Part shown: in pieces, positions 1 to 43,724 of the stretch
How positions within the stretch are numbered: position 1 is the stretch's first letter
Layout: every line of letters begins with the position of its first letter
Assembly (NCBI GenBank): GCA_964535955.1
Contig: CAZHVK010000010.1
Location: 1 to 43,724, forward strand
Source of the DNA: an uncultured Methanosarcinales archaeon
Lineage (GTDB): Archaea; Nanobdellota; Nanobdellia; Woesearchaeales; CAXGTL01
Length of the DNA: 43,724 nucleotides
Direction: 5' to 3'
Notes under the pieces: model-generated
Databases searched by the model: none
The model's input: the letters and a program-made list of their open reading frames with translations, nothing else
What the model was told of the DNA's origin: nothing
Program-made: the position numbers and the translations under genes

Positions 1-1
1 T

Positions 2-58
2 GATTTGGTCAAGGAATGTATGAGTTATTTGGATATAGAAAAAGAAGAAAAAAAATAA
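2..58 (+). CDS. 3' end of an unknown CDS entering from the left edge (partial)
   Basis: Open frame DLVKECMSYLDIEKEEKK* ends with TAA at 56-58 and converges on the minus-strand operon. Too short to identify. Confidence 0.4.
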   Translation, partial: DLVKECMSYLDIEKEEKK

Positions 59-71
59 AAAAAGAAAATTA

Positions 72-491
72 TTATTCTAATGAGTCTAAAAACTTGTCTT
101 TGTAAGCACTCATTTCTTTTCTTGTTATGTATTTGTCGCCATCTGTGTCAACTTCTTTACAAACTTGGTCCATTGCTTCTGGATGCCAAGCTTCACTATA
201 AGTTCCTTGGATGTTATAACCATTGGGTGTTTTTTCAAGTTTTGCTGTACCTGCTTTAACACCTGCAAATAGTCTTAGATCCATTTGTGTGCTTTCTGTT
301 GTCTTGTATCCATTTCTTAGGAATCTTATGTTTTCATAATTATTTGTTCCTAGTTTTTCTGCTGCTTGTTGCCAAGCATCTTTGTGTGTTCTGACAACTG
401 CTGCTCTTGGTGAATTTCTTGCACAGCCTGTTAAAAATGGTGCTGCAATTAATCCAAATGTTAAAGCTAATGCTCTTGTTATTTTTTTCAT
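72..491 (-). CDS. Putative lipoprotein with a single EF-hand-like Ca2+-binding loop
   Basis: Basic N-terminus, hydrophobic stretch and lipobox-like LTGC. The 12-residue loop DTDGDKYITRKE fits the EF-hand pattern. SD GGTGA upstream. Confidence 0.7.
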   Translation of the reverse strand: MKKITRALALTFGLIAAPFLTGCARNSPRAAVVRTHKDAWQQAAEKLGTNNYENIRFLRNGYKTTESTQMDLRLFAGVKAGTAKLEKTPNGYNIQGTYSEAWHPEAMDQVCKEVDTDGDKYITRKEMSAYKDKFLDSLE

Positions 492-503
492 TTTTTATCA
501 CCT

Positions 504-983
504 TTATTTGTTTGTTGAATCTAATTGATTTGAATATCTTTGGAAAGCTATGTCCCAAGCAATATTTTCACTAAACGCATTACTATAATGTTCATTTTTG
601 TAATCAACTAATTTTACAGGATCAATTCCTTGTTGAAAAGCTTTTACAACTATGTTTGGTGAAGCTCCTGCTTCTGCTAATATGTATCCATAACCAAATG
701 GAATGCTATGTTTTTCCATTACTTTTGTGTATTTTCTGCTTAATGAATATTCATAAGTCCCCATAACATATTGTTTGCCGCTTTTATTGCTCCAATCTTG
801 GACCCTGTTATACGAACATCTTGCAAGATTAGTCATTAGATAAATAGTCATTATTCCTGCAAAAGCTACTGGTATACCAACTAAAGGTCCATATCTTTGT
901 TCAGAACGATCTATAGCTTGTATTACTTTTTTTGTTTTTTTATAAAATTCTGAGTTTGTTATTTTTTCTAAGTTTGGTTTCAT
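504..983 (-). CDS. Hypothetical single-pass membrane protein
   Basis: 159 aa ORF with hydrophobic segment PLVGIPVAFAGIMTIYLM, tightly packed in the operon. Confidence 0.7.
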   Translation of the reverse strand: MKPNLEKITNSEFYKKTKKVIQAIDRSEQRYGPLVGIPVAFAGIMTIYLMTNLARCSYNRVQDWSNKSGKQYVMGTYEYSLSRKYTKVMEKHSIPFGYGYILAEAGASPNIVVKAFQQGIDPVKLVDYKNEHYSNAFSENIAWDIAFQRYSNQLDSTNK

Positions 984-998
984 TGTTTCTCATTTCCT

Positions 999-1472
999 CT
1001 AGTAATCTATACACTGTATTGACAGATCTTCTAAACCATTATCAAATCTAGATAATAAACGTCTGTAATCAGATAATTCTCTTTTTACTTGTCTAAACTC
1101 TTGTTCTGTTATCTGTTCATTGTTTTCTATTTTTGCAATGTATTCCATCAATATTTTATTTTGATTAAGTGCTGATAATCTTTGTTCATAATCATCTATT
1201 CCAACATAATCAAAATTATTTTTTACTGCACTGATATTATCTGTTATACATGTTACAAAATCATCTAATGTTTTCTTAAGATGATGTTCTTGTCCTTTTT
1301 GTTTTTGATTTTCATTTATCATTCTTGCATATTCTACTGCTCCTTCAAATTCAAGTTCATAATTAACAAATTGTTCAGCTAGTAAATCAAATAAATCATA
1401 TACAAGAACCATTGATAAATTAAGATTCTTGAATCCTGAGTATTTTTGTTTATTTATTTGTGGTTTTGCCAT
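999..1472 (-). CDS. Hypothetical helical protein
   Basis: 157 aa ORF, SD AGGTGA upstream, operonic spacing. Confidence 0.7.
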   Translation of the reverse strand: MAKPQINKQKYSGFKNLNLSMVLVYDLFDLLAEQFVNYELEFEGAVEYARMINENQKQKGQEHHLKKTLDDFVTCITDNISAVKNNFDYVGIDDYEQRLSALNQNKILMEYIAKIENNEQITEQEFRQVKRELSDYRRLLSRFDNGLEDLSIQCIDY

Positions 1473-1482
1473 ATTTTTTCAC

Positions 1483-1665
1483 CTATTTCATGTAAACTTT
1501 CCCATTCCTTACTTCTAGATCAACATCTTTGTCTTTTGGGATCCTAACAATGTCATAGTTTTTTCCTTTGACAACGTCATCTATCTTTGAGATTTCTTGT
1601 TGTTGTTCTTTGACTGCTCTTAGTTTGTCTAAGATACTTTGGAATGGTTTTTCTCCGTTTTTCAT
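1483..1665 (-). CDS. Small hypothetical protein
   Basis: 60 aa ORF with SD GAGGT upstream; its stop overlaps the SD of the next gene. Confidence 0.65.
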   Translation of the reverse strand: MKNGEKPFQSILDKLRAVKEQQQEISKIDDVVKGKNYDIVRIPKDKDVDLEVRNGKVYMK

Positions 1666-1711
1666 TTTGTTTTTACCTCACATATAATAAAAATAAAAAA
1701 AAATAAAAAAT

Positions 1712-2077
1712 CTAGATATAATCATTAGGTATCAGGGTAAAAGGTCCTAGATCCAGTTTTACTTTTTTTCTTTCAACATCTTTACTAACAATAGTACCTA
1801 AATGTTGTTTTTGCTCATCTTCTGACAGTAAGGATGCAATATCTTTTCCAAAAACATCTATTAATTTGTTATATGTTCCAGAATTCTTACTATAATGAGA
1901 TCCTTCCTCATATAGTGCATCAACAACTGCGCCTTGATGAAAGCAAATCCAACCTGAAAATTCTCCTTTTTCAAATTCCATTGTTACATCAGATGGAATT
2001 CCGTTTCTACCTCCACCTTTATACAGAGCTATTTTGAATCCATCTTCTGATTCTTTTTCAAGTATTGTTTCGTACAT
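1712..2077 (-). CDS. Hypothetical protein
   Basis: 121 aa ORF with strong SD GGAGGTGA. Confidence 0.75.
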   Translation of the reverse strand: MYETILEKESEDGFKIALYKGGGRNGIPSDVTMEFEKGEFSGWICFHQGAVVDALYEEGSHYSKNSGTYNKLIDVFGKDIASLLSEDEQKQHLGTIVSKDVERKKVKLDLGPFTLIPNDYI

Positions 2078-2092
2078 TTTATTTCACCTCCT

Positions 2093-3040
2093 CTAAGTTA
2101 AATTATATTCAATTGGTCTTTGTTCTAAGATTGATTTATAGTCTTTAGGAACATTTCCAAATCTTAACTGTTTCATCATTCCTTGTACTCTTTTATCAAC
2201 AACTGCATCAATGTTAACTTTTTTAGGATTTATTTTTCCTTTATTAACTTTTTTTTGCATGTCTTGTTTGTAAAGAAATTCTAAACCTTGTTCAACTCCT
2301 GGTTTAAAGTCTTCACTAATGTAAATTGTTCCTTGTTTAACATATTGTTCAAGTTCTTTAACAGTTCCTCTTACATGCTTTACTCTAAAAGCCTCACCAA
2401 GTAAGTAATCTATCATTTCAATTGGATTTTTAAATTCTTGACCATATAATTTTACTGGTTTTTCTTCTGGATGTCCATTGCATGCTAAAAGGTCTGCTTT
2501 TGAATGAATTAAAATTTCTATGTATTTATCACCTAATTTTTTTCTAGCTTTTTCAAAAGTCTTTTCAGGTTTATCAGCATTAGCTAAACTATTGTATAAG
2601 TTAAGAATGTTCATGTGTTTAGTAACAACATCTGAAACATAAGCCATCTCTTTTTCATTCAGACCATATTTACTAAGAATATCATTAACTTTCTCAGCTC
2701 CAACCTTTGCATGTTTTAAACAATTTGTTTTACCATCTTCTTTAACAGCTAATGTTTCTGGTTTACCAATATCATGTAAACTTGATGCAATAAATAATAA
2801 TGCTGCTTTATTAAAATTACCAACATTTTCATCAAGATAAGACTCAAAACAAGGATTATTTTTTGTAAGTTCTTTAACTAACACTGCTACATGCCCAAAT
2901 ACTTGAGCTGTGTGATCATACACACTTTGCTTTACATGGTAGTCATTGTCTTCAACTGTATTTTTCAAATTCTTTATTTCTGGTAATTTTTTTATTTCTT
3001 CAATAATGCATAATGCATCAACCATTTTGTCTAAATTCAT
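2093..3040 (-). CDS. HD-domain phosphohydrolase (resembles the HD module of multifunctional CCA-adding enzymes)
   Basis: Motifs DYH...VYDHT, LHDIGK, KHAKVGA, KHM and SKAD. SD GGAGG. No nucleotidyltransferase domain seen. Confidence 0.8.
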   Translation of the reverse strand: MNLDKMVDALCIIEEIKKLPEIKNLKNTVEDNDYHVKQSVYDHTAQVFGHVAVLVKELTKNNPCFESYLDENVGNFNKAALLFIASSLHDIGKPETLAVKEDGKTNCLKHAKVGAEKVNDILSKYGLNEKEMAYVSDVVTKHMNILNLYNSLANADKPEKTFEKARKKLGDKYIEILIHSKADLLACNGHPEEKPVKLYGQEFKNPIEMIDYLLGEAFRVKHVRGTVKELEQYVKQGTIYISEDFKPGVEQGLEFLYKQDMQKKVNKGKINPKKVNIDAVVDKRVQGMMKQLRFGNVPKDYKSILEQRPIEYNLT

Positions 3041-3058
3041 TTTGTTTTTCCTCCAATT

Positions 3059-3478
3059 TTATAATATTAAATCTTCCAATGTTTTGTATTTACCATTTCC
3101 ACATGGAAATACAGTTTTTCTTCTAATTCCTTGTTCACCTTGTTCAAAGAATCCAGAAATTTTGTCCATCATTTCTCTTGAATCAATTGTTACGCTTGAA
3201 AGCAGATATGATTTTAATCTTTTAGCAAACCTTTTTTTCAAAGTTCTTGCTGAAGTATAGCTATTGTAAGGAGCTCTACTAACTATAATACCACTATTAT
3301 CAAAATATAATGTACTATGATCTTTTAGAAACTCAGGCGGTATGTATTCACCATCTTTTTTAGTTCCTGCTTCTAAAGTCAATGAAACTGGCGTGTTTGT
3401 TGTATTGTTTTCCTTAACTTCATATTTTAACCAATCTCCTTGTCCTAGGTAGATTGTTCCGTTTGTTAGTCCTTTCAT
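3059..3478 (-). CDS. Hypothetical protein, first gene of the minus-strand operon
   Basis: 139 aa ORF, SD AGGTGA, TATA-like TTTATATA on the minus strand at 3537-3544. Confidence 0.7.
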   Translation of the reverse strand: MKGLTNGTIYLGQGDWLKYEVKENNTTNTPVSLTLEAGTKKDGEYIPPEFLKDHSTLYFDNSGIIVSRAPYNSYTSARTLKKRFAKRLKSYLLSSVTIDSREMMDKISGFFEQGEQGIRRKTVFPCGNGKYKTLEDLIL

Positions 3479-3610
3479 TTTGTTTTCACCTTATTTTTAT
3501 ATTTTTTTACTACTAATATATAGGTACATAATTAAATATATAAATTGTTTTAGAGAATTTTAGTCCTTTTTAGGAAAAATTTATATAGTAATTCGACATT
3601 CAGTCAAAAT

Positions 3611-4585
3611 ATGACAAAAGAATTAGACAAAAAAGATTGGTTGATTTTAGACAAATTATGCGAGAATTCTCGTTTAAGTCATAATCAGATTGCAAAAGCT
3701 GTTGGTTTGAGTAAGAATGCTGTTGTTTATAGGATTGAAAGACTAAAGAAAAGAGGAGTGATTACTGGTTTTTTTACTGTTATAGATTATGAAGTGTTTG
3801 GTTATAGTTTTTATGAAGTATTGTTAAAAATACATGCTAATGATAAACAAGAAAAAGAGATTATAGAATGGCTTAAGAATCATGAGAATTTACTTGTTTT
3901 GGATAGAGTTCTTGGAGAGTGGAATTTTATAATGGAATTTGGTTGTAAAAATATTCATCAATTTTTTAAGATCATAAATGAATTTGAAGAAAAGTTTTCA
4001 GAGATTATTGATGTGTATGAAGTTCATCCTATTCTAAAAATTTATAATTTTGATGAACAATTGCCAATTGAATTAGTTAAAGAAACCAAATTAGAAGAAT
4101 CACATATTCATAAAGGTAATATTGAAATTGATGACACTGATAAAGAACTATTATTTGAATTAAACAAAGATTCAACCCAACCTTTGTATGTGTTAGGTGA
4201 TAAGTTGGGTCTAACATCTGAAACAATATCTTCAAGGATTAAAAAGTTAAAAGAAAAAGGAGTTATTATTAGATTTACTTCTAAGATTTCATTAAGAGGT
4301 ATTGGTTATGATTCTTATCTTGTTTTGTTGGACCTTCGTAAGTTGTCAAAAGAAAAAGAAGAAAGTTTTAGAGCTTATCTTAAGATGGATAAAAAGATAA
4401 GGTATGCATTTATGAGTGCTGTCATGCCAAAAGTATTTATCTATATTGCTGTCAAAGAGATTGAAGAACTGGATTTGTTCTTGAATAATATTAAGCATAA
4501 GTTTTCTGATATAATTGTTAATCAGAATTATTTGTTCTCTAAAGAACAGTTGAAGTATGAATTGTTTACAGAGGGGTTATTGTAA
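3611..4585 (+). CDS. Tandem (double) Lrp/AsnC-family transcriptional regulator
   Basis: Two AsnC HTH modules (LDKKDWLILDKLCENSRLS...RIERLKKRGVI and IDDTDKELLFEL...RIKKLKEKGVI), each followed by a RAM-like domain. Confidence 0.9.
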   Translation: MTKELDKKDWLILDKLCENSRLSHNQIAKAVGLSKNAVVYRIERLKKRGVITGFFTVIDYEVFGYSFYEVLLKIHANDKQEKEIIEWLKNHENLLVLDRVLGEWNFIMEFGCKNIHQFFKIINEFEEKFSEIIDVYEVHPILKIYNFDEQLPIELVKETKLEESHIHKGNIEIDDTDKELLFELNKDSTQPLYVLGDKLGLTSETISSRIKKLKEKGVIIRFTSKISLRGIGYDSYLVLLDLRKLSKEKEESFRAYLKMDKKIRYAFMSAVMPKVFIYIAVKEIEELDLFLNNIKHKFSDIIVNQNYLFSKEQLKYELFTEGLL

Positions 4586-5131
4586 TTTATAATCTTTTTT
4601 CAGAAGGCCATAACGCAACACATCTTGCCATTTTTTATGTCTGTATTGGTGTTCTTTGAATGTGCCTTCTAATTTGAATCCTGTTTTTTCTAGAACTTTT
4701 TTTGAGCCTATGTTTTTGTCAAAAAGTTTTGCATATATTCTGTGGAGTTTTAACTGGTTGAATCCAAAGTCTAGTATAAGTTTTACAGCTTGTGTTACAT
4801 AACCTTTGCCCCAATGTTTTTTTCCTAACCAATAACCTAGTTCTGCATTATTGTTTTTCATGTCAACACTTAACAAACTTACTATTCCAATTAATTTGTC
4901 TGATTCTTTTAACACAATAGCTAGTTCATATGCTTTGTTTTTTTTAATATTAGAGAATGATGATCTTATGAATTTTTGTGCACCGTCTTTTGGATATGGA
5001 TGAGGTATTGCTTGAGTGTATTTGACTACTTCTTTGTGCTTGACATTATCATAAAGGTTTTGAGCATCTGATAGTCTCATCTTTCTTACATTGATTGTTT
5101 CTCCTTTCAAAAGTATTTCTAGTTTCTTCAT
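4577..5131 (-). CDS. RimJ/RimL-type GNAT N-acetyltransferase
   Basis: Motifs AELGYWLGKKHWGKGYVTQA and NIGSKKVLEKTGFKLEG. Start reset to ATG 5131 (MKKLEIL) because the track's longer N-terminus reads through a tRNA gene. Confidence 0.9.
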   Translation of the reverse strand: MKKLEILLKGETINVRKMRLSDAQNLYDNVKHKEVVKYTQAIPHPYPKDGAQKFIRSSFSNIKKNKAYELAIVLKESDKLIGIVSLLSVDMKNNNAELGYWLGKKHWGKGYVTQAVKLILDFGFNQLKLHRIYAKLFDKNIGSKKVLEKTGFKLEGTFKEHQYRHKKWQDVLRYGLLKKDYKLQ

Positions 5132-5144
5132 TGTGAAAAGAATA

Positions 5145-5267
5145 TGCGCCGGCCGGGATTCGAATTTCTGAAGCCAGACCATTGTTCTGACTTTCCCAGA
5201 TAAGCGGCTTGGAAGGCCGCTGTTTGCTAGACCCATTAAGGTCACATAGCCATTAGACCACCGGCGC
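5145..5267 (-). tRNA. tRNA-Gly(TCC) with two BHB introns (21 nt at position 23/24; 30 nt at position 53/54)
   Basis: Removing 5224-5244 and 5165-5194 gives a 72-nt cloverleaf: GCGCCGG TG GTCT AATGGCTA TGAC A GCGGC CTTCCAA GCCGC TTAT CTGGG TTCGAAT CCCGG CCGGCGC A. Anticodon at 5211-5213. Each junction forms a 4-bp helix with two 3-nt bulges. Confidence 0.95.
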
Positions 5268-5336
5268 ATGGTATAATTGTGTGGCTGAAGCGAAGCGGAA
5301 TGCCGCACTTCAGGTTGATAAGGATGAAGTCCTTAT

Positions 5337-5357
5337 TAGCCATTAGACCACTGGCGC
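5337..5357 (-). repeat. Duplicated 5' fragment (nt 1-21) of tRNA-Gly
   Basis: GCGCCAGTGGTCTAATGGCTA matches the tRNA 5' end at 20 of 21 positions, 90 bp upstream. TTTATAAA (minus strand, ~5384-5391) lies ~26 bp upstream of this copy. Confidence 0.85.
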
Positions 5358-5467
5358 ATTACAATAATGATATTAAGAAGGAATTTATAAAGCTAACTGT
5401 TAAAAAATAGAGAGAATTACTTTCAATATAGCAACATATAAATATAAGTTTAGGTTTTTAGTTAAAT

Positions 5468-5800
5468 ATGGCAGAGCGTGGTAGACCTATTGGTTCTCAA
5501 ATAAGAAAGAATATTGTTGAAATATTGTATTTTTTAGGTGAAGGTTATGCTTATGATATTTATAAGATATATAAACAAATATTTCCTTCTGTAACAATGA
5601 GAAGTGTTTATTATCATCTTAAGAAAGGTGTTAGTTTAGGTGAGATCAAAGTTAGTAAGATTGCTAAAGAAAAAGGTGAATTTTCTTGGGGCTCTGTTGT
5701 TGAAAAAACTTATTATGCATTAGGTGAACAAGCTAATCCTTCTGGTTTGGAAAGAGTTAGGGATATGTTGCAGGAGATTAAGGGTAATAGGGAAAATTAA
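5468..5800 (+). CDS. Small winged-helix-like protein
   Basis: 110 aa with a helix-turn-helix-like segment (YAYDIYKIY...TMRSVYYHLKKG) followed by a beta-hairpin. TATA ~27 bp upstream suggests a leaderless mRNA. Confidence 0.75.
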   Translation: MAERGRPIGSQIRKNIVEILYFLGEGYAYDIYKIYKQIFPSVTMRSVYYHLKKGVSLGEIKVSKIAKEKGEFSWGSVVEKTYYALGEQANPSGLERVRDMLQEIKGNREN

Positions 5801-5861
5801 AAAATTACCAAAATCTTTATAAATAAATAAATACTCTAACATATAAAAAGAATTCTGATAG

Positions 5862-7358
5862 ATGGAGATAATACAAATGACTTTAGAAGATAAAGTATCA
5901 TTTAGAAATACATTATTAGGTTATAAAACAGAAGAAGAATGGAAGAGTTATAGACCTTGTGCTAATAAAGGTAAAGGATTTTATAGATTTGAATTAATAT
6001 TTGAAGGGGAAAGAATTACAGGCAAAAAACTTATTAAAAAATATTCTCAAATCTTTCCTTCTGACAAAAACTATTCACATAGAGCTGAACTTAATAGGAT
6101 GTTGTCTGAATGTAATGTTCCTCAATTTTCTTTTTCAGATACTGATATTTTAAAAGGATTTCTATTGTCAGCAAAAACAGAATTATATTGGAAGAATGAA
6201 GGTTTACCTTCAAATGTAAAGTTTAAACAAATGGATTTTCAATATTATGGTTTTAAAATAAAAGGGAAAATGTTAGCAAATAATGTGTTTGTTGAATTGG
6301 AAAACAAAAATAATGGGACTTATTATGCATTTGCAGATTATCAACAAGACCCTATTTTAAGTAAGAAATTAACTAAAGCAAATTGCAAAGAATTTTATGA
6401 AAAATTATTTGAAATTGCTGGAATAAAAATTAGTAAATCAATCTCTAGGAAAAGTATTTCAAAAGAATTGTTAAGGAGATTTTTACTTAATACTATGAGT
6501 GAGGAAGAATGGGCAAAAGGGCTAAAAAATTATGATAATTTTGAAAATATGAAATTTAAATTAGAAGGGCATCAACAGGTTACAGGAAGGATATTAAGAA
6601 AAGCATATGAAAGAACTAAAGGTAAAACATTATCATTAGATGAAATGTTCCAAGATGTTGGTATTTCTTACAACGCAAAAGATTTAAGGAAAATACAAAA
6701 TAGAACTGATTTTCAATCAGAAATGAAAAATATATTTACAAATCCTAATTCTTTAAGAAAATCATTTTTAGAAATTATGACTGAAGAAGAATGGAGAAAA
6801 CCAAAGGAATTTAGTGCAATAAGGTATAAAAAAATCAACATAAATGGCAAAGAAATAAATTTACATACACTTATGTATAATTATAGTTTATATAAACATA
6901 ATCTTCAACAAAACAAAGTTGAAGATTTTTTAAATATGAATGATATGAGAAAAAATTGTAACAAAAAACTAAAGGGTCCAAGTTCAGGAAAAATTTTAAA
7001 TGAAATTCTTGATATAGCGGGAATACAAAATAGATGGTTTGCGACTTTTGAAGATATTAATTTGAAAGATTCTAAATTTCTTAGAAGAGCTTTTTTAAAT
7101 ATAGAATATCAAGGAGTCTCCATTTCAATAGAAGACTTTAAAAAATTAAGTTGGCCTGAAAAAAGAAGAGCCAGAGTAAAAGATAATGAAATTGGGTTTG
7201 ATAAGTCTGTTCATTCATTCATATTACATTTTTCAGCATATGATTTTTGGAAAAAACATAAGGACAAATATTCTTTTATTTATGTTGTAAATGACTTAAA
7301 AAAAGGAAAATCTAGAAAAAAAGTATTAAATGAAATATTAGACCTAGCTGGTTTGTAA
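5862..7358 (+). CDS. Hypothetical protein built of ~5 divergent repeats
   Basis: Recurring (L/F)RxxxL...(T/S)EEEW starts and ExLDxAG(I/L)-like ends. TTTATAAA promoter at 5816-5823. Confidence 0.8.
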   Translation: MEIIQMTLEDKVSFRNTLLGYKTEEEWKSYRPCANKGKGFYRFELIFEGERITGKKLIKKYSQIFPSDKNYSHRAELNRMLSECNVPQFSFSDTDILKGFLLSAKTELYWKNEGLPSNVKFKQMDFQYYGFKIKGKMLANNVFVELENKNNGTYYAFADYQQDPILSKKLTKANCKEFYEKLFEIAGIKISKSISRKSISKELLRRFLLNTMSEEEWAKGLKNYDNFENMKFKLEGHQQVTGRILRKAYERTKGKTLSLDEMFQDVGISYNAKDLRKIQNRTDFQSEMKNIFTNPNSLRKSFLEIMTEEEWRKPKEFSAIRYKKININGKEINLHTLMYNYSLYKHNLQQNKVEDFLNMNDMRKNCNKKLKGPSSGKILNEILDIAGIQNRWFATFEDINLKDSKFLRRAFLNIEYQGVSISIEDFKKLSWPEKRRARVKDNEIGFDKSVHSFILHFSAYDFWKKHKDKYSFIYVVNDLKKGKSRKKVLNEILDLAGL

Positions 7359-7363
7359 AATCC

Positions 7364-7702
7364 TTAACAAGTATTATGCAACAACGCACAAACATTCTTT
7401 TTTCGTTTTATGAGTTTGTTATATTCTAGACATGCTTCTGCTGTTTTTTTTATAATTAATTCTATTCCTTTGCCCTCTATCAGACCAATTATGTCATCTG
7501 GAACATTAACAACACCTGACTGACCAGTGCCAATGATGATGATGTCTGGCTTTGCTTCAATCAAATCATCAAAATCTGATTTCTTGATAATGTGACCATC
7601 AAAGTGTCTGCATGGTTTTGCAACATCATCTATTAGTTTGATGTTTGAATTAAATGTGTGCCCATGGATTACAAAGTTTCCGAATGAGTAATGGTCGATC
7701 AT
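7364..7702 (-). CDS. Mth938-like (DUF498) domain protein
   Basis: IDHYSFG, PDIIIIGTGQSG, TAEACLEYN and C-terminal LHNTC are typical of the family. Confidence 0.9.
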   Translation of the reverse strand: MIDHYSFGNFVIHGHTFNSNIKLIDDVAKPCRHFDGHIIKKSDFDDLIEAKPDIIIIGTGQSGVVNVPDDIIGLIEGKGIELIIKKTAEACLEYNKLIKRKKNVCALLHNTC

Positions 7703-8172
7703 GGCCTGTACACCATTTCTTTTAGATATTCTTTAAAACCAGATTTTTTATAAGCATTTACTGCGATAGCATTGTTTTCATAGACTTGTAATCTTATATC
7801 TTTTATTTTATTTTTCTTTAACCATTTTAATAATTGTTTTAAGATTTGTTTACCAATGCCTTTTCCTCTGTATTTTTTTTTGACAAACATCATACCAACT
7901 GAACCTTTGTACTTATATTTAGACCAATCTGCATAACTTTTTTTGATTTGTGCAAAACCACAACCAATTGGTTCTCTATCTAGTTCTGCAATAAGAATTA
8001 ATCCATGTTTTGATCTAATCAACGATCTGAACTCTTTCAAATGATAATATCTAACCCTCCCTTTTCTTTTGATTGTTGGATCTAAAGGTCTTTCATGTAT
8101 TGCTATTCCTTGCTGAAATTCATCTATTGTTTTTATGTCAGAAAGTTTTGCTTTTCTTAGTTTTATGTTCAT
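7699..8172 (-). CDS. GNAT N-acetyltransferase
   Basis: Acetyl-CoA motif VKKKYRGKGIG and NAIAVNAYKKSGF. ATGA overlap with the next gene. Confidence 0.9.
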   Translation of the reverse strand: MNIKLRKAKLSDIKTIDEFQQGIAIHERPLDPTIKRKGRVRYYHLKEFRSLIRSKHGLILIAELDREPIGCGFAQIKKSYADWSKYKYKGSVGMMFVKKKYRGKGIGKQILKQLLKWLKKNKIKDIRLQVYENNAIAVNAYKKSGFKEYLKEMVYRP

Positions 8173-8254
8173 GTTATTGTTTTTGACATTGCTATATATA
8201 AATCTTATTATGATGTTTAATGCTTCTTTTCATCACCAATTAGTGATTAAAAAT

Positions 8255-8269
8255 GGAAACATTTATAAA
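8255..8269 (+). promoter_or_regulatory. BRE/TATA promoter of the AAA+/VWA operon
   Basis: GGAAAA-like purine run GGAAAC followed by ATTTATAAA; SD GGAGTGA at 8343-8349. Confidence 0.55.
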
Positions 8270-8355
8270 GGATTATGTACTTCCCATATATATTAGTTAT
8301 ATAGTAAAAAGAGGTTTCTTAGGTGTTTTAATACAAAATATAGGAGTGATATAAA

Positions 8356-9657
8356 ATGAAAATGGATTATATAGCATGTCAGTTGAATATTGCTAAACTA
8401 GATGAAGTTCAAAGAATAATATTATCATATGAACTTAAACAAAATGTTGGTTTGTGTGGGCCAGCTGGTGTTGGTAAAACAGAATTAGTAGAAGGTCTTG
8501 TAACATTGCTTGACAAAAGAATGCATGCTATCACATGTGATGAAAGGATGACTGAAAGTGGAATAATTGCTTATCCTGTATTAGAATCAAATGGTGGTAC
8601 AAAGACTGGTTATAGAAATAATGTTCTTGCAGAAGCTTTGCTAAATGGTGAAGGTTTTTATGGTGATGAGTTTGAATTATTAGATGGAAGTCTTCAAAAA
8701 AGAATGAATTCTGCTTTTGATCATAGAAAAAGAATAACAAGAAGAGATGGAGTTGTGATCATATCAAGAGATGCAAGAGACTTTGACAGGTATGTTAAAA
8801 CATGTCTAAGAAAAGGTTGTGTTTTATCTGATGATAAAACCAAGATAGTAATGAAGATAGGTGATTTTGATGAAAAAATAGTAGCATTATTAGGAAAACC
8901 AGGATTTTTTGGAATAATTGCATATAATCCAAAAGCATTTCATAGGCAGGAATTAGAAGATTCTGTAGCAGACAGGTTTGTAAACATATTTTATGATTAT
9001 TTACCTGAAAAAGTTGAAGCTGCAATTGCTCTAAGATTGTCTGGAATTGATACTGAAATAAAAGGCAAAGGTTTAGAACAAAGAGCAATCTATAATAATG
9101 GCAATGATTTTGAATTTTTAAAAAGAGAGCATGATTGTGCATCATGGAAAATATTGAATGGTAATTTATTCAATGAAGATGTTGATGATAATCATGAAAA
9201 CTTAACAATATATGAAACAGTTATTGGCAATAACCTAGAATTAAAAGTTGAATATGATTATGAGGACATACTTAAATTCGCACTAGAATTAGCTAGGTTT
9301 AACCAAGTTGTTAGAAATTTTGCAGATAATGGAACAAAAGGTCTTGATGAAGACACAATCAGAAATCTAAAAGATCAAGAAAACATAACAATAGGTGAAA
9401 CAAAGAAAATAAAATTACACAAACCTAGTCCAAGAACACTGCAGTATGCTATTAGTGAAGCTAAAAGATTAACAGACAAAGGACTGCCATATGAACTAGT
9501 AAAACAGCATGCAGCTATGCTTGCAATTGACCAGATCTGTACAGGTAGTTTGAAAACAAGTCTTGTTGATGAATTGCAATTGTATGAATTGATCACTACT
9601 TTAGCAAGGGTTGAAGGTTTATTGCCAAGAGTTGATCAAAGATCTGATTTAGGATAA
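8356..9657 (+). CDS. MoxR-clade AAA+ ATPase (CbbQ/NirQ/NorQ-like)
   Basis: Walker A GPAGVGKT, Walker B FYGDE, sensor-1 region IIAYNP, Arg finger ADRF, sensor-2 SPRTL. Confidence 0.9.
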   Translation: MKMDYIACQLNIAKLDEVQRIILSYELKQNVGLCGPAGVGKTELVEGLVTLLDKRMHAITCDERMTESGIIAYPVLESNGGTKTGYRNNVLAEALLNGEGFYGDEFELLDGSLQKRMNSAFDHRKRITRRDGVVIISRDARDFDRYVKTCLRKGCVLSDDKTKIVMKIGDFDEKIVALLGKPGFFGIIAYNPKAFHRQELEDSVADRFVNIFYDYLPEKVEAAIALRLSGIDTEIKGKGLEQRAIYNNGNDFEFLKREHDCASWKILNGNLFNEDVDDNHENLTIYETVIGNNLELKVEYDYEDILKFALELARFNQVVRNFADNGTKGLDEDTIRNLKDQENITIGETKKIKLHKPSPRTLQYAISEAKRLTDKGLPYELVKQHAAMLAIDQICTGSLKTSLVDELQLYELITTLARVEGLLPRVDQRSDLG

Positions 9658-9659
9658 GG

Positions 9660-9677
9660 TTTTTTTTGTTTTTTTTT
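9660..9677 (+). terminator. Oligo-T tract (archaeal intrinsic terminator-like) after the AAA+ gene
   Basis: T8-G-T9 immediately after the stop codon. Confidence 0.5.
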
Positions 9678-9705
9678 GTATTTGATTTATTAAAGGGGAT
9701 TAATT

Positions 9706-12255
9706 ATGCCATGGTTTCAAGGGCTTGAAAAAGCTGTCAAAGAATGTGAAAAGAATATTCATAATGAAATACCATTTTACAGGGTTTTGTTAAAAAGAAA
9801 GCTCTTGGATAGTGTAAAATTACTTTCTGAATTATATGAAGATGATAAAAAAGCAGAAATCATTGTTGATAAGATAAGTTTTGTTGTAAAGTATAGACAT
9901 GATGCAAAGTCTGCAAAAAATCTTGCTAATATCTTTGTTTCTAATGAATATAAAGATATGATGGATAGTCTTGAAGTAAATTCTTGCAACCATGTTACTC
10001 ATTCTATTGGATGGGGAATGAGGAAGAATAAAGAAATAGTTGACATGTTGATTGATGTTTATAAACAAGATGATTTTAAGGATTTTTCTAAGAAATATAA
10101 TAAGAAAAAAAAAACAATTGAAAAATCAGTAAAAAACATATATTCACTAGTCAAAAAACATAAAGATAATTCACTAGCAAAAACATTTGTAAAAATATTG
10201 AATAATGATAAACTTGAGAAAATAGTAAAACATGAATTTATTTCTCAGTATGGTGGGAGTATCATAGATTATGTGAGTGATTTCTTTCTAAAAACAAAAG
10301 ATGAAGAAACTACAAAACAATTCATAGATATAATTGATGATTCTATGTCAAGAAGAAGTGTTCCTTGTGAAATTGGTAAAGCTGTTGTAAACAAGATCAA
10401 GGATTCTGGTGTTGAAAAAGGTTTGAAATTAATGAATTATTATAAAAGTGGTGAGTTCAATGAACTTATAAAAGGGATGGATGATGGTGAAGGTGGAAAG
10501 ATTGTTGACATATGTGAAAAAGTTTTTGATAATAGAAAAATATTAAAAGCATGTGAAGGACTTGTTAAAGATCTAAAGTCTGCTTTGAAAAATATAAAAA
10601 GAATATCTGCAACATCTACTTATGAATTTACACAAACATGGGGCACTGCTTTGTTAGGAAATATAGCTGATCTTTATACTATGACAAAAGATGAAAAACT
10701 AACATTAGATGTTGTTGATCTTGTCAAAGAAATAGATATACCATATGTTTCTACTAGAATGGTTGTTGCAAGGGGTTTTGGTGGGATTGCTAAGTTAAAA
10801 GAGAAAGTGAATGTATTAGGAGATAGGTTTGAATCTCTTAGACAAATATGTTATAAAGATTATTTCAAATTAGTAAGAAAATTTAAATCAGATAACATTA
10901 CTCTTGGAACACTTGGTTACAGTGTTTCTGATGCTACTGAACATGGCATGTACCATACCATGGTATTGATCAATAAATTTAGTGGATATAAATTTGAAGA
11001 GATTGTTAATTGTGTGCATAAACAAGATTTTGGTGATGGAGAAGAAAAAGATATACAAAGAGAAATAAGTGCTCATAAAGAAATGTCTACAATGGCTATA
11101 GGCCATTTTTCTAATCATACTAAAGATGCAAAAATGACAGATGATTTGATCAATATCTTGTATAATCAAGTTGAGAATCCTATATATGTTGGAAACATGG
11201 TTTCTGTTTTTTATAAATTAGTTGATAAAAAGAATGATGTTGAGATATTGGGTAATTTTATTGATCTTCTTAAAGATTATGAATCTGAAAAAGAAATGCA
11301 GATGAAAATCCTGAACATGGTGTATGCTGCTTCTGTTGGTGTTAGGAGATTAAGAAGCGGTGGTTATTTAGAAGAAAAAAATAATATAGACCAAACACAA
11401 GCTGCAATCAATATCTGCAATGGTTCTAAATTTATTGACTTGATAAATAAATTTGAATTAAGTAAAAGAGATGCAATAATGGGGCAGATAGGAGAAGTGT
11501 TTCAATATGGTGGTGTTGAACAACAAGCTAAAGAATTAATGAAACTTTATGATTCTGATGAGTTTTTTGATCATGCTAATGAATTAGACAAAAAAGGATT
11601 AGAAGAACTTGCGAATGGATTGTATTGTTTAAATAGAAATATTGAAGACAAGGATTTGGTTAAAGAAATAACTGATTTTGCATATGATTGTGAAGAAAAA
11701 AGATGTGCAAAACTGCTTCATAATATTGGCAGAAGTACTTATTATGAAAATCATGATTGTTTGTTGTTTTTAGAAACATTCAAGCTATTGCCTAATATTG
11801 AAGGACATGTTTATGAAAGTTTTTTTGAATATCTTAAAGATTTTAATTTTAATTGGTGTGTTAAAAAGAATGAAAAAGTAAATTCTTTGTTAAGACAAGA
11901 AAAAGAATTTTTTGATAAACAAGGTTCTGATGTTATATTTCCAATGGTTTCTATAATGATGAAATTAGGTAAGGAAGAGGATATGAAACAGAAATATTAT
12001 GATAAGATAAAAGCATTGGATTCTTATGACAGGCTTAATCTTGCTAGGGCTTATAATATTGTGAAGAATTATTGTGACAAAGACAAATATAGAAGAGATG
12101 AAAAATCTTTTGAAACTTTTTTTAATTCATTAAAAACAGCTTTAAAAGAAAAGCCAGAGATAATAGGTAAATGGAGCAAAAGAATCATAGATGGTTATTC
12201 TGACAAGATCAAGGATGGTGTGCTGCAGGAGGTTTGTGAACATGTCGCTGGATGA
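9706..12255 (+). CDS. Large helical-repeat protein, paralog 1, with shared C-terminal domain
   Basis: 849 aa. C-terminus LDSYDRLNLARAY...TFFNSLKTALKEKPEIIGKWSKRIIDGY...IKDGVLQEV. Confidence 0.85.
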   Translation: MPWFQGLEKAVKECEKNIHNEIPFYRVLLKRKLLDSVKLLSELYEDDKKAEIIVDKISFVVKYRHDAKSAKNLANIFVSNEYKDMMDSLEVNSCNHVTHSIGWGMRKNKEIVDMLIDVYKQDDFKDFSKKYNKKKKTIEKSVKNIYSLVKKHKDNSLAKTFVKILNNDKLEKIVKHEFISQYGGSIIDYVSDFFLKTKDEETTKQFIDIIDDSMSRRSVPCEIGKAVVNKIKDSGVEKGLKLMNYYKSGEFNELIKGMDDGEGGKIVDICEKVFDNRKILKACEGLVKDLKSALKNIKRISATSTYEFTQTWGTALLGNIADLYTMTKDEKLTLDVVDLVKEIDIPYVSTRMVVARGFGGIAKLKEKVNVLGDRFESLRQICYKDYFKLVRKFKSDNITLGTLGYSVSDATEHGMYHTMVLINKFSGYKFEEIVNCVHKQDFGDGEEKDIQREISAHKEMSTMAIGHFSNHTKDAKMTDDLINILYNQVENPIYVGNMVSVFYKLVDKKNDVEILGNFIDLLKDYESEKEMQMKILNMVYAASVGVRRLRSGGYLEEKNNIDQTQAAINICNGSKFIDLINKFELSKRDAIMGQIGEVFQYGGVEQQAKELMKLYDSDEFFDHANELDKKGLEELANGLYCLNRNIEDKDLVKEITDFAYDCEEKRCAKLLHNIGRSTYYENHDCLLFLETFKLLPNIEGHVYESFFEYLKDFNFNWCVKKNEKVNSLLRQEKEFFDKQGSDVIFPMVSIMMKLGKEEDMKQKYYDKIKALDSYDRLNLARAYNIVKNYCDKDKYRRDEKSFETFFNSLKTALKEKPEIIGKWSKRIIDGYSDKIKDGVLQEVCEHVAG

Positions 12256-14023
12256 TTTGATTGGACTGGATTCATTGAACTTTTATGTAGTTGATTTTGA
12301 TGAAGCAAAACCTAGAATGGTTACAACATTATTACAATATTTTGGATTATTTACAATCAAGCCAGGTGGTTGTCCTAAGACAAATGGAAGAGAAATAATA
12401 TTACCTTCATGCAGGGCTGATTTTGTTGATGAAAAAAAACCACTGCACCTTAATAGAAATGTTAGTTTGTATATTGGCAGTCTGTGCCATGAACTAAGTC
12501 ATATAATTGGTGGATGTTTTGTTATTGATTTTGCAAAATATCTTGTTAATAATTTTGAACAAGTTAAGATTGCACAAACAATACATAATATCATAAGAGA
12601 CAGATGTGATGAAGATTATTTTAAAAGAAAATATGCTAGTAGAAATGATTCTAGATTAATGAAAAATTGTACTGATTACCATGTTCAAAGAAGACAAATG
12701 CCAGAAGATAGGGCAAACAAGTTTTTTGAAATATATTCAACAAAAACAATTGCTGGAAAACACAAAGGAGAATTAGATGAGGATTTTAAACAAGAGATAG
12801 ATGAATTTTTGTCACAAGACATAACAAGTGAAGAAATTAAAAAAACAGGAATAAAAACATTAAAAGATTTATTAGATAAATTAGTTGATATTTCTGTTTT
12901 TGAAAGAGAAACACTTGATGCTGGTAAAGAAAGTCTGCAAGCAACTACACAAGTTTATGAAATAATCATGGAAGAATTTAAAGACATGCCTACATCACTT
13001 GTTGGTTATACAGTAGGTGGTGAACATGGTGAAGGTGAGATAGAAGTTGGTGATATGGATGATATTGATGCAAAACGTGGAGAAATTGATGCAGAATTTA
13101 AAAGAATCAAGGGAAAAATAAAAGCACAAGACAAAGAAGAACAAGAAGATAAAGACAAAAAGCAAAAAGAAACTAATGATGAACCATATTTTGATCATAT
13201 AACAAAGAGTTATAATAATGCGTCAAAAGTGTATGATGAAATTATAAAGGATACAAATCCTAATTTTTTACAAAAACTTAGGAAATATGATTCAATAACA
13301 GAAGAAGTAATTGGTTATTTATTAGAATTACAACCTAATAAAGTGCAGTTAGTTGAAAGAACAACAGAACCTGATGAAATAAATCTAGAAGCTGTTATAG
13401 AAGTTATTGCAGACCCTAGCTTAGGACATGATGCAAGGATCTTTGATTCTATGAGAATAAATAAAAGAGATTATGCTGTTGGGATCTTGGTTGATTGTAG
13501 TGGTTCTACTTGTGAACAGATAAATGGTGATACTATACTTGATATTGAAAAATATTTAGCAGGAATATTATTCCAAGGTTTGAGTTATATTGGAGACAAA
13601 GTAAATATGTATGCTTTTGAAAGTGATTATAGAGAATCAACAGATTCAAGACTTTATTCAATTCCTAATCTAGAAGCATTAGGTTCATTAACACCAACAA
13701 ATGCTAATAGAGATGGTGCTGTGATCAGAAGAATGACAAAGCATCTGATGAATCAAGAAGCAAAAGATAGGTGGATGGTAATTGTTGCAGACGGCAGGCC
13801 AAATGCACATGAATATGATGGTGACATGGCAAGAGAAGATACTGCAAAAGCAATTGAAGAAGCAGAAGGACAAGACATAAGAGTGATCTATCTGAATGTT
13901 GATGATGAACGTCCTGATTATTTCCATAGATTGACAAGGCATGCTACTTATGCAAGATGGTTTAATTCTGTTAAACAATTGCCAAGGTTTGCTTATGATC
14001 TGGTGACAGAGGTAATGGTGTAG
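12242..14023 (+). CDS. NorD/CbbO-like VWA-domain protein with N-terminal HEXXH motif
   Basis: HELSH, acidic linker, MIDAS DCSGS, ANRDGAVIR and IVADGRP. Start reset to ATG 12242 behind SD GGAGGT. Confidence 0.9.
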   Translation: MSLDDLIGLDSLNFYVVDFDEAKPRMVTTLLQYFGLFTIKPGGCPKTNGREIILPSCRADFVDEKKPLHLNRNVSLYIGSLCHELSHIIGGCFVIDFAKYLVNNFEQVKIAQTIHNIIRDRCDEDYFKRKYASRNDSRLMKNCTDYHVQRRQMPEDRANKFFEIYSTKTIAGKHKGELDEDFKQEIDEFLSQDITSEEIKKTGIKTLKDLLDKLVDISVFERETLDAGKESLQATTQVYEIIMEEFKDMPTSLVGYTVGGEHGEGEIEVGDMDDIDAKRGEIDAEFKRIKGKIKAQDKEEQEDKDKKQKETNDEPYFDHITKSYNNASKVYDEIIKDTNPNFLQKLRKYDSITEEVIGYLLELQPNKVQLVERTTEPDEINLEAVIEVIADPSLGHDARIFDSMRINKRDYAVGILVDCSGSTCEQINGDTILDIEKYLAGILFQGLSYIGDKVNMYAFESDYRESTDSRLYSIPNLEALGSLTPTNANRDGAVIRRMTKHLMNQEAKDRWMVIVADGRPNAHEYDGDMAREDTAKAIEEAEGQDIRVIYLNVDDERPDYFHRLTRHATYARWFNSVKQLPRFAYDLVTEVMV

Positions 14024-14026
14024 AAT

Positions 14027-16159
14027 ATGTTATTGGATAATATTGTTATGGAATGTGAACAAAAGATTAGGAAAAAAAAAATAGATCTTGATTTTGATAA
14101 ATTTAAATCTGTTTGCAGAGGTTTGAATGATAATGAAGTTAAACAGATGACTAAAATTATTTGTTATACAAAAGATAAATATATTATTGATGATTATGCT
14201 GAATTATTAGATATTTATTCTGGAAGAAAGGATGAGATTAGTGTAGATATTAAAAAAGCTGTTGAAAAAACAGCTTATATGACAAAAAATGCTGATCTAG
14301 TAAAAGCACTTATTGAATTGTTTGTTTTTTACAAGCATAATAAAGATGTTTCTAAAGAATTAGCAAGAAGAATATGGCTTGTTAATTATTATAATAAAAA
14401 TAAAAAGATTACAAAAGATATTGTCAAGAGTGTTCTTGGATGGTTTAATGATTACAAAGGTAATGAAGATGTTGCATTAAAAGCAACAGAACACATTGCT
14501 AGTGTTTTTTGGGATGATAGTGACATGATAAAACAATACCTGAGATTTATTCATGCTATAAAATATGTAACAGCATATGATGATAGAGACATATTGAATA
14601 GAGTAGAATTTATTAAAAAAGGTGTTTCAAAACACACATTTGGTTGCGGTAAAAGAATGATGAATCTATTGACTTATTTATTAGATAATTATGAAGATGA
14701 AAAAAAATTAATAGGAGATCTTGGTTTTACAATGGGCTTAGCTGTTGATAAATATAATGTTAGTTATGAACAAGCTGATGATTTTATTGGTATATTAGAA
14801 AGATATAAAGATAATTTTAATTTATTTTTTGCAATATGTGATGGACTTGGTTCTGTAATGTCAAACACTGGTGATTATTGTGTGAAGTTGGTTGATAAGT
14901 TTAAGAGTTATGAGTTTACAAATCTTGTTGATGAGTTTGATGAAGATGTTGTTTTAAAGATGATTGAAAAGGTTAGTATGCATGCATTGGGATATACTTA
15001 TATGGATTTTGCAATAGAATTATTTGATATTTATAATTCAGATGAATTCAAGAAATTGATCAATAGTTATGACAAAGATCTAAGAACATTATTAACAGCA
15101 AAAATATCAAGCTGTTGGTATAAAAAAGAATATGCTGAAAAACTGATAAGGTTTTATGATTCTGATAAGATAAGGGATTTTATTGATGAGTTTGAAGGAA
15201 AAACAAGAATGGCAGCCATGTATACAATAGGGCTGATGCCTATCTGTTATAAACTTGAGAAAAATGAGTTTTTGAGTGATTCTGATAAAAAGGTTTTTGA
15301 CAAAACAGATGATATAATGGACTTATTCAGATATTTTAAGAATGGTGAAGAAACAATATATGGTCTGCATTCAGTAATGATAGCTTGTTCTAATTGGCTT
15401 AGTCATGAATATATGTCTTGTGTCATTGATCTATTGAATAATAATAAAGAAAAAGAATTTGTTTTCAAAGGATTGTGTAATGGTTTGGAAGAGATTATTT
15501 CATATCGTAGGGATAGAAGTCGTGAATTTATACCAACATTGGTTGAGGTGTTTAATTCTGATAAGTTCAATGAATTTATAGTTAAGTTTGGTGAAGAACA
15601 AGCTGAGAAAATAATCATATCATTCAATAGAACAAGTTATTATACTGATGGAAATGATTTTTGTGAAGAAGGAAGTGAACGTATTGAAAAAATGATAGAG
15701 ATTTATGAAGATTTAGTAGGTGGTGGATTTGAAGCCAGTGTTTATGAAGAATTAGGTGAATACCTTATTTCAAAAAAATCTAAGAATGTAGAAAGATTAG
15801 GCAAGATTATTAAAGATAATAAAGATCTTTTCTATGGACTTGGCTCTGAAGTTGCTGTTCCTTATATGATAATAATGAATGTTATTGATGATGAGCATCA
15901 TTCTGTTTTAAAAGGATTAAGTAGTTTTGATAAACTGAACCTAGTAAGAGCTTACAAGATATGTAAAGAAAATATAAATAAAGAAGAAAGCGATGATTTT
16001 TATAAGAAAAATTATCTTGGAACATTTTATGAAACATTGAAAAAAGCATTAGAAACTAATCCTGAAATTCTACCTAAGTGGAGCAAAAGGATTGTGGATG
16101 AATATCCTGAGATGATTAAAAACGGAGTGTTGATGGAGGTTTATGATGTCGTTGGATGA
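14027..16159 (+). CDS. Large helical-repeat protein, paralog 2
   Basis: 710 aa. C-terminus LSSFDKLNLVRAY...TFYETLKKALETNPEILPKWSKRIVDEY...IKNGVLMEV. Confidence 0.85.
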   Translation: MLLDNIVMECEQKIRKKKIDLDFDKFKSVCRGLNDNEVKQMTKIICYTKDKYIIDDYAELLDIYSGRKDEISVDIKKAVEKTAYMTKNADLVKALIELFVFYKHNKDVSKELARRIWLVNYYNKNKKITKDIVKSVLGWFNDYKGNEDVALKATEHIASVFWDDSDMIKQYLRFIHAIKYVTAYDDRDILNRVEFIKKGVSKHTFGCGKRMMNLLTYLLDNYEDEKKLIGDLGFTMGLAVDKYNVSYEQADDFIGILERYKDNFNLFFAICDGLGSVMSNTGDYCVKLVDKFKSYEFTNLVDEFDEDVVLKMIEKVSMHALGYTYMDFAIELFDIYNSDEFKKLINSYDKDLRTLLTAKISSCWYKKEYAEKLIRFYDSDKIRDFIDEFEGKTRMAAMYTIGLMPICYKLEKNEFLSDSDKKVFDKTDDIMDLFRYFKNGEETIYGLHSVMIACSNWLSHEYMSCVIDLLNNNKEKEFVFKGLCNGLEEIISYRRDRSREFIPTLVEVFNSDKFNEFIVKFGEEQAEKIIISFNRTSYYTDGNDFCEEGSERIEKMIEIYEDLVGGGFEASVYEELGEYLISKKSKNVERLGKIIKDNKDLFYGLGSEVAVPYMIIMNVIDDEHHSVLKGLSSFDKLNLVRAYKICKENINKEESDDFYKKNYLGTFYETLKKALETNPEILPKWSKRIVDEYPEMIKNGVLMEVYDVVG

Positions 16160-18122
16160 GTTTCTTCAGATGATTGATGAGAAAAATAAACAGATTGAAG
16201 ATGCAAAGGAAAAGATACTAACTAGTTGTCCTGATTTTGATTTTGATAATTTTGAAACTCTTATAAAAAACTATAGGTATAAAAGTGGTGTCTTGAATAT
16301 TGTGCTTGACGCAATAGTAAGTGTTTCTGAATTGTATACAGATAAAAAAACAAGCCAAATGCTGATCAATAAATATAATTCTGAACAATTAAAAAGAATT
16401 GTGAAGCAGGAGAAATACAGATTTGATTTTCCTTATATTGTTGTTAAGAGTGTTGGAAATGCTGTAAAATTTACAGCTAAGGAAGATATTGCACAAATGG
16501 TTATAGATGTTTTTGAATCAGAAGAATTTGATGAGTTTGCAATCAAACATAATAAGAAATGGGAAAATTTTGCAGAGATAATGTTTAAACAGATAGGAGA
16601 ATGCACATACAGAACACAAAACAATGATAAAATAAAAACATTGATGAAGATCTATAATTCAAACAAGTTTAAGAAATTGATTTGGTTTTTTGATTCTCTT
16701 AATCAAGAGGTAGAAGGGTTTAACATAATCGAAGGTGTTGGCAGAACATTCTCAGGAACACAAAACAAGACATTGACATTTGAATTGATAGATTTTTTAA
16801 AAATAAATTGTTCTCTTTTTAATGAAAAATATCTTGCAGAAACTGCAAAAAGTATTGGTAATACTGCATTAGGAATTAACAATTCAAAAATAACAAGAAA
16901 TCTTATGAAATTAGTCAGATCTTATTGGCCAAAAAAAGGCACTGGATTCAGAGAAACACTTGAAACAGGATCAATGATTGTAAAAGAAGTAGAAAATATT
17001 TCTCTTGAATACAATGATAAGTCTTTGACACAAAAATTAATAGAAATCTATGATTCTGATAATTTTAGAGAATTAATAGCTAAACAAAATTTTTTAGGAG
17101 GAAAGGAAATTATTTCAGAGATTATTGAAAGAACACAAAAGATATTAAACTTTTGTCAAAGCAAAGATAAAGTAGATGATTTTTTTGATTTACTGCATGA
17201 ATATTCAAAAAGGGGAAGAATTATTACTGATTTAGTAACTGCTATTGATCGTATCAATAGAAGGTCTGTATTTAGTGAACCCATCTATGACAGGGTTATA
17301 AGATTATTTTATCACTATTCTAAGGATCCTAATAAAGGATTAAGCATTGCAAAAGTTCTTAATGATTTTGCTATTACAAATAATATGATGTTTTGTGGAA
17401 GTGAAACAATTGATCTATTAGAGCACTATAAAGATAATCAAGGATTGACATTTATCATTAACAAAGAAATATCTAAGATCAAGAATCCAATAGAAACTGA
17501 TAATCTAAAAAGATTGATTAAAAGGTATAAATCAAAAAGATTTGAAGATCTGATTGGATCTTATTATACAAAAAAACATAATAAACATTGGATGTTTTTG
17601 GTATCATCAACAATAAGAAAGATCTGTTGTTATAATCCTCATACAGATGTTGCTGATAAAATAATGGATGTTTTTGAACAGACAAGACACAGCAAGTTCA
17701 GGTATAACTTTTATGTCCCTGTTTTGAACCATGTTTTTAAAGATCTAAAAAATCCTGTAAAAATCAAGAATGTGTGTGATGTTTTTATAAAACAAAAACA
17801 TTATCTTGCTAAACAAAACATGGATGTTGGACCTTACTTAGCAATTGTCATGTCAGGTGTTGATGAGAAGTATCATTCAATTGTCAAAGATTTGGATGAG
17901 TATGATAAATTAAATCTTACAAGAGCTTACAAGATTGTTCAGAATTATGATGATAAAGAACCTGGTACTCTTAATACTTTTTACAAAACATTCCAGGCAG
18001 CATTAGAAACAAGACCAGAATCTGTTGGTAAATGGTTGTTAAGGATTGTAAAAGGTTATAAGAAAAAGATTGATGATGGGGTTTTGCAAGAGGTTTATGA
18101 TGCCATTGGAAAGACAGATTAA
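16146..18122 (+). CDS. Large helical-repeat protein, paralog 3
   Basis: ~658 aa, SD GGAGGT at 16135-16140. C-terminus LDEYDKLNLTRAY...GKWLLRIVKGYKKKIDDGVLQEV. Confidence 0.85.
   Translation: MSLDEFLQMIDEKNKQIEDAKEKILTSCPDFDFDNFETLIKNYRYKSGVLNIVLDAIVSVSELYTDKKTSQMLINKYNSEQLKRIVKQEKYRFDFPYIVVKSVGNAVKFTAKEDIAQMVIDVFESEEFDEFAIKHNKKWENFAEIMFKQIGECTYRTQNNDKIKTLMKIYNSNKFKKLIWFFDSLNQEVEGFNIIEGVGRTFSGTQNKTLTFELIDFLKINCSLFNEKYLAETAKSIGNTALGINNSKITRNLMKLVRSYWPKKGTGFRETLETGSMIVKEVENISLEYNDKSLTQKLIEIYDSDNFRELIAKQNFLGGKEIISEIIERTQKILNFCQSKDKVDDFFDLLHEYSKRGRIITDLVTAIDRINRRSVFSEPIYDRVIRLFYHYSKDPNKGLSIAKVLNDFAITNNMMFCGSETIDLLEHYKDNQGLTFIINKEISKIKNPIETDNLKRLIKRYKSKRFEDLIGSYYTKKHNKHWMFLVSSTIRKICCYNPHTDVADKIMDVFEQTRHSKFRYNFYVPVLNHVFKDLKNPVKIKNVCDVFIKQKHYLAKQNMDVGPYLAIVMSGVDEKYHSIVKDLDEYDKLNLTRAYKIVQNYDDKEPGTLNTFYKTFQAALETRPESVGKWLLRIVKGYKKKIDDGVLQEVYDAIGKTD
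17897..18085 (+). repeat. 189-bp exact direct repeat, copy 1 (3' end of paralog 3)
   Basis: Identical base for base to 21279-21467. Confidence 0.95.
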
Positions 18123-21100
18123 AGAGATTGAACAAAGCATTAGAACACATTTGCCTAGTTTTGATTTTAATAGGTTTAATCAAGTAATTGATTATTATGA
18201 AGATAAGAATGATATTGCTGATAGAATAGATGCAGTGGTTCGTACAACAAAAGATGATGAAATTACTAAAGAATTCATGGATATATTAGAGAAGTATAAA
18301 GATAATAATGCAAACAAGATCACCCTAGATGTATTATGCTATTTTCTTAACACAAAAGATAATTCATTAAACAATCAGTTGCTTGAATTGTTAAAAGAAT
18401 TTGATGATGGAAACAAAGTACAGATCATAGCTGATGCTGCTTATGATTTTTCAAAAGGTACAAGAAATAAAGAACTTTTCAATGAATATTTTAATCTTGT
18501 TAGGAAACATGGAAAAGATATAAAGATGTTAAACTTAATAGCACAAGGGATAGCAGACATTGCAAGAGATAAAAAAGATAATAAAGCCATCAAAAAAATA
18601 CTAGAGATATATAATTCTAAAGCTCTTAATGATGTTTGTGATTATTATGAAAATAAGATTTATGATGATTATGACAAGGATTATTATTATAGATATATAG
18701 CTAAATTTATAGGAGAAATATTTTATCATACAAGGTCTTCTGAGATGATTGATGATGTGTTTGATATTTTAAAAATCTACAAGGATATGCACCCTGTTGT
18801 TGGGGTTGTCATGGCAGAAACAATTAAAGATGCTGTTCAGAAAAAAAGGACAAGAAAAACAATAAAAAAGATCATAGATATGTATAAGTCTGATAGGATT
18901 ATTGACTTTTTTCAAAATCAAAACACAGATGAAAAAATAAATCCTTTAGGGTATATAACAGGAGCATTGGGAGAAATATATGAGATTACAAAAGATGAAT
19001 CTCTTGTTATTGGTTTTATGGAGTTCTTAGAAAAGATAGAAAACAAGCTATTAATAGGCCCAATATGTAGAGGTATTACATTAGCAGGTAAAAAAACCAA
19101 TAACAAAAATATAATCAAAGAGATGTTTAGTTTATATAAATGTCTTAAAGAAGAGCCTAAATGTATGAGCATTAGTCTTGGACTTGAAAATGTGTTTGGT
19201 TCTTTTAAGGATGGTGATAAGGATGCTGCAAACATCATAAAAAAATGTATAAAAATAATAAATAAATATAAAGAAAAACCACAAATACTGAATGTGATTT
19301 CTGATCAAATAGCAGGAAGTCTTAGTTTATATAAAAGCAGATTATTAAATTTTATTGATCTTTATAGTGATGATAAAAGAATTCTTAGTTGGGAAAAATG
19401 TTTTGATATGCAAACACTAAGTGAAATCAATGATGTAATTATTGAAAGAGGAAATGATGAAAATAATGTTCTTCTTAAAGAATTATATGGTTTGGTCGAG
19501 TTTTATAAAGATCAAAAAACAATATTAAATGAAATGATTAATCAATTTAAAAAAAGGATAATTGACCAGCTTCAAAAAAAATCCAGTGAAAAAGACAAAT
19601 CAATCGAAAGATTAATCAAGATATACAAATCAAAACAATTAAGAAATCTAATAAATAGATATCAAGAAGTAGAAGGATTTAATAAATACAATTATGAATT
19701 AGAACTCTTAGTGCAAAGTTTTGGAGACCTGACTTCAATAATTTCAGATGAGGATTCTTTTGAAAAGATTTTTGATTTATTTAAGAGTAATCATAAAAAT
19801 ATCACAACAATAAAAAAAATCAATAACAGTATAGAGTCTTTCAATAGAAAATATAAAGATGAAAAATTTACAAAGGGCTTAATAGAATTATTTTATGATT
19901 ATAAAGAAGATTTAAATACATTAAAAAATATAAACAATATCATTTATAATTTAACTCTTCATTATAAAGACGATAAACTAATTAAAAAAATAATAAAAGC
20001 ATTAGAAAAAGGTGATATGAATAATAAAACAATAGAGTGTTTTTCAAATTCAATAAAGCAGATTTCTAGAATAGAGAGTGATGATGATGACGATGAGAAA
20101 AGGAAAGAGAATAAGGATAAAGGTATAGAAGAAATTACTAAAAAAATGTATAAAATATACTTTTCTAAAGAATTTTTAGACCTTGTTGATAATTATGATC
20201 TTGCTGATATAAAAGTTATGATGAGTTTAATTGACGATCAAAATTCGAATGATTGGTTGGCAAACCAGGAAGAACCAATAGAGAAGGGATTTATGACAGA
20301 AAAAAGAATAAAAAGCTTGTTAATTAATTATAATTCTGAGTTTTTTAGAGATTTTATAAAAACTTTTGATGAAAAAATCAAAGAATTAATGATTACTATC
20401 ACTTATAAAAATAAAATTAGTGGAAGAATAAAATCTACTATCAACAGTTTATTAGAGATATATAAATCTGATAGATTTAGAAAGATTATTAAGGATTTTG
20501 ATTATGAAGTTGTGAGATGCGTTGCTTATCACTTAGATTCAGCCATCACCAGGAGAAAATCACTCATCAACAAATTGTTTAATGTCTCTGAATTAGACAT
20601 ATTTAGAAAATTATTAGGAAAAAGGCAAACTAAAGATATAAAAGGAAATATTGCATCATGTGTTTATGCAACTCTTTATGCATCAAACAGAGAAAAAGAT
20701 GCTTTAGAAATCATAAACTTATTAAATAAGTTTGAAAAAAAAGATGAAATTAAAAATATGAGTGATGGAATCTACCAAATGAATGTATTTTTAGAGGATA
20801 AATCCCTTACAAGAAATATTATTAATCTTGCAGATAATTTTGATAATTCTTATGCAGCACATATATTTTCAAGAGTTGGAAATATTGTTGGAAGAAGTAG
20901 TGATAAAGATATGGGTAAAAGATTATTTAGCTTATTAGATGAAAAGAAAAACACACAAGATATATGCAAAACAATTTGTTCAGAACTAAATAGTATTTTT
21001 GTAGAGTTTGAGAATTATGATGTTTCAGATATCTGTTCAACATTGGTTGAGATTTATAGAATTATAAGTCCAAAAAATTCAATGCCTAATGTTTATCAAG

Positions 21101-21513
21101 AGTTTTCAAGCTTTGTCATTGAAAACATTAATGATAAAGATAAGATAGATAAATTAGCATGTTTGGTTGGATCTGAAAGAGAATTTCTAAAAAAACAAGA
21201 TGGTAGCATACTTTATCCTTTGTGCTTAGTAATGTCTGAGATCAATAAGAAATACTTTACGACTATAAAAAATCTTGGTGAGTATGATAAATTAAATCTT
21301 ACAAGAGCTTACAAGATTGTTCAGAATTATGATGATAAAGAACCTGGTACTCTTAATACTTTTTACAAAACATTCCAGGCAGCATTAGAAACAAGACCAG
21401 AATCTGTTGGTAAATGGTTGTTAAGGATTGTAAAAGGTTATAAGAAAAAGATTGATGATGGGGTTTTAGAGACAATCTATAACATACAAGAAGCAAAAGA
21501 GCAAAGTAAATAA
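18100..21513 (+). CDS. Large helical-repeat protein, paralog 4
   Basis: ~1137 aa from ATG 18100 (SD GAGGT at 18090-18094). 63 C-terminal codons are identical to paralog 3. Confidence 0.85.
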   Translation: MPLERQIKEIEQSIRTHLPSFDFNRFNQVIDYYEDKNDIADRIDAVVRTTKDDEITKEFMDILEKYKDNNANKITLDVLCYFLNTKDNSLNNQLLELLKEFDDGNKVQIIADAAYDFSKGTRNKELFNEYFNLVRKHGKDIKMLNLIAQGIADIARDKKDNKAIKKILEIYNSKALNDVCDYYENKIYDDYDKDYYYRYIAKFIGEIFYHTRSSEMIDDVFDILKIYKDMHPVVGVVMAETIKDAVQKKRTRKTIKKIIDMYKSDRIIDFFQNQNTDEKINPLGYITGALGEIYEITKDESLVIGFMEFLEKIENKLLIGPICRGITLAGKKTNNKNIIKEMFSLYKCLKEEPKCMSISLGLENVFGSFKDGDKDAANIIKKCIKIINKYKEKPQILNVISDQIAGSLSLYKSRLLNFIDLYSDDKRILSWEKCFDMQTLSEINDVIIERGNDENNVLLKELYGLVEFYKDQKTILNEMINQFKKRIIDQLQKKSSEKDKSIERLIKIYKSKQLRNLINRYQEVEGFNKYNYELELLVQSFGDLTSIISDEDSFEKIFDLFKSNHKNITTIKKINNSIESFNRKYKDEKFTKGLIELFYDYKEDLNTLKNINNIIYNLTLHYKDDKLIKKIIKALEKGDMNNKTIECFSNSIKQISRIESDDDDDEKRKENKDKGIEEITKKMYKIYFSKEFLDLVDNYDLADIKVMMSLIDDQNSNDWLANQEEPIEKGFMTEKRIKSLLINYNSEFFRDFIKTFDEKIKELMITITYKNKISGRIKSTINSLLEIYKSDRFRKIIKDFDYEVVRCVAYHLDSAITRRKSLINKLFNVSELDIFRKLLGKRQTKDIKGNIASCVYATLYASNREKDALEIINLLNKFEKKDEIKNMSDGIYQMNVFLEDKSLTRNIINLADNFDNSYAAHIFSRVGNIVGRSSDKDMGKRLFSLLDEKKNTQDICKTICSELNSIFVEFENYDVSDICSTLVEIYRIISPKNSMPNVYQEFSSFVIENINDKDKIDKLACLVGSEREFLKKQDGSILYPLCLVMSEINKKYFTTIKNLGEYDKLNLTRAYKIVQNYDDKEPGTLNTFYKTFQAALETRPESVGKWLLRIVKGYKKKIDDGVLETIYNIQEAKEQSK
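21279..21467 (+). repeat. 189-bp exact direct repeat, copy 2 (3' end of paralog 4)
   Basis: Identical to 17897-18085; offset 3382 bp. Confidence 0.95.
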
Positions 21514-21544
21514 TCAAAACAAAAACCTAAAAATATTACGGATA

Positions 21545-21772
21545 TTAAGTGGATTCTAGATCAGGTAATTGTTTTTTTGTCAAATTTCTTGCGTTATTTG
21601 TGCAGTAAAATACTTTTCCAAATTCTATTTTAGCTACTTTATATATCTCTAATTCTTTTTGCACATTGTCTACAGAAAGTCCATGTAGTCTTATGTTTTT
21701 ATGTAAAGACTCTAGTTGATCTATTTTATGTTGTATTAATCCTTCTATTTTGTTTATTGTGGTTTTTTCCAT
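21545..21772 (-). CDS. Small hypothetical protein
   Basis: 75 aa from ATG 21772 (MEKTT) with SD GAGGTG upstream. Confidence 0.6.
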   Translation of the reverse strand: MEKTTINKIEGLIQHKIDQLESLHKNIRLHGLSVDNVQKELEIYKVAKIEFGKVFYCTNNARNLTKKQLPDLEST

Positions 21773-21828
21773 TTTAGGACACCTCACAAATAGAGTATCT
21801 TATGGTGGTAAGAAAAATATATAAACTA

Positions 21829-21852
21829 TTGTTGTAGAATCTTCTACAACAA
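21829..21852. promoter_or_regulatory. Perfect inverted repeat (putative operator) between the TATA box and start of the TrmB gene
   Basis: TTGTTGTAGAA-TC-TTCTACAACAA; TATATAAA at 21818-21825. Confidence 0.7.
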
Positions 21853-22586
21853 TGAGTGAATACGAACTAAGGGTGATTTTAGAGAGATTTGGCTTAAGCA
21901 CAAATGAATCAAAAGTCTATTTAACACTATTAGAACTAGGAAATGCAATGGCTGGTAAAATAGCAAAACAAGCAATGATAGATAGAACATCATGTTATGA
22001 TGCATTAAAAAGATTATTGCAAAAAGGTCTTGTTGTTTATGTTATTGAAGCAAATAGAAAAATGTTTAAATCAGTGAATCCTAAAAGATTGCTTAGTATT
22101 TTAAAAGATAAACAAGAAGAAATTATGGAAATCATGCCTCAGCTTTCTTTAAAATATGAAAAAGAAAAAGAAGATTGTAATGTTACATTATATAGAGGGT
22201 CAAAAGGTGTAAAATCTGTTTTTGAAGATATTCTTAAAAATGCAAAAGGAAAACAAAATGATGTTATTGATTCAAGCGGAGCTTTTGTAAAAAGAATGCC
22301 TTATTTTTCAGAACATTTTATAAGAGGAGTTGAAAAAAATCAAATCAAAATAAGACACATCGTCAGAAAGGATGTAGATATTCATCCAAGTAAGACGACA
22401 AAAGTAAAATTTTTCTCTGAAAAAACAAAAGAAACAACTGTTACAACAAATATTTATGGTGATAAGATTGCAATAATCATATGGGCGACTATTCCTGAAG
22501 CAATAATCATTGAAAATAAAGGTGCTGCTGAAGCTTATAAAGATTATTTTGAGATTTTGTGGAATTCTGTTGATAAAGGAAGATGA
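21852..22586 (+). CDS. TrmB-family transcriptional regulator
   Basis: GLSTNESKVYLTLLELG...IAKQAMIDRTSCYDALKRLLQKGLV, YRGSKGVKSVFEDIL, IYGDKIAII and YFEILW. Confidence 0.92.
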   Translation: MSEYELRVILERFGLSTNESKVYLTLLELGNAMAGKIAKQAMIDRTSCYDALKRLLQKGLVVYVIEANRKMFKSVNPKRLLSILKDKQEEIMEIMPQLSLKYEKEKEDCNVTLYRGSKGVKSVFEDILKNAKGKQNDVIDSSGAFVKRMPYFSEHFIRGVEKNQIKIRHIVRKDVDIHPSKTTKVKFFSEKTKETTVTTNIYGDKIAIIIWATIPEAIIIENKGAAEAYKDYFEILWNSVDKGR

Positions 22587-22652
22587 AAAACCTAAAAACT
22601 TATATATTCCTATTCTATTTTACTTAATTATCATTAAATGAGGTGAATAGAT

Positions 22653-23360
22653 ATGATGATTAAGCTTGATAAAAAACCAAAAGGAGTAACAATTATAGAG
22701 GGATTTCCAGGATTTGGATTGGTAGGAACAATTGCAACAGAATTCTTGATAGATCACCTAAAAACAGAATTCATAGGTAATATATGGTTAGAAGATTTGC
22801 CACCGATTGCGACAATACATCAGAGCAAGATAATCGAACCATTAGGTATTCATTATAATAAGAAATATAATATTGTATTGATACATGGGATTACAGCTGC
22901 AAAAAGAATGGAATGGAAGATTGCTGAGGCAATTTCAAAAATTGCCAAGATGTTGAATGCAAAGATGGTGATTAGTTTAGAAGGAATTGGTGCTCCTGGT
23001 ATGAAAACAAGTAATCTTTATTATTATTCAACAGATCCAAAGCTTAAGAAAGCTATGAATAAAAATGGTTTAAAACTGTTAAAAGAAGGGATTATCGTCG
23101 GTGTGACAGGTGCTTTATTATTAAAAAGAACCAAATTACCAATGTCATGTATATTTGCAGAAACTGCTTCAAATCTGCCTGATTCTCGTGCTGCTGCTAA
23201 AGTGATTACAGCTTTGGATAAGATATTTGGGTTTAAGATTGATACAAAACCTTTGATGAAGCAAGCAAAACAGTTTGAAGAAAAATTAAAGACTTTGTTA
23301 AAAGGTGCACAAGCTGCTCAGAAACAAGTTGATAAGAAACAGTTAGATTATTTTGGTTGA
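22653..23360 (+). CDS. PAC2-family proteasome assembly chaperone
   Basis: IIEGFPGFGLVGTIATEFL, GIIVGVTGALL, PDSRAAA and a C-terminal HbYX-like tail. SD GAGGTGA. Confidence 0.92.
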   Translation: MMIKLDKKPKGVTIIEGFPGFGLVGTIATEFLIDHLKTEFIGNIWLEDLPPIATIHQSKIIEPLGIHYNKKYNIVLIHGITAAKRMEWKIAEAISKIAKMLNAKMVISLEGIGAPGMKTSNLYYYSTDPKLKKAMNKNGLKLLKEGIIVGVTGALLLKRTKLPMSCIFAETASNLPDSRAAAKVITALDKIFGFKIDTKPLMKQAKQFEEKLKTLLKGAQAAQKQVDKKQLDYFG

Positions 23361-24618
23361 TTTATCGACGAGGAATTAGGTTTTTGTGTTTGATTTTTTT
23401 TCTTTGTTTTTTTAATTTATTTTTTTATTGTTTTGTTTTAGTTTCTTTTAATGTTTGTAATAATTTTTCTTGAAAATAGATTCTGTTTTTCTTATACTTG
23501 GAATGCAGAAAAAACATGTCAGAATTGCATTTTTTGTGTCTATTTATTTGGTTTATTTAAAAATCACTTTGTCGACGATAAAAGAGGCTTCTAGTATAGG
23601 GAAAAGTATACTGATTTTATAGTGCCTAACTCCAAGTCTCACTTTTTGTTGTTTTGTGTCACTTTTGTTTGTTGTTCATACTGGTTTATGCTTACTTTTG
23701 TATGAATTTTGATATTTGTATGTAATTTGTATATCCACTGTATATGGTTCTATGTAATGAAGCTCATCTACTATACAAATCACTCACTTTTGATTAACTT
23801 GTATAGTGTGAATATTTATTTTCATATTGGGCTTTGATAGAGTCAGGATAAGGCTTTTTTTTGATATTTTATGTATAAAAGGAGTTAATTTTAGACTTGT
23901 TTTTAGATCTAAAACCTAGGGTTTTTATGCTTGTTCTGAGGTTTATTTGAAAACCAAATATGAGAAGTACAAGGCTTAATCTCGAAGAATTCTTAAGAAT
24001 TAGCTTATTTCCACCTAGATTTTTCATATAGGAAAGTGAGACTTTATGTATGGCTATTTTTGATGATTTTTTTGCTATTTTTTGCATGTTTTTTTGCTTA
24101 TTTTTTGTTTATTTTTGATCCAGGTGTTGTGTGTGTTTGAATATGTTTTTAATGCATTTTATATTGGTTTTTGCTGTTACTATATATTAAACTCACTTTG
24201 TATCCTTAAGATCCTTTTTTTCAATATTGTAAATTATATAGTCTAATGATTATTTTGGAATTATTATGTTGTGATGATTATTTTGAAGTATAGAATATAA
24301 GTTTTTAGCTTTGCTAAATTGTTTTATGTTTTGATAAAAAGTTTTGATTATTCCTTTTTTTCTTAGTGATTAAAAGTTATAGTTTTTGATTAATAATTCC
24401 AATCGTGCATTTTCTTGATTTTGATTATAAATTGTAGTTATTAACTACTAATTTTAATCTTGTTGATTCTTGTTTTGATTGAATATTGCCATTATTATTT
24501 GTAAGTTTTAATCAATTTTTTGTTAATTTTTTAGTGTTTTTTGATTGTTTTTTGAGACATTTTTGTCAGTTTCTGATTGATTTTTTGGATGTTTTTTTCC
24601 TGATTTTCAGGTTGTTTT

Positions 24619-25557
24619 TTAATCATTTTCTAGGTTAAATGGTTGGTGTTTTTTAAGGTCTTCGCGAGCCATTTTATTAGATATTTCCATATAAATAAGG
24701 GTTGTCTGCAAAGACTTATGACCAAGCTGTTTGTTGATTGTCACAATGTTGACACCAGAATCAAGTGCATGAACAGCAAAAGTATGACGCAAAGTATGAG
24801 GGCTAATTCTTGAGATTTCTTGAAGTCCAGCAAGGACTGCATATTTTTTGATCATTTTTTGGATGCCACGAGGTGTGAATTTTTTGTTCCAATTGCTAGA
24901 AAATAAAGGACCTTTTTTTCTGGTTCCAATGTAAGCTTTGAGTGCCAAAATCAAGTCATCATCAACAATATTTACAATTCTATCTTTTCCACCTTTGCCT
25001 TGTACTACTTTGATAGTGTTGTTCTCAAAGTTCAAATGCTTGATTTCAAGGGATACAAGCTCTGAGATCCTCAATCCTGTATTGTAGAGAAATAGGATTA
25101 AGATCTTGTCTCTGTAGTTTTTTATGACTGAAATAAGGTTTTTCATCTCTTGCTTTGTAAGGTATTTGGGTAGTTTGTGCCTGTATTTTTTGTAGTGCTT
25201 TTTTGGTTGTTTTTGTATAGAATTTTGAGTGCCTTTAGTTGGTAGGCTAGGGTGGGTGGTGGGGGATTTTGGATGGTGGGCAGAGGCCTTCTGATGACTG
25301 GATTCTTGAGTTTTAGAGGGTTTGGTGGGTTTTGGAGGATTTGGATTTTGATGTTGTTTTTGTATAGGTTTTTGTTGATTTAGAAGTGTTGTTTTAGGGT
25401 GGGAGGGTGGGTTGTTAGAAGTAGATTTTGGTTGGATTTTGTGTGTGTTTTTGGTATCAAGATTTGGTTGGTGGTCTGATTGTGGATGATGGGATTCTTG
25501 ATTATGTTGTTGCTTGATTTTCTTGATTTTCTTGATTTTAGGATGATCTTTTTTCAT
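24619..25557 (-). CDS. Xer-like tyrosine recombinase: catalytic domain plus a low-complexity N-terminus
   Basis: LPKYLT, TGLRISEL (R), GKGGKDR (K), HTLRH, LGH and TTLIY (Y). The first ~120 aa are K/Q/P/H/S/T-rich. Start ATG 25557 (SD AAGGTG) or GTG 25569. Confidence 0.9.
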   Translation of the reverse strand: MKKDHPKIKKIKKIKQQHNQESHHPQSDHQPNLDTKNTHKIQPKSTSNNPPSHPKTTLLNQQKPIQKQHQNPNPPKPTKPSKTQESSHQKASAHHPKSPTTHPSLPTKGTQNSIQKQPKKHYKKYRHKLPKYLTKQEMKNLISVIKNYRDKILILFLYNTGLRISELVSLEIKHLNFENNTIKVVQGKGGKDRIVNIVDDDLILALKAYIGTRKKGPLFSSNWNKKFTPRGIQKMIKKYAVLAGLQEISRISPHTLRHTFAVHALDSGVNIVTINKQLGHKSLQTTLIYMEISNKMAREDLKKHQPFNLEND

Positions 25558-25672
25558 TGATTTTGGCACCTTTGCTTTGCTTAAAATTTTTAGGCATTAT
25601 ATCCTGTGAAATACATGAAAAAGTTCGTTTTTTCATGAGTTGATTAAATTCTTTAGTCAGTATTTAAAGGAA

Positions 25673-25700
25673 AGTTCTCATAATGTTAAAAATACGAACT
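25673..25700. other. Candidate dif-like recombination site (11-6-11)
   Basis: AGTTCTCATAA-TGTTAA-AAATACGAACT, ~115 bp upstream of the recombinase gene. The left arm is XerC-box-like; the right arm is an imperfect inverse. Confidence 0.35.
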
Positions 25701-26117
25701 TATATTTAAATTTTTTTATTTTCATATTTGATTGTGTTTTGGCTTGTTTTTTAGGAAATAGAAGGGCTAAAATTAGGCTGTTTTTTGGCATTTTTTTGAT
25801 TTATTCTGGCTTGGGAAATGATGTTGAAAATTTTGTAATTTTGATATGTAAATGGGATTTTCATACTGATTTGAGATAAAAGATGATGTGGTTTTTGGTA
25901 ATGTTTTTTAATGCTTTTTTTGATGTTTTTTTGAATATCTCGTCGAGAAACCAGGATTTATTTTCATACATGATCTGGTGTGATTTTTGTGTGTTTGTAA
26001 TTATTTTCATACACCCCAAGTAATTTTCAATGTATTTTTTGATTTGGATTTTCCCTAAAAATTTCTAGAATTATTTTCATACTTAACCTAATTTTGGATA
26101 AAACTTTTAATCAATAC

Positions 26118-26648
26118 TTAGAAGTTTGAGATCTGTTTTTGTTGGATCTTTACAAGGTTTTGTTTTGTTTGAAGTTCTTTGAATTTTTCTTCTAAAGCTA
26201 TCAATGGATTTCCATTTTTGTAAGTCTTTACTACTGGAATTCCTTTCTCAATAAGATTTGTTATGTAGCTTCTAACCAATGGTTCTGAAAGACCTATTTT
26301 CTCTGAGATCTCAAAGTATGAAATAGGTGAATTTGAGGTGTAGAGAGCCATAAAAGCCATTTTTTCATTAACTGACAATGGCTGAATTTCAATTTTTTCT
26401 TGCTCTATCTGTTTGAAAGATTCTTTATCATCTAAAAAAACCTCAACATTATCTAATCTTAATTTTAGTTTTTCTATTTTCTGATCCATTTCACGGATAT
26501 ATTCATAGTTAGCCTGGATTTCATTAGTATTTTCATTAATAGAGTCCAAATGACCATTTAATTCTTGTTTTAACCTGGAAATAAGCCTTTTAATTGCTTG
26601 TTTAAAACCATATTTTTCATTATTTAGTTTTTCTTGTTTCTCAGACAT
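26118..26648 (-). CDS. Coiled-coil plus C-terminal winged-helix DNA-binding protein
   Basis: Heptad-like region (HLDSINENTNEIQANYEYIREMDQKIEKLKLRLDNVE), then LSVNEKMAFMALY...ISYFEISEKIGLSEPLVRSYITNLIEKGIPV. ATG 26648 with TTTATAAA 25 bp upstream. Confidence 0.85.
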   Translation of the reverse strand: MSEKQEKLNNEKYGFKQAIKRLISRLKQELNGHLDSINENTNEIQANYEYIREMDQKIEKLKLRLDNVEVFLDDKESFKQIEQEKIEIQPLSVNEKMAFMALYTSNSPISYFEISEKIGLSEPLVRSYITNLIEKGIPVVKTYKNGNPLIALEEKFKELQTKQNLVKIQQKQISNF

Positions 26649-26745
26649 CTGCAAAATTAGGTAAGAAGGATGTTTATAAACTTATTTATTTTCATATATG
26701 GTTTAGTTAATTTTATACATGATTTAGTTAACTTTATACATGATT

Positions 26746-27489
26746 TTATACATGAGAAAGTTGTTTTGCAATGTATTTTTTTTCTTTTCCTTGAATTATA
26801 ACGTCGATAAAATCTTGTTTTTCAGCTTCTCTAAGCACTCTGTAGAATGTACTTTTTGAACACAAACCTTGTTCATCGACGATAATTTGCTTAAGTTGAG
26901 TACCAGATATGGATTCATACTTGGTGATGAGATTTAAAATCAGCTTTTTCACATACTCTTTTGAGTTTCTGGTGATAGATGTGTAGAGTTTGTCTTTAAC
27001 TGTCTTTTTAGGAGCTGATTTTGGCTGATTCTCGAGAATTTGAAGCCTAGAGCTCACCTCATGCAATTTGTTGATCACAGGTTTTGTGTGTGGTTTTTGG
27101 TTTAGTAAAGCTAATTCTATCTCTTGCAAACGCATTAAAATTGGACTATGATCATGGTCCATCATACTCATTTTATCGTGTAAATTTCTCACTTTTTGAA
27201 GCAAAAGATTATGTTTATTTTGTTGATTATTTGGTTGGTTCTGTATGTTCTGGATCTGGTTGTGCAGGTATGGTAAATAGGATAAATGCTGTTCTATCTG
27301 TCTTAATCTTTGCTCTGTTTCAAGAAACCTTTTGTCATGTTCGTCATGTTTTTTGTGGAAAAAAGATAACCACTCGACGACGTTTTGAACATCCTGCCTA
27401 ACATGATTGAAAGATGTCGTCAGAAAACTATTAATTTTTGTTAAACTTTTTTCTTGATTTTCCTTTTTATTTTTTTTGAAAAATAGCAT
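26746..27489 (-). CDS. Coiled-coil plus C-terminal winged-helix protein
   Basis: ATG 27489 (MLFFKK) with TATA ~25 bp upstream. C-terminal ILNLITKYESISGTQLKQIIVDEQGLCSKSTFYRVLREAEK is wHTH-like. Confidence 0.8.
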   Translation of the reverse strand: MLFFKKNKKENQEKSLTKINSFLTTSFNHVRQDVQNVVEWLSFFHKKHDEHDKRFLETEQRLRQIEQHLSYLPYLHNQIQNIQNQPNNQQNKHNLLLQKVRNLHDKMSMMDHDHSPILMRLQEIELALLNQKPHTKPVINKLHEVSSRLQILENQPKSAPKKTVKDKLYTSITRNSKEYVKKLILNLITKYESISGTQLKQIIVDEQGLCSKSTFYRVLREAEKQDFIDVIIQGKEKKYIAKQLSHV

Positions 27490-27540
27490 ATTATTTGTTA
27501 TAAAGTGGTGCTTATTAATAAATCTTTGGGTGATTTTAGG

Positions 27541-27675
27541 ATAGTCCCAGGATGATTGTGGGACTATTGTGGGAATGAGAAATGTAGGAAGAGTGGCTAA
27601 TTCTCGAGAATACAAGAGAATCATAGTCTCAGGTGGGACTATGGTGGGACTATAATGGGACTATGATGGGACTGA
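27541..27675. repeat. Iteron-like TGGGACTAT array
   Basis: Direct copies at 27559, 27634, 27645, 27656 and 27667 (the last four 11 bp apart); inverted copies at 27541 and 27623. Confidence 0.85.
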
Positions 27676-28097
27676 CTATGTTGAAGGTGAGGGAAATACT
27701 GTGTCTTAGGATAAGGTTCATGATGATGAGATTTTTTTGATATTTTTGATGATTAAAAAAATAAATTTTTTGAAAAATAAAAAAAATTGTGGAATGATAT
27801 ATTTTGTGTGTTCTTGAGAATATGATAAAAATGTCTCATTTTTAGAGTATTTTTAGGTGTTTTTTAGATCCATATAGGATAAAACAAAGTCCAAAGTGAG
27901 TGTAAAATAAGGTATAAATAAGCAGATTTTTAACAGGATTATGAAAATAGTGCAAATAGGGTGAAAATACTAGAAAATCATAATATGAAAGTGAGATATG
28001 AAATATGCTATATTATGCTGTTTTTAGTGGTAAAAGCTTAAACAAGCCTATACAGGACTATATAGGTTAATTGTAAGTAGTAAAGTGAGGATTGTAT

Positions 28098-28185
28098 ATA
28101 GGGATTATATAGGGATTACATATGGTTTGTATAGGGATTACATAGGGATTACATATGGTTTGTATAGGGATTATATAGGAATATT
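28098..28185. repeat. 11-bp tandem array ATAGGGATTA(C/T) with a 33-bp higher-order period
   Basis: Units at 28098, 28109, 28120*, 28131, 28142, 28153*, 28164 and 28175 (* = variant ATATGGTTTGT). Confidence 0.9.
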
Positions 28186-28439
28186 ACTTGATTTAAGGCT
28201 TTATATTGATTTTACTATATGATTTTGTGGAAAAGTGAGGGTCTGCTAATGATATAGTGCTAAAATAAGCTGATCTTTGATATAATACATGATCTGATGT
28301 AGGGATATATATATTTATATAGGGAATTACTAGTAAAGTGAGAGTTAAGCATATTTTTGTATATTTTGGTGTGTTTGAAAATTGTCTAATATAAAAAAAA
28401 GATAGGTTAATATATGGAATGAAGATTAGATATGTAAAA

Positions 28440-29096
28440 ATGAGTGTTATAAGGTCTAAAAAGCAATTATCAATTGTTTTAAGTCGATTAAAAACATTTG
28501 AAAATAGTAAAGTGAGTCTTGAACAGTATTCTACTGATTCTGAGGTAGGTGCTTCTCTCTTGTGGAACGCCACTTTATTAGATTTTATCGACGATAAAAC
28601 AGTTTTAGACTTGGGTTGTGGTACTGGCATACTGGGATTGGGTGCTTTGTTTCTCGACGCTGATAAAGTTTTCCTCGTCGATAAAGATAAGGATGCTTTG
28701 GATGTATTAAAGGAAAATATCAAGTTTATCGACGATAAATATTTTAAAATTAATAAACAAAAGTATAAGATTATATGTAAAGATATTCAGGTATTGGATG
28801 TTGTGGATTTGGATAAGATGAAAATTGATCTTGTTATTATGAATCCTCCTTTTGGTGTTAAGAATAAACATGCTGATAAAAAGTTTTTAAAAGTTGGTTT
28901 CTCGACGAGAAAACCAGTTTATTCTATACATAAAGTTGAATCTCGTAAGTTCTTGGAAAAGTTTTCTGCTGATAATGGATATAAGTTAACACATTTTTGG
29001 GAAATGGATTTTCCTTTGAAAAAAAGTTATTCATTCCATAGGAAACCTGTTAAGAAGATTAAGGTTTGTGTCTGTAGGTTTGTTTTTTCTGGTTGA
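28440..29096 (+). CDS. METTL5-family N6-adenine RNA methyltransferase
   Basis: LEQYSTD, VLDLGCGTGILG, MNPPFG, HADKKFL, YSIHK and YSFHRK. Start at ATG 28440 preferred from TATA spacing (track: 28419). Confidence 0.9.
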   Translation: MSVIRSKKQLSIVLSRLKTFENSKVSLEQYSTDSEVGASLLWNATLLDFIDDKTVLDLGCGTGILGLGALFLDADKVFLVDKDKDALDVLKENIKFIDDKYFKINKQKYKIICKDIQVLDVVDLDKMKIDLVIMNPPFGVKNKHADKKFLKVGFSTRKPVYSIHKVESRKFLEKFSADNGYKLTHFWEMDFPLKKSYSFHRKPVKKIKVCVCRFVFSG

Positions 29097-29209
29097 TTGT
29101 TTTTAATTCTTTATTTAATTATTTGTTTGATATTTCATTTGTTTGGTTGTAACTATTTAGTAGTAATTTATAGAAAGGTTTATATATTAGTTTGTGGTTT
29201 CCATTATAT

Positions 29210-29344
29210 ATGGTTATGGATAGCAATTATCACAATAGAACTCTTATAAGAATTGATGAATATCTAGATGGTGCTCTCAAGAGACTAGAAGAATATAATA
29301 AGGAATCACACAAAGAAGAAGAAAAAGAAGTTTCTGAAGAATAA
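29210..29344 (+). CDS. 44-aa small protein (not in the ORF track)
   Basis: MVMDSNYHNRTLIRIDEYLDGALKRLEEYNKESHKEEEKEVSEE*, preceded by BRE/TATA GAAAGG-TTTATATA at 29173-29186. Confidence 0.55.
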   Translation: MVMDSNYHNRTLIRIDEYLDGALKRLEEYNKESHKEEEKEVSEE

Positions 29345-29398
29345 ATTTACTAATTTTATAGTCGAGGGATGGGTAAAAAACACAGGTGAAGTATTAGT

Positions 29399-30112
29399 AT
29401 GAAACTTAATGTCAATAAGTTAAAAAAAGAACAGCTCAAACTTGCAAAAAAGATTATTCTTAAAGATAGTTTTGATGAGATTAAGTTAATTGGTGGTTGT
29501 GATCAAGCTTTTTATGAAAATAAGATTATTTCTATGGTTATTGTTTTTGATAATAATGGCAAACTAATTGAAAAAAAATATGCTATTAAAGATGTGACAA
29601 TACCTTATGTTCCTGGGTTTTTAGCTTATAGAGAAATGCCTGCTATACTTGAAGCCTTTAACAAACTAGAAAATAAACCAGATATTCTTTTATGTGATTG
29701 TAATGGAATTCTTCATCCTCGTAAAATTGGAATGGCTAGTCATCTTGGATTAATACTAGAAGTGCCTACAATAGGTGTTGCTAAAAACAAATTACTTGGT
29801 GTTATTGATGAAGATAAAAAAATAATTTATAATGACCATGTATTGGGGTTTGAAATAGGTACTAAAGAACATGCAAAACCCATATATGTAAGTCCTGGGC
29901 ACATGATTTCTATGAAAAGTTCTGAGAAGATTGTTAAAGAATGGTTAAAAGGACATAAAACACCTGAACCCTTACATGTTGCTCATAAATTTGCTAACAG
30001 AATTAAGAAGAATTTAAAGGAAAAGAATAAGGAAAAAACTGTGGAAAATAATATTGGTGTTGTTGAAGGTCCTGTTAATGATATTGATGTTAATCAGGAA
30101 ATAAAAGAATAA
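29399..30112 (+). CDS. nfi: Endonuclease V
   Basis: GGCDQAF, PYVPGFLAYRE, CDCNGILHPRKIGMASHLG, PTIGVAK and PIYVSPGH. Confidence 0.95.
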   Translation: MKLNVNKLKKEQLKLAKKIILKDSFDEIKLIGGCDQAFYENKIISMVIVFDNNGKLIEKKYAIKDVTIPYVPGFLAYREMPAILEAFNKLENKPDILLCDCNGILHPRKIGMASHLGLILEVPTIGVAKNKLLGVIDEDKKIIYNDHVLGFEIGTKEHAKPIYVSPGHMISMKSSEKIVKEWLKGHKTPEPLHVAHKFANRIKKNLKEKNKEKTVENNIGVVEGPVNDIDVNQEIKE

Positions 30113-30210
30113 CATTTATAAACAATCTGTGAAAACATACTTCTTAGGTGATTATATATGGAAATAAACTCACTGACGTTCGTAATTTCCATTTTTCACG
30201 GAGGTTCAAA

Positions 30211-30486
30211 ATGGAAATAAATGTTATTGAAAGGTCAAAAAATAGAATTATATTTGAATTAAAAGGTGAAGATGATAGTTTTTGTAATGCTCTAAAAGAT
30301 GAATTATATAATGATTCTAATGTTAAAATTGCATCTTATAGAATAGACCACCCTTTGATTAATATTCCTAGATTTATTATAGAAGTTAAAACAGGAGATG
30401 CAAAAAAAACCTTGGTTGATGCTGCTAAAAGACTTAAAAAAATGTCTGTTACATTTCATAATGAGTTTAAAAAAGTAGCCAAGTAA
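30211..30486 (+). CDS. rpoL: DNA-directed RNA polymerase subunit L (Rpo11)
   Basis: FELKGEDDSFCNALKDEL...ASYRIDHPL. ATG 30211 behind SD GGAGGT. Confidence 0.92.
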   Translation: MEINVIERSKNRIIFELKGEDDSFCNALKDELYNDSNVKIASYRIDHPLINIPRFIIEVKTGDAKKTLVDAAKRLKKMSVTFHNEFKKVAK

Positions 30487-30488
30487 AA

Positions 30489-31082
30489 ATGTTTTCTTTA
30501 ATACAAGGTAAAAGATTAATAAAATTAGCTCGTAATAGTATTGAAAGTCATCTTTTTCATAAAGAATTTAAGATTTCTACTACTGTTGTTGAAGAATTTG
30601 GTGATAGATTAGGTTGTTTTGTTACTCTTACTATTGATGGTGAATTGAGAGGGTGTATTGGTTTTCCAGAACCTGTTTATCAATTGTTTCATGCTATTAA
30701 AGATGCTGCTGTTAGTGCTGGATTTTCTGATCCAAGGTTCTTGCCTTTGAGTAAAGAAGACTATGCAAAAGTTATGGTGGAGGTTTCTGTGTTAACAAAG
30801 CCTGAGTTGATTAAGGTTGAAAAGTCTTCTGATTATTTTGGACATATAAAGATTGGAAGAGATGGCCTGATTATTAGATCTGCTATGGGTGTTTCTGGAT
30901 TATTATTGCCTCAAGTCTTTACTGAGTATAATTGCAATCCTGAGCAAGCTTTGCGCATGGTTTGTCAAAAAGCTGGGTTGAATATTGATGCTTGGAAAGA
31001 TATTTCTAATAAGATTTATAGGTTTAGTGGTCAGATATTCAAAGAGACCCCTTCAGGCGTAGTGGAAGAAAAATTAGGTTAG
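30489..31082 (+). CDS. AMMECR1-domain protein
   Basis: GCFVTL, LRGCIG, AGFSDPRF, EVSVLTKP, GRDGLII, GLLLPQV and CQKAGL. Confidence 0.95.
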   Translation: MFSLIQGKRLIKLARNSIESHLFHKEFKISTTVVEEFGDRLGCFVTLTIDGELRGCIGFPEPVYQLFHAIKDAAVSAGFSDPRFLPLSKEDYAKVMVEVSVLTKPELIKVEKSSDYFGHIKIGRDGLIIRSAMGVSGLLLPQVFTEYNCNPEQALRMVCQKAGLNIDAWKDISNKIYRFSGQIFKETPSGVVEEKLG

Positions 31083-31340
31083 TTTTTTTGTGATTTTAGT
31101 GGTGTGTTTTTTAATATTTTAGTATACATATTTGTATACTGATTATCGACGATAAACATAGTGTCAGAATATAGGGTTTTTATGGTGCCTAACTTAGATT
31201 GGAAATATTTTGTTAAAATACATTCAAACACAAAACTTTAAAAACAAATCATGTTTTCCAATATATAGCTTATAAGTCAGTTATTGATTTCTAAGTACAG
31301 ATAGATAAATAAAGAAAAAAACAAAGAAATAAATAGAAAA

Positions 31341-32705
31341 ATGGTTAAATTCGAAGATTTTAAATTAAGTGAAGATTTGTATAAATCAATAAAGAGATTA
31401 GGATTTGAGATTCCTACTGAGATTCAGAAAAGAGCAATAGATCCAATATTAAAAGGCAAAGATGTATTGGGAGAATCTGAGACTGGTTCTGGGAAAACAC
31501 TTGCATTTGGTTGTGGTATTGTTGAAAAAGTAGATAGAAAAAAAGGATTACAAGCTTTGATAATAACACCTACAAGAGAGTTAGCAGAGCAAGTTAAAGA
31601 AGAACTTCGTAGATATGCAAGATATAAACAACTTAAAATTATATCAATTTATGGAGGTGTAGCAATTGGTCCACAAATTGAAGGGCTAGGAATAGCAGAA
31701 GTAGTTGTTGCAACACCTGGAAGATTAAAAGACCATCTACAGAGAGGAACTATTAATTTTTCACATATTAAAATATTGGTACTTGATGAAGCAGATAGAA
31801 TGTTGGATATGGGTTTTATTGATGATATTGAAGATATTATAAGAGTCTGTCCAAGAAAAAGGCAAACATTATTCTTTTCTGCAACTATTTTACCGCGTGT
31901 TGAAGAACTAGCAAAAAAATATATGCATAAACCAATAAAAATATTAACAAGAAGGCAAGTGGACCCATCAAAACTTAAACAAGTTTATTATGATATCCCG
32001 AGAAATCTGAAATTATCTGTATTGTTACATTTAATAAAAAATGAAACTTCTAAACTTATCATGATATTTTGTAATACAAGAAGAAATACTGATTTTGTTG
32101 TAAAAAATCTAAAAGTTAATAAAATAAAAGCAGTAGCTTTACATGGAGGTTTTACACAAAATAAAAGATCAAAAACTATGGGTATGTTTAACAAAGGTGA
32201 AAGATGTATACTTGTTTGTACAGATGTTGCTGCACGTGGTCTACATATTGATGATGTTACACATGTTTATAATTATGATATTCCTAGAGATCCAACTGAT
32301 TATGTTCATAGGATTGGCAGAACTGCAAGAGCTGGTGAAAAAGGAAAAGTAATTAACATATTATGTGATACTGATTATGAAAACTTTTCTAAACTACTTC
32401 AAAGGTATTCATTTAATATAAAGAAAATTAAAAAACCTCATGTAGAGAGAGCTTTAGTGAGAAAAGATGATGAAGGTAGAGGAAGATTTGGTAACAGATA
32501 TTCTCATAGAAAGTTTGGTGGAAGAGGTTCTAATAGAAGATCTGGTGGAAGGAGTTCTAATAGAAGATATGATGGTGAGAGTTCTAATAAAAGGTATGGT
32601 GACAGAAGTTCTAAAAAAAGGTTTGGTAGTAGAAGATCTAATAGCAGGTCTGGTGGAAGGAGTTCTAAAAAAAAACCAAATGATAGAAGAAGATATAATT
32701 CTTAA
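31341..32705 (+). CDS. DEAD-box RNA helicase with R/G/S-rich C-terminal tail
   Basis: Q motif, TGSGKT, PTRELA, TPGR, DEAD, SAT, TDVAARG and HRIGRTAR. Confidence 0.97.
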   Translation: MVKFEDFKLSEDLYKSIKRLGFEIPTEIQKRAIDPILKGKDVLGESETGSGKTLAFGCGIVEKVDRKKGLQALIITPTRELAEQVKEELRRYARYKQLKIISIYGGVAIGPQIEGLGIAEVVVATPGRLKDHLQRGTINFSHIKILVLDEADRMLDMGFIDDIEDIIRVCPRKRQTLFFSATILPRVEELAKKYMHKPIKILTRRQVDPSKLKQVYYDIPRNLKLSVLLHLIKNETSKLIMIFCNTRRNTDFVVKNLKVNKIKAVALHGGFTQNKRSKTMGMFNKGERCILVCTDVAARGLHIDDVTHVYNYDIPRDPTDYVHRIGRTARAGEKGKVINILCDTDYENFSKLLQRYSFNIKKIKKPHVERALVRKDDEGRGRFGNRYSHRKFGGRGSNRRSGGRSSNRRYDGESSNKRYGDRSSKKRFGSRRSNSRSGGRSSKKKPNDRRRYNS

Positions 32706-32760
32706 TAAATCATAAAATATATATAAAAAAATCCAAACACTTATACAATAAAAATCATAG

Positions 32761-32913
32761 ATGTCAAGAATCAGAGATTCATCATAAATCGAAGATTTAT
32801 GACTGTGATCAAAAACTTTGTTTTTGACATTTGATCATGCTCAGAAATACTTCGTATTTCTGACATTTTTAAGCATAAATGTATCACAGACTGATGATCT
32901 GCGATACATTTAT
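32761..32913. repeat. Cluster of five short hairpins (REP-like palindromic element)
   Basis: GAATC-AGA-GATTC; TCATAAATC-GAA-GATTTATGA; TCAAAAAC-TTT-GTTTTTGA; TCAGAAATAC-TTC-GTATTTCTGA; and a 16-bp stem at 32875-32913. Confidence 0.8.
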
Positions 32914-32975
32914 ATAAGTTGTTAACATTATTATAATAAAAAGAGAACTTAAATGTTTTCTGGAGAAAATTATAA

Positions 32976-33110
32976 ATGGCTATTAACTATAATATTGTAA
33001 AATACTGCAGAACATGCAAAAAAAGATATCTTGTTAATAAAGGTGAAGCAAAAAAGGTTTATTGTGCTGAATGTTTTAAGAAACTTTGTAAAAATAGGGA
33101 AAAAGAATAA
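32976..33110 (+). CDS. 44-aa zinc-ribbon protein (CxxC-x15-CxxC; not in the ORF track)
   Basis: MAINYNIVKYCRTCKKRYLVNKGEAKKVYCAECFKKLCKNREKE*; GGAG upstream. Confidence 0.75.
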   Translation: MAINYNIVKYCRTCKKRYLVNKGEAKKVYCAECFKKLCKNREKE

Positions 33111-33144
33111 TTAATAAAGGATTGTCAAATACTTTCTATTTATT

Positions 33145-34500
33145 ATGACTAAAATACTATTAATTCATCTACCATTTTGTACACCTGCAAGTCCTAGTTA
33201 TTCTATTACTTATTTGTATTCATTTCTTAAGAAAAATTGTTCTGTTTCTGTTCTTGATTTGAATCTTTTGTTTCATAAGAAGAAATTTGGTGATTTTGGA
33301 AAGTTTATTAGAAGCTTTGATGGTTCTGATTTGGATAAATATAGTGAAGTTGGTGGTGAATATAGTAAAATTTCGTCTAAAGTGTATGCTGAGAATAATA
33401 AAAAAGTTGTTAATGGTTTACAACCAGAATATTTTGATGAATTTGTTAAGATGATTCGTGATTATGAGGCTGATATTGTTTGTTTTAGTATTGTTTATTC
33501 AAGTCAGGCGTTTTATGCTTATTCTATATTAAAGGAATTGAAAGATGTTGTCACTGTTATTGGTGGACCTTGTGTTTGTGAGAAATTAGTTTCTGTTGCT
33601 GATGAATGTTTTGGTAATTATGAGAAGTTTATTGATTATTTAGGTGTTGATTTTGGTTGTGATGTTGGTAGTGATTTAGGTAATGGAATTGTGCTTGATT
33701 ATTCTGTATGGGATCTTGATTCATACTTTGTTCCTCACTTTGTAATGCCTGTTAAAACTTCTAATACTTGTTGCTATAAACAGTGTGTGTTTTGTTCTCA
33801 TTTTTCTAGTACAAAGTATTGTGAATATGATTTGGGTTTAGTTAGGCAAAGTATTTTATCCTCACCTACTAAATATGTGTTTTTAATAGATGATACTATT
33901 CCTGTTTCACGTTTGTTGAAGATTGGTGAAGTTTTTGGTCCATTGGGTATAAAATGGTGTTGTCAGTTGAGGCCTGTTGCTGGATTTAGTTATGATGTTT
34001 TGAAGAAGCTTAGAGAATGTGGACTTGTTATGGTTATATGGGGAGTTGAGTCTGGAAGTGATAGGGTTTTGAAGTTAATGCGTAAAGGTACTAATGTTGA
34101 TGATGTTTCAAATGTTCTTAAGAATTCTCATGATTCAGGCATTAAGAACGTTGTTTACATTATGTTTGGTTTTCCTGGTGAAAGTGAGAAAGAGTTTATG
34201 GAGACTTTATCTTTTTTAGAGAAAAATTCTGAAAATATTGATTTAGTTTCAACTTCAGTATTTGGTTTACAAAAAGGAACTCAGATTTATCAAAATTATT
34301 CTGATTTTGGTATAAGTAAAGTAGTTGAAGAGAAGAGAACTATTCTTCCACCGAAGATAAGTTATGAAGTTAGTAATGGGTTATCACATTCTGATGTTCT
34401 GAATATGAAAAAGAAGTATAAATCTGTTGTTGAAAAAATAAACAAGTATCCTAAGGAGATGAATTTCTTTAGGGAAAGTATGTTGTGTTTGTTGTTGTGA
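33145..34500 (+). CDS. B12-binding-domain radical SAM protein
   Basis: CYKQCVFC (CxxxCxxC), VIGGP, WGVESGSDRVLKLMRKG and YIMFGFPGES. Confidence 0.92.
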   Translation: MTKILLIHLPFCTPASPSYSITYLYSFLKKNCSVSVLDLNLLFHKKKFGDFGKFIRSFDGSDLDKYSEVGGEYSKISSKVYAENNKKVVNGLQPEYFDEFVKMIRDYEADIVCFSIVYSSQAFYAYSILKELKDVVTVIGGPCVCEKLVSVADECFGNYEKFIDYLGVDFGCDVGSDLGNGIVLDYSVWDLDSYFVPHFVMPVKTSNTCCYKQCVFCSHFSSTKYCEYDLGLVRQSILSSPTKYVFLIDDTIPVSRLLKIGEVFGPLGIKWCCQLRPVAGFSYDVLKKLRECGLVMVIWGVESGSDRVLKLMRKGTNVDDVSNVLKNSHDSGIKNVVYIMFGFPGESEKEFMETLSFLEKNSENIDLVSTSVFGLQKGTQIYQNYSDFGISKVVEEKRTILPPKISYEVSNGLSHSDVLNMKKKYKSVVEKINKYPKEMNFFRESMLCLLL

Positions 34501-34537
34501 GGAAAAATAAGAATATACAGAAACATTTATATAGTCT

Positions 34538-34568
34538 TAGTGCATTAATGCATAGCATTAGTGCACTA
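34538..34568. promoter_or_regulatory. Palindromic operator-like sites between the TATA box and the HTH gene start
   Basis: TGCATTAATGCA (34541-34552) and TAGTGCACTA (34559-34568), downstream of GAAAC-ATTTATATA. Confidence 0.55.
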
Positions 34569-34798
34569 TGAAAAATAAGAACAAGAATAAAAAAGAGTTG
34601 GTTGTTGAGCTTCTAAAGAAAAATACAGATGGTCTTACTATTTTAGAGATTGCTAAAGAGCTTAGGATTTCTAGGAACACTGTTCCTGTGATATTAGCAG
34701 AATTAAAAGGAGCTGAGTTGATTAGAGTGCGGCCTGTTGGTAGGTGTAAACTGCATTATTGGAGATGGGATAAGAGAAAAAAGAGGAAGAAAAAGTAG
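34568..34798 (+). CDS. Small winged-helix HTH regulator
   Basis: GLTILEIAKELRISRNTVPVILAELKGAELIRVRPVGRCKLHYW; directly abuts the giant surface-protein gene. Confidence 0.85.
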   Translation: MKNKNKNKKELVVELLKKNTDGLTILEIAKELRISRNTVPVILAELKGAELIRVRPVGRCKLHYWRWDKRKKRKKK

Positions 34799-37700
34799 AT
34801 GAATAAGGTTATTAGTAAATGGAAGTTGGTAATGTTTATGATCTTGTTAGTTGTTGTTTTTTATGTTAGTTTTACTTTAGCAGTAAGTTCAGAACCTTCA
34901 TCTGACTTGGAATGGAAAGCATTAGGAAGAACATTGAACAATACAAGATACACTCCAAGTGCTGCTCCTGAAAACATGTCTTTAGAAACAGTGATTACAT
35001 TTACTGCACCTTTTAATGTGTTGTATGGTCTAATTTCAGATGGTCAAAATCTTTATACTCACACATACAGTACTAGTCAATATTCTAAAGAAGGAGTGAT
35101 ACAATTAAATCTTTATAATATAAGTCAAGAAGTAAATAATGTTACTATTGCTTATCAAGCTGGAACAAGCTGTGTTGCAGATGATTATGTGTATGCAATA
35201 GGTGGTTATAGTGGAACTGTTTATCAATATAATAGAGATGATCTATCTTTAGTTGGATATAGCACTCATCCTAGTGGTACTTCTGCTAGTTGTATTGTCA
35301 GTGATGATTTTGTGTATCATGGTGATTGGCAGAGCGGCATCATAGGACAATTGAATTATACAAATATATCTATAGAAAATGATTTTTACAGTGCTTATAG
35401 ACATGATAATGGTATGGCTATTGTAGGTGATAGACTTTATTCAGCTGGGCTTAATAGTATAATAGTTATTAATACTTCAGGTATGAATTCTATACAAAGT
35501 GTTGCTCCAGGAACTGGTTATGAAGATGGAGATCATGCAGTGATTGCAAATGGACATTTTTATGCAATGTATCCTGATGCTGGAGACGATACTTTGACTT
35601 TTATTTTTCATAGAAATGCTACTGATATAACACAATCGTTTAGTGCTGGTTATACTTTAGCAGGGGCTGCATATAATGCTCCTGCTTATGCAAATGGTTA
35701 TCTTTATGTTGGTGCATCAGACGGAGTTTTATATCAATTAAATGCATCAAACATAACTATACAATTTTCTAATTTCACATCAGGTGGTGCAATGAGTGGA
35801 ACAGGACCAGCTGTTAATGATGAATATGTTTTTATAAATAGTAATGATGGTAATTTTTATCAATTAAATGCTTCAGATGTAAGTCAAGAAATTGCAAGAT
35901 ATAATCATGGCGGTACTGCTTATGCAGATCCTATAATTATTGACGGAGCTGTTTATTTTGGAGCAAGCTCAACTATTTATCAGCTTGGAATTCCGAATAC
36001 ACCTAAAATCACCTTGAATAGTCCTGCTGATGAATATGAATTTTCAGCATCTTCTGAATCTATAACTTTTAACTGCTCTGCTACAGATAATGAGCAATTA
36101 GTAAATATTAGTTTATACATAACTGGTGAAGATAATAATGATTTTATTTTGAATCAGACAACAAATATTTCTGGATTATCAAATGAAAGTACTTGGACTT
36201 TAACATTGCCAGAAGGTAATTATACATGGAATTGTTTAGTACAAGATAATGGTAGTAATTTTGGTTGGGGAACTAATCAAACATTAGTGCATGATATAAC
36301 AAACCCTTCGCTTGATTTTGTTTCACCTACTTTGTCAAATGGAACTTTTACAACCTTGACAACACTTGAAATAAATGTAACAATAACAGAAAGAAATTTA
36401 GATAAGTTAATCTATGATTGGAATGGAACTAATTATACTTTGTATAATGATTCTTTAGTTTTGATGATGAATTTTGATAATATAAGTGCTTTAGGTGAGA
36501 ATGAAACTTATGTTGTTGATGTAAGCAATAATGAATTTCATGGAATTGTTAATGGAGCAACATGGACAAATTCTAGTAAATATAATGGAGGTTTTGATTT
36601 TGATGGTACTTCAGATTATGTAAATAATAGTATGATTAATCTATCAAATGATGAAATTACAATTGCTGCATGGATTAAAGCAGATAGTTTTCAGGCAGTT
36701 TCGCCTTTTATCTCAACTTTAGCTGGAATTGAAGAAGGTACTGCTGGAAATACTCAAACTGCTTTAATTAGGTTTGGTGATGCAAGTCTTGCTAAAGAAA
36801 AAATGCAATTTGTCTTAGCAAATACTGAAGGAGGACAGGTAAAATTAGATGGAACCACAACACTTCAAACAAATACATGGTATTATGTTGCTGCAACTTA
36901 TAATGGTTCTGATATGCAACTTTACTTAGATGGTGTTTTAGAAACTTCAGATTCAGGATCTATTTCAGGAGGTATTCAAGCAAATGGTAATTTTTATGTT
37001 GCTTATAGCAATGGTGGAAGATACTTTGACGGATTAATCGATGAAGTTAGAATCTGGAACAAAAGTTTATCAGCAAAGCAAGTTTACCAAGAATATGTTT
37101 CTAATCTAAGAAAATATGATATAGATAAATGGGTGTTATATGTTAATCAAAGTTTTAATGCTACACAAATCTTACCTGATGGAAGTTATAGTTTTCAGTT
37201 TTATGGTGAAGATTGGAAATCTAATAAAGGTTTTTCAGAATTAAGAGAAATGACAGTAGATACTCGTGATCCTGAGTTTACAAGCATTGCTAACCAAACA
37301 ATTGAATATGATACTACAACTGGTTTTGAGATAAATGCAAGTGATAATATTGATGTTCAATGTTTTGATATAAATGATACAACAAAGTTTACTATTAATT
37401 GTACTGGATATGTAGAAAATAATACTTGGCTGGATATTGGGCTTTATGGGTTAAATATTAGTGTGAATGATAGTGCTGGAAATTATAATCATAGTATTAT
37501 GTGGGTTAATATTTCTGACACATTAGAACCTGGTTTTTCAACTATAACTAATCAATCTATTTTTGATCAGGATGCATTTGGTTATGATATTGATGCTAGT
37601 GATGATTATAATGTAAGTTGTTTTGGATTAAATGATTCTACTAATTTTAAAATCAATTGTTCTGGTTATCTTGAAAATAATACTTATCTAGATGTTGGGT

Positions 37701-40700
37701 TGTATGGATTGAATATTAGTGTAAATGATTCATCTGGTAATCATAATTTTACAACAATGTGGGTAAATGTTTCTTATAAACCTGTAATTGGATTAGAAGT
37801 TACAACTCCTAGTGAAAATGTGAATGTGTCACAAAATGAATTATTTACAGTAACTGTAAATGTAAGTTGTACAAGAGCTGATTGTAGTGAAATTGAAGTT
37901 AGTCTAGATCCTGCAGTAGATTATACTGATACATCTCCTTATTCTTCTGTATCTGCAGCACTAAATTGTAAAGAAAGTGGTTCTGGAACAGTAGATAGTT
38001 GTGCAGATGGTAGTAGTTGTACTTATCCATTCCAAGTAGATTATATGTATATTGAAGATTTAAATAATACTGTGTTTACAGGAGGAGATACTGTTGAAGT
38101 AACTTTAACTGCTCATACAGGATGTTGCAGTCCAGATGCTGTATGGGCTTATTCAAATGAAACTACTGGTGAAAGCAATTTTAGACAAGTAGGACGTACA
38201 GTTAATATTGCTACTGGAACTGTAAATTATTCAAAAACTTTTGTTTTAGATGATGTTGAAGGTAATCATACAATAAGGGGAGTCAATATTTATAGCGCTG
38301 CATCAACATCTTTATTATGTGGTTATGATGAATCTTCTGGAGCAACATATTCAGATACTGACGATGTTATAATCTATGTTGAAGAATCAGGTGGAACAAA
38401 AAGTGGATTAGTTTCAACAACAGTAGGCACAACTCCTTTTTATACAAATACTACAAATCCATATAATCTTTCTTTGAACAATGGTTCATCAGCAACAATC
38501 ACTTGGTATGTAAATGCAACTGGATCTCTTGATGAGATTTATGAATTCTTTGTATATGCAAACCAAACATCTGATTTATCAGTAAGTAATCAATCAAACA
38601 AATGGAATACAACAATCGTGAGTGGAGACGATGAAAGTCCTCCAACAATTACACTAGATCTTCCTGCTGTTAATACTAATTATACAATCAATGTTAGTTC
38701 TATTAATTATTTTGCTAGTGATAATTTTGATTTAAGCTTGTGTTGGTATACAACTGATCTAGGTGTTACTAATTCGAGTCTTGAAGCTGCTAATACTAAT
38801 TTTTCTAATATTCAAAGTGTAGAAGGATGGAATAATTGGACTGTTTATTGTAATGATAGTTCTAATAATATTGGTAATGGGAGTTCTAGTTTTTTTAAGG
38901 ATAATATCTTCCCAGGATTTGGTGTTGTGAGTAATCAGACAAATGAATTAGGTAGTAGTTTTAGTTATGACATTGATGCTAGTGATAGTAATGGAATTGG
39001 TTGTTTTTATGTGAATGATACTACTGTCTTTGCTATTAATTGTAGTGGATATTTATATAATAATACTTTTTTGAGTTTTGGATTGCATGAGTTGAATATA
39101 AGTGTGAATGATTCTATTGGTAATATTAATTCAACTTTAATGTTTGTTAATGTGACTGATACTACTGCTCCTTATTTTACAGATGATGTTGTTGTTGACC
39201 AGGTTGTGGAATATGGAAATACTTTTGGTTATGATGTAAATGCAAGTGATTTAGGAAATATTAGCTGCTTTACTGTGAATGATACTACTAATTTTGTGAT
39301 TAATTGTACAGGATATCTAGAAAATGTTACAACATTAGGTATTGATGTGTATAATTTGAATATTACTATAAATGATACTACTAATAATCTAAATTCAACA
39401 ACAATGTTTGTTAATGTAACTGATACAACTGCTCCTAATTTTACTAATATTGAAAATCAAACAATTTCTGTTGGAGCAAGTTTAAGTTATGATATAAATG
39501 CAAGTGACCTGTCTGGTGTAAGTTGTTTTTATGTAAATGACACTACTAATTTTGCAATCAATTGTACTGGTCATTTGTCAAATAGTGTTTCATTGAGTAC
39601 TGGTATTTATAATTTGAATATTACTGTGAATGATACTATTGGTAATATGAATTATATGTATATGTGGGTTGAGGTTGAAACTTCTGTACCAATTGCATTG
39701 AATTTTACAGATCCAACACCTGTAAATGCTAAAACACAATCAGAAACAAATGTTGAGATAAATGTTTCTGTTGTTGGAGAAGGTATTGATAATATTGTGT
39801 ATAATTGGAATGGAACTAATTATAGTATGTATAATGATTCTTTAATGCTTATGATGAATTTTGATAATATTTCTTCATTTGGTGAAAATGCAACTTATGT
39901 TGTTGATGTAGCTAGAGGAAATAATGGCACTACAATTAATGATGTGGTGATTAATGACTCAGGAAAGTATGGTGGTGGTGCGCATTTTGATGGAGTAAGT
40001 GATTCAATTAATGCAGGTACTGATGCAAGTTTGAATATCACAGGACCTGTTACTGTTTCAGCCTGGGTTTATGCATATGCTTATGGTCCTTCTGATCATT
40101 CACATATAGTAGGAAGAACACCTTCTGACCTAGGAGCTTATGCTAATGTAAATTATTACATTGGTTTAAAAACAAGAGATCCTATATTTATTATTGCAGA
40201 TACTTCTACAGGTGTTCAATGTACAGATACAACAGATCTTCCTCTTAAGACATGGACACATATCATAGGTACATGGGATGGTACAACTAATGCTGGTGGT
40301 GTAAAGTTGTATACAAATGGTATTTTAACTGATAGCCAGACATCACCAATAACTGCTATTGCTGGAACTTCAACTAATTTCTACATAGGAACAAGTGATA
40401 ATTCATTTGAATTCAATGGAATAATAGATGAAGTTCGTGTATGGAATAGAAGTTTGAGTGCAGGTGAAGTTTATCTTCAATATGTTTCTAATCTTCAGAA
40501 GTTTAATAATACATTATGGAACTTGTATGTTAACCAGAGTTTTAATGCTAGTCTTGGGTTAGATGATGGTAATTATACTTATCAAGTGTTTGGTTTTGAT
40601 GGTTCTGGTAATTCAAACCAAACAGAGCAAAGAATCTTAACAATTGATTCTAGCATACCTGGTTTTACTGATTTTGAAAATCAAACAATAGAATATGGTA

Positions 40701-43700
40701 ATGATCTTGGTTATGATGTGGATGCAACAGATTCAAATGGTGTTGATTGTTTTACTGTTAATGATACTACTAATTTTGCTATTAATTGTAGTGGTTACTT
40801 AGAAAATAGTGTTATATTAAATGTTGGTCTGCATTGGTTGAATATAAGTGTTAATGATACTATTGGTAATATTAATTCTAGTATTCTGCTGGTTAATGTT
40901 ACACCAAGTCTTATTGTTAATTGTGAAGCAGGTGGTGCTTATCAACAAGATGCCCTTGTGTTGGTTCAAGGAAACTTAAGTGATGGTAATTCTAGTCTGT
41001 CTGGGCAAGTTGTTAATGTTAGTGTTTATGATTCTTCAGGTAATAGGGATGGGTTTGCTAATCTTACAACTGCTGATGATGGTGGTTATGAAACAACATT
41101 TTCTGATCTAGTAGCTGGTAGTTATACATTAAATGCTTCTGCTTCTTATTCTGGAAAAAATAAAACCTGTGTTGATACATTTTCAATCGGCAGTGCTGCT
41201 TCACTTGTGCTTGATAAGATTGTAACATTGTATAATATGTCTAATTCTTCAATTTATTATAATGTTTCATTAAAAGTTATTAATATAGGTGGTGGTGATG
41301 CAAGTTCTGGTAATCTTACTGATGCTAATTACGGTTCATTTGATATTGGAACTATTAGTGGTAATTCAAGTGTTGTTAGAGGTTATTTGAAAGAATTTGT
41401 TAGAAATTCTACAACTTATAATATTAGTTTGGCTGTTGCTAGTGTTAATGCAACTGATTCTTATAGTGGAAATGAGTTAAGGGTTAATTCTAGTGAAGTT
41501 GAGATTGTTGTACCTTCTGCTCCTGTTGACCAACAAGTAACATTAGTAAAAAATGTTTATTATAATTCTGAAAATTCAACACATGTTAATTATACATTAA
41601 CAATTGATTTTGTTAATTCTGGTGGACAAGATCTTGTATCTATAACTATTCTTGATTCTGATATTAACCTGAATACATTGATAGGTCTGAATAGGTCTGG
41701 AAATTATACTTATACTGATTCAATAACAGTTGAAAAAGCTGCTTCAAATACTAATAAGTTGTTTGTAAGATCAACTGCAACTGTTAATTCTGTAACCTAT
41801 AGTTCAAACCAAATAAGGGTTAGGATTCCGGGTTATGGTGGGCCTGCAGATGCTATTGTTGATGCACCTGCATCTGTGCAAGCATCAACTGATTTTGATA
41901 CTGTTATAACTGTTGCAAACCAAAACACAGACATTGGACAGGATTTTATAGTTGATTATTGGATAAGTAATAATGCTGAAACAACTAATTATACATCTGG
42001 ACAACAGACAATATATGTTGCTGCTTCTGGTGAAACTGATCTTACTGCAACATTAAATTCACCCTCATCATCAGGAACTTATAGGTTTAGAGCATTAGTC
42101 ACATGGGTTGGTGGAACTGCTACTGCTTTTGAATCTTTTACAGTGACTGCTGTTGCTAGTGATGATGATGAAGAAGAGAATGAAGGAGGATATGGTGGTG
42201 GAGGTGGTGGCAGTGGTCCTGTTACTGTGCCTGAGCCTGAAGAAGTTCCAGAAGAAAAAGAAATAATTCCTGATGTTCCAACAGATGAAGAAGATAAAAC
42301 AGCAGAAACACCATCTGGCCTATTGCCTGAATTAGGAACCGGGTTTGTTATAAAGATTGATGAGATTATTCCTGAAACAAAAGAAGAAGCTGAAATATTA
42401 ATAGAAAATATTGAAGAAAAAATAGAAAAAATTGAGGAAAAAATTCAAGAACTTAATTTAGAAAAACAAAGTTATAAATCAGATCAAATAAAAGCAAAAC
42501 TGGGTGAGATTAAAAAATTAGTTGCAGATGGAAAAATACAAGAATCTAATGAATTATTATCTTCTTTAATTAATGAATTGTATTTATTAGAATCTGATGT
42601 AATTGTTAAAGAAAAAGAGATTGAAAAACCAACATCTACTTATGATTATTCTACAACTAAAGATCCTTTGATTAGGATAATGATTTATATGTTGTGTTTT
42701 GTGATTATTGCTGTTGTTTTAGTAAAAGGTTTGAATTTAAGAGGAACAATCTTTGGTGTAAGTTTTGGACATGAACAGCAAAGAATAATCCAAAAAAGAG
42801 AAATAATTACTAAGCCAATGGTTAGACAAAGAGAAATAATATTTAAAGAACCTATTGAAGCAAAGAAGAAGTTTTCCTTAAAAAAAATAAAGATGTTTTT
42901 TGGTAAATTCAAAAAACCATATAAAAAGATTCAGCCAAAACAATTAAGAAAGGATCTTCTAGAGATAACAAGAGGCCAAGAAATAAAAGCATTAGAAGCT
43001 TATGGGTTTAAAGTTGTGATCAAAGATAAAGAACAACACAAAAGAAGATCAAATTTTATAACTCATACTAAAAACATAATAAAAGATGTTACTAAAGAAA
43101 AAGAAAAGTATGTTAAAAAATCTAAAAAAGAGATTATGAAATATAAAAAAGGTTTTTCAGGCATTCTTAGTGGTTGGTTCTCAGGATTAAAGAAAAAGAC
43201 TGAACAAGTAGAAAAAAGTATTGATAAATTTAGAAAGACAACTATAAAAGAAGATGTTGATAGGTTAAAAGCTTATGGATTTAGTGTTGTTGGAAAGGAT
43301 AAAAAAGAACAAAAACTAGAAGATAAAAGAGAAGAAATAGAAAACCAAATAGAAGAAAAAAAAAGAAAAAGAAGAGAAGAAGTGGAAAAAAGAAAAAGAG
43401 AAAGAATAGAGAAAGAAAGAAGAAGGAGAATGGAAGAAGAAGAGAGGAAAAGAGGGATAATTTGGCAGCAAAGAAGAAGAAGAGATAAAGAAGAAGATAA
43501 AAAAATAGAGAAAGAAGAAAAAAGAAGAAGAAAAAGAGAGGAGGAAGAAGAGAGGAAAAGAGAGAAAGAGGAAAAAGAAAAGCAAAAGAGAGAAAAAGAA
43601 GAAGAAAGGAAAAGGGAGAAAGAGGAAAAAGAAAAGCAAAAGAGAGAAAAAGAAGAAGAAAGGAAAAGGGAGAAAGAGGAAAAAGAAAAGCAAAAGAGAG

Positions 43701-43724
43701 AAAAAGAAGAAGAAAGGAAAAGGG
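34799..43724 (+). CDS. Giant cell-surface glycoprotein (>2,970 aa, 3'-partial): signal peptide, PQQ-like beta-propeller, two LamG domains, Ig/cadherin-like repeats, TM anchor and charged tail
   Basis: ATG 34799 (MNKVISKWKLVMFMILLVVVF). The same frame is open at every point checked up to the window end. LamG motifs FDGLIDEVRIWNKSLS and FNGIIDEVRVWNRSLS, many N-x-S/T sequons, TM IMIYMLCFVIIAVVLV at ~42677-42724. Confidence 0.9.
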   Translation, partial: MNKVISKWKLVMFMILLVVVFYVSFTLAVSSEPSSDLEWKALGRTLNNTRYTPSAAPENMSLETVITFTAPFNVLYGLISDGQNLYTHTYSTSQYSKEGVIQLNLYNISQEVNNVTIAYQAGTSCVADDYVYAIGGYSGTVYQYNRDDLSLVGYSTHPSGTSASCIVSDDFVYHGDWQSGIIGQLNYTNISIENDFYSAYRHDNGMAIVGDRLYSAGLNSIIVINTSGMNSIQSVAPGTGYEDGDHAVIANGHFYAMYPDAGDDTLTFIFHRNATDITQSFSAGYTLAGAAYNAPAYANGYLYVGASDGVLYQLNASNITIQFSNFTSGGAMSGTGPAVNDEYVFINSNDGNFYQLNASDVSQEIARYNHGGTAYADPIIIDGAVYFGASSTIYQLGIPNTPKITLNSPADEYEFSASSESITFNCSATDNEQLVNISLYITGEDNNDFILNQTTNISGLSNESTWTLTLPEGNYTWNCLVQDNGSNFGWGTNQTLVHDITNPSLDFVSPTLSNGTFTTLTTLEINVTITERNLDKLIYDWNGTNYTLYNDSLVLMMNFDNISALGENETYVVDVSNNEFHGIVNGATWTNSSKYNGGFDFDGTSDYVNNSMINLSNDEITIAAWIKADSFQAVSPFISTLAGIEEGTAGNTQTALIRFGDASLAKEKMQFVLANTEGGQVKLDGTTTLQTNTWYYVAATYNGSDMQLYLDGVLETSDSGSISGGIQANGNFYVAYSNGGRYFDGLIDEVRIWNKSLSAKQVYQEYVSNLRKYDIDKWVLYVNQSFNATQILPDGSYSFQFYGEDWKSNKGFSELREMTVDTRDPEFTSIANQTIEYDTTTGFEINASDNIDVQCFDINDTTKFTINCTGYVENNTWLDIGLYGLNISVNDSAGNYNHSIMWVNISDTLEPGFSTITNQSIFDQDAFGYDIDASDDYNVSCFGLNDSTNFKINCSGYLENNTYLDVGLYGLNISVNDSSGNHNFTTMWVNVSYKPVIGLEVTTPSENVNVSQNELFTVTVNVSCTRADCSEIEVSLDPAVDYTDTSPYSSVSAALNCKESGSGTVDSCADGSSCTYPFQVDYMYIEDLNNTVFTGGDTVEVTLTAHTGCCSPDAVWAYSNETTGESNFRQVGRTVNIATGTVNYSKTFVLDDVEGNHTIRGVNIYSAASTSLLCGYDESSGATYSDTDDVIIYVEESGGTKSGLVSTTVGTTPFYTNTTNPYNLSLNNGSSATITWYVNATGSLDEIYEFFVYANQTSDLSVSNQSNKWNTTIVSGDDESPPTITLDLPAVNTNYTINVSSINYFASDNFDLSLCWYTTDLGVTNSSLEAANTNFSNIQSVEGWNNWTVYCNDSSNNIGNGSSSFFKDNIFPGFGVVSNQTNELGSSFSYDIDASDSNGIGCFYVNDTTVFAINCSGYLYNNTFLSFGLHELNISVNDSIGNINSTLMFVNVTDTTAPYFTDDVVVDQVVEYGNTFGYDVNASDLGNISCFTVNDTTNFVINCTGYLENVTTLGIDVYNLNITINDTTNNLNSTTMFVNVTDTTAPNFTNIENQTISVGASLSYDINASDLSGVSCFYVNDTTNFAINCTGHLSNSVSLSTGIYNLNITVNDTIGNMNYMYMWVEVETSVPIALNFTDPTPVNAKTQSETNVEINVSVVGEGIDNIVYNWNGTNYSMYNDSLMLMMNFDNISSFGENATYVVDVARGNNGTTINDVVINDSGKYGGGAHFDGVSDSINAGTDASLNITGPVTVSAWVYAYAYGPSDHSHIVGRTPSDLGAYANVNYYIGLKTRDPIFIIADTSTGVQCTDTTDLPLKTWTHIIGTWDGTTNAGGVKLYTNGILTDSQTSPITAIAGTSTNFYIGTSDNSFEFNGIIDEVRVWNRSLSAGEVYLQYVSNLQKFNNTLWNLYVNQSFNASLGLDDGNYTYQVFGFDGSGNSNQTEQRILTIDSSIPGFTDFENQTIEYGNDLGYDVDATDSNGVDCFTVNDTTNFAINCSGYLENSVILNVGLHWLNISVNDTIGNINSSILLVNVTPSLIVNCEAGGAYQQDALVLVQGNLSDGNSSLSGQVVNVSVYDSSGNRDGFANLTTADDGGYETTFSDLVAGSYTLNASASYSGKNKTCVDTFSIGSAASLVLDKIVTLYNMSNSSIYYNVSLKVINIGGGDASSGNLTDANYGSFDIGTISGNSSVVRGYLKEFVRNSTTYNISLAVASVNATDSYSGNELRVNSSEVEIVVPSAPVDQQVTLVKNVYYNSENSTHVNYTLTIDFVNSGGQDLVSITILDSDINLNTLIGLNRSGNYTYTDSITVEKAASNTNKLFVRSTATVNSVTYSSNQIRVRIPGYGGPADAIVDAPASVQASTDFDTVITVANQNTDIGQDFIVDYWISNNAETTNYTSGQQTIYVAASGETDLTATLNSPSSSGTYRFRALVTWVGGTATAFESFTVTAVASDDDEEENEGGYGGGGGGSGPVTVPEPEEVPEEKEIIPDVPTDEEDKTAETPSGLLPELGTGFVIKIDEIIPETKEEAEILIENIEEKIEKIEEKIQELNLEKQSYKSDQIKAKLGEIKKLVADGKIQESNELLSSLINELYLLESDVIVKEKEIEKPTSTYDYSTTKDPLIRIMIYMLCFVIIAVVLVKGLNLRGTIFGVSFGHEQQRIIQKREIITKPMVRQREIIFKEPIEAKKKFSLKKIKMFFGKFKKPYKKIQPKQLRKDLLEITRGQEIKALEAYGFKVVIKDKEQHKRRSNFITHTKNIIKDVTKEKEKYVKKSKKEIMKYKKGFSGILSGWFSGLKKKTEQVEKSIDKFRKTTIKEDVDRLKAYGFSVVGKDKKEQKLEDKREEIENQIEEKKRKRREEVEKRKRERIEKERRRRMEEEERKRGIIWQQRRRRDKEEDKKIEKEEKRRRKREEEEERKREKEEKEKQKREKEEERKREKEEKEKQKREKEEERKREKEEKEKQKREKEEERKR
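43562..43723 (+). repeat. 54-bp perfect tandem repeat (3 copies, continues off the window)
   Basis: The unit encodes EKEEKEKQKREKEEERKR; copies start at 43562, 43616 and 43670. Confidence 0.92.

Follow-up and report, generated by a model that had tools for sequence, protein, structure and literature searches.

MoxR AAA+ ATPases accompany VWA proteins in several described systems. Bat (Bacteroides aerotolerance) operons encode a MoxR ATPase alongside VWA and TPR proteins, and the Bat proteins are membrane-anchored, DUF58 members included, with TPR repeats. In the NorQ/NorD and CbbQ/CbbO pairs, one AAA_5 ATPase, its catalytic motifs intact, is matched to a partner composed of an N-domain, a long linker and a C-terminal VWA domain with a MIDAS; in NorQD, the AAA+ pore has been described as filled by a finger that belongs to the VWA domain (PMC13036017). 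In the MoxR-vWA ternary (VMAP) systems, it has been proposed that the vWA protein captures a third component, which is remodeled by MoxR (Kaur, Burroughs, Iyer, Aravind 2020; PMC7159879).

The window analyzed here, i.e., the full 43,724-nt stretch of contig CAZHVK010000010.1, contains at 8356-21513 (+) a single compact operon encoding, in this order, an AAA+ ATPase, P1, a HExxH/VWA protein, P2, P3 and P4; the gene order and sizes proposed in a first-pass annotation of this DNA agree with the ORF coordinates. The operon is preceded by a 183-nt, AT-rich intergenic region (8173..8355, +), which follows a divergent GNAT gene and, as read directly from the sequence, probably carries a promoter and a ribosome-binding site: TTTATAAA is found at 8262-8269 and GGAGTGA at 8343-8349, 6 nt ahead of the AAA+ start codon (ATG 8356). 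The P1 and VWA genes overlap by 14 nt, the VWA and P2 genes are separated by a 3-nt gap, and the P2/P3 and P3/P4 gene pairs overlap by 17 and 23 nt, respectively, a packing which suggests translational coupling. A tyrosine integrase gene is located 3 kb downstream of the operon.

The ATPase (8356..9657, +; 433 aa) belongs to the MoxR class, with a match to Pfam AAA_5 at E 1.1e-10 (42.1 bits, cut-off 22). Its comparison with CbbQ and NorQ, drawn at the outset, is supported by its nearest solved structures, which are CbbQ (5c3c, 2.8e-8; 6l1q, 1.5e-6) and NorQ (9qhd, 2.5e-5). As in these ATPases, the catalytic motifs are intact: all 7 aligned homologues retain Y-x-D-E (Walker B), ITRRDG, (S)YNP, DRF and LHxPSxR unchanged, and likewise the G-P-x-G-x-G core of Walker A, whose Lys is replaced by Arg in one of them. 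The protein is nevertheless longer, 433 aa with insertions, compared with NorQ and CbbQ chains of known structure that measure 268-281 aa (380 aa for one CbbQ). We found 41 homologues, including Woesearchaeota and bacterial MoxR proteins, the nearest being P0058 (45% identity, BLASTP).

The partner protein (12242..14023, +) has the layout of NorD and CbbO; here, a charged linker connects an N-domain carrying HELSH to a VWA domain at the C-terminus. While its ORF opens at 12191, the ATG at 12242 leads to a 593-aa form identical to the database protein P0001. Residues 374-567 align with the VWA domain of NorD (PDB 9qhd_G, E 2.9e-17), in line with the NorQ/NorD comparison initially drawn, and NorQ/NorD and CbbQ/CbbO proteins are the best PDB sequence matches of this pair; the match to Pfam VWA (E 9e-4, 19.9 bits) is under the 23.8 cut-off. 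D418-x-S420-x-S422, T486 and D517, which we take to be the MIDAS positions, are invariant in an alignment (A5) with a 51-52%-identical orthologue. In contrast to NorD, the N-domain lacks NorD sequence similarity and contains a conserved HExxH; H83-E84-x-x-H87 is invariant in A5 and the motif is kept in both distinct VWA orthologues. No Pfam family, peptidase families included, matches this domain even at E<=10, and its predicted model (pLDDT 40) is too poor for use.

These relationships raise the question of a conventional chaperone of the NorQD, CbbQO or CobST kind, maturing a metal cofactor or an enzyme encoded elsewhere, with the solenoid genes as functionally unlinked neighbors. The nearest solved relatives, CbbQ/NorQ and NorD, are those expected of such a system, and a language-model look-alike search places the VWA N-domain close to a cluster with PF06213 CobT in 53% of its members (score 0.95), which is a lead only. 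However, Pfam CobT gives no match to the VWA protein, and the window contains no chelatase subunit and, as first noted, no Rubisco or NO-reductase gene. Instead, the linked genes are a tandem solenoid family, interleaved and overlapping with the AAA+ and VWA genes, and the same interleaving is repeated in distant genomes. We thus regard this explanation as very improbable.

P1 (9706..12255; 849 aa, 'PFYR'-type leader), P2 (14027..16159; 710 aa, 'FDF'-type leader), P3 (16143..18122; 659 aa) and P4 (18100..21513; 1137 aa), all on the + strand, were related to each other by BLASTP and by A3, a 328-position profile of the full-length solenoid family. For P4, the longest ORF starts at TTG 18070 (1147 aa); the ATG at 18100 gives the 1137-aa form, the length of the database protein P0003, which is 99.9% identical. 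Pairwise BLASTP E-values range from 1e-19 to 1e-41 (1e-19 to 1e-22 for P1 vs P2-P4), and the four share an N-terminal leader, M-[TS]-L-[ED] followed by a helix and P-[DF]-[FY]-[DR]. As judged from these comparisons, P1-P4 are homologous over their full length. Hence, the picture of unrelated interchangeable solenoids joined to one constant domain gives way to one of full-length paralogues with both termini conserved. A3 matches each protein two to four times, three times in P1 (residues 7-238, 308-415 and 461-843) and four times along P4, repeated matches by which the bodies are recognized as internal duplications of a helical family unit of ~300 aa. In these duplications, the body is copied and the ends are excluded. 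A six-frame HMM scan of the window revealed no family ORF beyond these four.

An AF2 model of P2 residues 365-710, built with a 53-sequence alignment (A4), is confident (mean pLDDT 85.5, pTM 0.84) and predicts an all-helical solenoid, 21 helices and no sheet, arranged as stacked helix-turn-helix repeats. The predicted stack is like generic alpha-solenoids (HEAT/ARM/PUF/TALE-like proteins and designed helical repeats), but the P proteins match no Pfam repeat family, the Pumilio profile reaching per-domain E-values of 0.36-0.42 only. Similarly, the co-encoding of a MoxR ATPase with VWA and helical-repeat proteins recalls Bat operons, although there is no match here to DUF58 or TPR families and Bat operons are not known to contain a paralogue array with constant ends.

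The C-terminal module, which is helical and shared to a degree well beyond chance, is found at 11875..12252 in P1 (~125 aa; A1 HMM E 3.2e-59), 15782..16156 in P2, 17745..18119 in P3 and 21136..21510 in P4 (all +). The alignment of these four copies (A1), with 27 invariant columns, reproduces the shared module and the consensus initially described; its extent, given as 65-90 aa, has to be revised to ~110-125 aa. Most of the module is covered by blocks with a pLDDT of 94-98 in the P2 model. Its invariant or near-invariant positions, which include one Asn and one Trp, are mainly hydrophobic, and its alignment has no invariant acidic residue that might act as a MIDAS ligand. Over the six window pairs, identity is 0.25 in the body vs 0.48 in the last 110 aa. 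At the DNA level, the 3' ends of P3 (17886..18085, +) and P4 (21268..21467, +) are 98% identical over 200 nt (91% over 239 nt), while the proteins share just 33% identity over their best 403-aa BLASTP alignment. This near-identity indicates that gene conversion has shaped the P3 and P4 modules. In a Methanosarcinales-labelled MAG, an identity of 92% over 198 nt is likewise attributed to gene conversion.

P1-P4 match no family in Pfam, NCBIfam or PADLOC, in agreement with the view that the module lies outside any described family. Among the Foldseek matches listed, none of 427 in the PDB and none of 474 in BFVD reached E<=1e-3, the leading neighbors, all non-significant, being designed repeat proteins or fibres, TALE/BurrH and mTERF. 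The family is very rare, with 54 representatives returned by a module profile search of 1.84 billion proteins (35 at E<=1e-10), and in 53 of them the match is the C-terminal end of the protein. The exception, P0055, showed eight weak stretches without any BLAST match and is probably false. The solenoid family is archaeal and undescribed, and the phage and plasmid collections contained no match to the system.

Most credible representatives (39 of 53) come from three lineages, those of the window, of the Methanosarcinales-labelled MAG and of a Woesearchaeota MAG, and in all three loci with visible context, family genes form a same-strand tandem array with AAA+, VWA or both. In addition to this operon (AAA+, VWA and four P genes), 1) contig CAZWBB010000009.1 (Methanosarcinales-labelled) carries 30 complete and one cut same-strand paralogues in 37.4 kb, with a further module copy at the contig end, flanking a single VWA orthologue 51% identical to that of the window, and 2) a 233-kb Woesearchaeota contig encodes an AAA+ homologue (MBT6518805) and at least nine module proteins (MBT6518807-811, 814, 819-821), whose adjacency is deduced from consecutive accession numbers and locus tags. 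The first array extends to the contig end in one direction and to the edge of the 37.4-kb segment in the other, and no AAA+ gene lies within this segment; none of the 41 AAA+ homologues is on a 57,353-bp contig. No VWA gene was identified in the Woesearchaeota locus as known from accessions and locus tags. The other 14 representatives are on 0.7-6.9 kb contigs, 13 of them without readable context; the 14th, the module fragment P0049, and the AAA+ homologue P0058 each map to a JGI contig 6925 bp long, a probable fourth co-occurrence based solely on equal length and one source. In the three visible loci and this probable fourth, module genes are accompanied by the AAA+ gene, the VWA gene or both, so that the refuting case first named, a module widespread without the pair, is not seen in these loci.

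Could such arrays encode the subunits of a structure? Paralogues joined by their conserved ends, head to tail or through a shared hub, would form a large heteromeric scaffold or filament, with the AAA+/VWA pair as no more than its assembly chaperone. Constant N- and C-ends around a variable middle are consistent with this proposal, long coupled same-strand arrays would yield near-equal amounts of many subunits, the best, albeit non-significant, Foldseek matches are extendable designed repeat fibres, and MoxR proteins have been described as chaperones that mature dedicated complexes (PMC3893208). Yet, the roughly eight-fold difference in copy number (4 vs at least 31) would be odd for a defined structure and, since the internal duplications are restricted to the body, no fusions speak for contact between the ends. 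We consider a structural assembly unlikely.

The operon pairing and the arrays of thirty or more genes point to one motor with many interchangeable partners, and we tentatively favor the solenoids being clients or adaptors of this single motor, recognized through their constant ends. The operon would encode one ATP-driven remodeling motor and the set of paralogues that it serves. The motor would combine a CbbQ/NorQ-class MoxR AAA+ of hexamer type with its NorD-like partner, whose HExxH N-domain is followed by a long charged linker and, at the C-terminus, by a VWA domain that has kept its MIDAS intact. P1-P4, as cytoplasmic alpha-solenoids built from a leader, helical repeats in varying number and the ~110-125-aa module, would present their conserved ends as a common handle by which the motor recognizes every paralogue. 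The likeliest contact of this handle would be the VWA partner, at its MIDAS site or N-domain, although the lack of an invariant acidic residue in the module counts against this reading. Threading of the module through the ATPase pore, one of the initial proposals, is unlikely by analogy with NorQD, as described in PMC13036017, because its pore is already filled by the VWA finger. Divergent bodies of variable length would offer differing binding surfaces, and ATP hydrolysis, relayed via the linker of the VWA partner as in NorQD, could act on the solenoids or their cargo by loading, releasing or reshaping them. As the bodies drift, gene conversion would preserve a uniform handle. With 4 to >31 genes for each single VWA gene, the arrays have sizes consistent with a repertoire of recognition modules; as no effector domain is identifiable in the P proteins, a purpose in defense or recognition is conjecture.

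A conflict system would assign this repertoire to immunity: the array would sense invader proteins and expose the module, signaling through the VWA/AAA+ pair to the HExxH domain as peptidase effector, and the operon would be an archaeal counterpart to the MoxR-vWA ternary systems. This concept exists (PMC7159879), and the locus shares with VMAP systems, as outlined there, a MoxR, a vWA and a third component, fast-diverging and largely alpha-helical, whose C-terminal part is conserved. The patchy occurrence in distant archaea, with VWA proteins yet 51% identical between 29%-GC and 43-44%-GC genomes, the amplified, fast-diverging family whose constant parts are homogenized by gene conversion, the HExxH retained in both VWA orthologues and the downstream integrase would also suit such a role. 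However, the parallel drawn in the first-pass annotation fails on architecture as described in PMC7159879: in the ternary systems, effector domains are fused C-terminal to the core vWA and the VMAP has peptidase or effector-associated domains at its N-terminus, whereas here the VWA domain is itself C-terminal with no fused effector, and the third component, devoid of effector domain or Pfam match, is amplified to 4 to >31 tandem copies. The hosts of the ternary systems are multicellular bacteria, those here archaea. Furthermore, PADLOC models gave no match above noise, a toxin-like effector is absent, and the lack of a Pfam peptidase match, the poor HExxH model and the empty phage and plasmid searches also argue against this role, which we deem rather improbable. 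With respect to hosts, the symbiont-specific role first envisaged is not supported, since the largest array sits on a Methanosarcinales-labelled contig.

Six ORFs, all on the same strand (+), occupy window positions 8356-21513. The first (8356-9657, +) encodes an AAA+ ATPase of 433 aa and is followed by P1 (9706-12255, +; 849 aa), by a NorD-like protein containing a VWA domain (+; ORF from 12191, ATG 12242 to 14023, 593 aa from 12242) and by three further α-solenoid paralogues, P2 (14027-16159, +; 710 aa), P3 (16143-18122, +; 659 aa) and P4 (+; ORF from a TTG at 18070, ATG 18100 to 21513, 1137 aa from 18100). The database protein P0001 is identical to the 593-aa form of the VWA protein, and P0003 is the match for the 1137-aa form of P4. 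The genes overlap by 14-23 nt or lie 3 nt apart, the sole exception being a 48-nt gap between the AAA+ gene and P1. An AT-rich spacer of 183 nt upstream of the operon contains TTTATAAA at 8262-8269, a putative promoter, and GGAGTGA, a likely ribosome-binding site, lies 6 nt before the first ATG. Shortly upstream, a 498-aa ORF (5862-7358, +) has no Pfam match and falls outside the solenoid family.

The first-pass annotation had described P1-P4 as very divergent bodies carrying a common C-terminal module. The module was recovered as the last ~125 residues of the four proteins, with 27 invariant columns and the same consensus. The bodies proved to be related, as a full-length family profile (12 sequences, 328 positions, built from relatives) matches them repeatedly: three times in P1, twice in P2, three times in P3 and four times in P4, the module being included only in the last match of each protein. 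P1-P4 are thus internally duplicated versions of a ~300-aa unit. Pairwise BLASTP comparisons among the four gave E-values from 1e-19 to 1e-41, and their mean identity is 48% over the last 110 aa versus 25% elsewhere (6 pairs). The repeat 'h-x-h-Y-x-S-x-x-F-x-x-h-I' recurs in protein and in DNA. A short N-terminal leader is conserved as well and has two forms, 'PFYR...RRK' (P1) and 'P-D-F-D-F-x-x-F' (P2-P4). With no signal sequence obvious by eye and pI values of 5.2 to 8.8, the solenoid proteins are presumably cytoplasmic.

The 3' ends of P3 and P4 (17886-18085 versus 21268-21467) are 98% identical over 200 nt while the proteins are otherwise 33% identical (best 403-aa alignment), and for this reason we read the nucleotide pattern as recent gene conversion. 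The database protein P0005 (140 aa, compared with window 17730-18119) shares its last ~95 aa identically with the P3/P4 module, the part before the module being only about half identical to P3 (86% overall, over 132 aa). Such a sharp switch in identity would fit recombination at the module border.

None of four libraries contains the solenoid family, and no structure matches it. P1-P4 have nothing above threshold in Pfam, NCBIfam and PADLOC; in Pfam at E ≤ 0.1, P1 and P4 have no match, and P2 and P3 only sub-threshold matches to unrelated families. The family is visible only through exhaustive profile search: a word-index search with the P2 module scored none of 201 candidates, and the exhaustive search of 1.84 billion proteins with the module profile returned 54 representatives at E ≤ 1e-3, 35 of them at E ≤ 1e-10. 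The match is located at the C-terminal end of the protein (84-1137 aa) in 53 of the 54, and none of the 54 is matched above cut-off by Pfam at E ≤ 0.01. One representative, P0055, is probably false, because it shows 8 weak stretches and has no BLAST match. The 53 credible ones come from the window or a close strain (4), from contig CAZWBB010000009.1 (26, of which 25 at ≥99% identity, the other being P0028, assigned by the 57,353-bp length of its contig), from a Candidatus Woesearchaeota MAG (9) and from contigs of 0.7-6.9 kb (14). In phage and plasmid collections, the P2 unit has no match, and the VWA and AAA+ proteins have weak partial matches only. In the open full-text literature searched, no archaeal operon is described that combines a MoxR/VWA pair with tandem solenoid genes.

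An AlphaFold2 model of P2 residues 365-710, computed from a 53-sequence family alignment, reached a mean pLDDT of 85.5 and a pTM of 0.84. It is built of 21 helices without any sheet, and confidence is highest in the module. Foldseek searches with this model gave no hit at E ≤ 1e-3 among the 427 PDB matches listed or the 474 BFVD matches. In shape it comes closest to designed helical repeats, TALE/BurrH, mTERF and phage tape-measure proteins, and a profile search of PDB sequences likewise led to designed repeats and Pumilio, the designed repeats scoring higher. Membership of the PUF/Pumilio family was considered and rejected: the whole-sequence E-value is 3e-5 but the stretches reach only 0.36-0.42 each, and the Pfam PUF model has no match. 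We also rejected a nucleic-acid-binding solenoid of the Pumilio, TALE or mTERF kind, these likenesses being attributed to generic helical periodicity. An ESM Atlas search with P3 gave a best score of 0.78, under the useful range.

The genome scan, run with the 12-sequence alignment, whose two peptide patterns represent the Methanosarcinales-type subfamily, returned the single contig CAZWBB010000009.1 (labelled uncultured Methanosarcinales archaeon); as such a scan may miss other genomes, including the Woesearchaeota MAG, this return does not amount to absence elsewhere. The taxonomic labels given here are those of the records. Positions 19895-57353 of this contig (37.4 kb; GC of the contig 43-44%) hold 30 complete family genes and one cut gene on one strand, which abut or overlap, and the module ends every complete one. 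This array of at least 31 genes runs uninterrupted across the 37.4 kb except for the VWA gene, the only non-family gene, whose product P0002 is the single orthologue (51% identical to that of the window) and which follows the eighth array gene; no AAA+ gene lies within these 37.4 kb. P0028 corresponds to at least one further family gene outside this stretch, and the contig end truncates one more copy of the module. The array reaches the contig end, probably because repeated 3' modules break the assembly. As in the window, the ends of the paralogues are more alike than the bodies (48% versus 25% identity, 435 pairs), and two module ends share a 198-nt tract with 92% identity. Across these 37.4 kb, the longest-ORF starts read 'MG.IY.QRFQEAGR..ERCCGM', a translation, in another frame, of the conserved 3' end of the gene before; the true starts, which are those of the database proteins, directly adjoin the stop of that gene.

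The Woesearchaeota MAG carries, on a 233-kb contig, nine module proteins (MBT6518807-811, 814, 819-821; tags HOK51_03105 to 03175), and encodes an AAA+ homologue (P0059, MBT6518805) 39% identical to that of the window; from the accession and tag numbering, these genes appear to be adjacent. P0049, a module fragment, and P0058, which is the closest of the AAA+ homologues found (BLASTP identity 45%), are each on a 6925-bp JGI contig, probably one and the same, which would make a fourth case of co-occurrence. These loci are consistent with the supposition that the module accompanies the AAA+/VWA pair: in 3/3 loci with visible context and in the probable fourth, family genes are interspersed with one or both of the AAA+ and VWA genes, and in none of them was the module seen without the pair. 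The AAA+ subfamily is itself broader (41 matches, Spirochaetota and Leptospiraceae MoxR proteins among them) and therefore the pair exists without the module.

What the solenoids do can be framed in three ways that are not yet separable, namely as a repertoire of sensors, as adaptors or as subunits of a large scaffold. The eight-fold range in copy number and the patchy spread over distant archaea lean towards the sensor repertoire, and the lack of a recognisable effector leans against a role in defence. The repertoire reading, if true, would make these loci a new class of machinery for recognition or defence in archaea; the scaffold reading, if true, would mean that they encode a large cytoplasmic structure so far unknown in DPANN-like and methanogen-related archaea.

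The AAA+ protein matches Pfam AAA_5 with 42.1 bits (cut-off 22; E 1.1e-10), and its best solved relatives are CbbQ (2.8e-8), then NorQ. The motifs Y-x-D-E, ITRRDG, (S)YNP, DRF and LHxPSxR are invariant in 7/7 homologues, as is the Walker A core G-P-x-G-x-G, the Lys being replaced by Arg in one; the roles of these motifs (Walker, sensor, Arg-finger) are those that we take them to have. An insertion of ~45-60 aa after ITRRDG (residues ~135-185) is common to the window protein and P0058, and the 5 other aligned homologues do not have it.

In the VWA protein, a long charged linker connects the N-domain to a VWA domain (residues ~374-593 of 593), and no domain lies C-terminal to the latter. The protein aligns to NorD (9qhd_G) by phmmer with an E-value of 2.9e-17 over residues 374-567 only, and scores 19.9 bits against Pfam VWA, just below the cut-off of 23.8. 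D-x-S-x-S, T and D, presumably the MIDAS positions, are conserved in the alignment of VWA proteins. In the N-domain, an HExxH motif (HELSH/HEISH), which may be a peptidase site of the zincin kind, is invariant with the 51-52%-identical orthologue. AlphaFold2 modeling from 3 sequences reached a pLDDT of 40.3, too low for folds to be compared; the predicted strands 38-41 and 51-54 precede the HExxH helix 72-89, where the pLDDT is only ~30. Residues 1-300 have no Pfam match at E ≤ 10, thus to no peptidase family and not to CobT. Language-model look-alikes of the N-domain (0.95-0.96) are viral hypothetical clusters and a partly CobT-annotated cluster (score 0.95, PF06213 in 53% of members), which we treat as a lead only; with a look-alike score and no Pfam match, assignment to CobT, the cobaltochelatase VWA subunit, is not supported. 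Compared profile against profile, the solenoid family and the VWA protein show no relation (probability 0.1).

MoxR AAA+/VWA pairs are widespread and, to our knowledge, clients are known for only a few of them: Rubisco, NO reductase, chelatases and a few others. As first noted from the sequence, no Rubisco or NO reductase (cNOR) gene was found by Pfam scan among the 25 other window ORFs. In this scanned window the operon hence differs from the NorQ/NorD and CbbQ/CbbO pairs, the client enzyme not being encoded alongside. The VWA partner resembles NorD in its layout of N-domain, long charged linker and C-terminal VWA; unlike in NorD, the N-domain carries HExxH, and it has no sequence similarity to that of NorD. 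The MoxR-vWA ternary (VMAP) systems offer another comparison. By Pfam, which includes VMAP models, neither the 54 representatives nor P1-P4 have the VMAP C-terminal domain, and the VWA domain here is C-terminal without a fused effector. The defining architecture of these ternary systems is therefore not that of the operon: there, a core vWA domain is followed by C-terminally fused effector domains (PMC7159879). For the ternary systems, Kaur et al. proposed that the third component is captured by the vWA domain and remodelled by MoxR (PMC7159879), the same logic as suggested below for the operon.

The operon itself encodes the likely client or adaptor of its MoxR/VWA motor, a library-absent family in extraordinary tandem arrays. 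It would therefore be well suited to testing how the substrate of the ATPase is chosen by a VWA partner, and how a gene family preserves a constant interface as its bodies diverge. One ATPase gene and one VWA gene would serve from 4 to >31 solenoid genes. The simplest reading is that the constant ends would give the motor a shared handle on the solenoids, whose bodies would be the variable working surfaces, because the ends are constant and apparently homogenised by gene conversion and the bodies vary in length and sequence. By analogy with NorQD, it is expected that the VWA partner holds the solenoids and that they do not pass through the ATPase pore, since in NorQD the pore is filled by the VWA finger, with the NorD C-terminus contacting the ATPase and force reaching the target via the NorD linker (PMC13036017). 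A more ambitious proposal, which we consider rather improbable, is a new type of archaeal recognition system: a single NorQ/NorD-like motor would read a genomic repertoire of polymorphic α-solenoid sensors (4 to >31 per locus), with gene conversion keeping their docking ends identical as the bodies diversify, the HExxH domain of the VWA partner being the output. Such a system would be a functional parallel, built from unrelated parts, to bacterial MoxR-vWA ternary systems and repeat-based immune receptor arrays.

The remainder of the window (GC ~29%) is archaeal in its gene content, with an Rpb11-type RNA polymerase subunit, PAC2, TrmB, AMMECR1 and endonuclease V; scanning it for Rfam families and for tRNAs, across the whole window, gave no matches. 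Genes for a tyrosine integrase (Phage_integrase, E 1.6e-38) and for an HTH protein follow some 3 kb beyond the operon, at 24619-25569 (-) and 26118-26654 (-), and may represent an integrated element. A radical SAM domain is encoded at 33145-34500 (+), 3' of a DEAD-box helicase and unrelated to the operon; the B12-binding match of this ORF is sub-threshold (24.6 bits, cut-off 32.1). Finally, an ORF of at least 2975 aa (34799-43723, +) extends past the window end. It matches Laminin_G_3 in two stretches, Big_7 below threshold and a PQQ-like family weakly, and probably encodes a huge surface protein.

Follow-up and report, generated by a model that had tools for sequence, protein, structure and literature searches.

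Background

The matS sites of the Escherichia coli Ter macrodomain are spread over about 800 kb, and their partner, MatP, is a ribbon-helix-helix protein. In the same bacterium, datA is a cluster of DnaA boxes that titrates or inactivates DnaA. The Sulfolobus origin oriC3 depends on a winged-helix protein, WhiP. In Thermococcus kodakarensis a domain boundary is reported at dif, in 1.9 kb of DNA lying between convergent genes; it requires both the DNA itself and TrmBL2, a member of the TrmB family (PMC11840125). According to the respective papers, aCcr1 of Sulfolobales (PMC9976878) and CdrS of Haloferax (PMC8406309) are small ribbon-helix-helix proteins.

The locus described here, from a DPANN archaeon, carries many copies of a 15-bp palindrome, TTT[A/C]TCGWCGA[T/G]AAA, with the core TCGWCGA. 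An earlier note on this DNA read them as parS- or matS-like sites of a dimeric chromosome-organising protein. Most likely, the palindrome is a docking site for an undescribed cell-cycle regulator, since relatives carry it before cell-division and DNA-replication genes.

A dense cluster of palindromes

The window, that is, the whole 43,724-base stretch of DNA analysed, contains ten exact copies of TCGWCGA, all within 23365-31152 and zero elsewhere (Table 1). Several copies are perfectly symmetric. Three near-matches keep both CpGs of the core, and the tally in the earlier note (ten exact cores, three near-matches, none elsewhere in the window) is confirmed. Across 100 dinucleotide-preserving shuffles of the window, the core occurs 0.05 times on average and once at most; none reaches two. 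The whole assembly (1,490,602 bases, 31 contigs) holds 22 exact copies, ten of them in the 8-kb cluster, which bears out the anticipated uneven distribution, and 14 of the 71 genomic CGWCG cores fall in 23096-31147. At the genome's own rate, by arithmetic from its count, about 0.115 copies are expected per 7.8 kb. The 0.3 previously expected in 8 kb was too high, not too low, because window GC content is 29.2% (about 27% had been estimated by eye) and the CpG observed/expected ratio of the genome is 0.19. The cluster stretch is also covered by contigs of four public DNA runs, whose long pieces mostly show 0 differences, but the best-matching runs may be the window's own source sample. The clustering is a confirmed, real observation.

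Table 1. Genes, palindromic sites and repeat arrays of the hub, in window coordinates
Feature	Coordinates	Strand	Remarks
Tyrosine recombinase, XerA-like paralogue	24619..25569	-	Match limited to catalytic domain
ccwHTH1	26118..26648	-	72-residue N-terminal helix and winged helix; candidate binder
ccwHTH2	26746..27489	-	Coiled-coil-like N-terminal part and C-terminal winged helix; candidate binder
Small class-I SAM methyltransferase, putative METTL5 (label of the earlier note)	28419..29096	+	Four exact sites and a near-match
Near-match TCGTCGG	23095..23101		Inside PAC2 gene, 3' part
Exact site	23365..23371		PAC2 stop codon 5 nt before; PWM 19.0 bits
Exact site	23572..23578		In 1.26-kb region between convergent PAC2 and recombinase genes; 21.6 bits
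Exact site	25940..25946		Recombinase ORF start 371 bp downstream; 20.6 bits
Near-match ACGTCGA	26801..26807		ccwHTH2 gene, 3' part
Exact site	26876..26882		ccwHTH2, I-I-V-D-E codons of conserved winged-helix region
Exact site	27374..27380		ccwHTH2, GTC GTC GAG (V-V-E); poor flanks; retained in all four genus genomes
Exact site	28588..28594		Methyltransferase gene, F-I-D-D-K
Near-match TCGACGC	28654..28660		Methyltransferase gene, L-D-A; identical in all four genus genomes
Exact site	28675..28681		Methyltransferase gene, L-V-D; retained in three of four genus genomes
Exact site	28729..28735		Methyltransferase gene, F-I-D-D-K
Exact site	28902..28908		Methyltransferase gene, TTC TCG ACG AGA; identical in all four genus genomes; top PWM score of genome, 23.6 bits
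Exact site	31146..31152		AMMECR1 stop 64 nt before, DEAD-box helicase gene 195 bp after; also in G001
TGGGAC(T) array	27543..27673		11-bp period, direct and inverted copies; adjoins ccwHTH2 start
AAAGTGAG forward array, six copies	27893..28516	+	27893, 27988, 28082, 28232, 28335, 28509
AAAGTGAG reverse-oriented copies	23638..24199	-	23638, 23783, 24192; plus forward copy 24033
TATATAGGGAT array	28095..28179		7.7 copies, 11-bp period; expansion in this genome only

Six of the exact hub sites lie in coding sequence and two between convergent genes, while those at 25940 and 31146 are upstream of genes. Relative to transcription, they are found on both strands. Other repeats share the region. Within the 929-bp divergent intergenic region (27490-28418) there are two 11-bp-period arrays and an AT-rich tract. 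The winged-helix genes are flanked by TGGGAC arrays and by AAGTGAG arrays of opposite orientation; at least 12 genomes share this layout, and in two of the relatives (G004 and G021) the arrays extend into coding sequence.

Selection on sites inside genes

Counting near-matches, five sites fall in the methyltransferase gene and three in ccwHTH2 (two exact and one near-match), in agreement with the placement first reported. Their codons are scarce, as had been noticed for those ending in C: among the codons for the same amino acid, the share is 0.8% for TCG (Ser) and for ACG (Thr), 2% for CTC (Leu), 6.3% for GTC (Val), 13% for ATC (Ile) and 17% for GAC (Asp), so that site codons have usages of 0.8-17%. 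Ten of the 13 CpGs of the methyltransferase gene are within its five sites. A four-species codon alignment of this gene shows identity at 32 of 35 core positions, versus 414 of 616 positions elsewhere. The core is retained where FIDDK becomes SLDEK or SLDEG in the same-genus alignment; at 28588, for example, G001 keeps the core although the residues become S-L-D-E-K. At 28729 the G001 counterpart is TCCCTCGACGAGGGA, and the site is absent from G003. The palindrome is a real DNA element under DNA-level selection, as had been proposed: its core outlasts amino-acid changes and is written in rare codons.

Conservation of the hub in relatives

The orthologous locus in the same genus carries 8 of 23 genome sites in G002, 8 of 18 in G003 and 5 of 19 in G001. 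On the 275-kb contig of G002, all eight sites fall in a 5.3-kb stretch that is at least 124 kb from either contig end. Outside the genus, at least seven other families of the order have a cluster at this locus. It comprises, for example, 3 of the 8 genome sites, within 5 kb, in G004, 3 of 13 within 1.4 kb in G021, 5 of 39 within 4.4 kb in G012 and 2 of 6 in G035, and there are eight hub sites in 4.6 kb in G161 and four each in G124 and G138. The motif thus accompanies orthologous winged-helix/recombinase loci in the genus and beyond it, as the first reading had foreseen. Between the convergent genes, site positions turn over while site number is maintained.

The extended motif is the same in distant families. 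A PWM built solely from 26 distant-family sites and then run on the focal genome gives 16 matches of at least 14 bits; nine are in the cluster, and these make up nine of the twelve top ones.

Housekeeping genes occupy the region, and their synteny is conserved throughout the order. The conserved hub order is PAC2, XerA-like recombinase, ccwHTH1, ccwHTH2 and methyltransferase. The recombinase ORF, whose N-terminal third is of low complexity, adjoins ccwHTH1 in many genomes of the order. The TrmB gene of the window lacks a close orthologue even in the other genomes of its genus.

Sites near replication and division genes

In motif-rich relatives, sites are spread across numerous contigs, frequently directly upstream of replication or division genes. 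They are found 13-350 bp upstream of ftsZ1, gyrB, gyrA, RNR, XPD and TFB genes; for ribonucleotide reductase, the site is just upstream of the RNR operon. All four genus genomes have a site 331-338 bp upstream of ftsZ1 (-331 in the focal genome). Other ftsZ1 sites are at -350 (G012), -845/-599/-388 (G021), -304/-293 (G011), +10 (G004) and -223 (G161), and gyrB sites are at -61 (G004), about -20 (G161) and -225/-65 (G097). Sites in G021 and G004 are at TFB -127 and adjoin RFC genes. Among the 12 extended sites of G161, six are upstream of or inside gyrA, gyrB, ftsZ1, XPD, ATP-cone/RNR or PolX, one of the genome's sites being between scpB and gyrA, and three further ones are in the hub. A site lies near ftsZ1 in six families and near gyrB in three, counts that come from gene neighbours read by eye in small site lists, the related genomes not being independent samples.

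Of 38 ftsZ1 upstream regions taken from other genomes, 30 have no exact site. Outside its hub, the focal genome has promoter-placed sites only at ftsZ1 and at an acetyltransferase gene (C21:994, -89). Its gyrB has just a one-mismatch site at -108, and no promoter-placed site was found at its gyrA, scpB, XPD or PolX. Sites shared by the focal genome and G002 at C8:39247 and C14:32626 are at a gene 3' end or in a gene interior. The recurrence of the same site upstream of functionally related genes across genomes looks like the pattern of an operator.

A putative regulon and its candidate binders

TTT[A/C]TCGWCGA[T/G]AAA may be recognised by a Woesearchaeales protein that binds DNA sequence-specifically, probably as a dimer. 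The palindrome would then be an order-wide operator of a small regulon comprising ftsZ1, gyrB, gyrA, RNR, XPD, RFC and TFB, and the 8-kb cluster would be the hub of this regulon, probably encoding the binder itself. That the palindrome is the site of a dimeric regulator of replication and division genes, with this locus as its hub, is judged about evenly probable. A genus-level gain of hub sites, some of them coding, may have left the hub with most of the good sites of the genome. Because these sites are so many, and include most of the good ones, the hub may be a sink through which the binding protein regulates itself or is titrated. The motif, its clustering, the selection on its DNA, the conserved hub and the recurring gene neighbours are observed directly; protein binding to the palindrome, the identity of the binder and the effect of binding are what we infer from these comparisons.

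The two coiled-coil/winged-helix proteins suggested by the earlier note as binders are plausible candidates. Each of ccwHTH1 and ccwHTH2 combines a winged-helix DNA-binding domain with long helices that would suit dimerisation, and a Pfam scan shows no ribbon-helix-helix domain in either. They are present in 35 and 24 of 41 genomes of the order, respectively. Less favourably, both also occur in G019 and G020, which have zero extended sites, and their presence does not predict the motif. The winged-helix stretch LCSKS of ccwHTH2 is invariant whether the motif is present or absent, and the AAGTGAG and TGGGAC arrays track ccwHTH2 better than TCGWCGA does.

Alternative explanations

The hub might instead be a centromere-like, parS/matS-like or SMC-boundary locus to which the outlying sites are secondary, where a coiled-coil winged-helix protein would nucleate a higher-order complex for positioning or insulating the chromosome. 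This is possible but rather doubtful. The extreme site density, the mostly coding or non-promoter placement and the maintenance of site number despite positional turnover between convergent genes are consistent with it, as are the 11-bp-period TGGGAC arrays and the opposed AAGTGAG arrays around the winged-helix genes, the long helices of both hub proteins, the recombinase gene conserved within the hub, the G161 site between scpB and gyrA, and the T. kodakarensis dif boundary (PMC11840125). However, ParB_N (PF02195) has 0 matches in the focal genome, which is 100% complete, versus matches in 10 of 14 control genomes; no ParA-type ATPase domain is present among 30 window ORFs scanned, and the sole AAA_31 match (ParA/MinD-type ATPase) of the genome is on another contig (C1:421-846). 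The orc1/cdc6 gene and the cluster are on different contigs in the focal genome, G002 and G003, all fragmented assemblies, and GC skew does not switch at the cluster. A scan for TAA-N6-8-TTA yielded only a weak dif candidate at 26100 (9/11; 8/11 in G002; absent from G003), and full-length XerA candidates lie elsewhere. A matS-type spread through a large dif-centred terminus domain was rejected, the cluster spanning only 8 kb with no convincing dif. On these points, including the skew comparison that the earlier note had proposed, and on the operator-like placement of relatives' sites, the parS/matS analogy specifically is unsupported. What stands from that proposal is a selected element whose symmetric 15-bp site fits a dimeric binder.

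It is improbable that the hub is a replication origin or iteron region without an adjacent orc1, with the palindromes as accessory sites. The divergent intergenic region with its arrays and AT-rich tract would suit an origin, inverted motif arrays flank genes for DNA-binding proteins, and oriC3 with WhiP offers a precedent. Against this, an AT stretch of about 85 bp and TTTTCCA repeats lie upstream of the genome's only orc1/cdc6; skew does not change at the hub, although in G002 it mostly follows gene orientation; the arrays enter coding sequence in two relatives; and the palindromes spread over 8 kb. The arrays in 27490-28418 bear no apparent likeness to ORB repeats. An archaeal origin with adjacent orc1/cdc6 was rejected, as that gene is on another contig. 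Slightly less probable still are DNA or RNA hairpins, cruciforms or tyrosine recombinase sites, in spite of the perfectly symmetric copies, the symmetrically changed G001 flanks (TCCCTCGACGAGGGA), and recombinase genes inside the cluster and beside the ftsZ1 site. Flank positions are complementary in 7 of 25 distant-family and 6 of 10 local sites, which is not covariation, and structural roles sit poorly with sites on either strand. An Xer/dif or integrase core (inverted arms of about 11 bp, 6-8-bp crossover spacer) was rejected, since the palindrome has a 1-nt centre, and contigs of the four DNA runs show no well-supported inversion or excision joint. An absence of function, by chance, a compositional island or recent CpG-tolerant foreign DNA, can hardly be entertained. 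In a genome so strongly depleted of CpG, an insert that tolerates CpG would be conspicuous; but no shuffle reaches two sites, the motif itself accounts for the CpG excess of the region, the housekeeping genes are in order-wide conserved synteny, and same-codon sites are kept in four species. The cluster also recurs in G161, where the locus CpG observed/expected ratio is 1.12, that is, without depletion.

Comparison with known systems

Like parS, the element is a palindrome of about 16 bp with a handful to a few dozen genome copies, most within a few kilobases and some within genes, the presumed binder's gene region among them. Unlike parS/ParB, it has an unrelated sequence and no ParB_N or adjacent ParA, its cluster is not beside the orc1 origin candidate, and many relatives' sites are at replication and division promoters. 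The matS/MatP system is similar in its short palindrome with an odd centre, the coiled-coil binder expected, and its link to cell division, here together with an Xer-type recombinase gene inside the cluster. In contrast to matS, the cluster spans 8 kb, with no other copy on the 275-kb G002 contig, and the candidate binders are winged-helix rather than ribbon-helix-helix proteins. The T. kodakarensis boundary shares a long intergenic region between convergent genes, an Xer connection, a winged-helix nucleoid protein and dependence on DNA sequence, but what forms it is TrmBL2, a protein of rather low specificity, and not a defined palindrome, and no dif is identified at the present hub (PMC11840125).

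The aCcr1 boxes of Sulfolobales and CdrS of Haloferax resemble the proposed regulon in placing a short element, conserved across related genomes, before division and DNA-synthesis genes, while the available portions of these papers describe no site-dense hub for them (PMC9976878, PMC8406309). The present sites, unlike theirs, are densest at a single locus and largely in coding sequence. Yeast MCB, E2F boxes and DnaA boxes are analogous as short elements before genes of the same kinds. The datA locus differs in protein, motif and domain of life, but there, too, one locus concentrates the sites of a regulator with scattered operators elsewhere, and purely by analogy the hub could titrate its binder as datA does.

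Distribution of the palindrome

An exact scan of the window places all ten copies of the TCGWCGA core within one 8-kb stretch, here called the hub, and dinucleotide-preserving shuffles of the window (n = 100) give a mean of 0.05 copies and a maximum of one. Together with three near-matches that keep both CpGs, these copies form the cluster at 23.1-31.2 kb, with none elsewhere in the window, that the earlier note had described. The assembly of the focal genome (G000) comprises 1,490,602 bases in 31 contigs, of which the window is contig C10, and holds 22 exact sites. The shorter core CGWCG occurs 71 times in the genome, with 14 copies in the 8 kb of the hub. G000 has 29-30% GC and a CpG observed/expected ratio of 0.19; the motif itself accounts for the regional rise in CpG at the hub.

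Alignment of the sites yields a 15-bp palindrome, TTT[A/C]TCGWCGA[T/G]AAA, hereafter the extended site. A position weight matrix (PWM) built solely from 26 sites of distant families finds 16 matches of at least 14 bits in G000, nine of which are in the hub. A hairpin reading of the palindrome was not supported by covariation, and scanning the window for tRNAs and Rfam families returned no matches. The three matches on contig C6 are TCGTCGA in the first codons (GCA TCG TCG ATT, other strand) of three members of a tandem run of at least seven paralogues, each of about 260-280 codons and all beginning MAIDDAI. They are unrelated to the palindrome family.

Five sites had been assigned to a methyltransferase gene and three to a winged-helix gene. 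These counts stand once near-matches are included: the methyltransferase gene contains four exact sites and one near-match, and the gene for ccwHTH2, one of two coiled-coil winged-helix proteins encoded in the hub, contains two exact sites and one near-match. The remaining exact sites are intergenic, two of them in the gap where the PAC2 and recombinase genes converge. At the far end of the window, a giant open frame of 2,975 or more codons with LamG and Ig-like domains overruns the contig end. A purine-rich 54-bp tandem repeat at the end of this frame probably broke the assembly.

Features of the window (C10) and of other G000 contigs; gene assignments in the window are from Pfam and NCBIfam
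Feature	Position	Strand	Remark
TrmB-family regulator gene	C10:21852-22586		
PAC2 gene	C10:22653-23360		
Tyrosine recombinase gene	C10:24619-25569	minus	catalytic part best matches archaeal XerA, 187 bits, below 220-bit cut-off
ccwHTH1 gene	C10:26118-26648	minus	long helix and winged helix
ccwHTH2 gene	C10:26746-27489	minus	long helix and winged helix
Small SAM methyltransferase gene	C10:28419-29096		NPPF motif; 'METTL5' in the earlier note
Endonuclease V, RpoL, AMMECR1 and DEAD-box helicase genes	C10		
Giant open frame	C10:34799-43723		
54-bp tandem repeat	C10:43294-43724		
Exact TCGWCGA sites	C10:23365-31152		
Near-matches	C10:23095, 26801, 28654		
TGGGAC(T) repeats	C10:27543-27673		beside ccwHTH2
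AAGTGAG copies	C10:23638-24199	reverse	
AAGTGAG copies	C10:27893-28516	forward	
AAAGTGAG copies	C10:23638-28509		11 of 30 genome copies
TTAGTTAATTTTATACATGAT tandem repeats	C10:26682-26746		short gap upstream of ccwHTH1
Conserved site outside hub	C7:70326		331 bp upstream of ftsZ1
Conserved site outside hub	C21:994		acetyltransferase-fold gene promoter, with one-mismatch partner
Conserved site outside hub	C8:39247		membrane-protein gene 3' end, convergent with sppA
Conserved site outside hub	C14:32626		inside gene
TTGGCGRA copies	C7:70149-70218		fetched locus L062, about 4150-4220
Recombinase gene divergent from ftsZ1	C7:70491-71804		437 residues
Region upstream of orc1/cdc6	C3:93523-94284		fetched locus L102
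MAIDDAI paralogues	C6:43463-49161		

Selection on the DNA within the genus

The cluster that the earlier note expected at orthologous loci is present, with the same gene order, in three genomes of the same genus (G001, G002 and G003). The locus holds 8 of 23 genome sites in G002, all within 5.3 kb and the only ones on a 275-kb contig, 8 of 18 in G003, and 5 of 19 in G001, where it lies on a 7.8-kb contig. Methyltransferase proteins are 78-83% identical among the genus genomes. In a codon alignment of this gene, all four species agree at 32 of the 35 core positions and at 414 of the 616 others; among third codon positions they agree at 7 of 10 and 99 of 207, respectively. In G001, the core is kept at two sites though the peptide FIDDK has become SLDEK or SLDEG.

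The claim that the sites use rare codons was borne out. TCG and ACG each make up 0.8% of the codons for their amino acid in G000, and CTC (2%), GTC (6%), ATC (13%) and GAC (17%) follow. The non-coding stretch 3' of PAC2 carries two or three sites per species at differing positions, which indicates that site number is maintained and the exact places are not. The hub clearly exemplifies, in several lineages, a DNA signal taking precedence over codon choice within a housekeeping gene.

The hub across Woesearchaeales

Among 41 sampled genomes of the order, 35 encode ccwHTH1 and 24 encode ccwHTH2. Their homologues, from Woesearchaeota and Nanoarchaeota, are named at source only as hypothetical or winged-helix proteins. 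The order-wide gene order is PAC2 - (recombinase) - ccwHTH1 - (ccwHTH2) - methyltransferase - RpoL - AMMECR1. The enrichment extends to other families, in which this locus holds 3 of 8 genome sites in G004 (in 5 kb), 3 of 13 in G021 (in 1.4 kb), 5 of 39 in G012 (in 4.4 kb) and 2 of 6 in G035. There are eight sites in 4.6 kb in G161, where the locus is without CpG depletion, and four each in G124 and G138. Enrichment at the orthologous locus is absent from G019, G028, G031, G034, G007 and G023, and the genomes of G019 and G020 lack the extended site altogether. G025, with five sites at the locus, was left out as a hub because their flanks are poor and its genome has 79 sites.

At least one TTNTCGWCGANAA occurs in 153 of 201 sampled genomes, a tally that takes in three flagged as unpublished (G114, G134 and G184), on which no other claim rests. 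Counts of TTNTCGWCGANAA versus a non-CpG control pattern are 40 and 2 in G106, 20 and 4 in G097, 18 and 1 in G181, and 12 and 0 in G161. In these four site-rich genomes, the sites lie dispersed across many contigs. In genomes that lack TCGWCGA, a search for another palindrome common to the hub and the region upstream of ftsZ gave AT-rich noise only.

Sites beside replication and division genes

Four G000 sites outside the hub are conserved in G002 (see table); conservation does not extend to nine further G002 sites, whose flanks are poor. The site upstream of ftsZ1 lies at -331 to -338 (bp relative to the gene start) in all four genus genomes. It is also found in G012 (-350), G021 (-845, -599 and -388), G011 (-304 and -293) and G004 (+10); of 38 ftsZ1 regions fetched from other genomes, 7 have the site and 30 have none. 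G161 (-223) and G148 carry it too. Sites precede gyrB in G004 (-61), G161 (about -20) and G097 (-225 and -65). G161 has further sites upstream of gyrA (-13, directly after scpB), an XPD-type helicase gene (-87), an operon for an ATP-cone protein and ribonucleotide reductase (-326) and a TrmB-type regulator gene (-125), as well as one inside PolX. A TFB gene has a site at -127 in G021, and sites adjoin RFC genes in G004 and G021.

This placement is an operator pattern for replication and division genes. It is much weaker in G000 than in its relatives. Upstream of the focal gyrB the one match is TCGACGG at -108, which scores 6.8 with the PWM (random windows: 95th percentile 5.5, 99th percentile 10.3), and a site check found nothing upstream of gyrA, scpB, XPD or PolX.

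Between the palindrome and ftsZ1 in G000 are four copies of TTGGCGRA in 70 bp, from a genome total of 21. They form another CpG-containing element upstream of ftsZ1, distinct from the palindrome, with a shape (TTTTGGCGAAAA) reminiscent of E2F-type boxes. The gene divergent from ftsZ1 encodes a tyrosine recombinase, and thus the hub and the ftsZ1 site both adjoin a recombinase gene. The gyrB gene of G004 (locus L115, contig C96) carries an intein-splicing domain match.

Other repeat families of the hub

The 929 bp that separate ccwHTH2 from the methyltransferase gene contain several repeat families, including a TATATAGGGAT array found in this genome only. The TGGGAC(T) repeats have a 10-11-bp period and occur in direct and inverted (TGGGAC-N-GTCCCA) orientation. 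Such arrays recur beside ccwHTH2 in G012, G016, G018, G019, G035, G161 and G124 (loci L025, L027, L029, L042, L024, L129 and L141) and are absent from G004, G021 and all 13 genomes that lack ccwHTH2. These repeats always lie beside ccwHTH2 and are confined to genomes with that gene. They are likely the binding array of ccwHTH2 itself.

Most copies of AAAGTGAG left of the recombinase/winged-helix block are in reverse orientation, and those right of it in forward orientation. AAGTGAG copies in the window are 50-220 bp apart, and their layout, with opposite orientations flanking the block, is the same in at least ten other genomes. All ten genomes with ccwHTH2 that were examined have a forward AAGTGAG array at +1100 to +1900 relative to the ccwHTH1 start; for G004 and G021 this array falls within the methyltransferase coding sequence. 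The shared repeat families mark the hub as a composite, ancient DNA-protein locus of which the palindrome is one layer.

Upstream of ccwHTH1, three 21-bp tandem repeats (TTAGTTAATTTTATACATGAT), with related copies at 25956, 26068 and 28276, may be duplicated promoter elements. The sequencing runs listed as containing the window sequence included no RNA run, and contigs from four DNA runs gave no well-supported joint. Contigs from two public DNA runs (X3 and X4) have an odd short joint of 28599 to 23592, in which the flank of the site at 28588 meets the flank of the site at 23572 across eight other letters. It probably reflects DNA of another organism with two close motif copies.

Candidate binding proteins

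In the predicted structure of ccwHTH1 (pLDDT 83), a linker connects a 72-residue helix to a winged helix. A fold search with this model returned only generic winged helices of the MarR, ArsR and Sso10a types (best E 1.2e-3), and a profile search found 524 unnamed relatives at E <= 1e-10. The winged helix of ccwHTH2 contains an invariant LCSKS stretch, and an atlas look-up for this protein gave hypothetical proteins only. Profile-profile comparison revealed no relationship between the two proteins, and prediction of their complex scored 0.04 against a mark of 0.32, which speaks neither for nor against pairing.

Sites with good flanks occur near the locus in 6 of 7 distant genomes with ccwHTH2 versus 1 of 13 without it. 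Against this stand G019 and G020, where ccwHTH2 is present and sites are lacking, and G138, whose fetched piece has a hub and no ccwHTH2. On balance, one or other of ccwHTH1 and ccwHTH2 could be the binder of the palindrome, an assignment that we make tentatively and with a little less than even confidence. The TrmB-family gene of the window was rejected as binder because the genus contains no close orthologue of it (best identity 34%). When the ccwHTH1 recognition helix was compared with motif presence, the sole difference was Y-I-[TM] versus Y-V/L, and relatedness confounds it.

The recombinase of the window is a catalytic-domain-only paralogue, and full-length XerA-like genes are present on C25 and C7. 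About 170 of its catalytic-domain residues match across the order. Its gene is conserved beside that of ccwHTH1, and this neighbor might provide it with a DNA-binding function in trans. The N-terminal third of its reading frame is of low complexity, rich in proline, lysine and histidine, and may not be translated.

Possible functions of the hub

The finding is real and non-trivial. Given where the sites lie, the palindrome would be an operator-type site of a replication and division regulon, and the locus would be its site-dense hub, regulating itself or titrating the binder. We give this reading about even weight. It is improbable that the main role of the hub is chromosome organization, in the spirit of the earlier note, which had pointed to the clustering of parS and matS sites. 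In the strict sense that analogy was not supported: the 100%-complete G000 has no ParB_N domain, its sole ParA/MinD-type ATPase is encoded on C1, and a dif scan gave nothing convincing, its one candidate (at 26100) being weak and conserved only in part.

That the hub is an origin, or a structural or recombination element, is less probable still. The only orc1/cdc6 gene is on C3. The 760-bp region upstream of this gene, likely the canonical origin, contains about 85 bp of uninterrupted A/T, several copies of TTTTCCA and a 13-bp perfect inverted repeat. This region also holds an apparent intron-split tRNA gene. The GC-skew comparison proposed earlier showed no switch at the hub; skew mostly tracks gene orientation in G002 (contig C1) and is therefore uninformative on origin or terminus.

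A broader view, which we consider unlikely, makes the hub an archaeal chromosome control center of a new kind. The palindrome, the TGGGAC iterons of 11-bp period and the oppositely oriented AAGTGAG arrays would form one large nucleoprotein complex with the two unrelated winged-helix proteins and the Xer-like recombinase. This complex would organize or segregate the chromosome, and titration of the palindrome-binding protein would time expression of ftsZ and replication genes. If true, the control center would be the DPANN equivalent of parS/ParB and datA/DnaA combined.

DPANN archaea are tiny, mostly uncultivated and often symbiotic, and to our knowledge nothing is known of how they control replication, chromosome segregation and division. 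The analysis yields a concrete cis-element, open to test, and a short set of target genes (ftsZ1, gyrase, RNR, RFC and TFB). Both winged-helix proteins are small, soluble candidates that can be made recombinantly for EMSA or DAP-seq without cultivation. No description of the motif, these protein families or such a hub was found in the full-text literature searched, mostly outside subscription journals. In that literature the nearest published parallels are aCcr1 and CdrS and, in Thermococcus, the boundary at dif that depends on TrmBL2 (PMC11840125).

Follow-up and report, generated by a model that had tools for sequence, protein, structure and literature searches.

Genes and non-coding DNA of the locus

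The locus lies in a window of 43,724 nucleotides (the whole stretch of DNA that was analysed) and comprises about 2.7 kb of ORF-free DNA around a tyrosine recombinase gene and two genes for coiled-coil winged-helix proteins, wH1 and wH2 (Table 1). The DNA corresponding to its non-coding stretches is likewise ORF-poor in the related loci L001 and L002, to which these stretches are 66-72% identical, and a Pfam scan of the two short ORFs tested within them gave no matches. The non-coding fraction is highest beside the wH operon, at 0.22-0.30 versus about 0.10 elsewhere.

Table 1. Positions of genes, spacers and sequence elements in the window
Feature	Position	Strand	Remarks
PAC2-family proteasome assembly chaperone gene	22653..23360	+	Pfam PAC2, 1.5e-40; conserved outer flank of the cassette
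Non-coding stretch (spacer Z2)	23361-24618		1258 nt; no ORF of at least 80 aa
Near-invariant promoter-like block	23566..23650	+	Reads towards the recombinase; from the alignment of Z2
Left motif B cluster (AAAGTGAG)	23638..24199	-	Copies at 23638(-), 23783(-), 24033(+), 24192(-)
Tyrosine recombinase gene, 316 aa	24619..25569	-	Pfam Phage_integrase, 1.6e-38; XerA-like catalytic domain at 135-297
Non-coding stretch (wH1/recombinase spacer)	25570-26117		548 nt; no ORF of at least 80 aa; four TTATTTTCATA copies (25716, 25958, 26001, 26071, all +), one TCGACGA (25940, -)
Candidate dif-like core	25673..25700	+	AGTTCTCATAA TGTTAA AAATACGAACT; 11-6-11; 104 nt upstream of the recombinase gene
Motif E, inverted repeat	26099..26126		AAACTTTTAA...TTAGAAGTTT; overlaps the wH1 stop codon
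wH1 gene	26118..26654	-	Long N-terminal helix with conserved SINENTNEIQANYEY, then C-terminal winged helix
21-bp repeat, 3.1 copies	26682..26746		wH1 promoter region; this genome only
wH2 gene	26746..27489	-	N-terminal helix, coiled-coil region, C-terminal winged helix
Non-coding stretch upstream of wH2	27490-28418		929 nt; no ORF of at least 80 aa
Motif A iterons, TGGGACT (i.e. AGTCCCA)	27543..27673		Flank the palindrome ATTCTCGAGAAT and the wH2 promoter
Conserved palindrome ATTCTCGAGAAT	27594-27611		Between motif A copies
AT-rich run tract	27729..27790		27729-27788 is 55/60 A/T, the most AT-rich 60-mer of the window
Right motif B cluster (AAAGTGAG)	27893..28516	+	Copies at 27893, 27988, 28082, 28232, 28335, 28509
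TATAGGGATTA array	28095..28179		Period 11, 7.7 copies, 33-bp super-period; this genome only
Small methyltransferase gene	28419..29096	+	Pfam MTS, 1.3e-11; conserved flank, 60 of 80 loci

Comparison with 80 related loci, each from a different species-level genome, reveals a recurrent order in genomes of Woesearchaeota/Nanoarchaeia: AMMECR1-RpoL-methyltransferase, spacer, wH2-wH1, recombinase, spacer, PAC2. In this order, the methyltransferase and RpoL genes are found in 60 loci each, wH2 in 54, and the recombinase and PAC2 genes in 45 each, with PAC2 downstream of wH1 in all but one of them (L080). The sequence-only reading had pointed to the synteny of the winged-helix pair and the recombinase as a question to follow, and the trio proved not to be sporadic, the two wHTH genes forming the centre of a conserved hub; the fallback explanation of that reading, an integrated plasmid, fails because of this.

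Such a remnant of a plasmid or virus, consisting of an integrase, regulators and decayed genes, would agree with a tyrosine recombinase in ORF-poor DNA, with the orientation of the recombinase gene, which varies between genomes, and with a 15-nt perfect inverted repeat (23361-23375 with 28671-28685). However, the gene order is conserved in 45-60 of the 80 loci, no tRNA gene is present, the composition is unremarkable, and tblastn searches of phage and plasmid collections with wH1 and wH2 gave no matches. The inverted repeat itself consists of two copies of motif C, described below, one arm of which lies inside the conserved methyltransferase gene. Given the conserved synteny and the lack of a tRNA gene and of phage or plasmid matches, we regard this explanation as very improbable and close to refuted.

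The wH1 protein, with 130 homologs and 158 encoding stretches in the species genomes, matches the Pfam family HTH_24 (3.1e-07), and wH2 matches no Pfam family. Both AlphaFold models have a pLDDT of 81.8, and that of wH1 consists of a helix at residues 3-74 followed by a winged helix. Foldseek searches returned generic MarR/ArsR matches for wH1 (against the PDB) and generic winged-helix domains (HOP2 WH, Fur, PadR and BlaI) for wH2, none at E <=0.001; the structural comparison suggested in the sequence-only reading thus yielded only generic MarR, ArsR, PadR or Fur-type domains. Among named proteins, those most similar to both are TrmB/MarR regulators (Atlas scores of 0.80-0.87), which serve as a lead only. 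The wH2 start at 27489 (MLFFKK...) is consistent with its relatives, and the gap between wH2 and wH1 is just 43-52 nt in L001 and L002. Motif E, at the end of wH1, reads GATTAAAAGTTTTAATC in relatives and was counted 44 times in the 500 nt that follow wH1 in the loci compared; it would be a terminator acting in both directions or else a site bound by protein.

Site arrays around the wH operon

Motif A occurs seven times in the window versus 2.48 expected, a count reached in 1 of the 100 dinucleotide-preserving shuffles on which all window motif statistics rest, and six of the seven copies lie within 27543-27673. Four of them (27634, 27645, 27656 and 27667) are phased at 11 bp, forming a repeat of period 11 with 3.6 copies at 27634-27673, and two others form an inverted pair (27543(-) and 27559(+)). 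The same phasing is found in the wH2-positive loci examined, where 151 pairs of neighbouring copies are spaced by exactly 11 nt and 27 by 22 nt, between -30 and -350 relative to wH2; TAGTCCCA is present in 30 of 53 spacers, with 76 occurrences versus 0.2 expected. An A/T content of 54/60, one letter below that of the AT-rich tract, is reached at three other places in the window, and 45 loci share an AT excess of +7 to +11% between -225 and -300 relative to wH2. Conservation thus covers the TGGGACT iterons, AAAGTGAG, TCGACGA and the AT tract; the two most conspicuous arrays, of 21 bp (three copies) and of TATAGGGATTA (7.7 copies), are insertions relative to L001-L003.

Much of this had been described in the sequence-only reading. 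Its non-coding stretches, repeats and AT tract are borne out by ORF calls and by repeat and motif statistics, and its helically phased iterons beside an AT-rich tract are confirmed by the 11-bp period and the tract at 27729-27788. Similarly, the shift from a T-rich to a more A-rich top strand near 27.75 kb is real and coincides with the place where minus-strand genes give way to plus-strand genes, and transcription does diverge here, between wH2 (-) and the methyltransferase gene (+).

Motif B (AAAGTGAG) occurs 13 times in the window versus 2.78 expected, which none of the 100 shuffles reached, and 11 of these copies fall within 23638-28516, mostly on the minus strand to the left and on the plus strand to the right. 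Three of the four copies in the left cluster, whose blocks are conserved in L001 and L002, and all six in the right cluster, including the one at 28509 within the methyltransferase gene, read CTCACTTT towards the centre. Across the loci, AAAGTGAG is found 66 times in Z2 zones versus 1.5 expected (36 of 81 zones), and CTCACTTT 79 times versus 0.9 (29 of 53 spacers). A single 1-kb bin, -2000 to -1000, holds 195 of 379 AAAGTGAG copies, and the extended logo built from 213 instances is AAC.CTCACTTTT. Of the 194 motif B copies within 4 kb, 167 face the dif-like site (9 of 11 in the window).

Motif C (TCGACGA) is present ten times in the window versus 0.04 expected (0 of 100 shuffles), nine of them in 23365-28908. 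The methyltransferase gene alone holds four TCGACGA and one TCGACGC, which occupy two reading frames and face both ways, and methyltransferase genes across the loci carry 27 copies in 39.9 kb versus 54 in other coding sequence; the motif is kept in coding sequence despite a five-fold depletion of CpG. The near-palindrome TTATCGACGATAA is scattered over the region, genes included, with 122 of 173 copies between -3000 and +1000. When one mismatch is allowed, TTATTTTCATA occurs 23 times in the window versus 9.83 expected, and six of its eight exact copies lie in the locus, all on the plus strand; ATAGGGAT, at the same tolerance, is unenriched window-wide (39 versus 34.7, reached by 26 of 100 shuffles).

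Several of these motifs meet in the promoter-like block of Z2, in the order palindrome TTGTCGACGATAAAA (motif C), two AGTATAC-type repeats, the TATA-like TTTTATA, motif D GTGCCTAAC (23623-23631) and motif B CTCACTTTTT (23638-23647). This arrangement of D followed by B is found in 21 loci, 30 of 81 Z2 zones contain TTAGGCAC (30 occurrences in all), and the block is predicted to be transcribed. The presence of the motifs also follows that of wH2: the 45 loci with the gene carry on average 9.8 iterons, 4.6 copies of motif B and 2.9 of motif C, versus 1.9, 0.4 and 0.9 in the 16 loci without it. The motifs are conserved across loci whose proteins share only 35-50% identity.

The iterons on the wH2 promoter could indicate a purely transcriptional device, in which an autoregulated pair of transcription factors would act on its own promoter and on a small number of further ones, for instance those of the divergent MT-RpoL-AMMECR1 operon and of the DEAD-box helicase. 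Motif D closely follows TATA-like boxes where several genes begin and is also present at the orphan Z2 promoter, the pair of TCGACGA and motif D recurs at the helicase promoter (~31146-31200), motif B keeps a constant sense relative to the D promoters, and the lead to TrmB/MarR regulators points the same way. However, 4-7 polar sites over 0.7-1 kb per side far exceed the needs of an operator, and the distance of motif B to the TATA-like box is not fixed. Motif B is also rare in the flanks and is therefore not a general signal, and motif C is maintained within coding sequence, in two frames and on both strands, against the CpG depletion. We consider such a device, whose arrays would be operators, promoter elements, or signals in long leader or antisense transcripts, unlikely.

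In the parC/ParR system of plasmid R1, iteron blocks around a promoter form the partition site. Sites of the parS type also occur inside genes. The locus could by analogy be a segregation centromere, with wH2 and wH1 as centromere-binding proteins, the promoter iterons as partition site and the scattered palindromes as parS-like elements. The 11-bp iterons do stand in two blocks around the promoter of the binding-protein operon, TTATCGACGATAA clusters within about 5.5 kb in and out of genes, and both proteins combine a coiled coil with a DNA-binding domain. Against this, the cassette has no conserved gene for ParA, ParM or another NTPase, the proteins are of the wHTH type and not RHH or ParB, and nothing links the locus to an origin-proximal position, which makes a centromere distinctly unlikely.

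The recombinase and the dif-like site

The window recombinase begins at GTG 25569 or ATG 25557, and a low-complexity N-terminus rich in P, H, Q and K replaces its SAM-like core-binding domain. It scores 187.1 bits against the NCBIfam model XerA_Arch (cutoff 220), aligning only with model positions 77-260 of 263. Residues R167, K192, H258, R261, H284 and Y293 are invariant in the alignment, and a tree places the protein on a long branch; judged by its sequence, it may be inactive or repurposed.

Upstream of the XerA genes of relatives, we found 11-6-11 inverted-repeat sites with covarying arms. Of the 35 loci whose recombinase is full-length, 27 have a 28-bp dif-like site in the 800 nt upstream of the gene, and the best scores are 20-37 bits versus a maximum of 15.7 in 40 shuffled loci. 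The spacer often reads TGTACC, identical to that of the Thermococcus kodakarensis dif, a 28-mer reported as validated by ChIP (PMC11840125). Similar neighbourhoods are described for Sulfolobales, where dif adjoins xerA (PMC2958812), and for Haloferax, where it lies upstream of the xerA operon (PMC11840125).

The candidate in the window, adjoined by a BRE/TATA-like run (~25701-25726), has outer arms that are invariant in the window, L001 and L002. It scores 10.1 bits with a PWM built without its clade, a score of 19.8 bits being circular, and is second to an 11.2-bit match at 33370-33397. The best score of the window is reached by 54 of 300 simulated windows. The candidate is not significant window-wide, and its 10.1 bits become significant only when its position is taken into account (reached in 4 of 5000 spacer simulations; flank rate of 0.010 per 548 nt). 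Only 7 of the 11 arm positions are complementary, with TAA-N6-AAA in place of TAA-N6-TTA, and the homologous site of L001 scores -2.4 bits.

A gene of the XerA family lies inside the bracket in about 60% of the genomes with enough flank, and among the 60 loci that extend 2.5 kb or more beyond wH1, 22 have neither recombinase nor dif-like site. Several of these 22 keep copies of motif B in Z2, so that the arrays belong to the wH module, of which dif may be a mere neighbour.

Strand bias and the proposed role of the cassette

Pooled over the 80 related loci, GC skew, the transcription-independent GC3 strand bias and the majority gene strand all stay the same from one side of the locus to the other. 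The GC3 bias, from a decomposition that relies on our own ORF calls, amounts to -0.079 +/- 0.013 for the left flank and -0.100 +/- 0.012 for the right one. In individual loci, the skew signs of the two flanks are equal in 23 of 33 and opposite in 10 of 33. This absence of a strand-bias switch indicates that dif is not at a classical terminus here, and speaks against that candidate. The terminus-type part of the hub envisaged in the sequence-only reading, with its Xer-like recombinase, has become more plausible, in that relatives carry a clear dif-like site beside a full XerA gene. The signs named there for a plasmid remnant also divide: no skew switch lies at the locus on the flanks examined, but the gene trio is not sporadic.

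The main proposal of that reading, an Orc1-independent origin, finds no support in the unswitched skew, GC3 and gene strand and the generic wHTH folds. In a broader form, unwinding would take place at the AT tract, the iterons and both AAAGTGAG clusters would provide the initiator sites, and wH1/wH2, or an Orc1 encoded elsewhere, would act as initiator. The phased iterons adjoin the most AT-rich 60-mer in a conserved arrangement, two repeat clusters about 4 kb apart surround the candidate initiator genes, and at least 14 loci have a gene for a RecJ/Cdc45-like DHH-CID protein at a distance of 4-6 kb. The clusters resemble the paired ORB clusters of the Pyrococcus oriC, which are described as lying on both sides of cdc6, with one cluster within a gene (PMC1904270). 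However, both flanks run the same way, and scans detected no Orc1/Cdc6 in 32 window ORFs (a set excluding the 2975-aa ORF at 34799), in 60 ORFs of four loci, or in 118 of 139 ORFs of 330-520 aa, in keeping with the earlier remark that no cdc6/orc1 gene was seen. Motif B has neither the TTCC nor the GAA core of the mini-ORB (TTCC...GAA). Moreover, the only DPANN genome with a published skew analysis is reported to have its origin beside cdc6 (PMC5905446). A replication origin is thus not supported, and we hold it to be quite improbable.

The locus is more likely a deeply conserved chromosomal cassette of Woesearchaeota/Nanoarchaeia than an origin, a terminus or a mobile element. With about even confidence, we interpret it as a lineage-specific DNA-binding module that regulates itself, carries convergent site arrays and often encloses Xer/dif, and that may serve in boundary formation, as a roadblock or in synapsis control. 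Its core is the operon of the coiled-coil winged-helix proteins wH2 and wH1, with a promoter set among 11-bp phased GTCCCA iterons, through which the operon would regulate itself, and an AT-rich tract just upstream. Two arrays of the polar 13-nt motif AAC.CTCACTTTT bracket the operon, facing inwards, and the window recombinase is an N-terminally truncated, fast-evolving form of the XerA family inside the bracket, accompanied by a probable target site for the separation of chromosome copies. In most recombinase-bearing genomes, a putative 28-bp core of the dif type lies at the promoter of the recombinase gene itself, and recombinase bound there would throttle its own promoter. The anatomy, its conservation, the joint occurrence of motifs and wH2, the motif polarity and the lack of a strand-bias switch are observed directly; which protein binds which motif, and how the complex acts, we infer: wH1 and wH2 could build a large sequence-specific nucleoprotein structure on the arrays, which might insulate or organise the dif-carrying segment as a polar roadblock, as a boundary or by controlling synapsis. 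A known analogue is the dif of Thermococcus kodakarensis, whose flanking TrmBL2 sites stall SMC.

A conserved chromosomal cassette around wH2 and wH1

Genes are densely packed across the AT-rich window (G+C about 29%), except between about 23.4 and 28.4 kb, where the genes for two coiled-coil winged-helix proteins, wH1 and wH2, lie together with a tyrosine recombinase gene among long spacers (see the table). Z1 denotes the spacer between wH2 and the small methyltransferase gene (MT), and Z2 the spacer on the side of the PAC2 chaperone gene. Searches of the window for tRNA and tmRNA genes found none. Rfam returned nothing at gathering cutoffs for the window and seven related loci, and only weak matches, far under the cutoff, for 23000-28800 at E-values up to 5. 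The T-to-A shift of the top strand and the diverging transcription, both of which had been noted from the sequence alone, are indeed there, but they merely mark the boundary between minus-strand and plus-strand genes.

Features of the locus in the window, with sites and genes from related loci
Feature	Locus	Position, length or sequence	Strand	Remark
PAC2 chaperone gene	window	22653-23360	+	
Z2 spacer	window	1258 nt		between PAC2 and recombinase; no ORF of at least 80 aa
Tyrosine recombinase gene	window	24619-25569	-	
Recombinase-wH1 spacer	window	548 nt		
wH1 gene	window	26118-26654	-	
wH2 gene	window	26746-27489	-	
Z1 spacer	window	929 nt		between wH2 and MT
MT gene	window	28419-29096	+	followed by endonuclease V, RpoL and AMMECR1 genes
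GTGCCTAAC promoters				putative, for transcription of Z1 and Z2
dif-like site	L063	TACGCGTATAA TGTACC TTATACGCGTA		
dif-like site	L060	ACTTCGCATAA TGCGTA TTAGGCGAACT		
DHH gene	L015	4974-6395		
DHH gene	L020	2879-4315		
DHH gene	L023	994-2430		
DHH gene	L027	4459-5904		
DHH gene	L029	4412-5839		
DHH gene	L044	1889-3310		
DHH gene	L052	3952-5385		
DHH gene	L055	4858-6294		
DHH gene	L059	4592-6052		
DHH gene	L060	3628-5043		
DHH gene	L066	2113-3528		
DHH gene	L070	4198-5613		present in others as well

Outside the locus, 8356-21513 holds a gene for an AAA_5 (MoxR/dynein-type) ATPase and, after it, five large ORFs in the same direction (849, 610, 710, 659 and 1147 aa). These ORFs lack Pfam matches, and the last one is internally repetitive; the region may encode a lineage-specific multi-protein system. 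A giant ORF of at least 2975 aa (34799-43724) runs off the window and ends in 54-nt tandem repeats (43351-43724) that would be rich in Glu and Lys if translated. The DEAD-box helicase (gene at 31341-32705) appears to have a repetitive C-terminal tail, given tandem repeats of 27/81 nt (32501-32674) at the 3' end of its gene.

The search for wH1 homologs yielded 130 proteins at E <=0.001. Relatives are encoded in 158 stretches of species-representative genomes, and the best 80 of these 158 (L001 to L080) were taken with 10-kb flanks, oriented with wH1 on the plus strand and compared by BLASTP of the window proteins against their ORFs. Among the 80 loci, the neighbors of wH1 include the methyltransferase in 60, RpoL in 60, wH2 in 54, the recombinase in 45, PAC2 in 45 and AMMECR1 in 35, all of which are lower bounds because contig ends cut many loci. 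The gene order is constant: AMMECR1 (-), RpoL (-), MT (-), Z1, wH2 (+), wH1 (+), recombinase (either strand), Z2 and PAC2 (-). The non-coding fraction reaches 0.22-0.30 beside the wH2-wH1 operon, compared with about 0.10 in other bins. The spacers of the three closest genomes (70-86% protein identity) show 66-72% identity in alignments and are likewise poor in ORFs. Record titles of the loci name Woesearchaeota, Nanoarchaeota or Nanoarchaeia. Many TPA assemblies carrying the cassette are titled "uncultured Methanosarcinales archaeon", a label that is at odds with the shared Woesearchaeota-type synteny and looks wrong.

The sequence-only reading had kept an integrated plasmid remnant as its fallback, to be favored if skew and coverage extremes mapped elsewhere and the gene trio proved sporadic. 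An integrated element would be expected to be sporadic, to have att repeats, often at a tRNA gene, and to have relatives on plasmids or viruses. Synteny is instead preserved across loci, no tRNA gene was found in the window, and tblastn searches of phage and plasmid collections with wH1 and wH2 gave no match. A mobile remnant is therefore extremely improbable, and the locus is, with high probability, a conserved chromosomal cassette rather than an origin or a mobile element. The sequence TTTATCGACGAGGAA forms a perfect inverted repeat of 15 nt at 23361-23375 and 28671-28685, 5.3 kb apart, with one arm directly 3' of the PAC2 stop codon and the other within the methyltransferase gene. The pair resembles element termini, but its arms are two copies of motif C, described below.

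DNA motifs of the spacers and the winged-helix proteins

The repeat arrays and oriented motifs first noted from the sequence alone are real, with motif counts that exceed those of dinucleotide-preserving shuffles. For instance, AAAGTGAG occurs 13 times against 2.78 expected, a count reached in 0 of 100 such shuffles, and 11 of its copies lie in the locus, mostly on the minus strand on the left and all on the plus strand in the right spacer. Similarly, TCGACGA occurs 10 times against 0.04 expected from shuffles, with nine copies within 23365-28908, and TGGGACT seven times against 2.48, with six copies within 27543-27673. Tandem Repeats Finder reported three arrays in the locus: 11 bp x 3.6 (27634-27673), 11 bp x 7.7 (28095-28179) and 21 bp x 3.1 (26682-26746). 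The 21-bp array and the array at 28095-28179, made of TATAGGGATTA, are private to the window's genome.

Across the related loci, five motifs, A to E, were distinguished. Motif A consists of [G/T]TCCCA iterons located 30 to 350 nt upstream of the wH2 start, usually in two blocks flanking the promoter, and is represented by TAGTCCCA, found 76 times against 0.2 expected in 30 of 53 MT-wH2 spacers. Its adjacent copies are most often 11 nt apart (151 times), followed by 10 nt (32), 22 nt (27), 12 nt (12) and 33 nt (12). Motif B, a polar 13-nt motif, has the logo AAC.CTCACTTTT (213 instances). Its form CTCACTTT occurs 79 times in Z1 against 0.9 expected, the complement occurs 66 times in Z2 against 1.5 expected, and 195 of the 379 copies in all loci fall within a single 1-kb bin.

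An A/T-run tract had also been singled out beforehand, and this observation holds: no 60-mer of the window is richer in A/T than 27729-27788 (55/60), which exceeds three other places by a single base. The tract is conserved at -225 to -300 from wH2, where AT content exceeds the genome mean by 7 to 11% in 45 loci. Lying between the iterons and the motif B array, it represents a candidate unwinding element.

Motif C is the near-palindrome TT(A/C)TCGACGA(T/G)AAA (183 instances, 44 of them non-coding), densest within the MT, RpoL and wH2 genes. CpG is strongly depleted in the window, with 175 CG against 877 expected from base composition and 951 GC dinucleotides, and TCGACG-type motifs hold 24 of these 175 CGs. 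In the MT gene of the window, motif C appears in both orientations and in two reading frames, which indicates that selection acts on its DNA sequence as such, in spite of the CpG depletion. A few gene starts carry motif D, (T)TCATAGTGCCTAAC, immediately 3' of a TATA-like box. An orphan copy, followed by motif B, marks the outer end of Z2, where its counterpart in the window is a near-invariant block at 23566-23650; a pair of motifs C and D also precedes the DEAD-box helicase gene (about 31146-31200). The wH1 stop codon is directly followed by motif E, the palindrome GATTAAAAGTTTTAATC, of which 44 instances lie within 500 nt.

The motifs follow the genes in a consistent manner. Loci that encode wH2 and retain enough flank (n=45) carry on average 9.8 iterons, 4.6 copies of motif B in Z1 and 2.9 copies of motif C, compared with 1.9, 0.4 and 0.9, respectively, in loci without wH2 (n=16). 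In the eight loci where MT directly abuts wH1, motif C is absent and motif B is still found in Z2. These counts indicate that motifs A and C and the Z1 array travel with wH2, and that the motif B copies of Z2 and motif E travel with wH1, as a matter of co-occurrence only.

The proteins themselves belong to families of unassigned function. The model of wH1 (pLDDT 81.8) consists of a winged helix preceded by a single long helix (residues 3-74); that of wH2 (pLDDT 81.8) shows a long helix, more helices and a C-terminal winged helix. Foldseek searches of both models against the PDB gave no match at E <=0.001, and the best matches were generic: MarR, ArsR and SmtB for wH1, and the HOP2 winged-helix domain, Fur, PadR and BlaI for wH2. 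The likeness to WhiP/Cdt1, plasmid Rep, ScpB or MatP that had been contemplated for these proteins did not materialize, as they resemble these no more than they resemble any other winged helix. A sequence profile search of the PDB gave nothing specific, Pfam and NCBIfam look-ups gave a generic wHTH at most, and in the ESM Atlas both proteins fall in unnamed Woesearchaeota and Nanobdellota clusters. A predicted complex of wH2 residues 1-165 with wH1 residues 1-92 scored 0.02, against a mark of 0.32, which bears on binding in neither direction. The hhalign match between the two spans only 24 N-terminal residues at a probability of 21%, too little for them to be called paralogs.

With iterons placed around the promoter of the wH2-wH1 operon, these repeats would autoregulate it. 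That the cassette as a whole is a purely transcriptional device is unlikely. Two other roles proposed for motif B were discarded: as a transcription start signal, given TATA-like hexamers at no fixed distance, and as a ribosome-binding site, given six right-hand copies that, judged by eye, lack a consistent start codon.

Recombinases, dif-like sites and convergent arrays

The recombinases adjoining wH1 are mostly full-length XerA-like proteins of 269-294 aa with a SAM-like N-terminal domain and a catalytic domain (Phage_int_SAM_4 and Phage_integrase in L036). Early scans for a dif site, with a generic inverted repeat or the pattern GTTCG...GAAC, gave sites in only a few loci; clustering of arm k-mers recovered mainly the palindrome at the wH1 stop and the iterons, and the text of PMC3646895 prints no dif sequence. 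The productive search used a feature described in passages of PMC11840125, where archaeal dif sites are inverted repeats containing TAA-N6-8-TTA. It revealed 28-bp dif-like sites 5' of the recombinase genes, which share with archaeal Xer/dif systems the layout of 11-bp arms and a 6-bp spacer beside a XerA-family gene. The arms vary among clades yet remain complementary, and the spacer is often TGTACC, likewise the spacer of the Thermococcus kodakarensis dif 28-mer that XerA binds in ChIP-seq (PMC11840125, in part).

Such a site lies within 800 nt upstream of the recombinase gene in 27 of the 35 loci with a full-length recombinase and further upstream in two; the six without one include contigs that end near the gene. 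High-scoring sites are found in one of eight loci with other, short recombinases, where the site is placed elsewhere, and in four of 35 loci without a recombinase. Scores range from 20 to 37 bits, compared with a maximum of 15.7 in 40 shuffled loci. The arrangement matches that of Sulfolobales (PMC2958812) and of Haloferax and Halobacterium (PMC11840125), in which dif is reported to adjoin xerA. Motif E was rejected as an alternative dif, as it co-occurs with the dif-like site, for example in L038.

Among the 80 loci, the recombinase gene occurs in both orientations relative to wH1, with the dif-like site invariably 5' of it, whereas the asymmetric spacer of the site mostly keeps to one orientation; the combination suggests that the gene was inverted in the past, at or near dif. 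The place beside wH1 can also be taken by short tyrosine recombinases of two other kinds, of about 220 aa (L014, L020, L043 and L044) and about 210 aa (L023 and L066). They are devoid of an N-terminal domain and form their own clades, and no dif-like site was found near the recombinase gene in these six loci.

The recombinase of the window and its putative site are atypical. The catalytic residues R167, K192, H258, R261, H284 and Y293 are invariant in 32 sequences including this one, and residues 1-117 are a low-complexity P/H/Q/K tract that replaces the core-binding domain. Against the XerA model, the protein scores 187.1 bits (cutoff 220) and covers positions 77-260 of 263, and together with its counterparts in the closely related loci L001 and L002 it forms a very long branch in the tree. 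A candidate dif-like site (25673-25700) adjoins a BRE/TATA-like run, 104 nt 5' of the gene. It has the 11-6-11 layout and outer arms invariant in the window, L001 and L002; only 7 of the 11 arm positions are complementary, and TAA-N6-AAA stands in place of TAA-N6-TTA. With a PWM built without the window's clade, the site scores 10.1 bits, second to 11.2 bits at 33370-33397, and the best score of the window is attained in 54 of 300 simulated windows. The 10.1-bit level is reached in 4 of 5000 simulated spacers and by nine matches in 490,664 nt of flanks, so that the score is significant only given its position. A score of 19.8 bits was discarded as circular, the window's own clade being in the training set.

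Motif B is oriented with respect to these sites. In 34 loci with a dif-like site, CTCACTT reads towards the site in 106 of 116 motif B copies within 4 kb on the left and 61 of 78 on the right, and 9 of the 11 copies in the window point inwards. However, 22 of the 60 loci with at least 2.5 kb after wH1 have neither recombinase nor dif-like site, and several of these keep inward-pointing copies in Z2. It is therefore the wH2-wH1 operon itself that the convergent arrays bracket, and Xer/dif is a frequent tenant rather than the purpose of the bracket.

Strand bias, known systems and possible functions

The sequence-only reading had proposed an Orc1-independent origin or a centromere/terminus hub at 23361-28439. 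Its remark that cdc6/orc1 and canonical ORBs are lacking is borne out: no Orc1/Cdc6 or other AAA-initiator family was found in 32 window ORFs (a set without the 2975-aa ORF), and no Orc1/Cdc6 in 60 ORFs of L002, L036, L068 and L070 or in 118 of the 139 ORFs of 330-520 aa in the loci. The TTCC and GAA cores of ORB and mini-ORB elements (PMC1904270, in part) are both missing from the motif B logo.

Compositional evidence points in the same direction. The GC skew of the window is positive from 3 kb to the end, except for -0.021 at 7001-8000 and -0.007 at 26001-27000, and the cumulative skew has no extremum at the locus. Over all loci, the majority of coding bases lie on the minus strand on both sides of the cassette; among ORFs of 300 nt or more, the minus strand holds 237 of 384 to the left and 169 of 270 to the right. 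We split the GC skew at third codon positions into a part that flips with gene strand and a strand-fixed part; the latter has equal sign on the two flanks, at -0.079 +/- 0.013 (left) and -0.100 +/- 0.012 (right), as obtained from our own ORF calls over +/-10 kb per locus, with a left flank in which part of the syntenic genes are shared by all loci. Per locus, 23 of 33 have equal signs on both flanks (19 negative, 4 positive) and 10 have opposite signs. In L014 and L026, top-strand skew is negative on both flanks despite less than half of the coding bases being on the minus strand, and the same holds for the left flank of L002 and L022.

An origin or a classical terminus should flip the strand bias, and the absence of a flip counts against both. 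In favor of an origin, the cassette has an AT-rich candidate unwinding element flanked by repeats and conserved in 45 loci, but neither strand bias nor majority gene orientation switches there, the repeats lack the expected cores, and the ORFs scanned lack an initiator, whose gene is usually, though not universally, adjacent. In the sole DPANN genome with a published skew analysis, the cumulative skew marks the origin and cdc6 is adjacent (passages of PMC5905446; see also PMC7111523). In Pyrococcus and other Thermococcales, two clusters of ORBs and mini-ORBs flank cdc6 within about 5 kb (PMC1904270). The cassette resembles this oriC in its two clusters of repeats of about 13 nt around genes for DNA-binding proteins, with one cluster reaching into coding sequence, and in its AT-rich stretches, whereas it differs in lacking a Cdc6/Orc1 gene and in having iterons phased at 11 bp. 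A replication origin is thus quite improbable, and iterons beside an AT-rich tract are insufficient grounds to call one. That the tract and iterons fire and that replication is unidirectional, with origin and terminus at one locus, is very improbable; if true, unidirectional firing would be the reason why strand bias never switches.

Plasmid systems offer a second comparison. R1 parC/ParR and the iteron replicons (RepA, RepE and pi) carry direct repeats phased to the helical turn, in two blocks around the promoter of their own operon. The cassette shares the phased blocks around the binder's promoter and the AT-rich tract; it differs in being chromosomal and conserved across a phylum-level group, in having no NTPase motor gene and no dual-winged-helix Rep fold, and in a repeat unit of 11 bp rather than 17-22 bp. 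A centromere, in which the arrays would serve segregation, is improbable, considering that no motor NTPase gene is conserved beside wH2 and wH1.

Polar sites also occur in the Tus-Ter and RTP-Ter fork traps, and RTP is a small winged-helix protein encoded beside its Ter sites. Likewise polar are KOPS, read by FtsK, and the archaeal ASPS, which converge on dif or the terminus (PMC2958812, in part). In common with these systems, the asymmetric motif of the cassette switches orientation around the dif segment, with 167 of 194 copies inward; it differs in being confined to about 1 kb per side instead of being replichore-wide, and evidence for fork convergence is lacking here.

The closest likeness is to T. 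kodakarensis, where dif lies in a 1.9-kb intergenic region and flanking TrmBL2 sites stall Smc-ScpAB (PMC11840125, in part). In both cases, the site is in or near unusually long non-coding DNA, and clusters of winged-helix binding sites, putative in the cassette, flank it on both sides. In contrast to T. kodakarensis, the cassette encodes its own DNA-binding proteins, which belong to DPANN-only families without detectable TrmB membership, and the sites on either side form convergent arrays of a 13-nt motif with strict polarity. Compared with archaeal Xer/dif in general, the module also exists without Xer/dif, gives no sign of a terminus, and in the window has a recombinase without an N-terminal domain.

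Taken as a whole, we read the locus as a conserved chromosomal wH2-wH1 cassette with convergent arrays that often encloses Xer/dif, a reading to which we give about as much credence as doubt. Under it, wH1 and wH2 bound to the arrays would form a large nucleoprotein structure with directionality, which would insulate or organize the dif-bearing segment, for which T. kodakarensis dif is the nearest precedent. A boundary or roadblock function specifically is doubtful. If the arrays were polar roadblocks or guides, the cassette would be a compact counterpart of the Thermococcus TrmBL2/SMC boundary at dif and would show that chromosome-dimer resolution can be directed without FtsK. It is also conceivable, though we would not expect it, that the cassette is a self-encoded compact "dif activity zone", in which two convergent polar arrays read by the DPANN winged-helix proteins act as one-way gates. 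Such gates would steer or stall an SMC complex, a translocase or a fork onto the few kb holding dif and xerA, and, if this were true, a local device would replace the genome-wide KOPS/FtsK logic in organisms without FtsK.

To our knowledge, next to nothing is known about how the uncultured DPANN archaea replicate, resolve and organize their small chromosomes. The cassette offers concrete parts: two protein families of unknown function, four or five precise motifs with strict phasing and polarity, and a predicted dif site of Woesearchaeota/Nanoarchaeia beside xerA. Outside subscription journals, we found no prior description of the cassette, of a DPANN dif site or of the wH1 and wH2 families. 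Its parts are of known kinds (Xer/dif, winged-helix regulators and iterons), whereas their combination, with self-encoded proteins, strict 11-bp phasing and convergent polar arrays, appears to be new.

Two further genes in the related loci deserve mention. At a distance of 4-6 kb from wH1, at least 14 loci, but not the window, encode a DHH/DHH-CID/DHHA1 protein, a member of a RecJ/Cdc45-like family of replisome-associated nucleases. In L070, an ORF at 16084-17115 has PCRF and RF-1 domains and represents a bacterial-type class I release factor, which is unexpected in an archaeal bin and could reflect gene transfer or a binning artefact.
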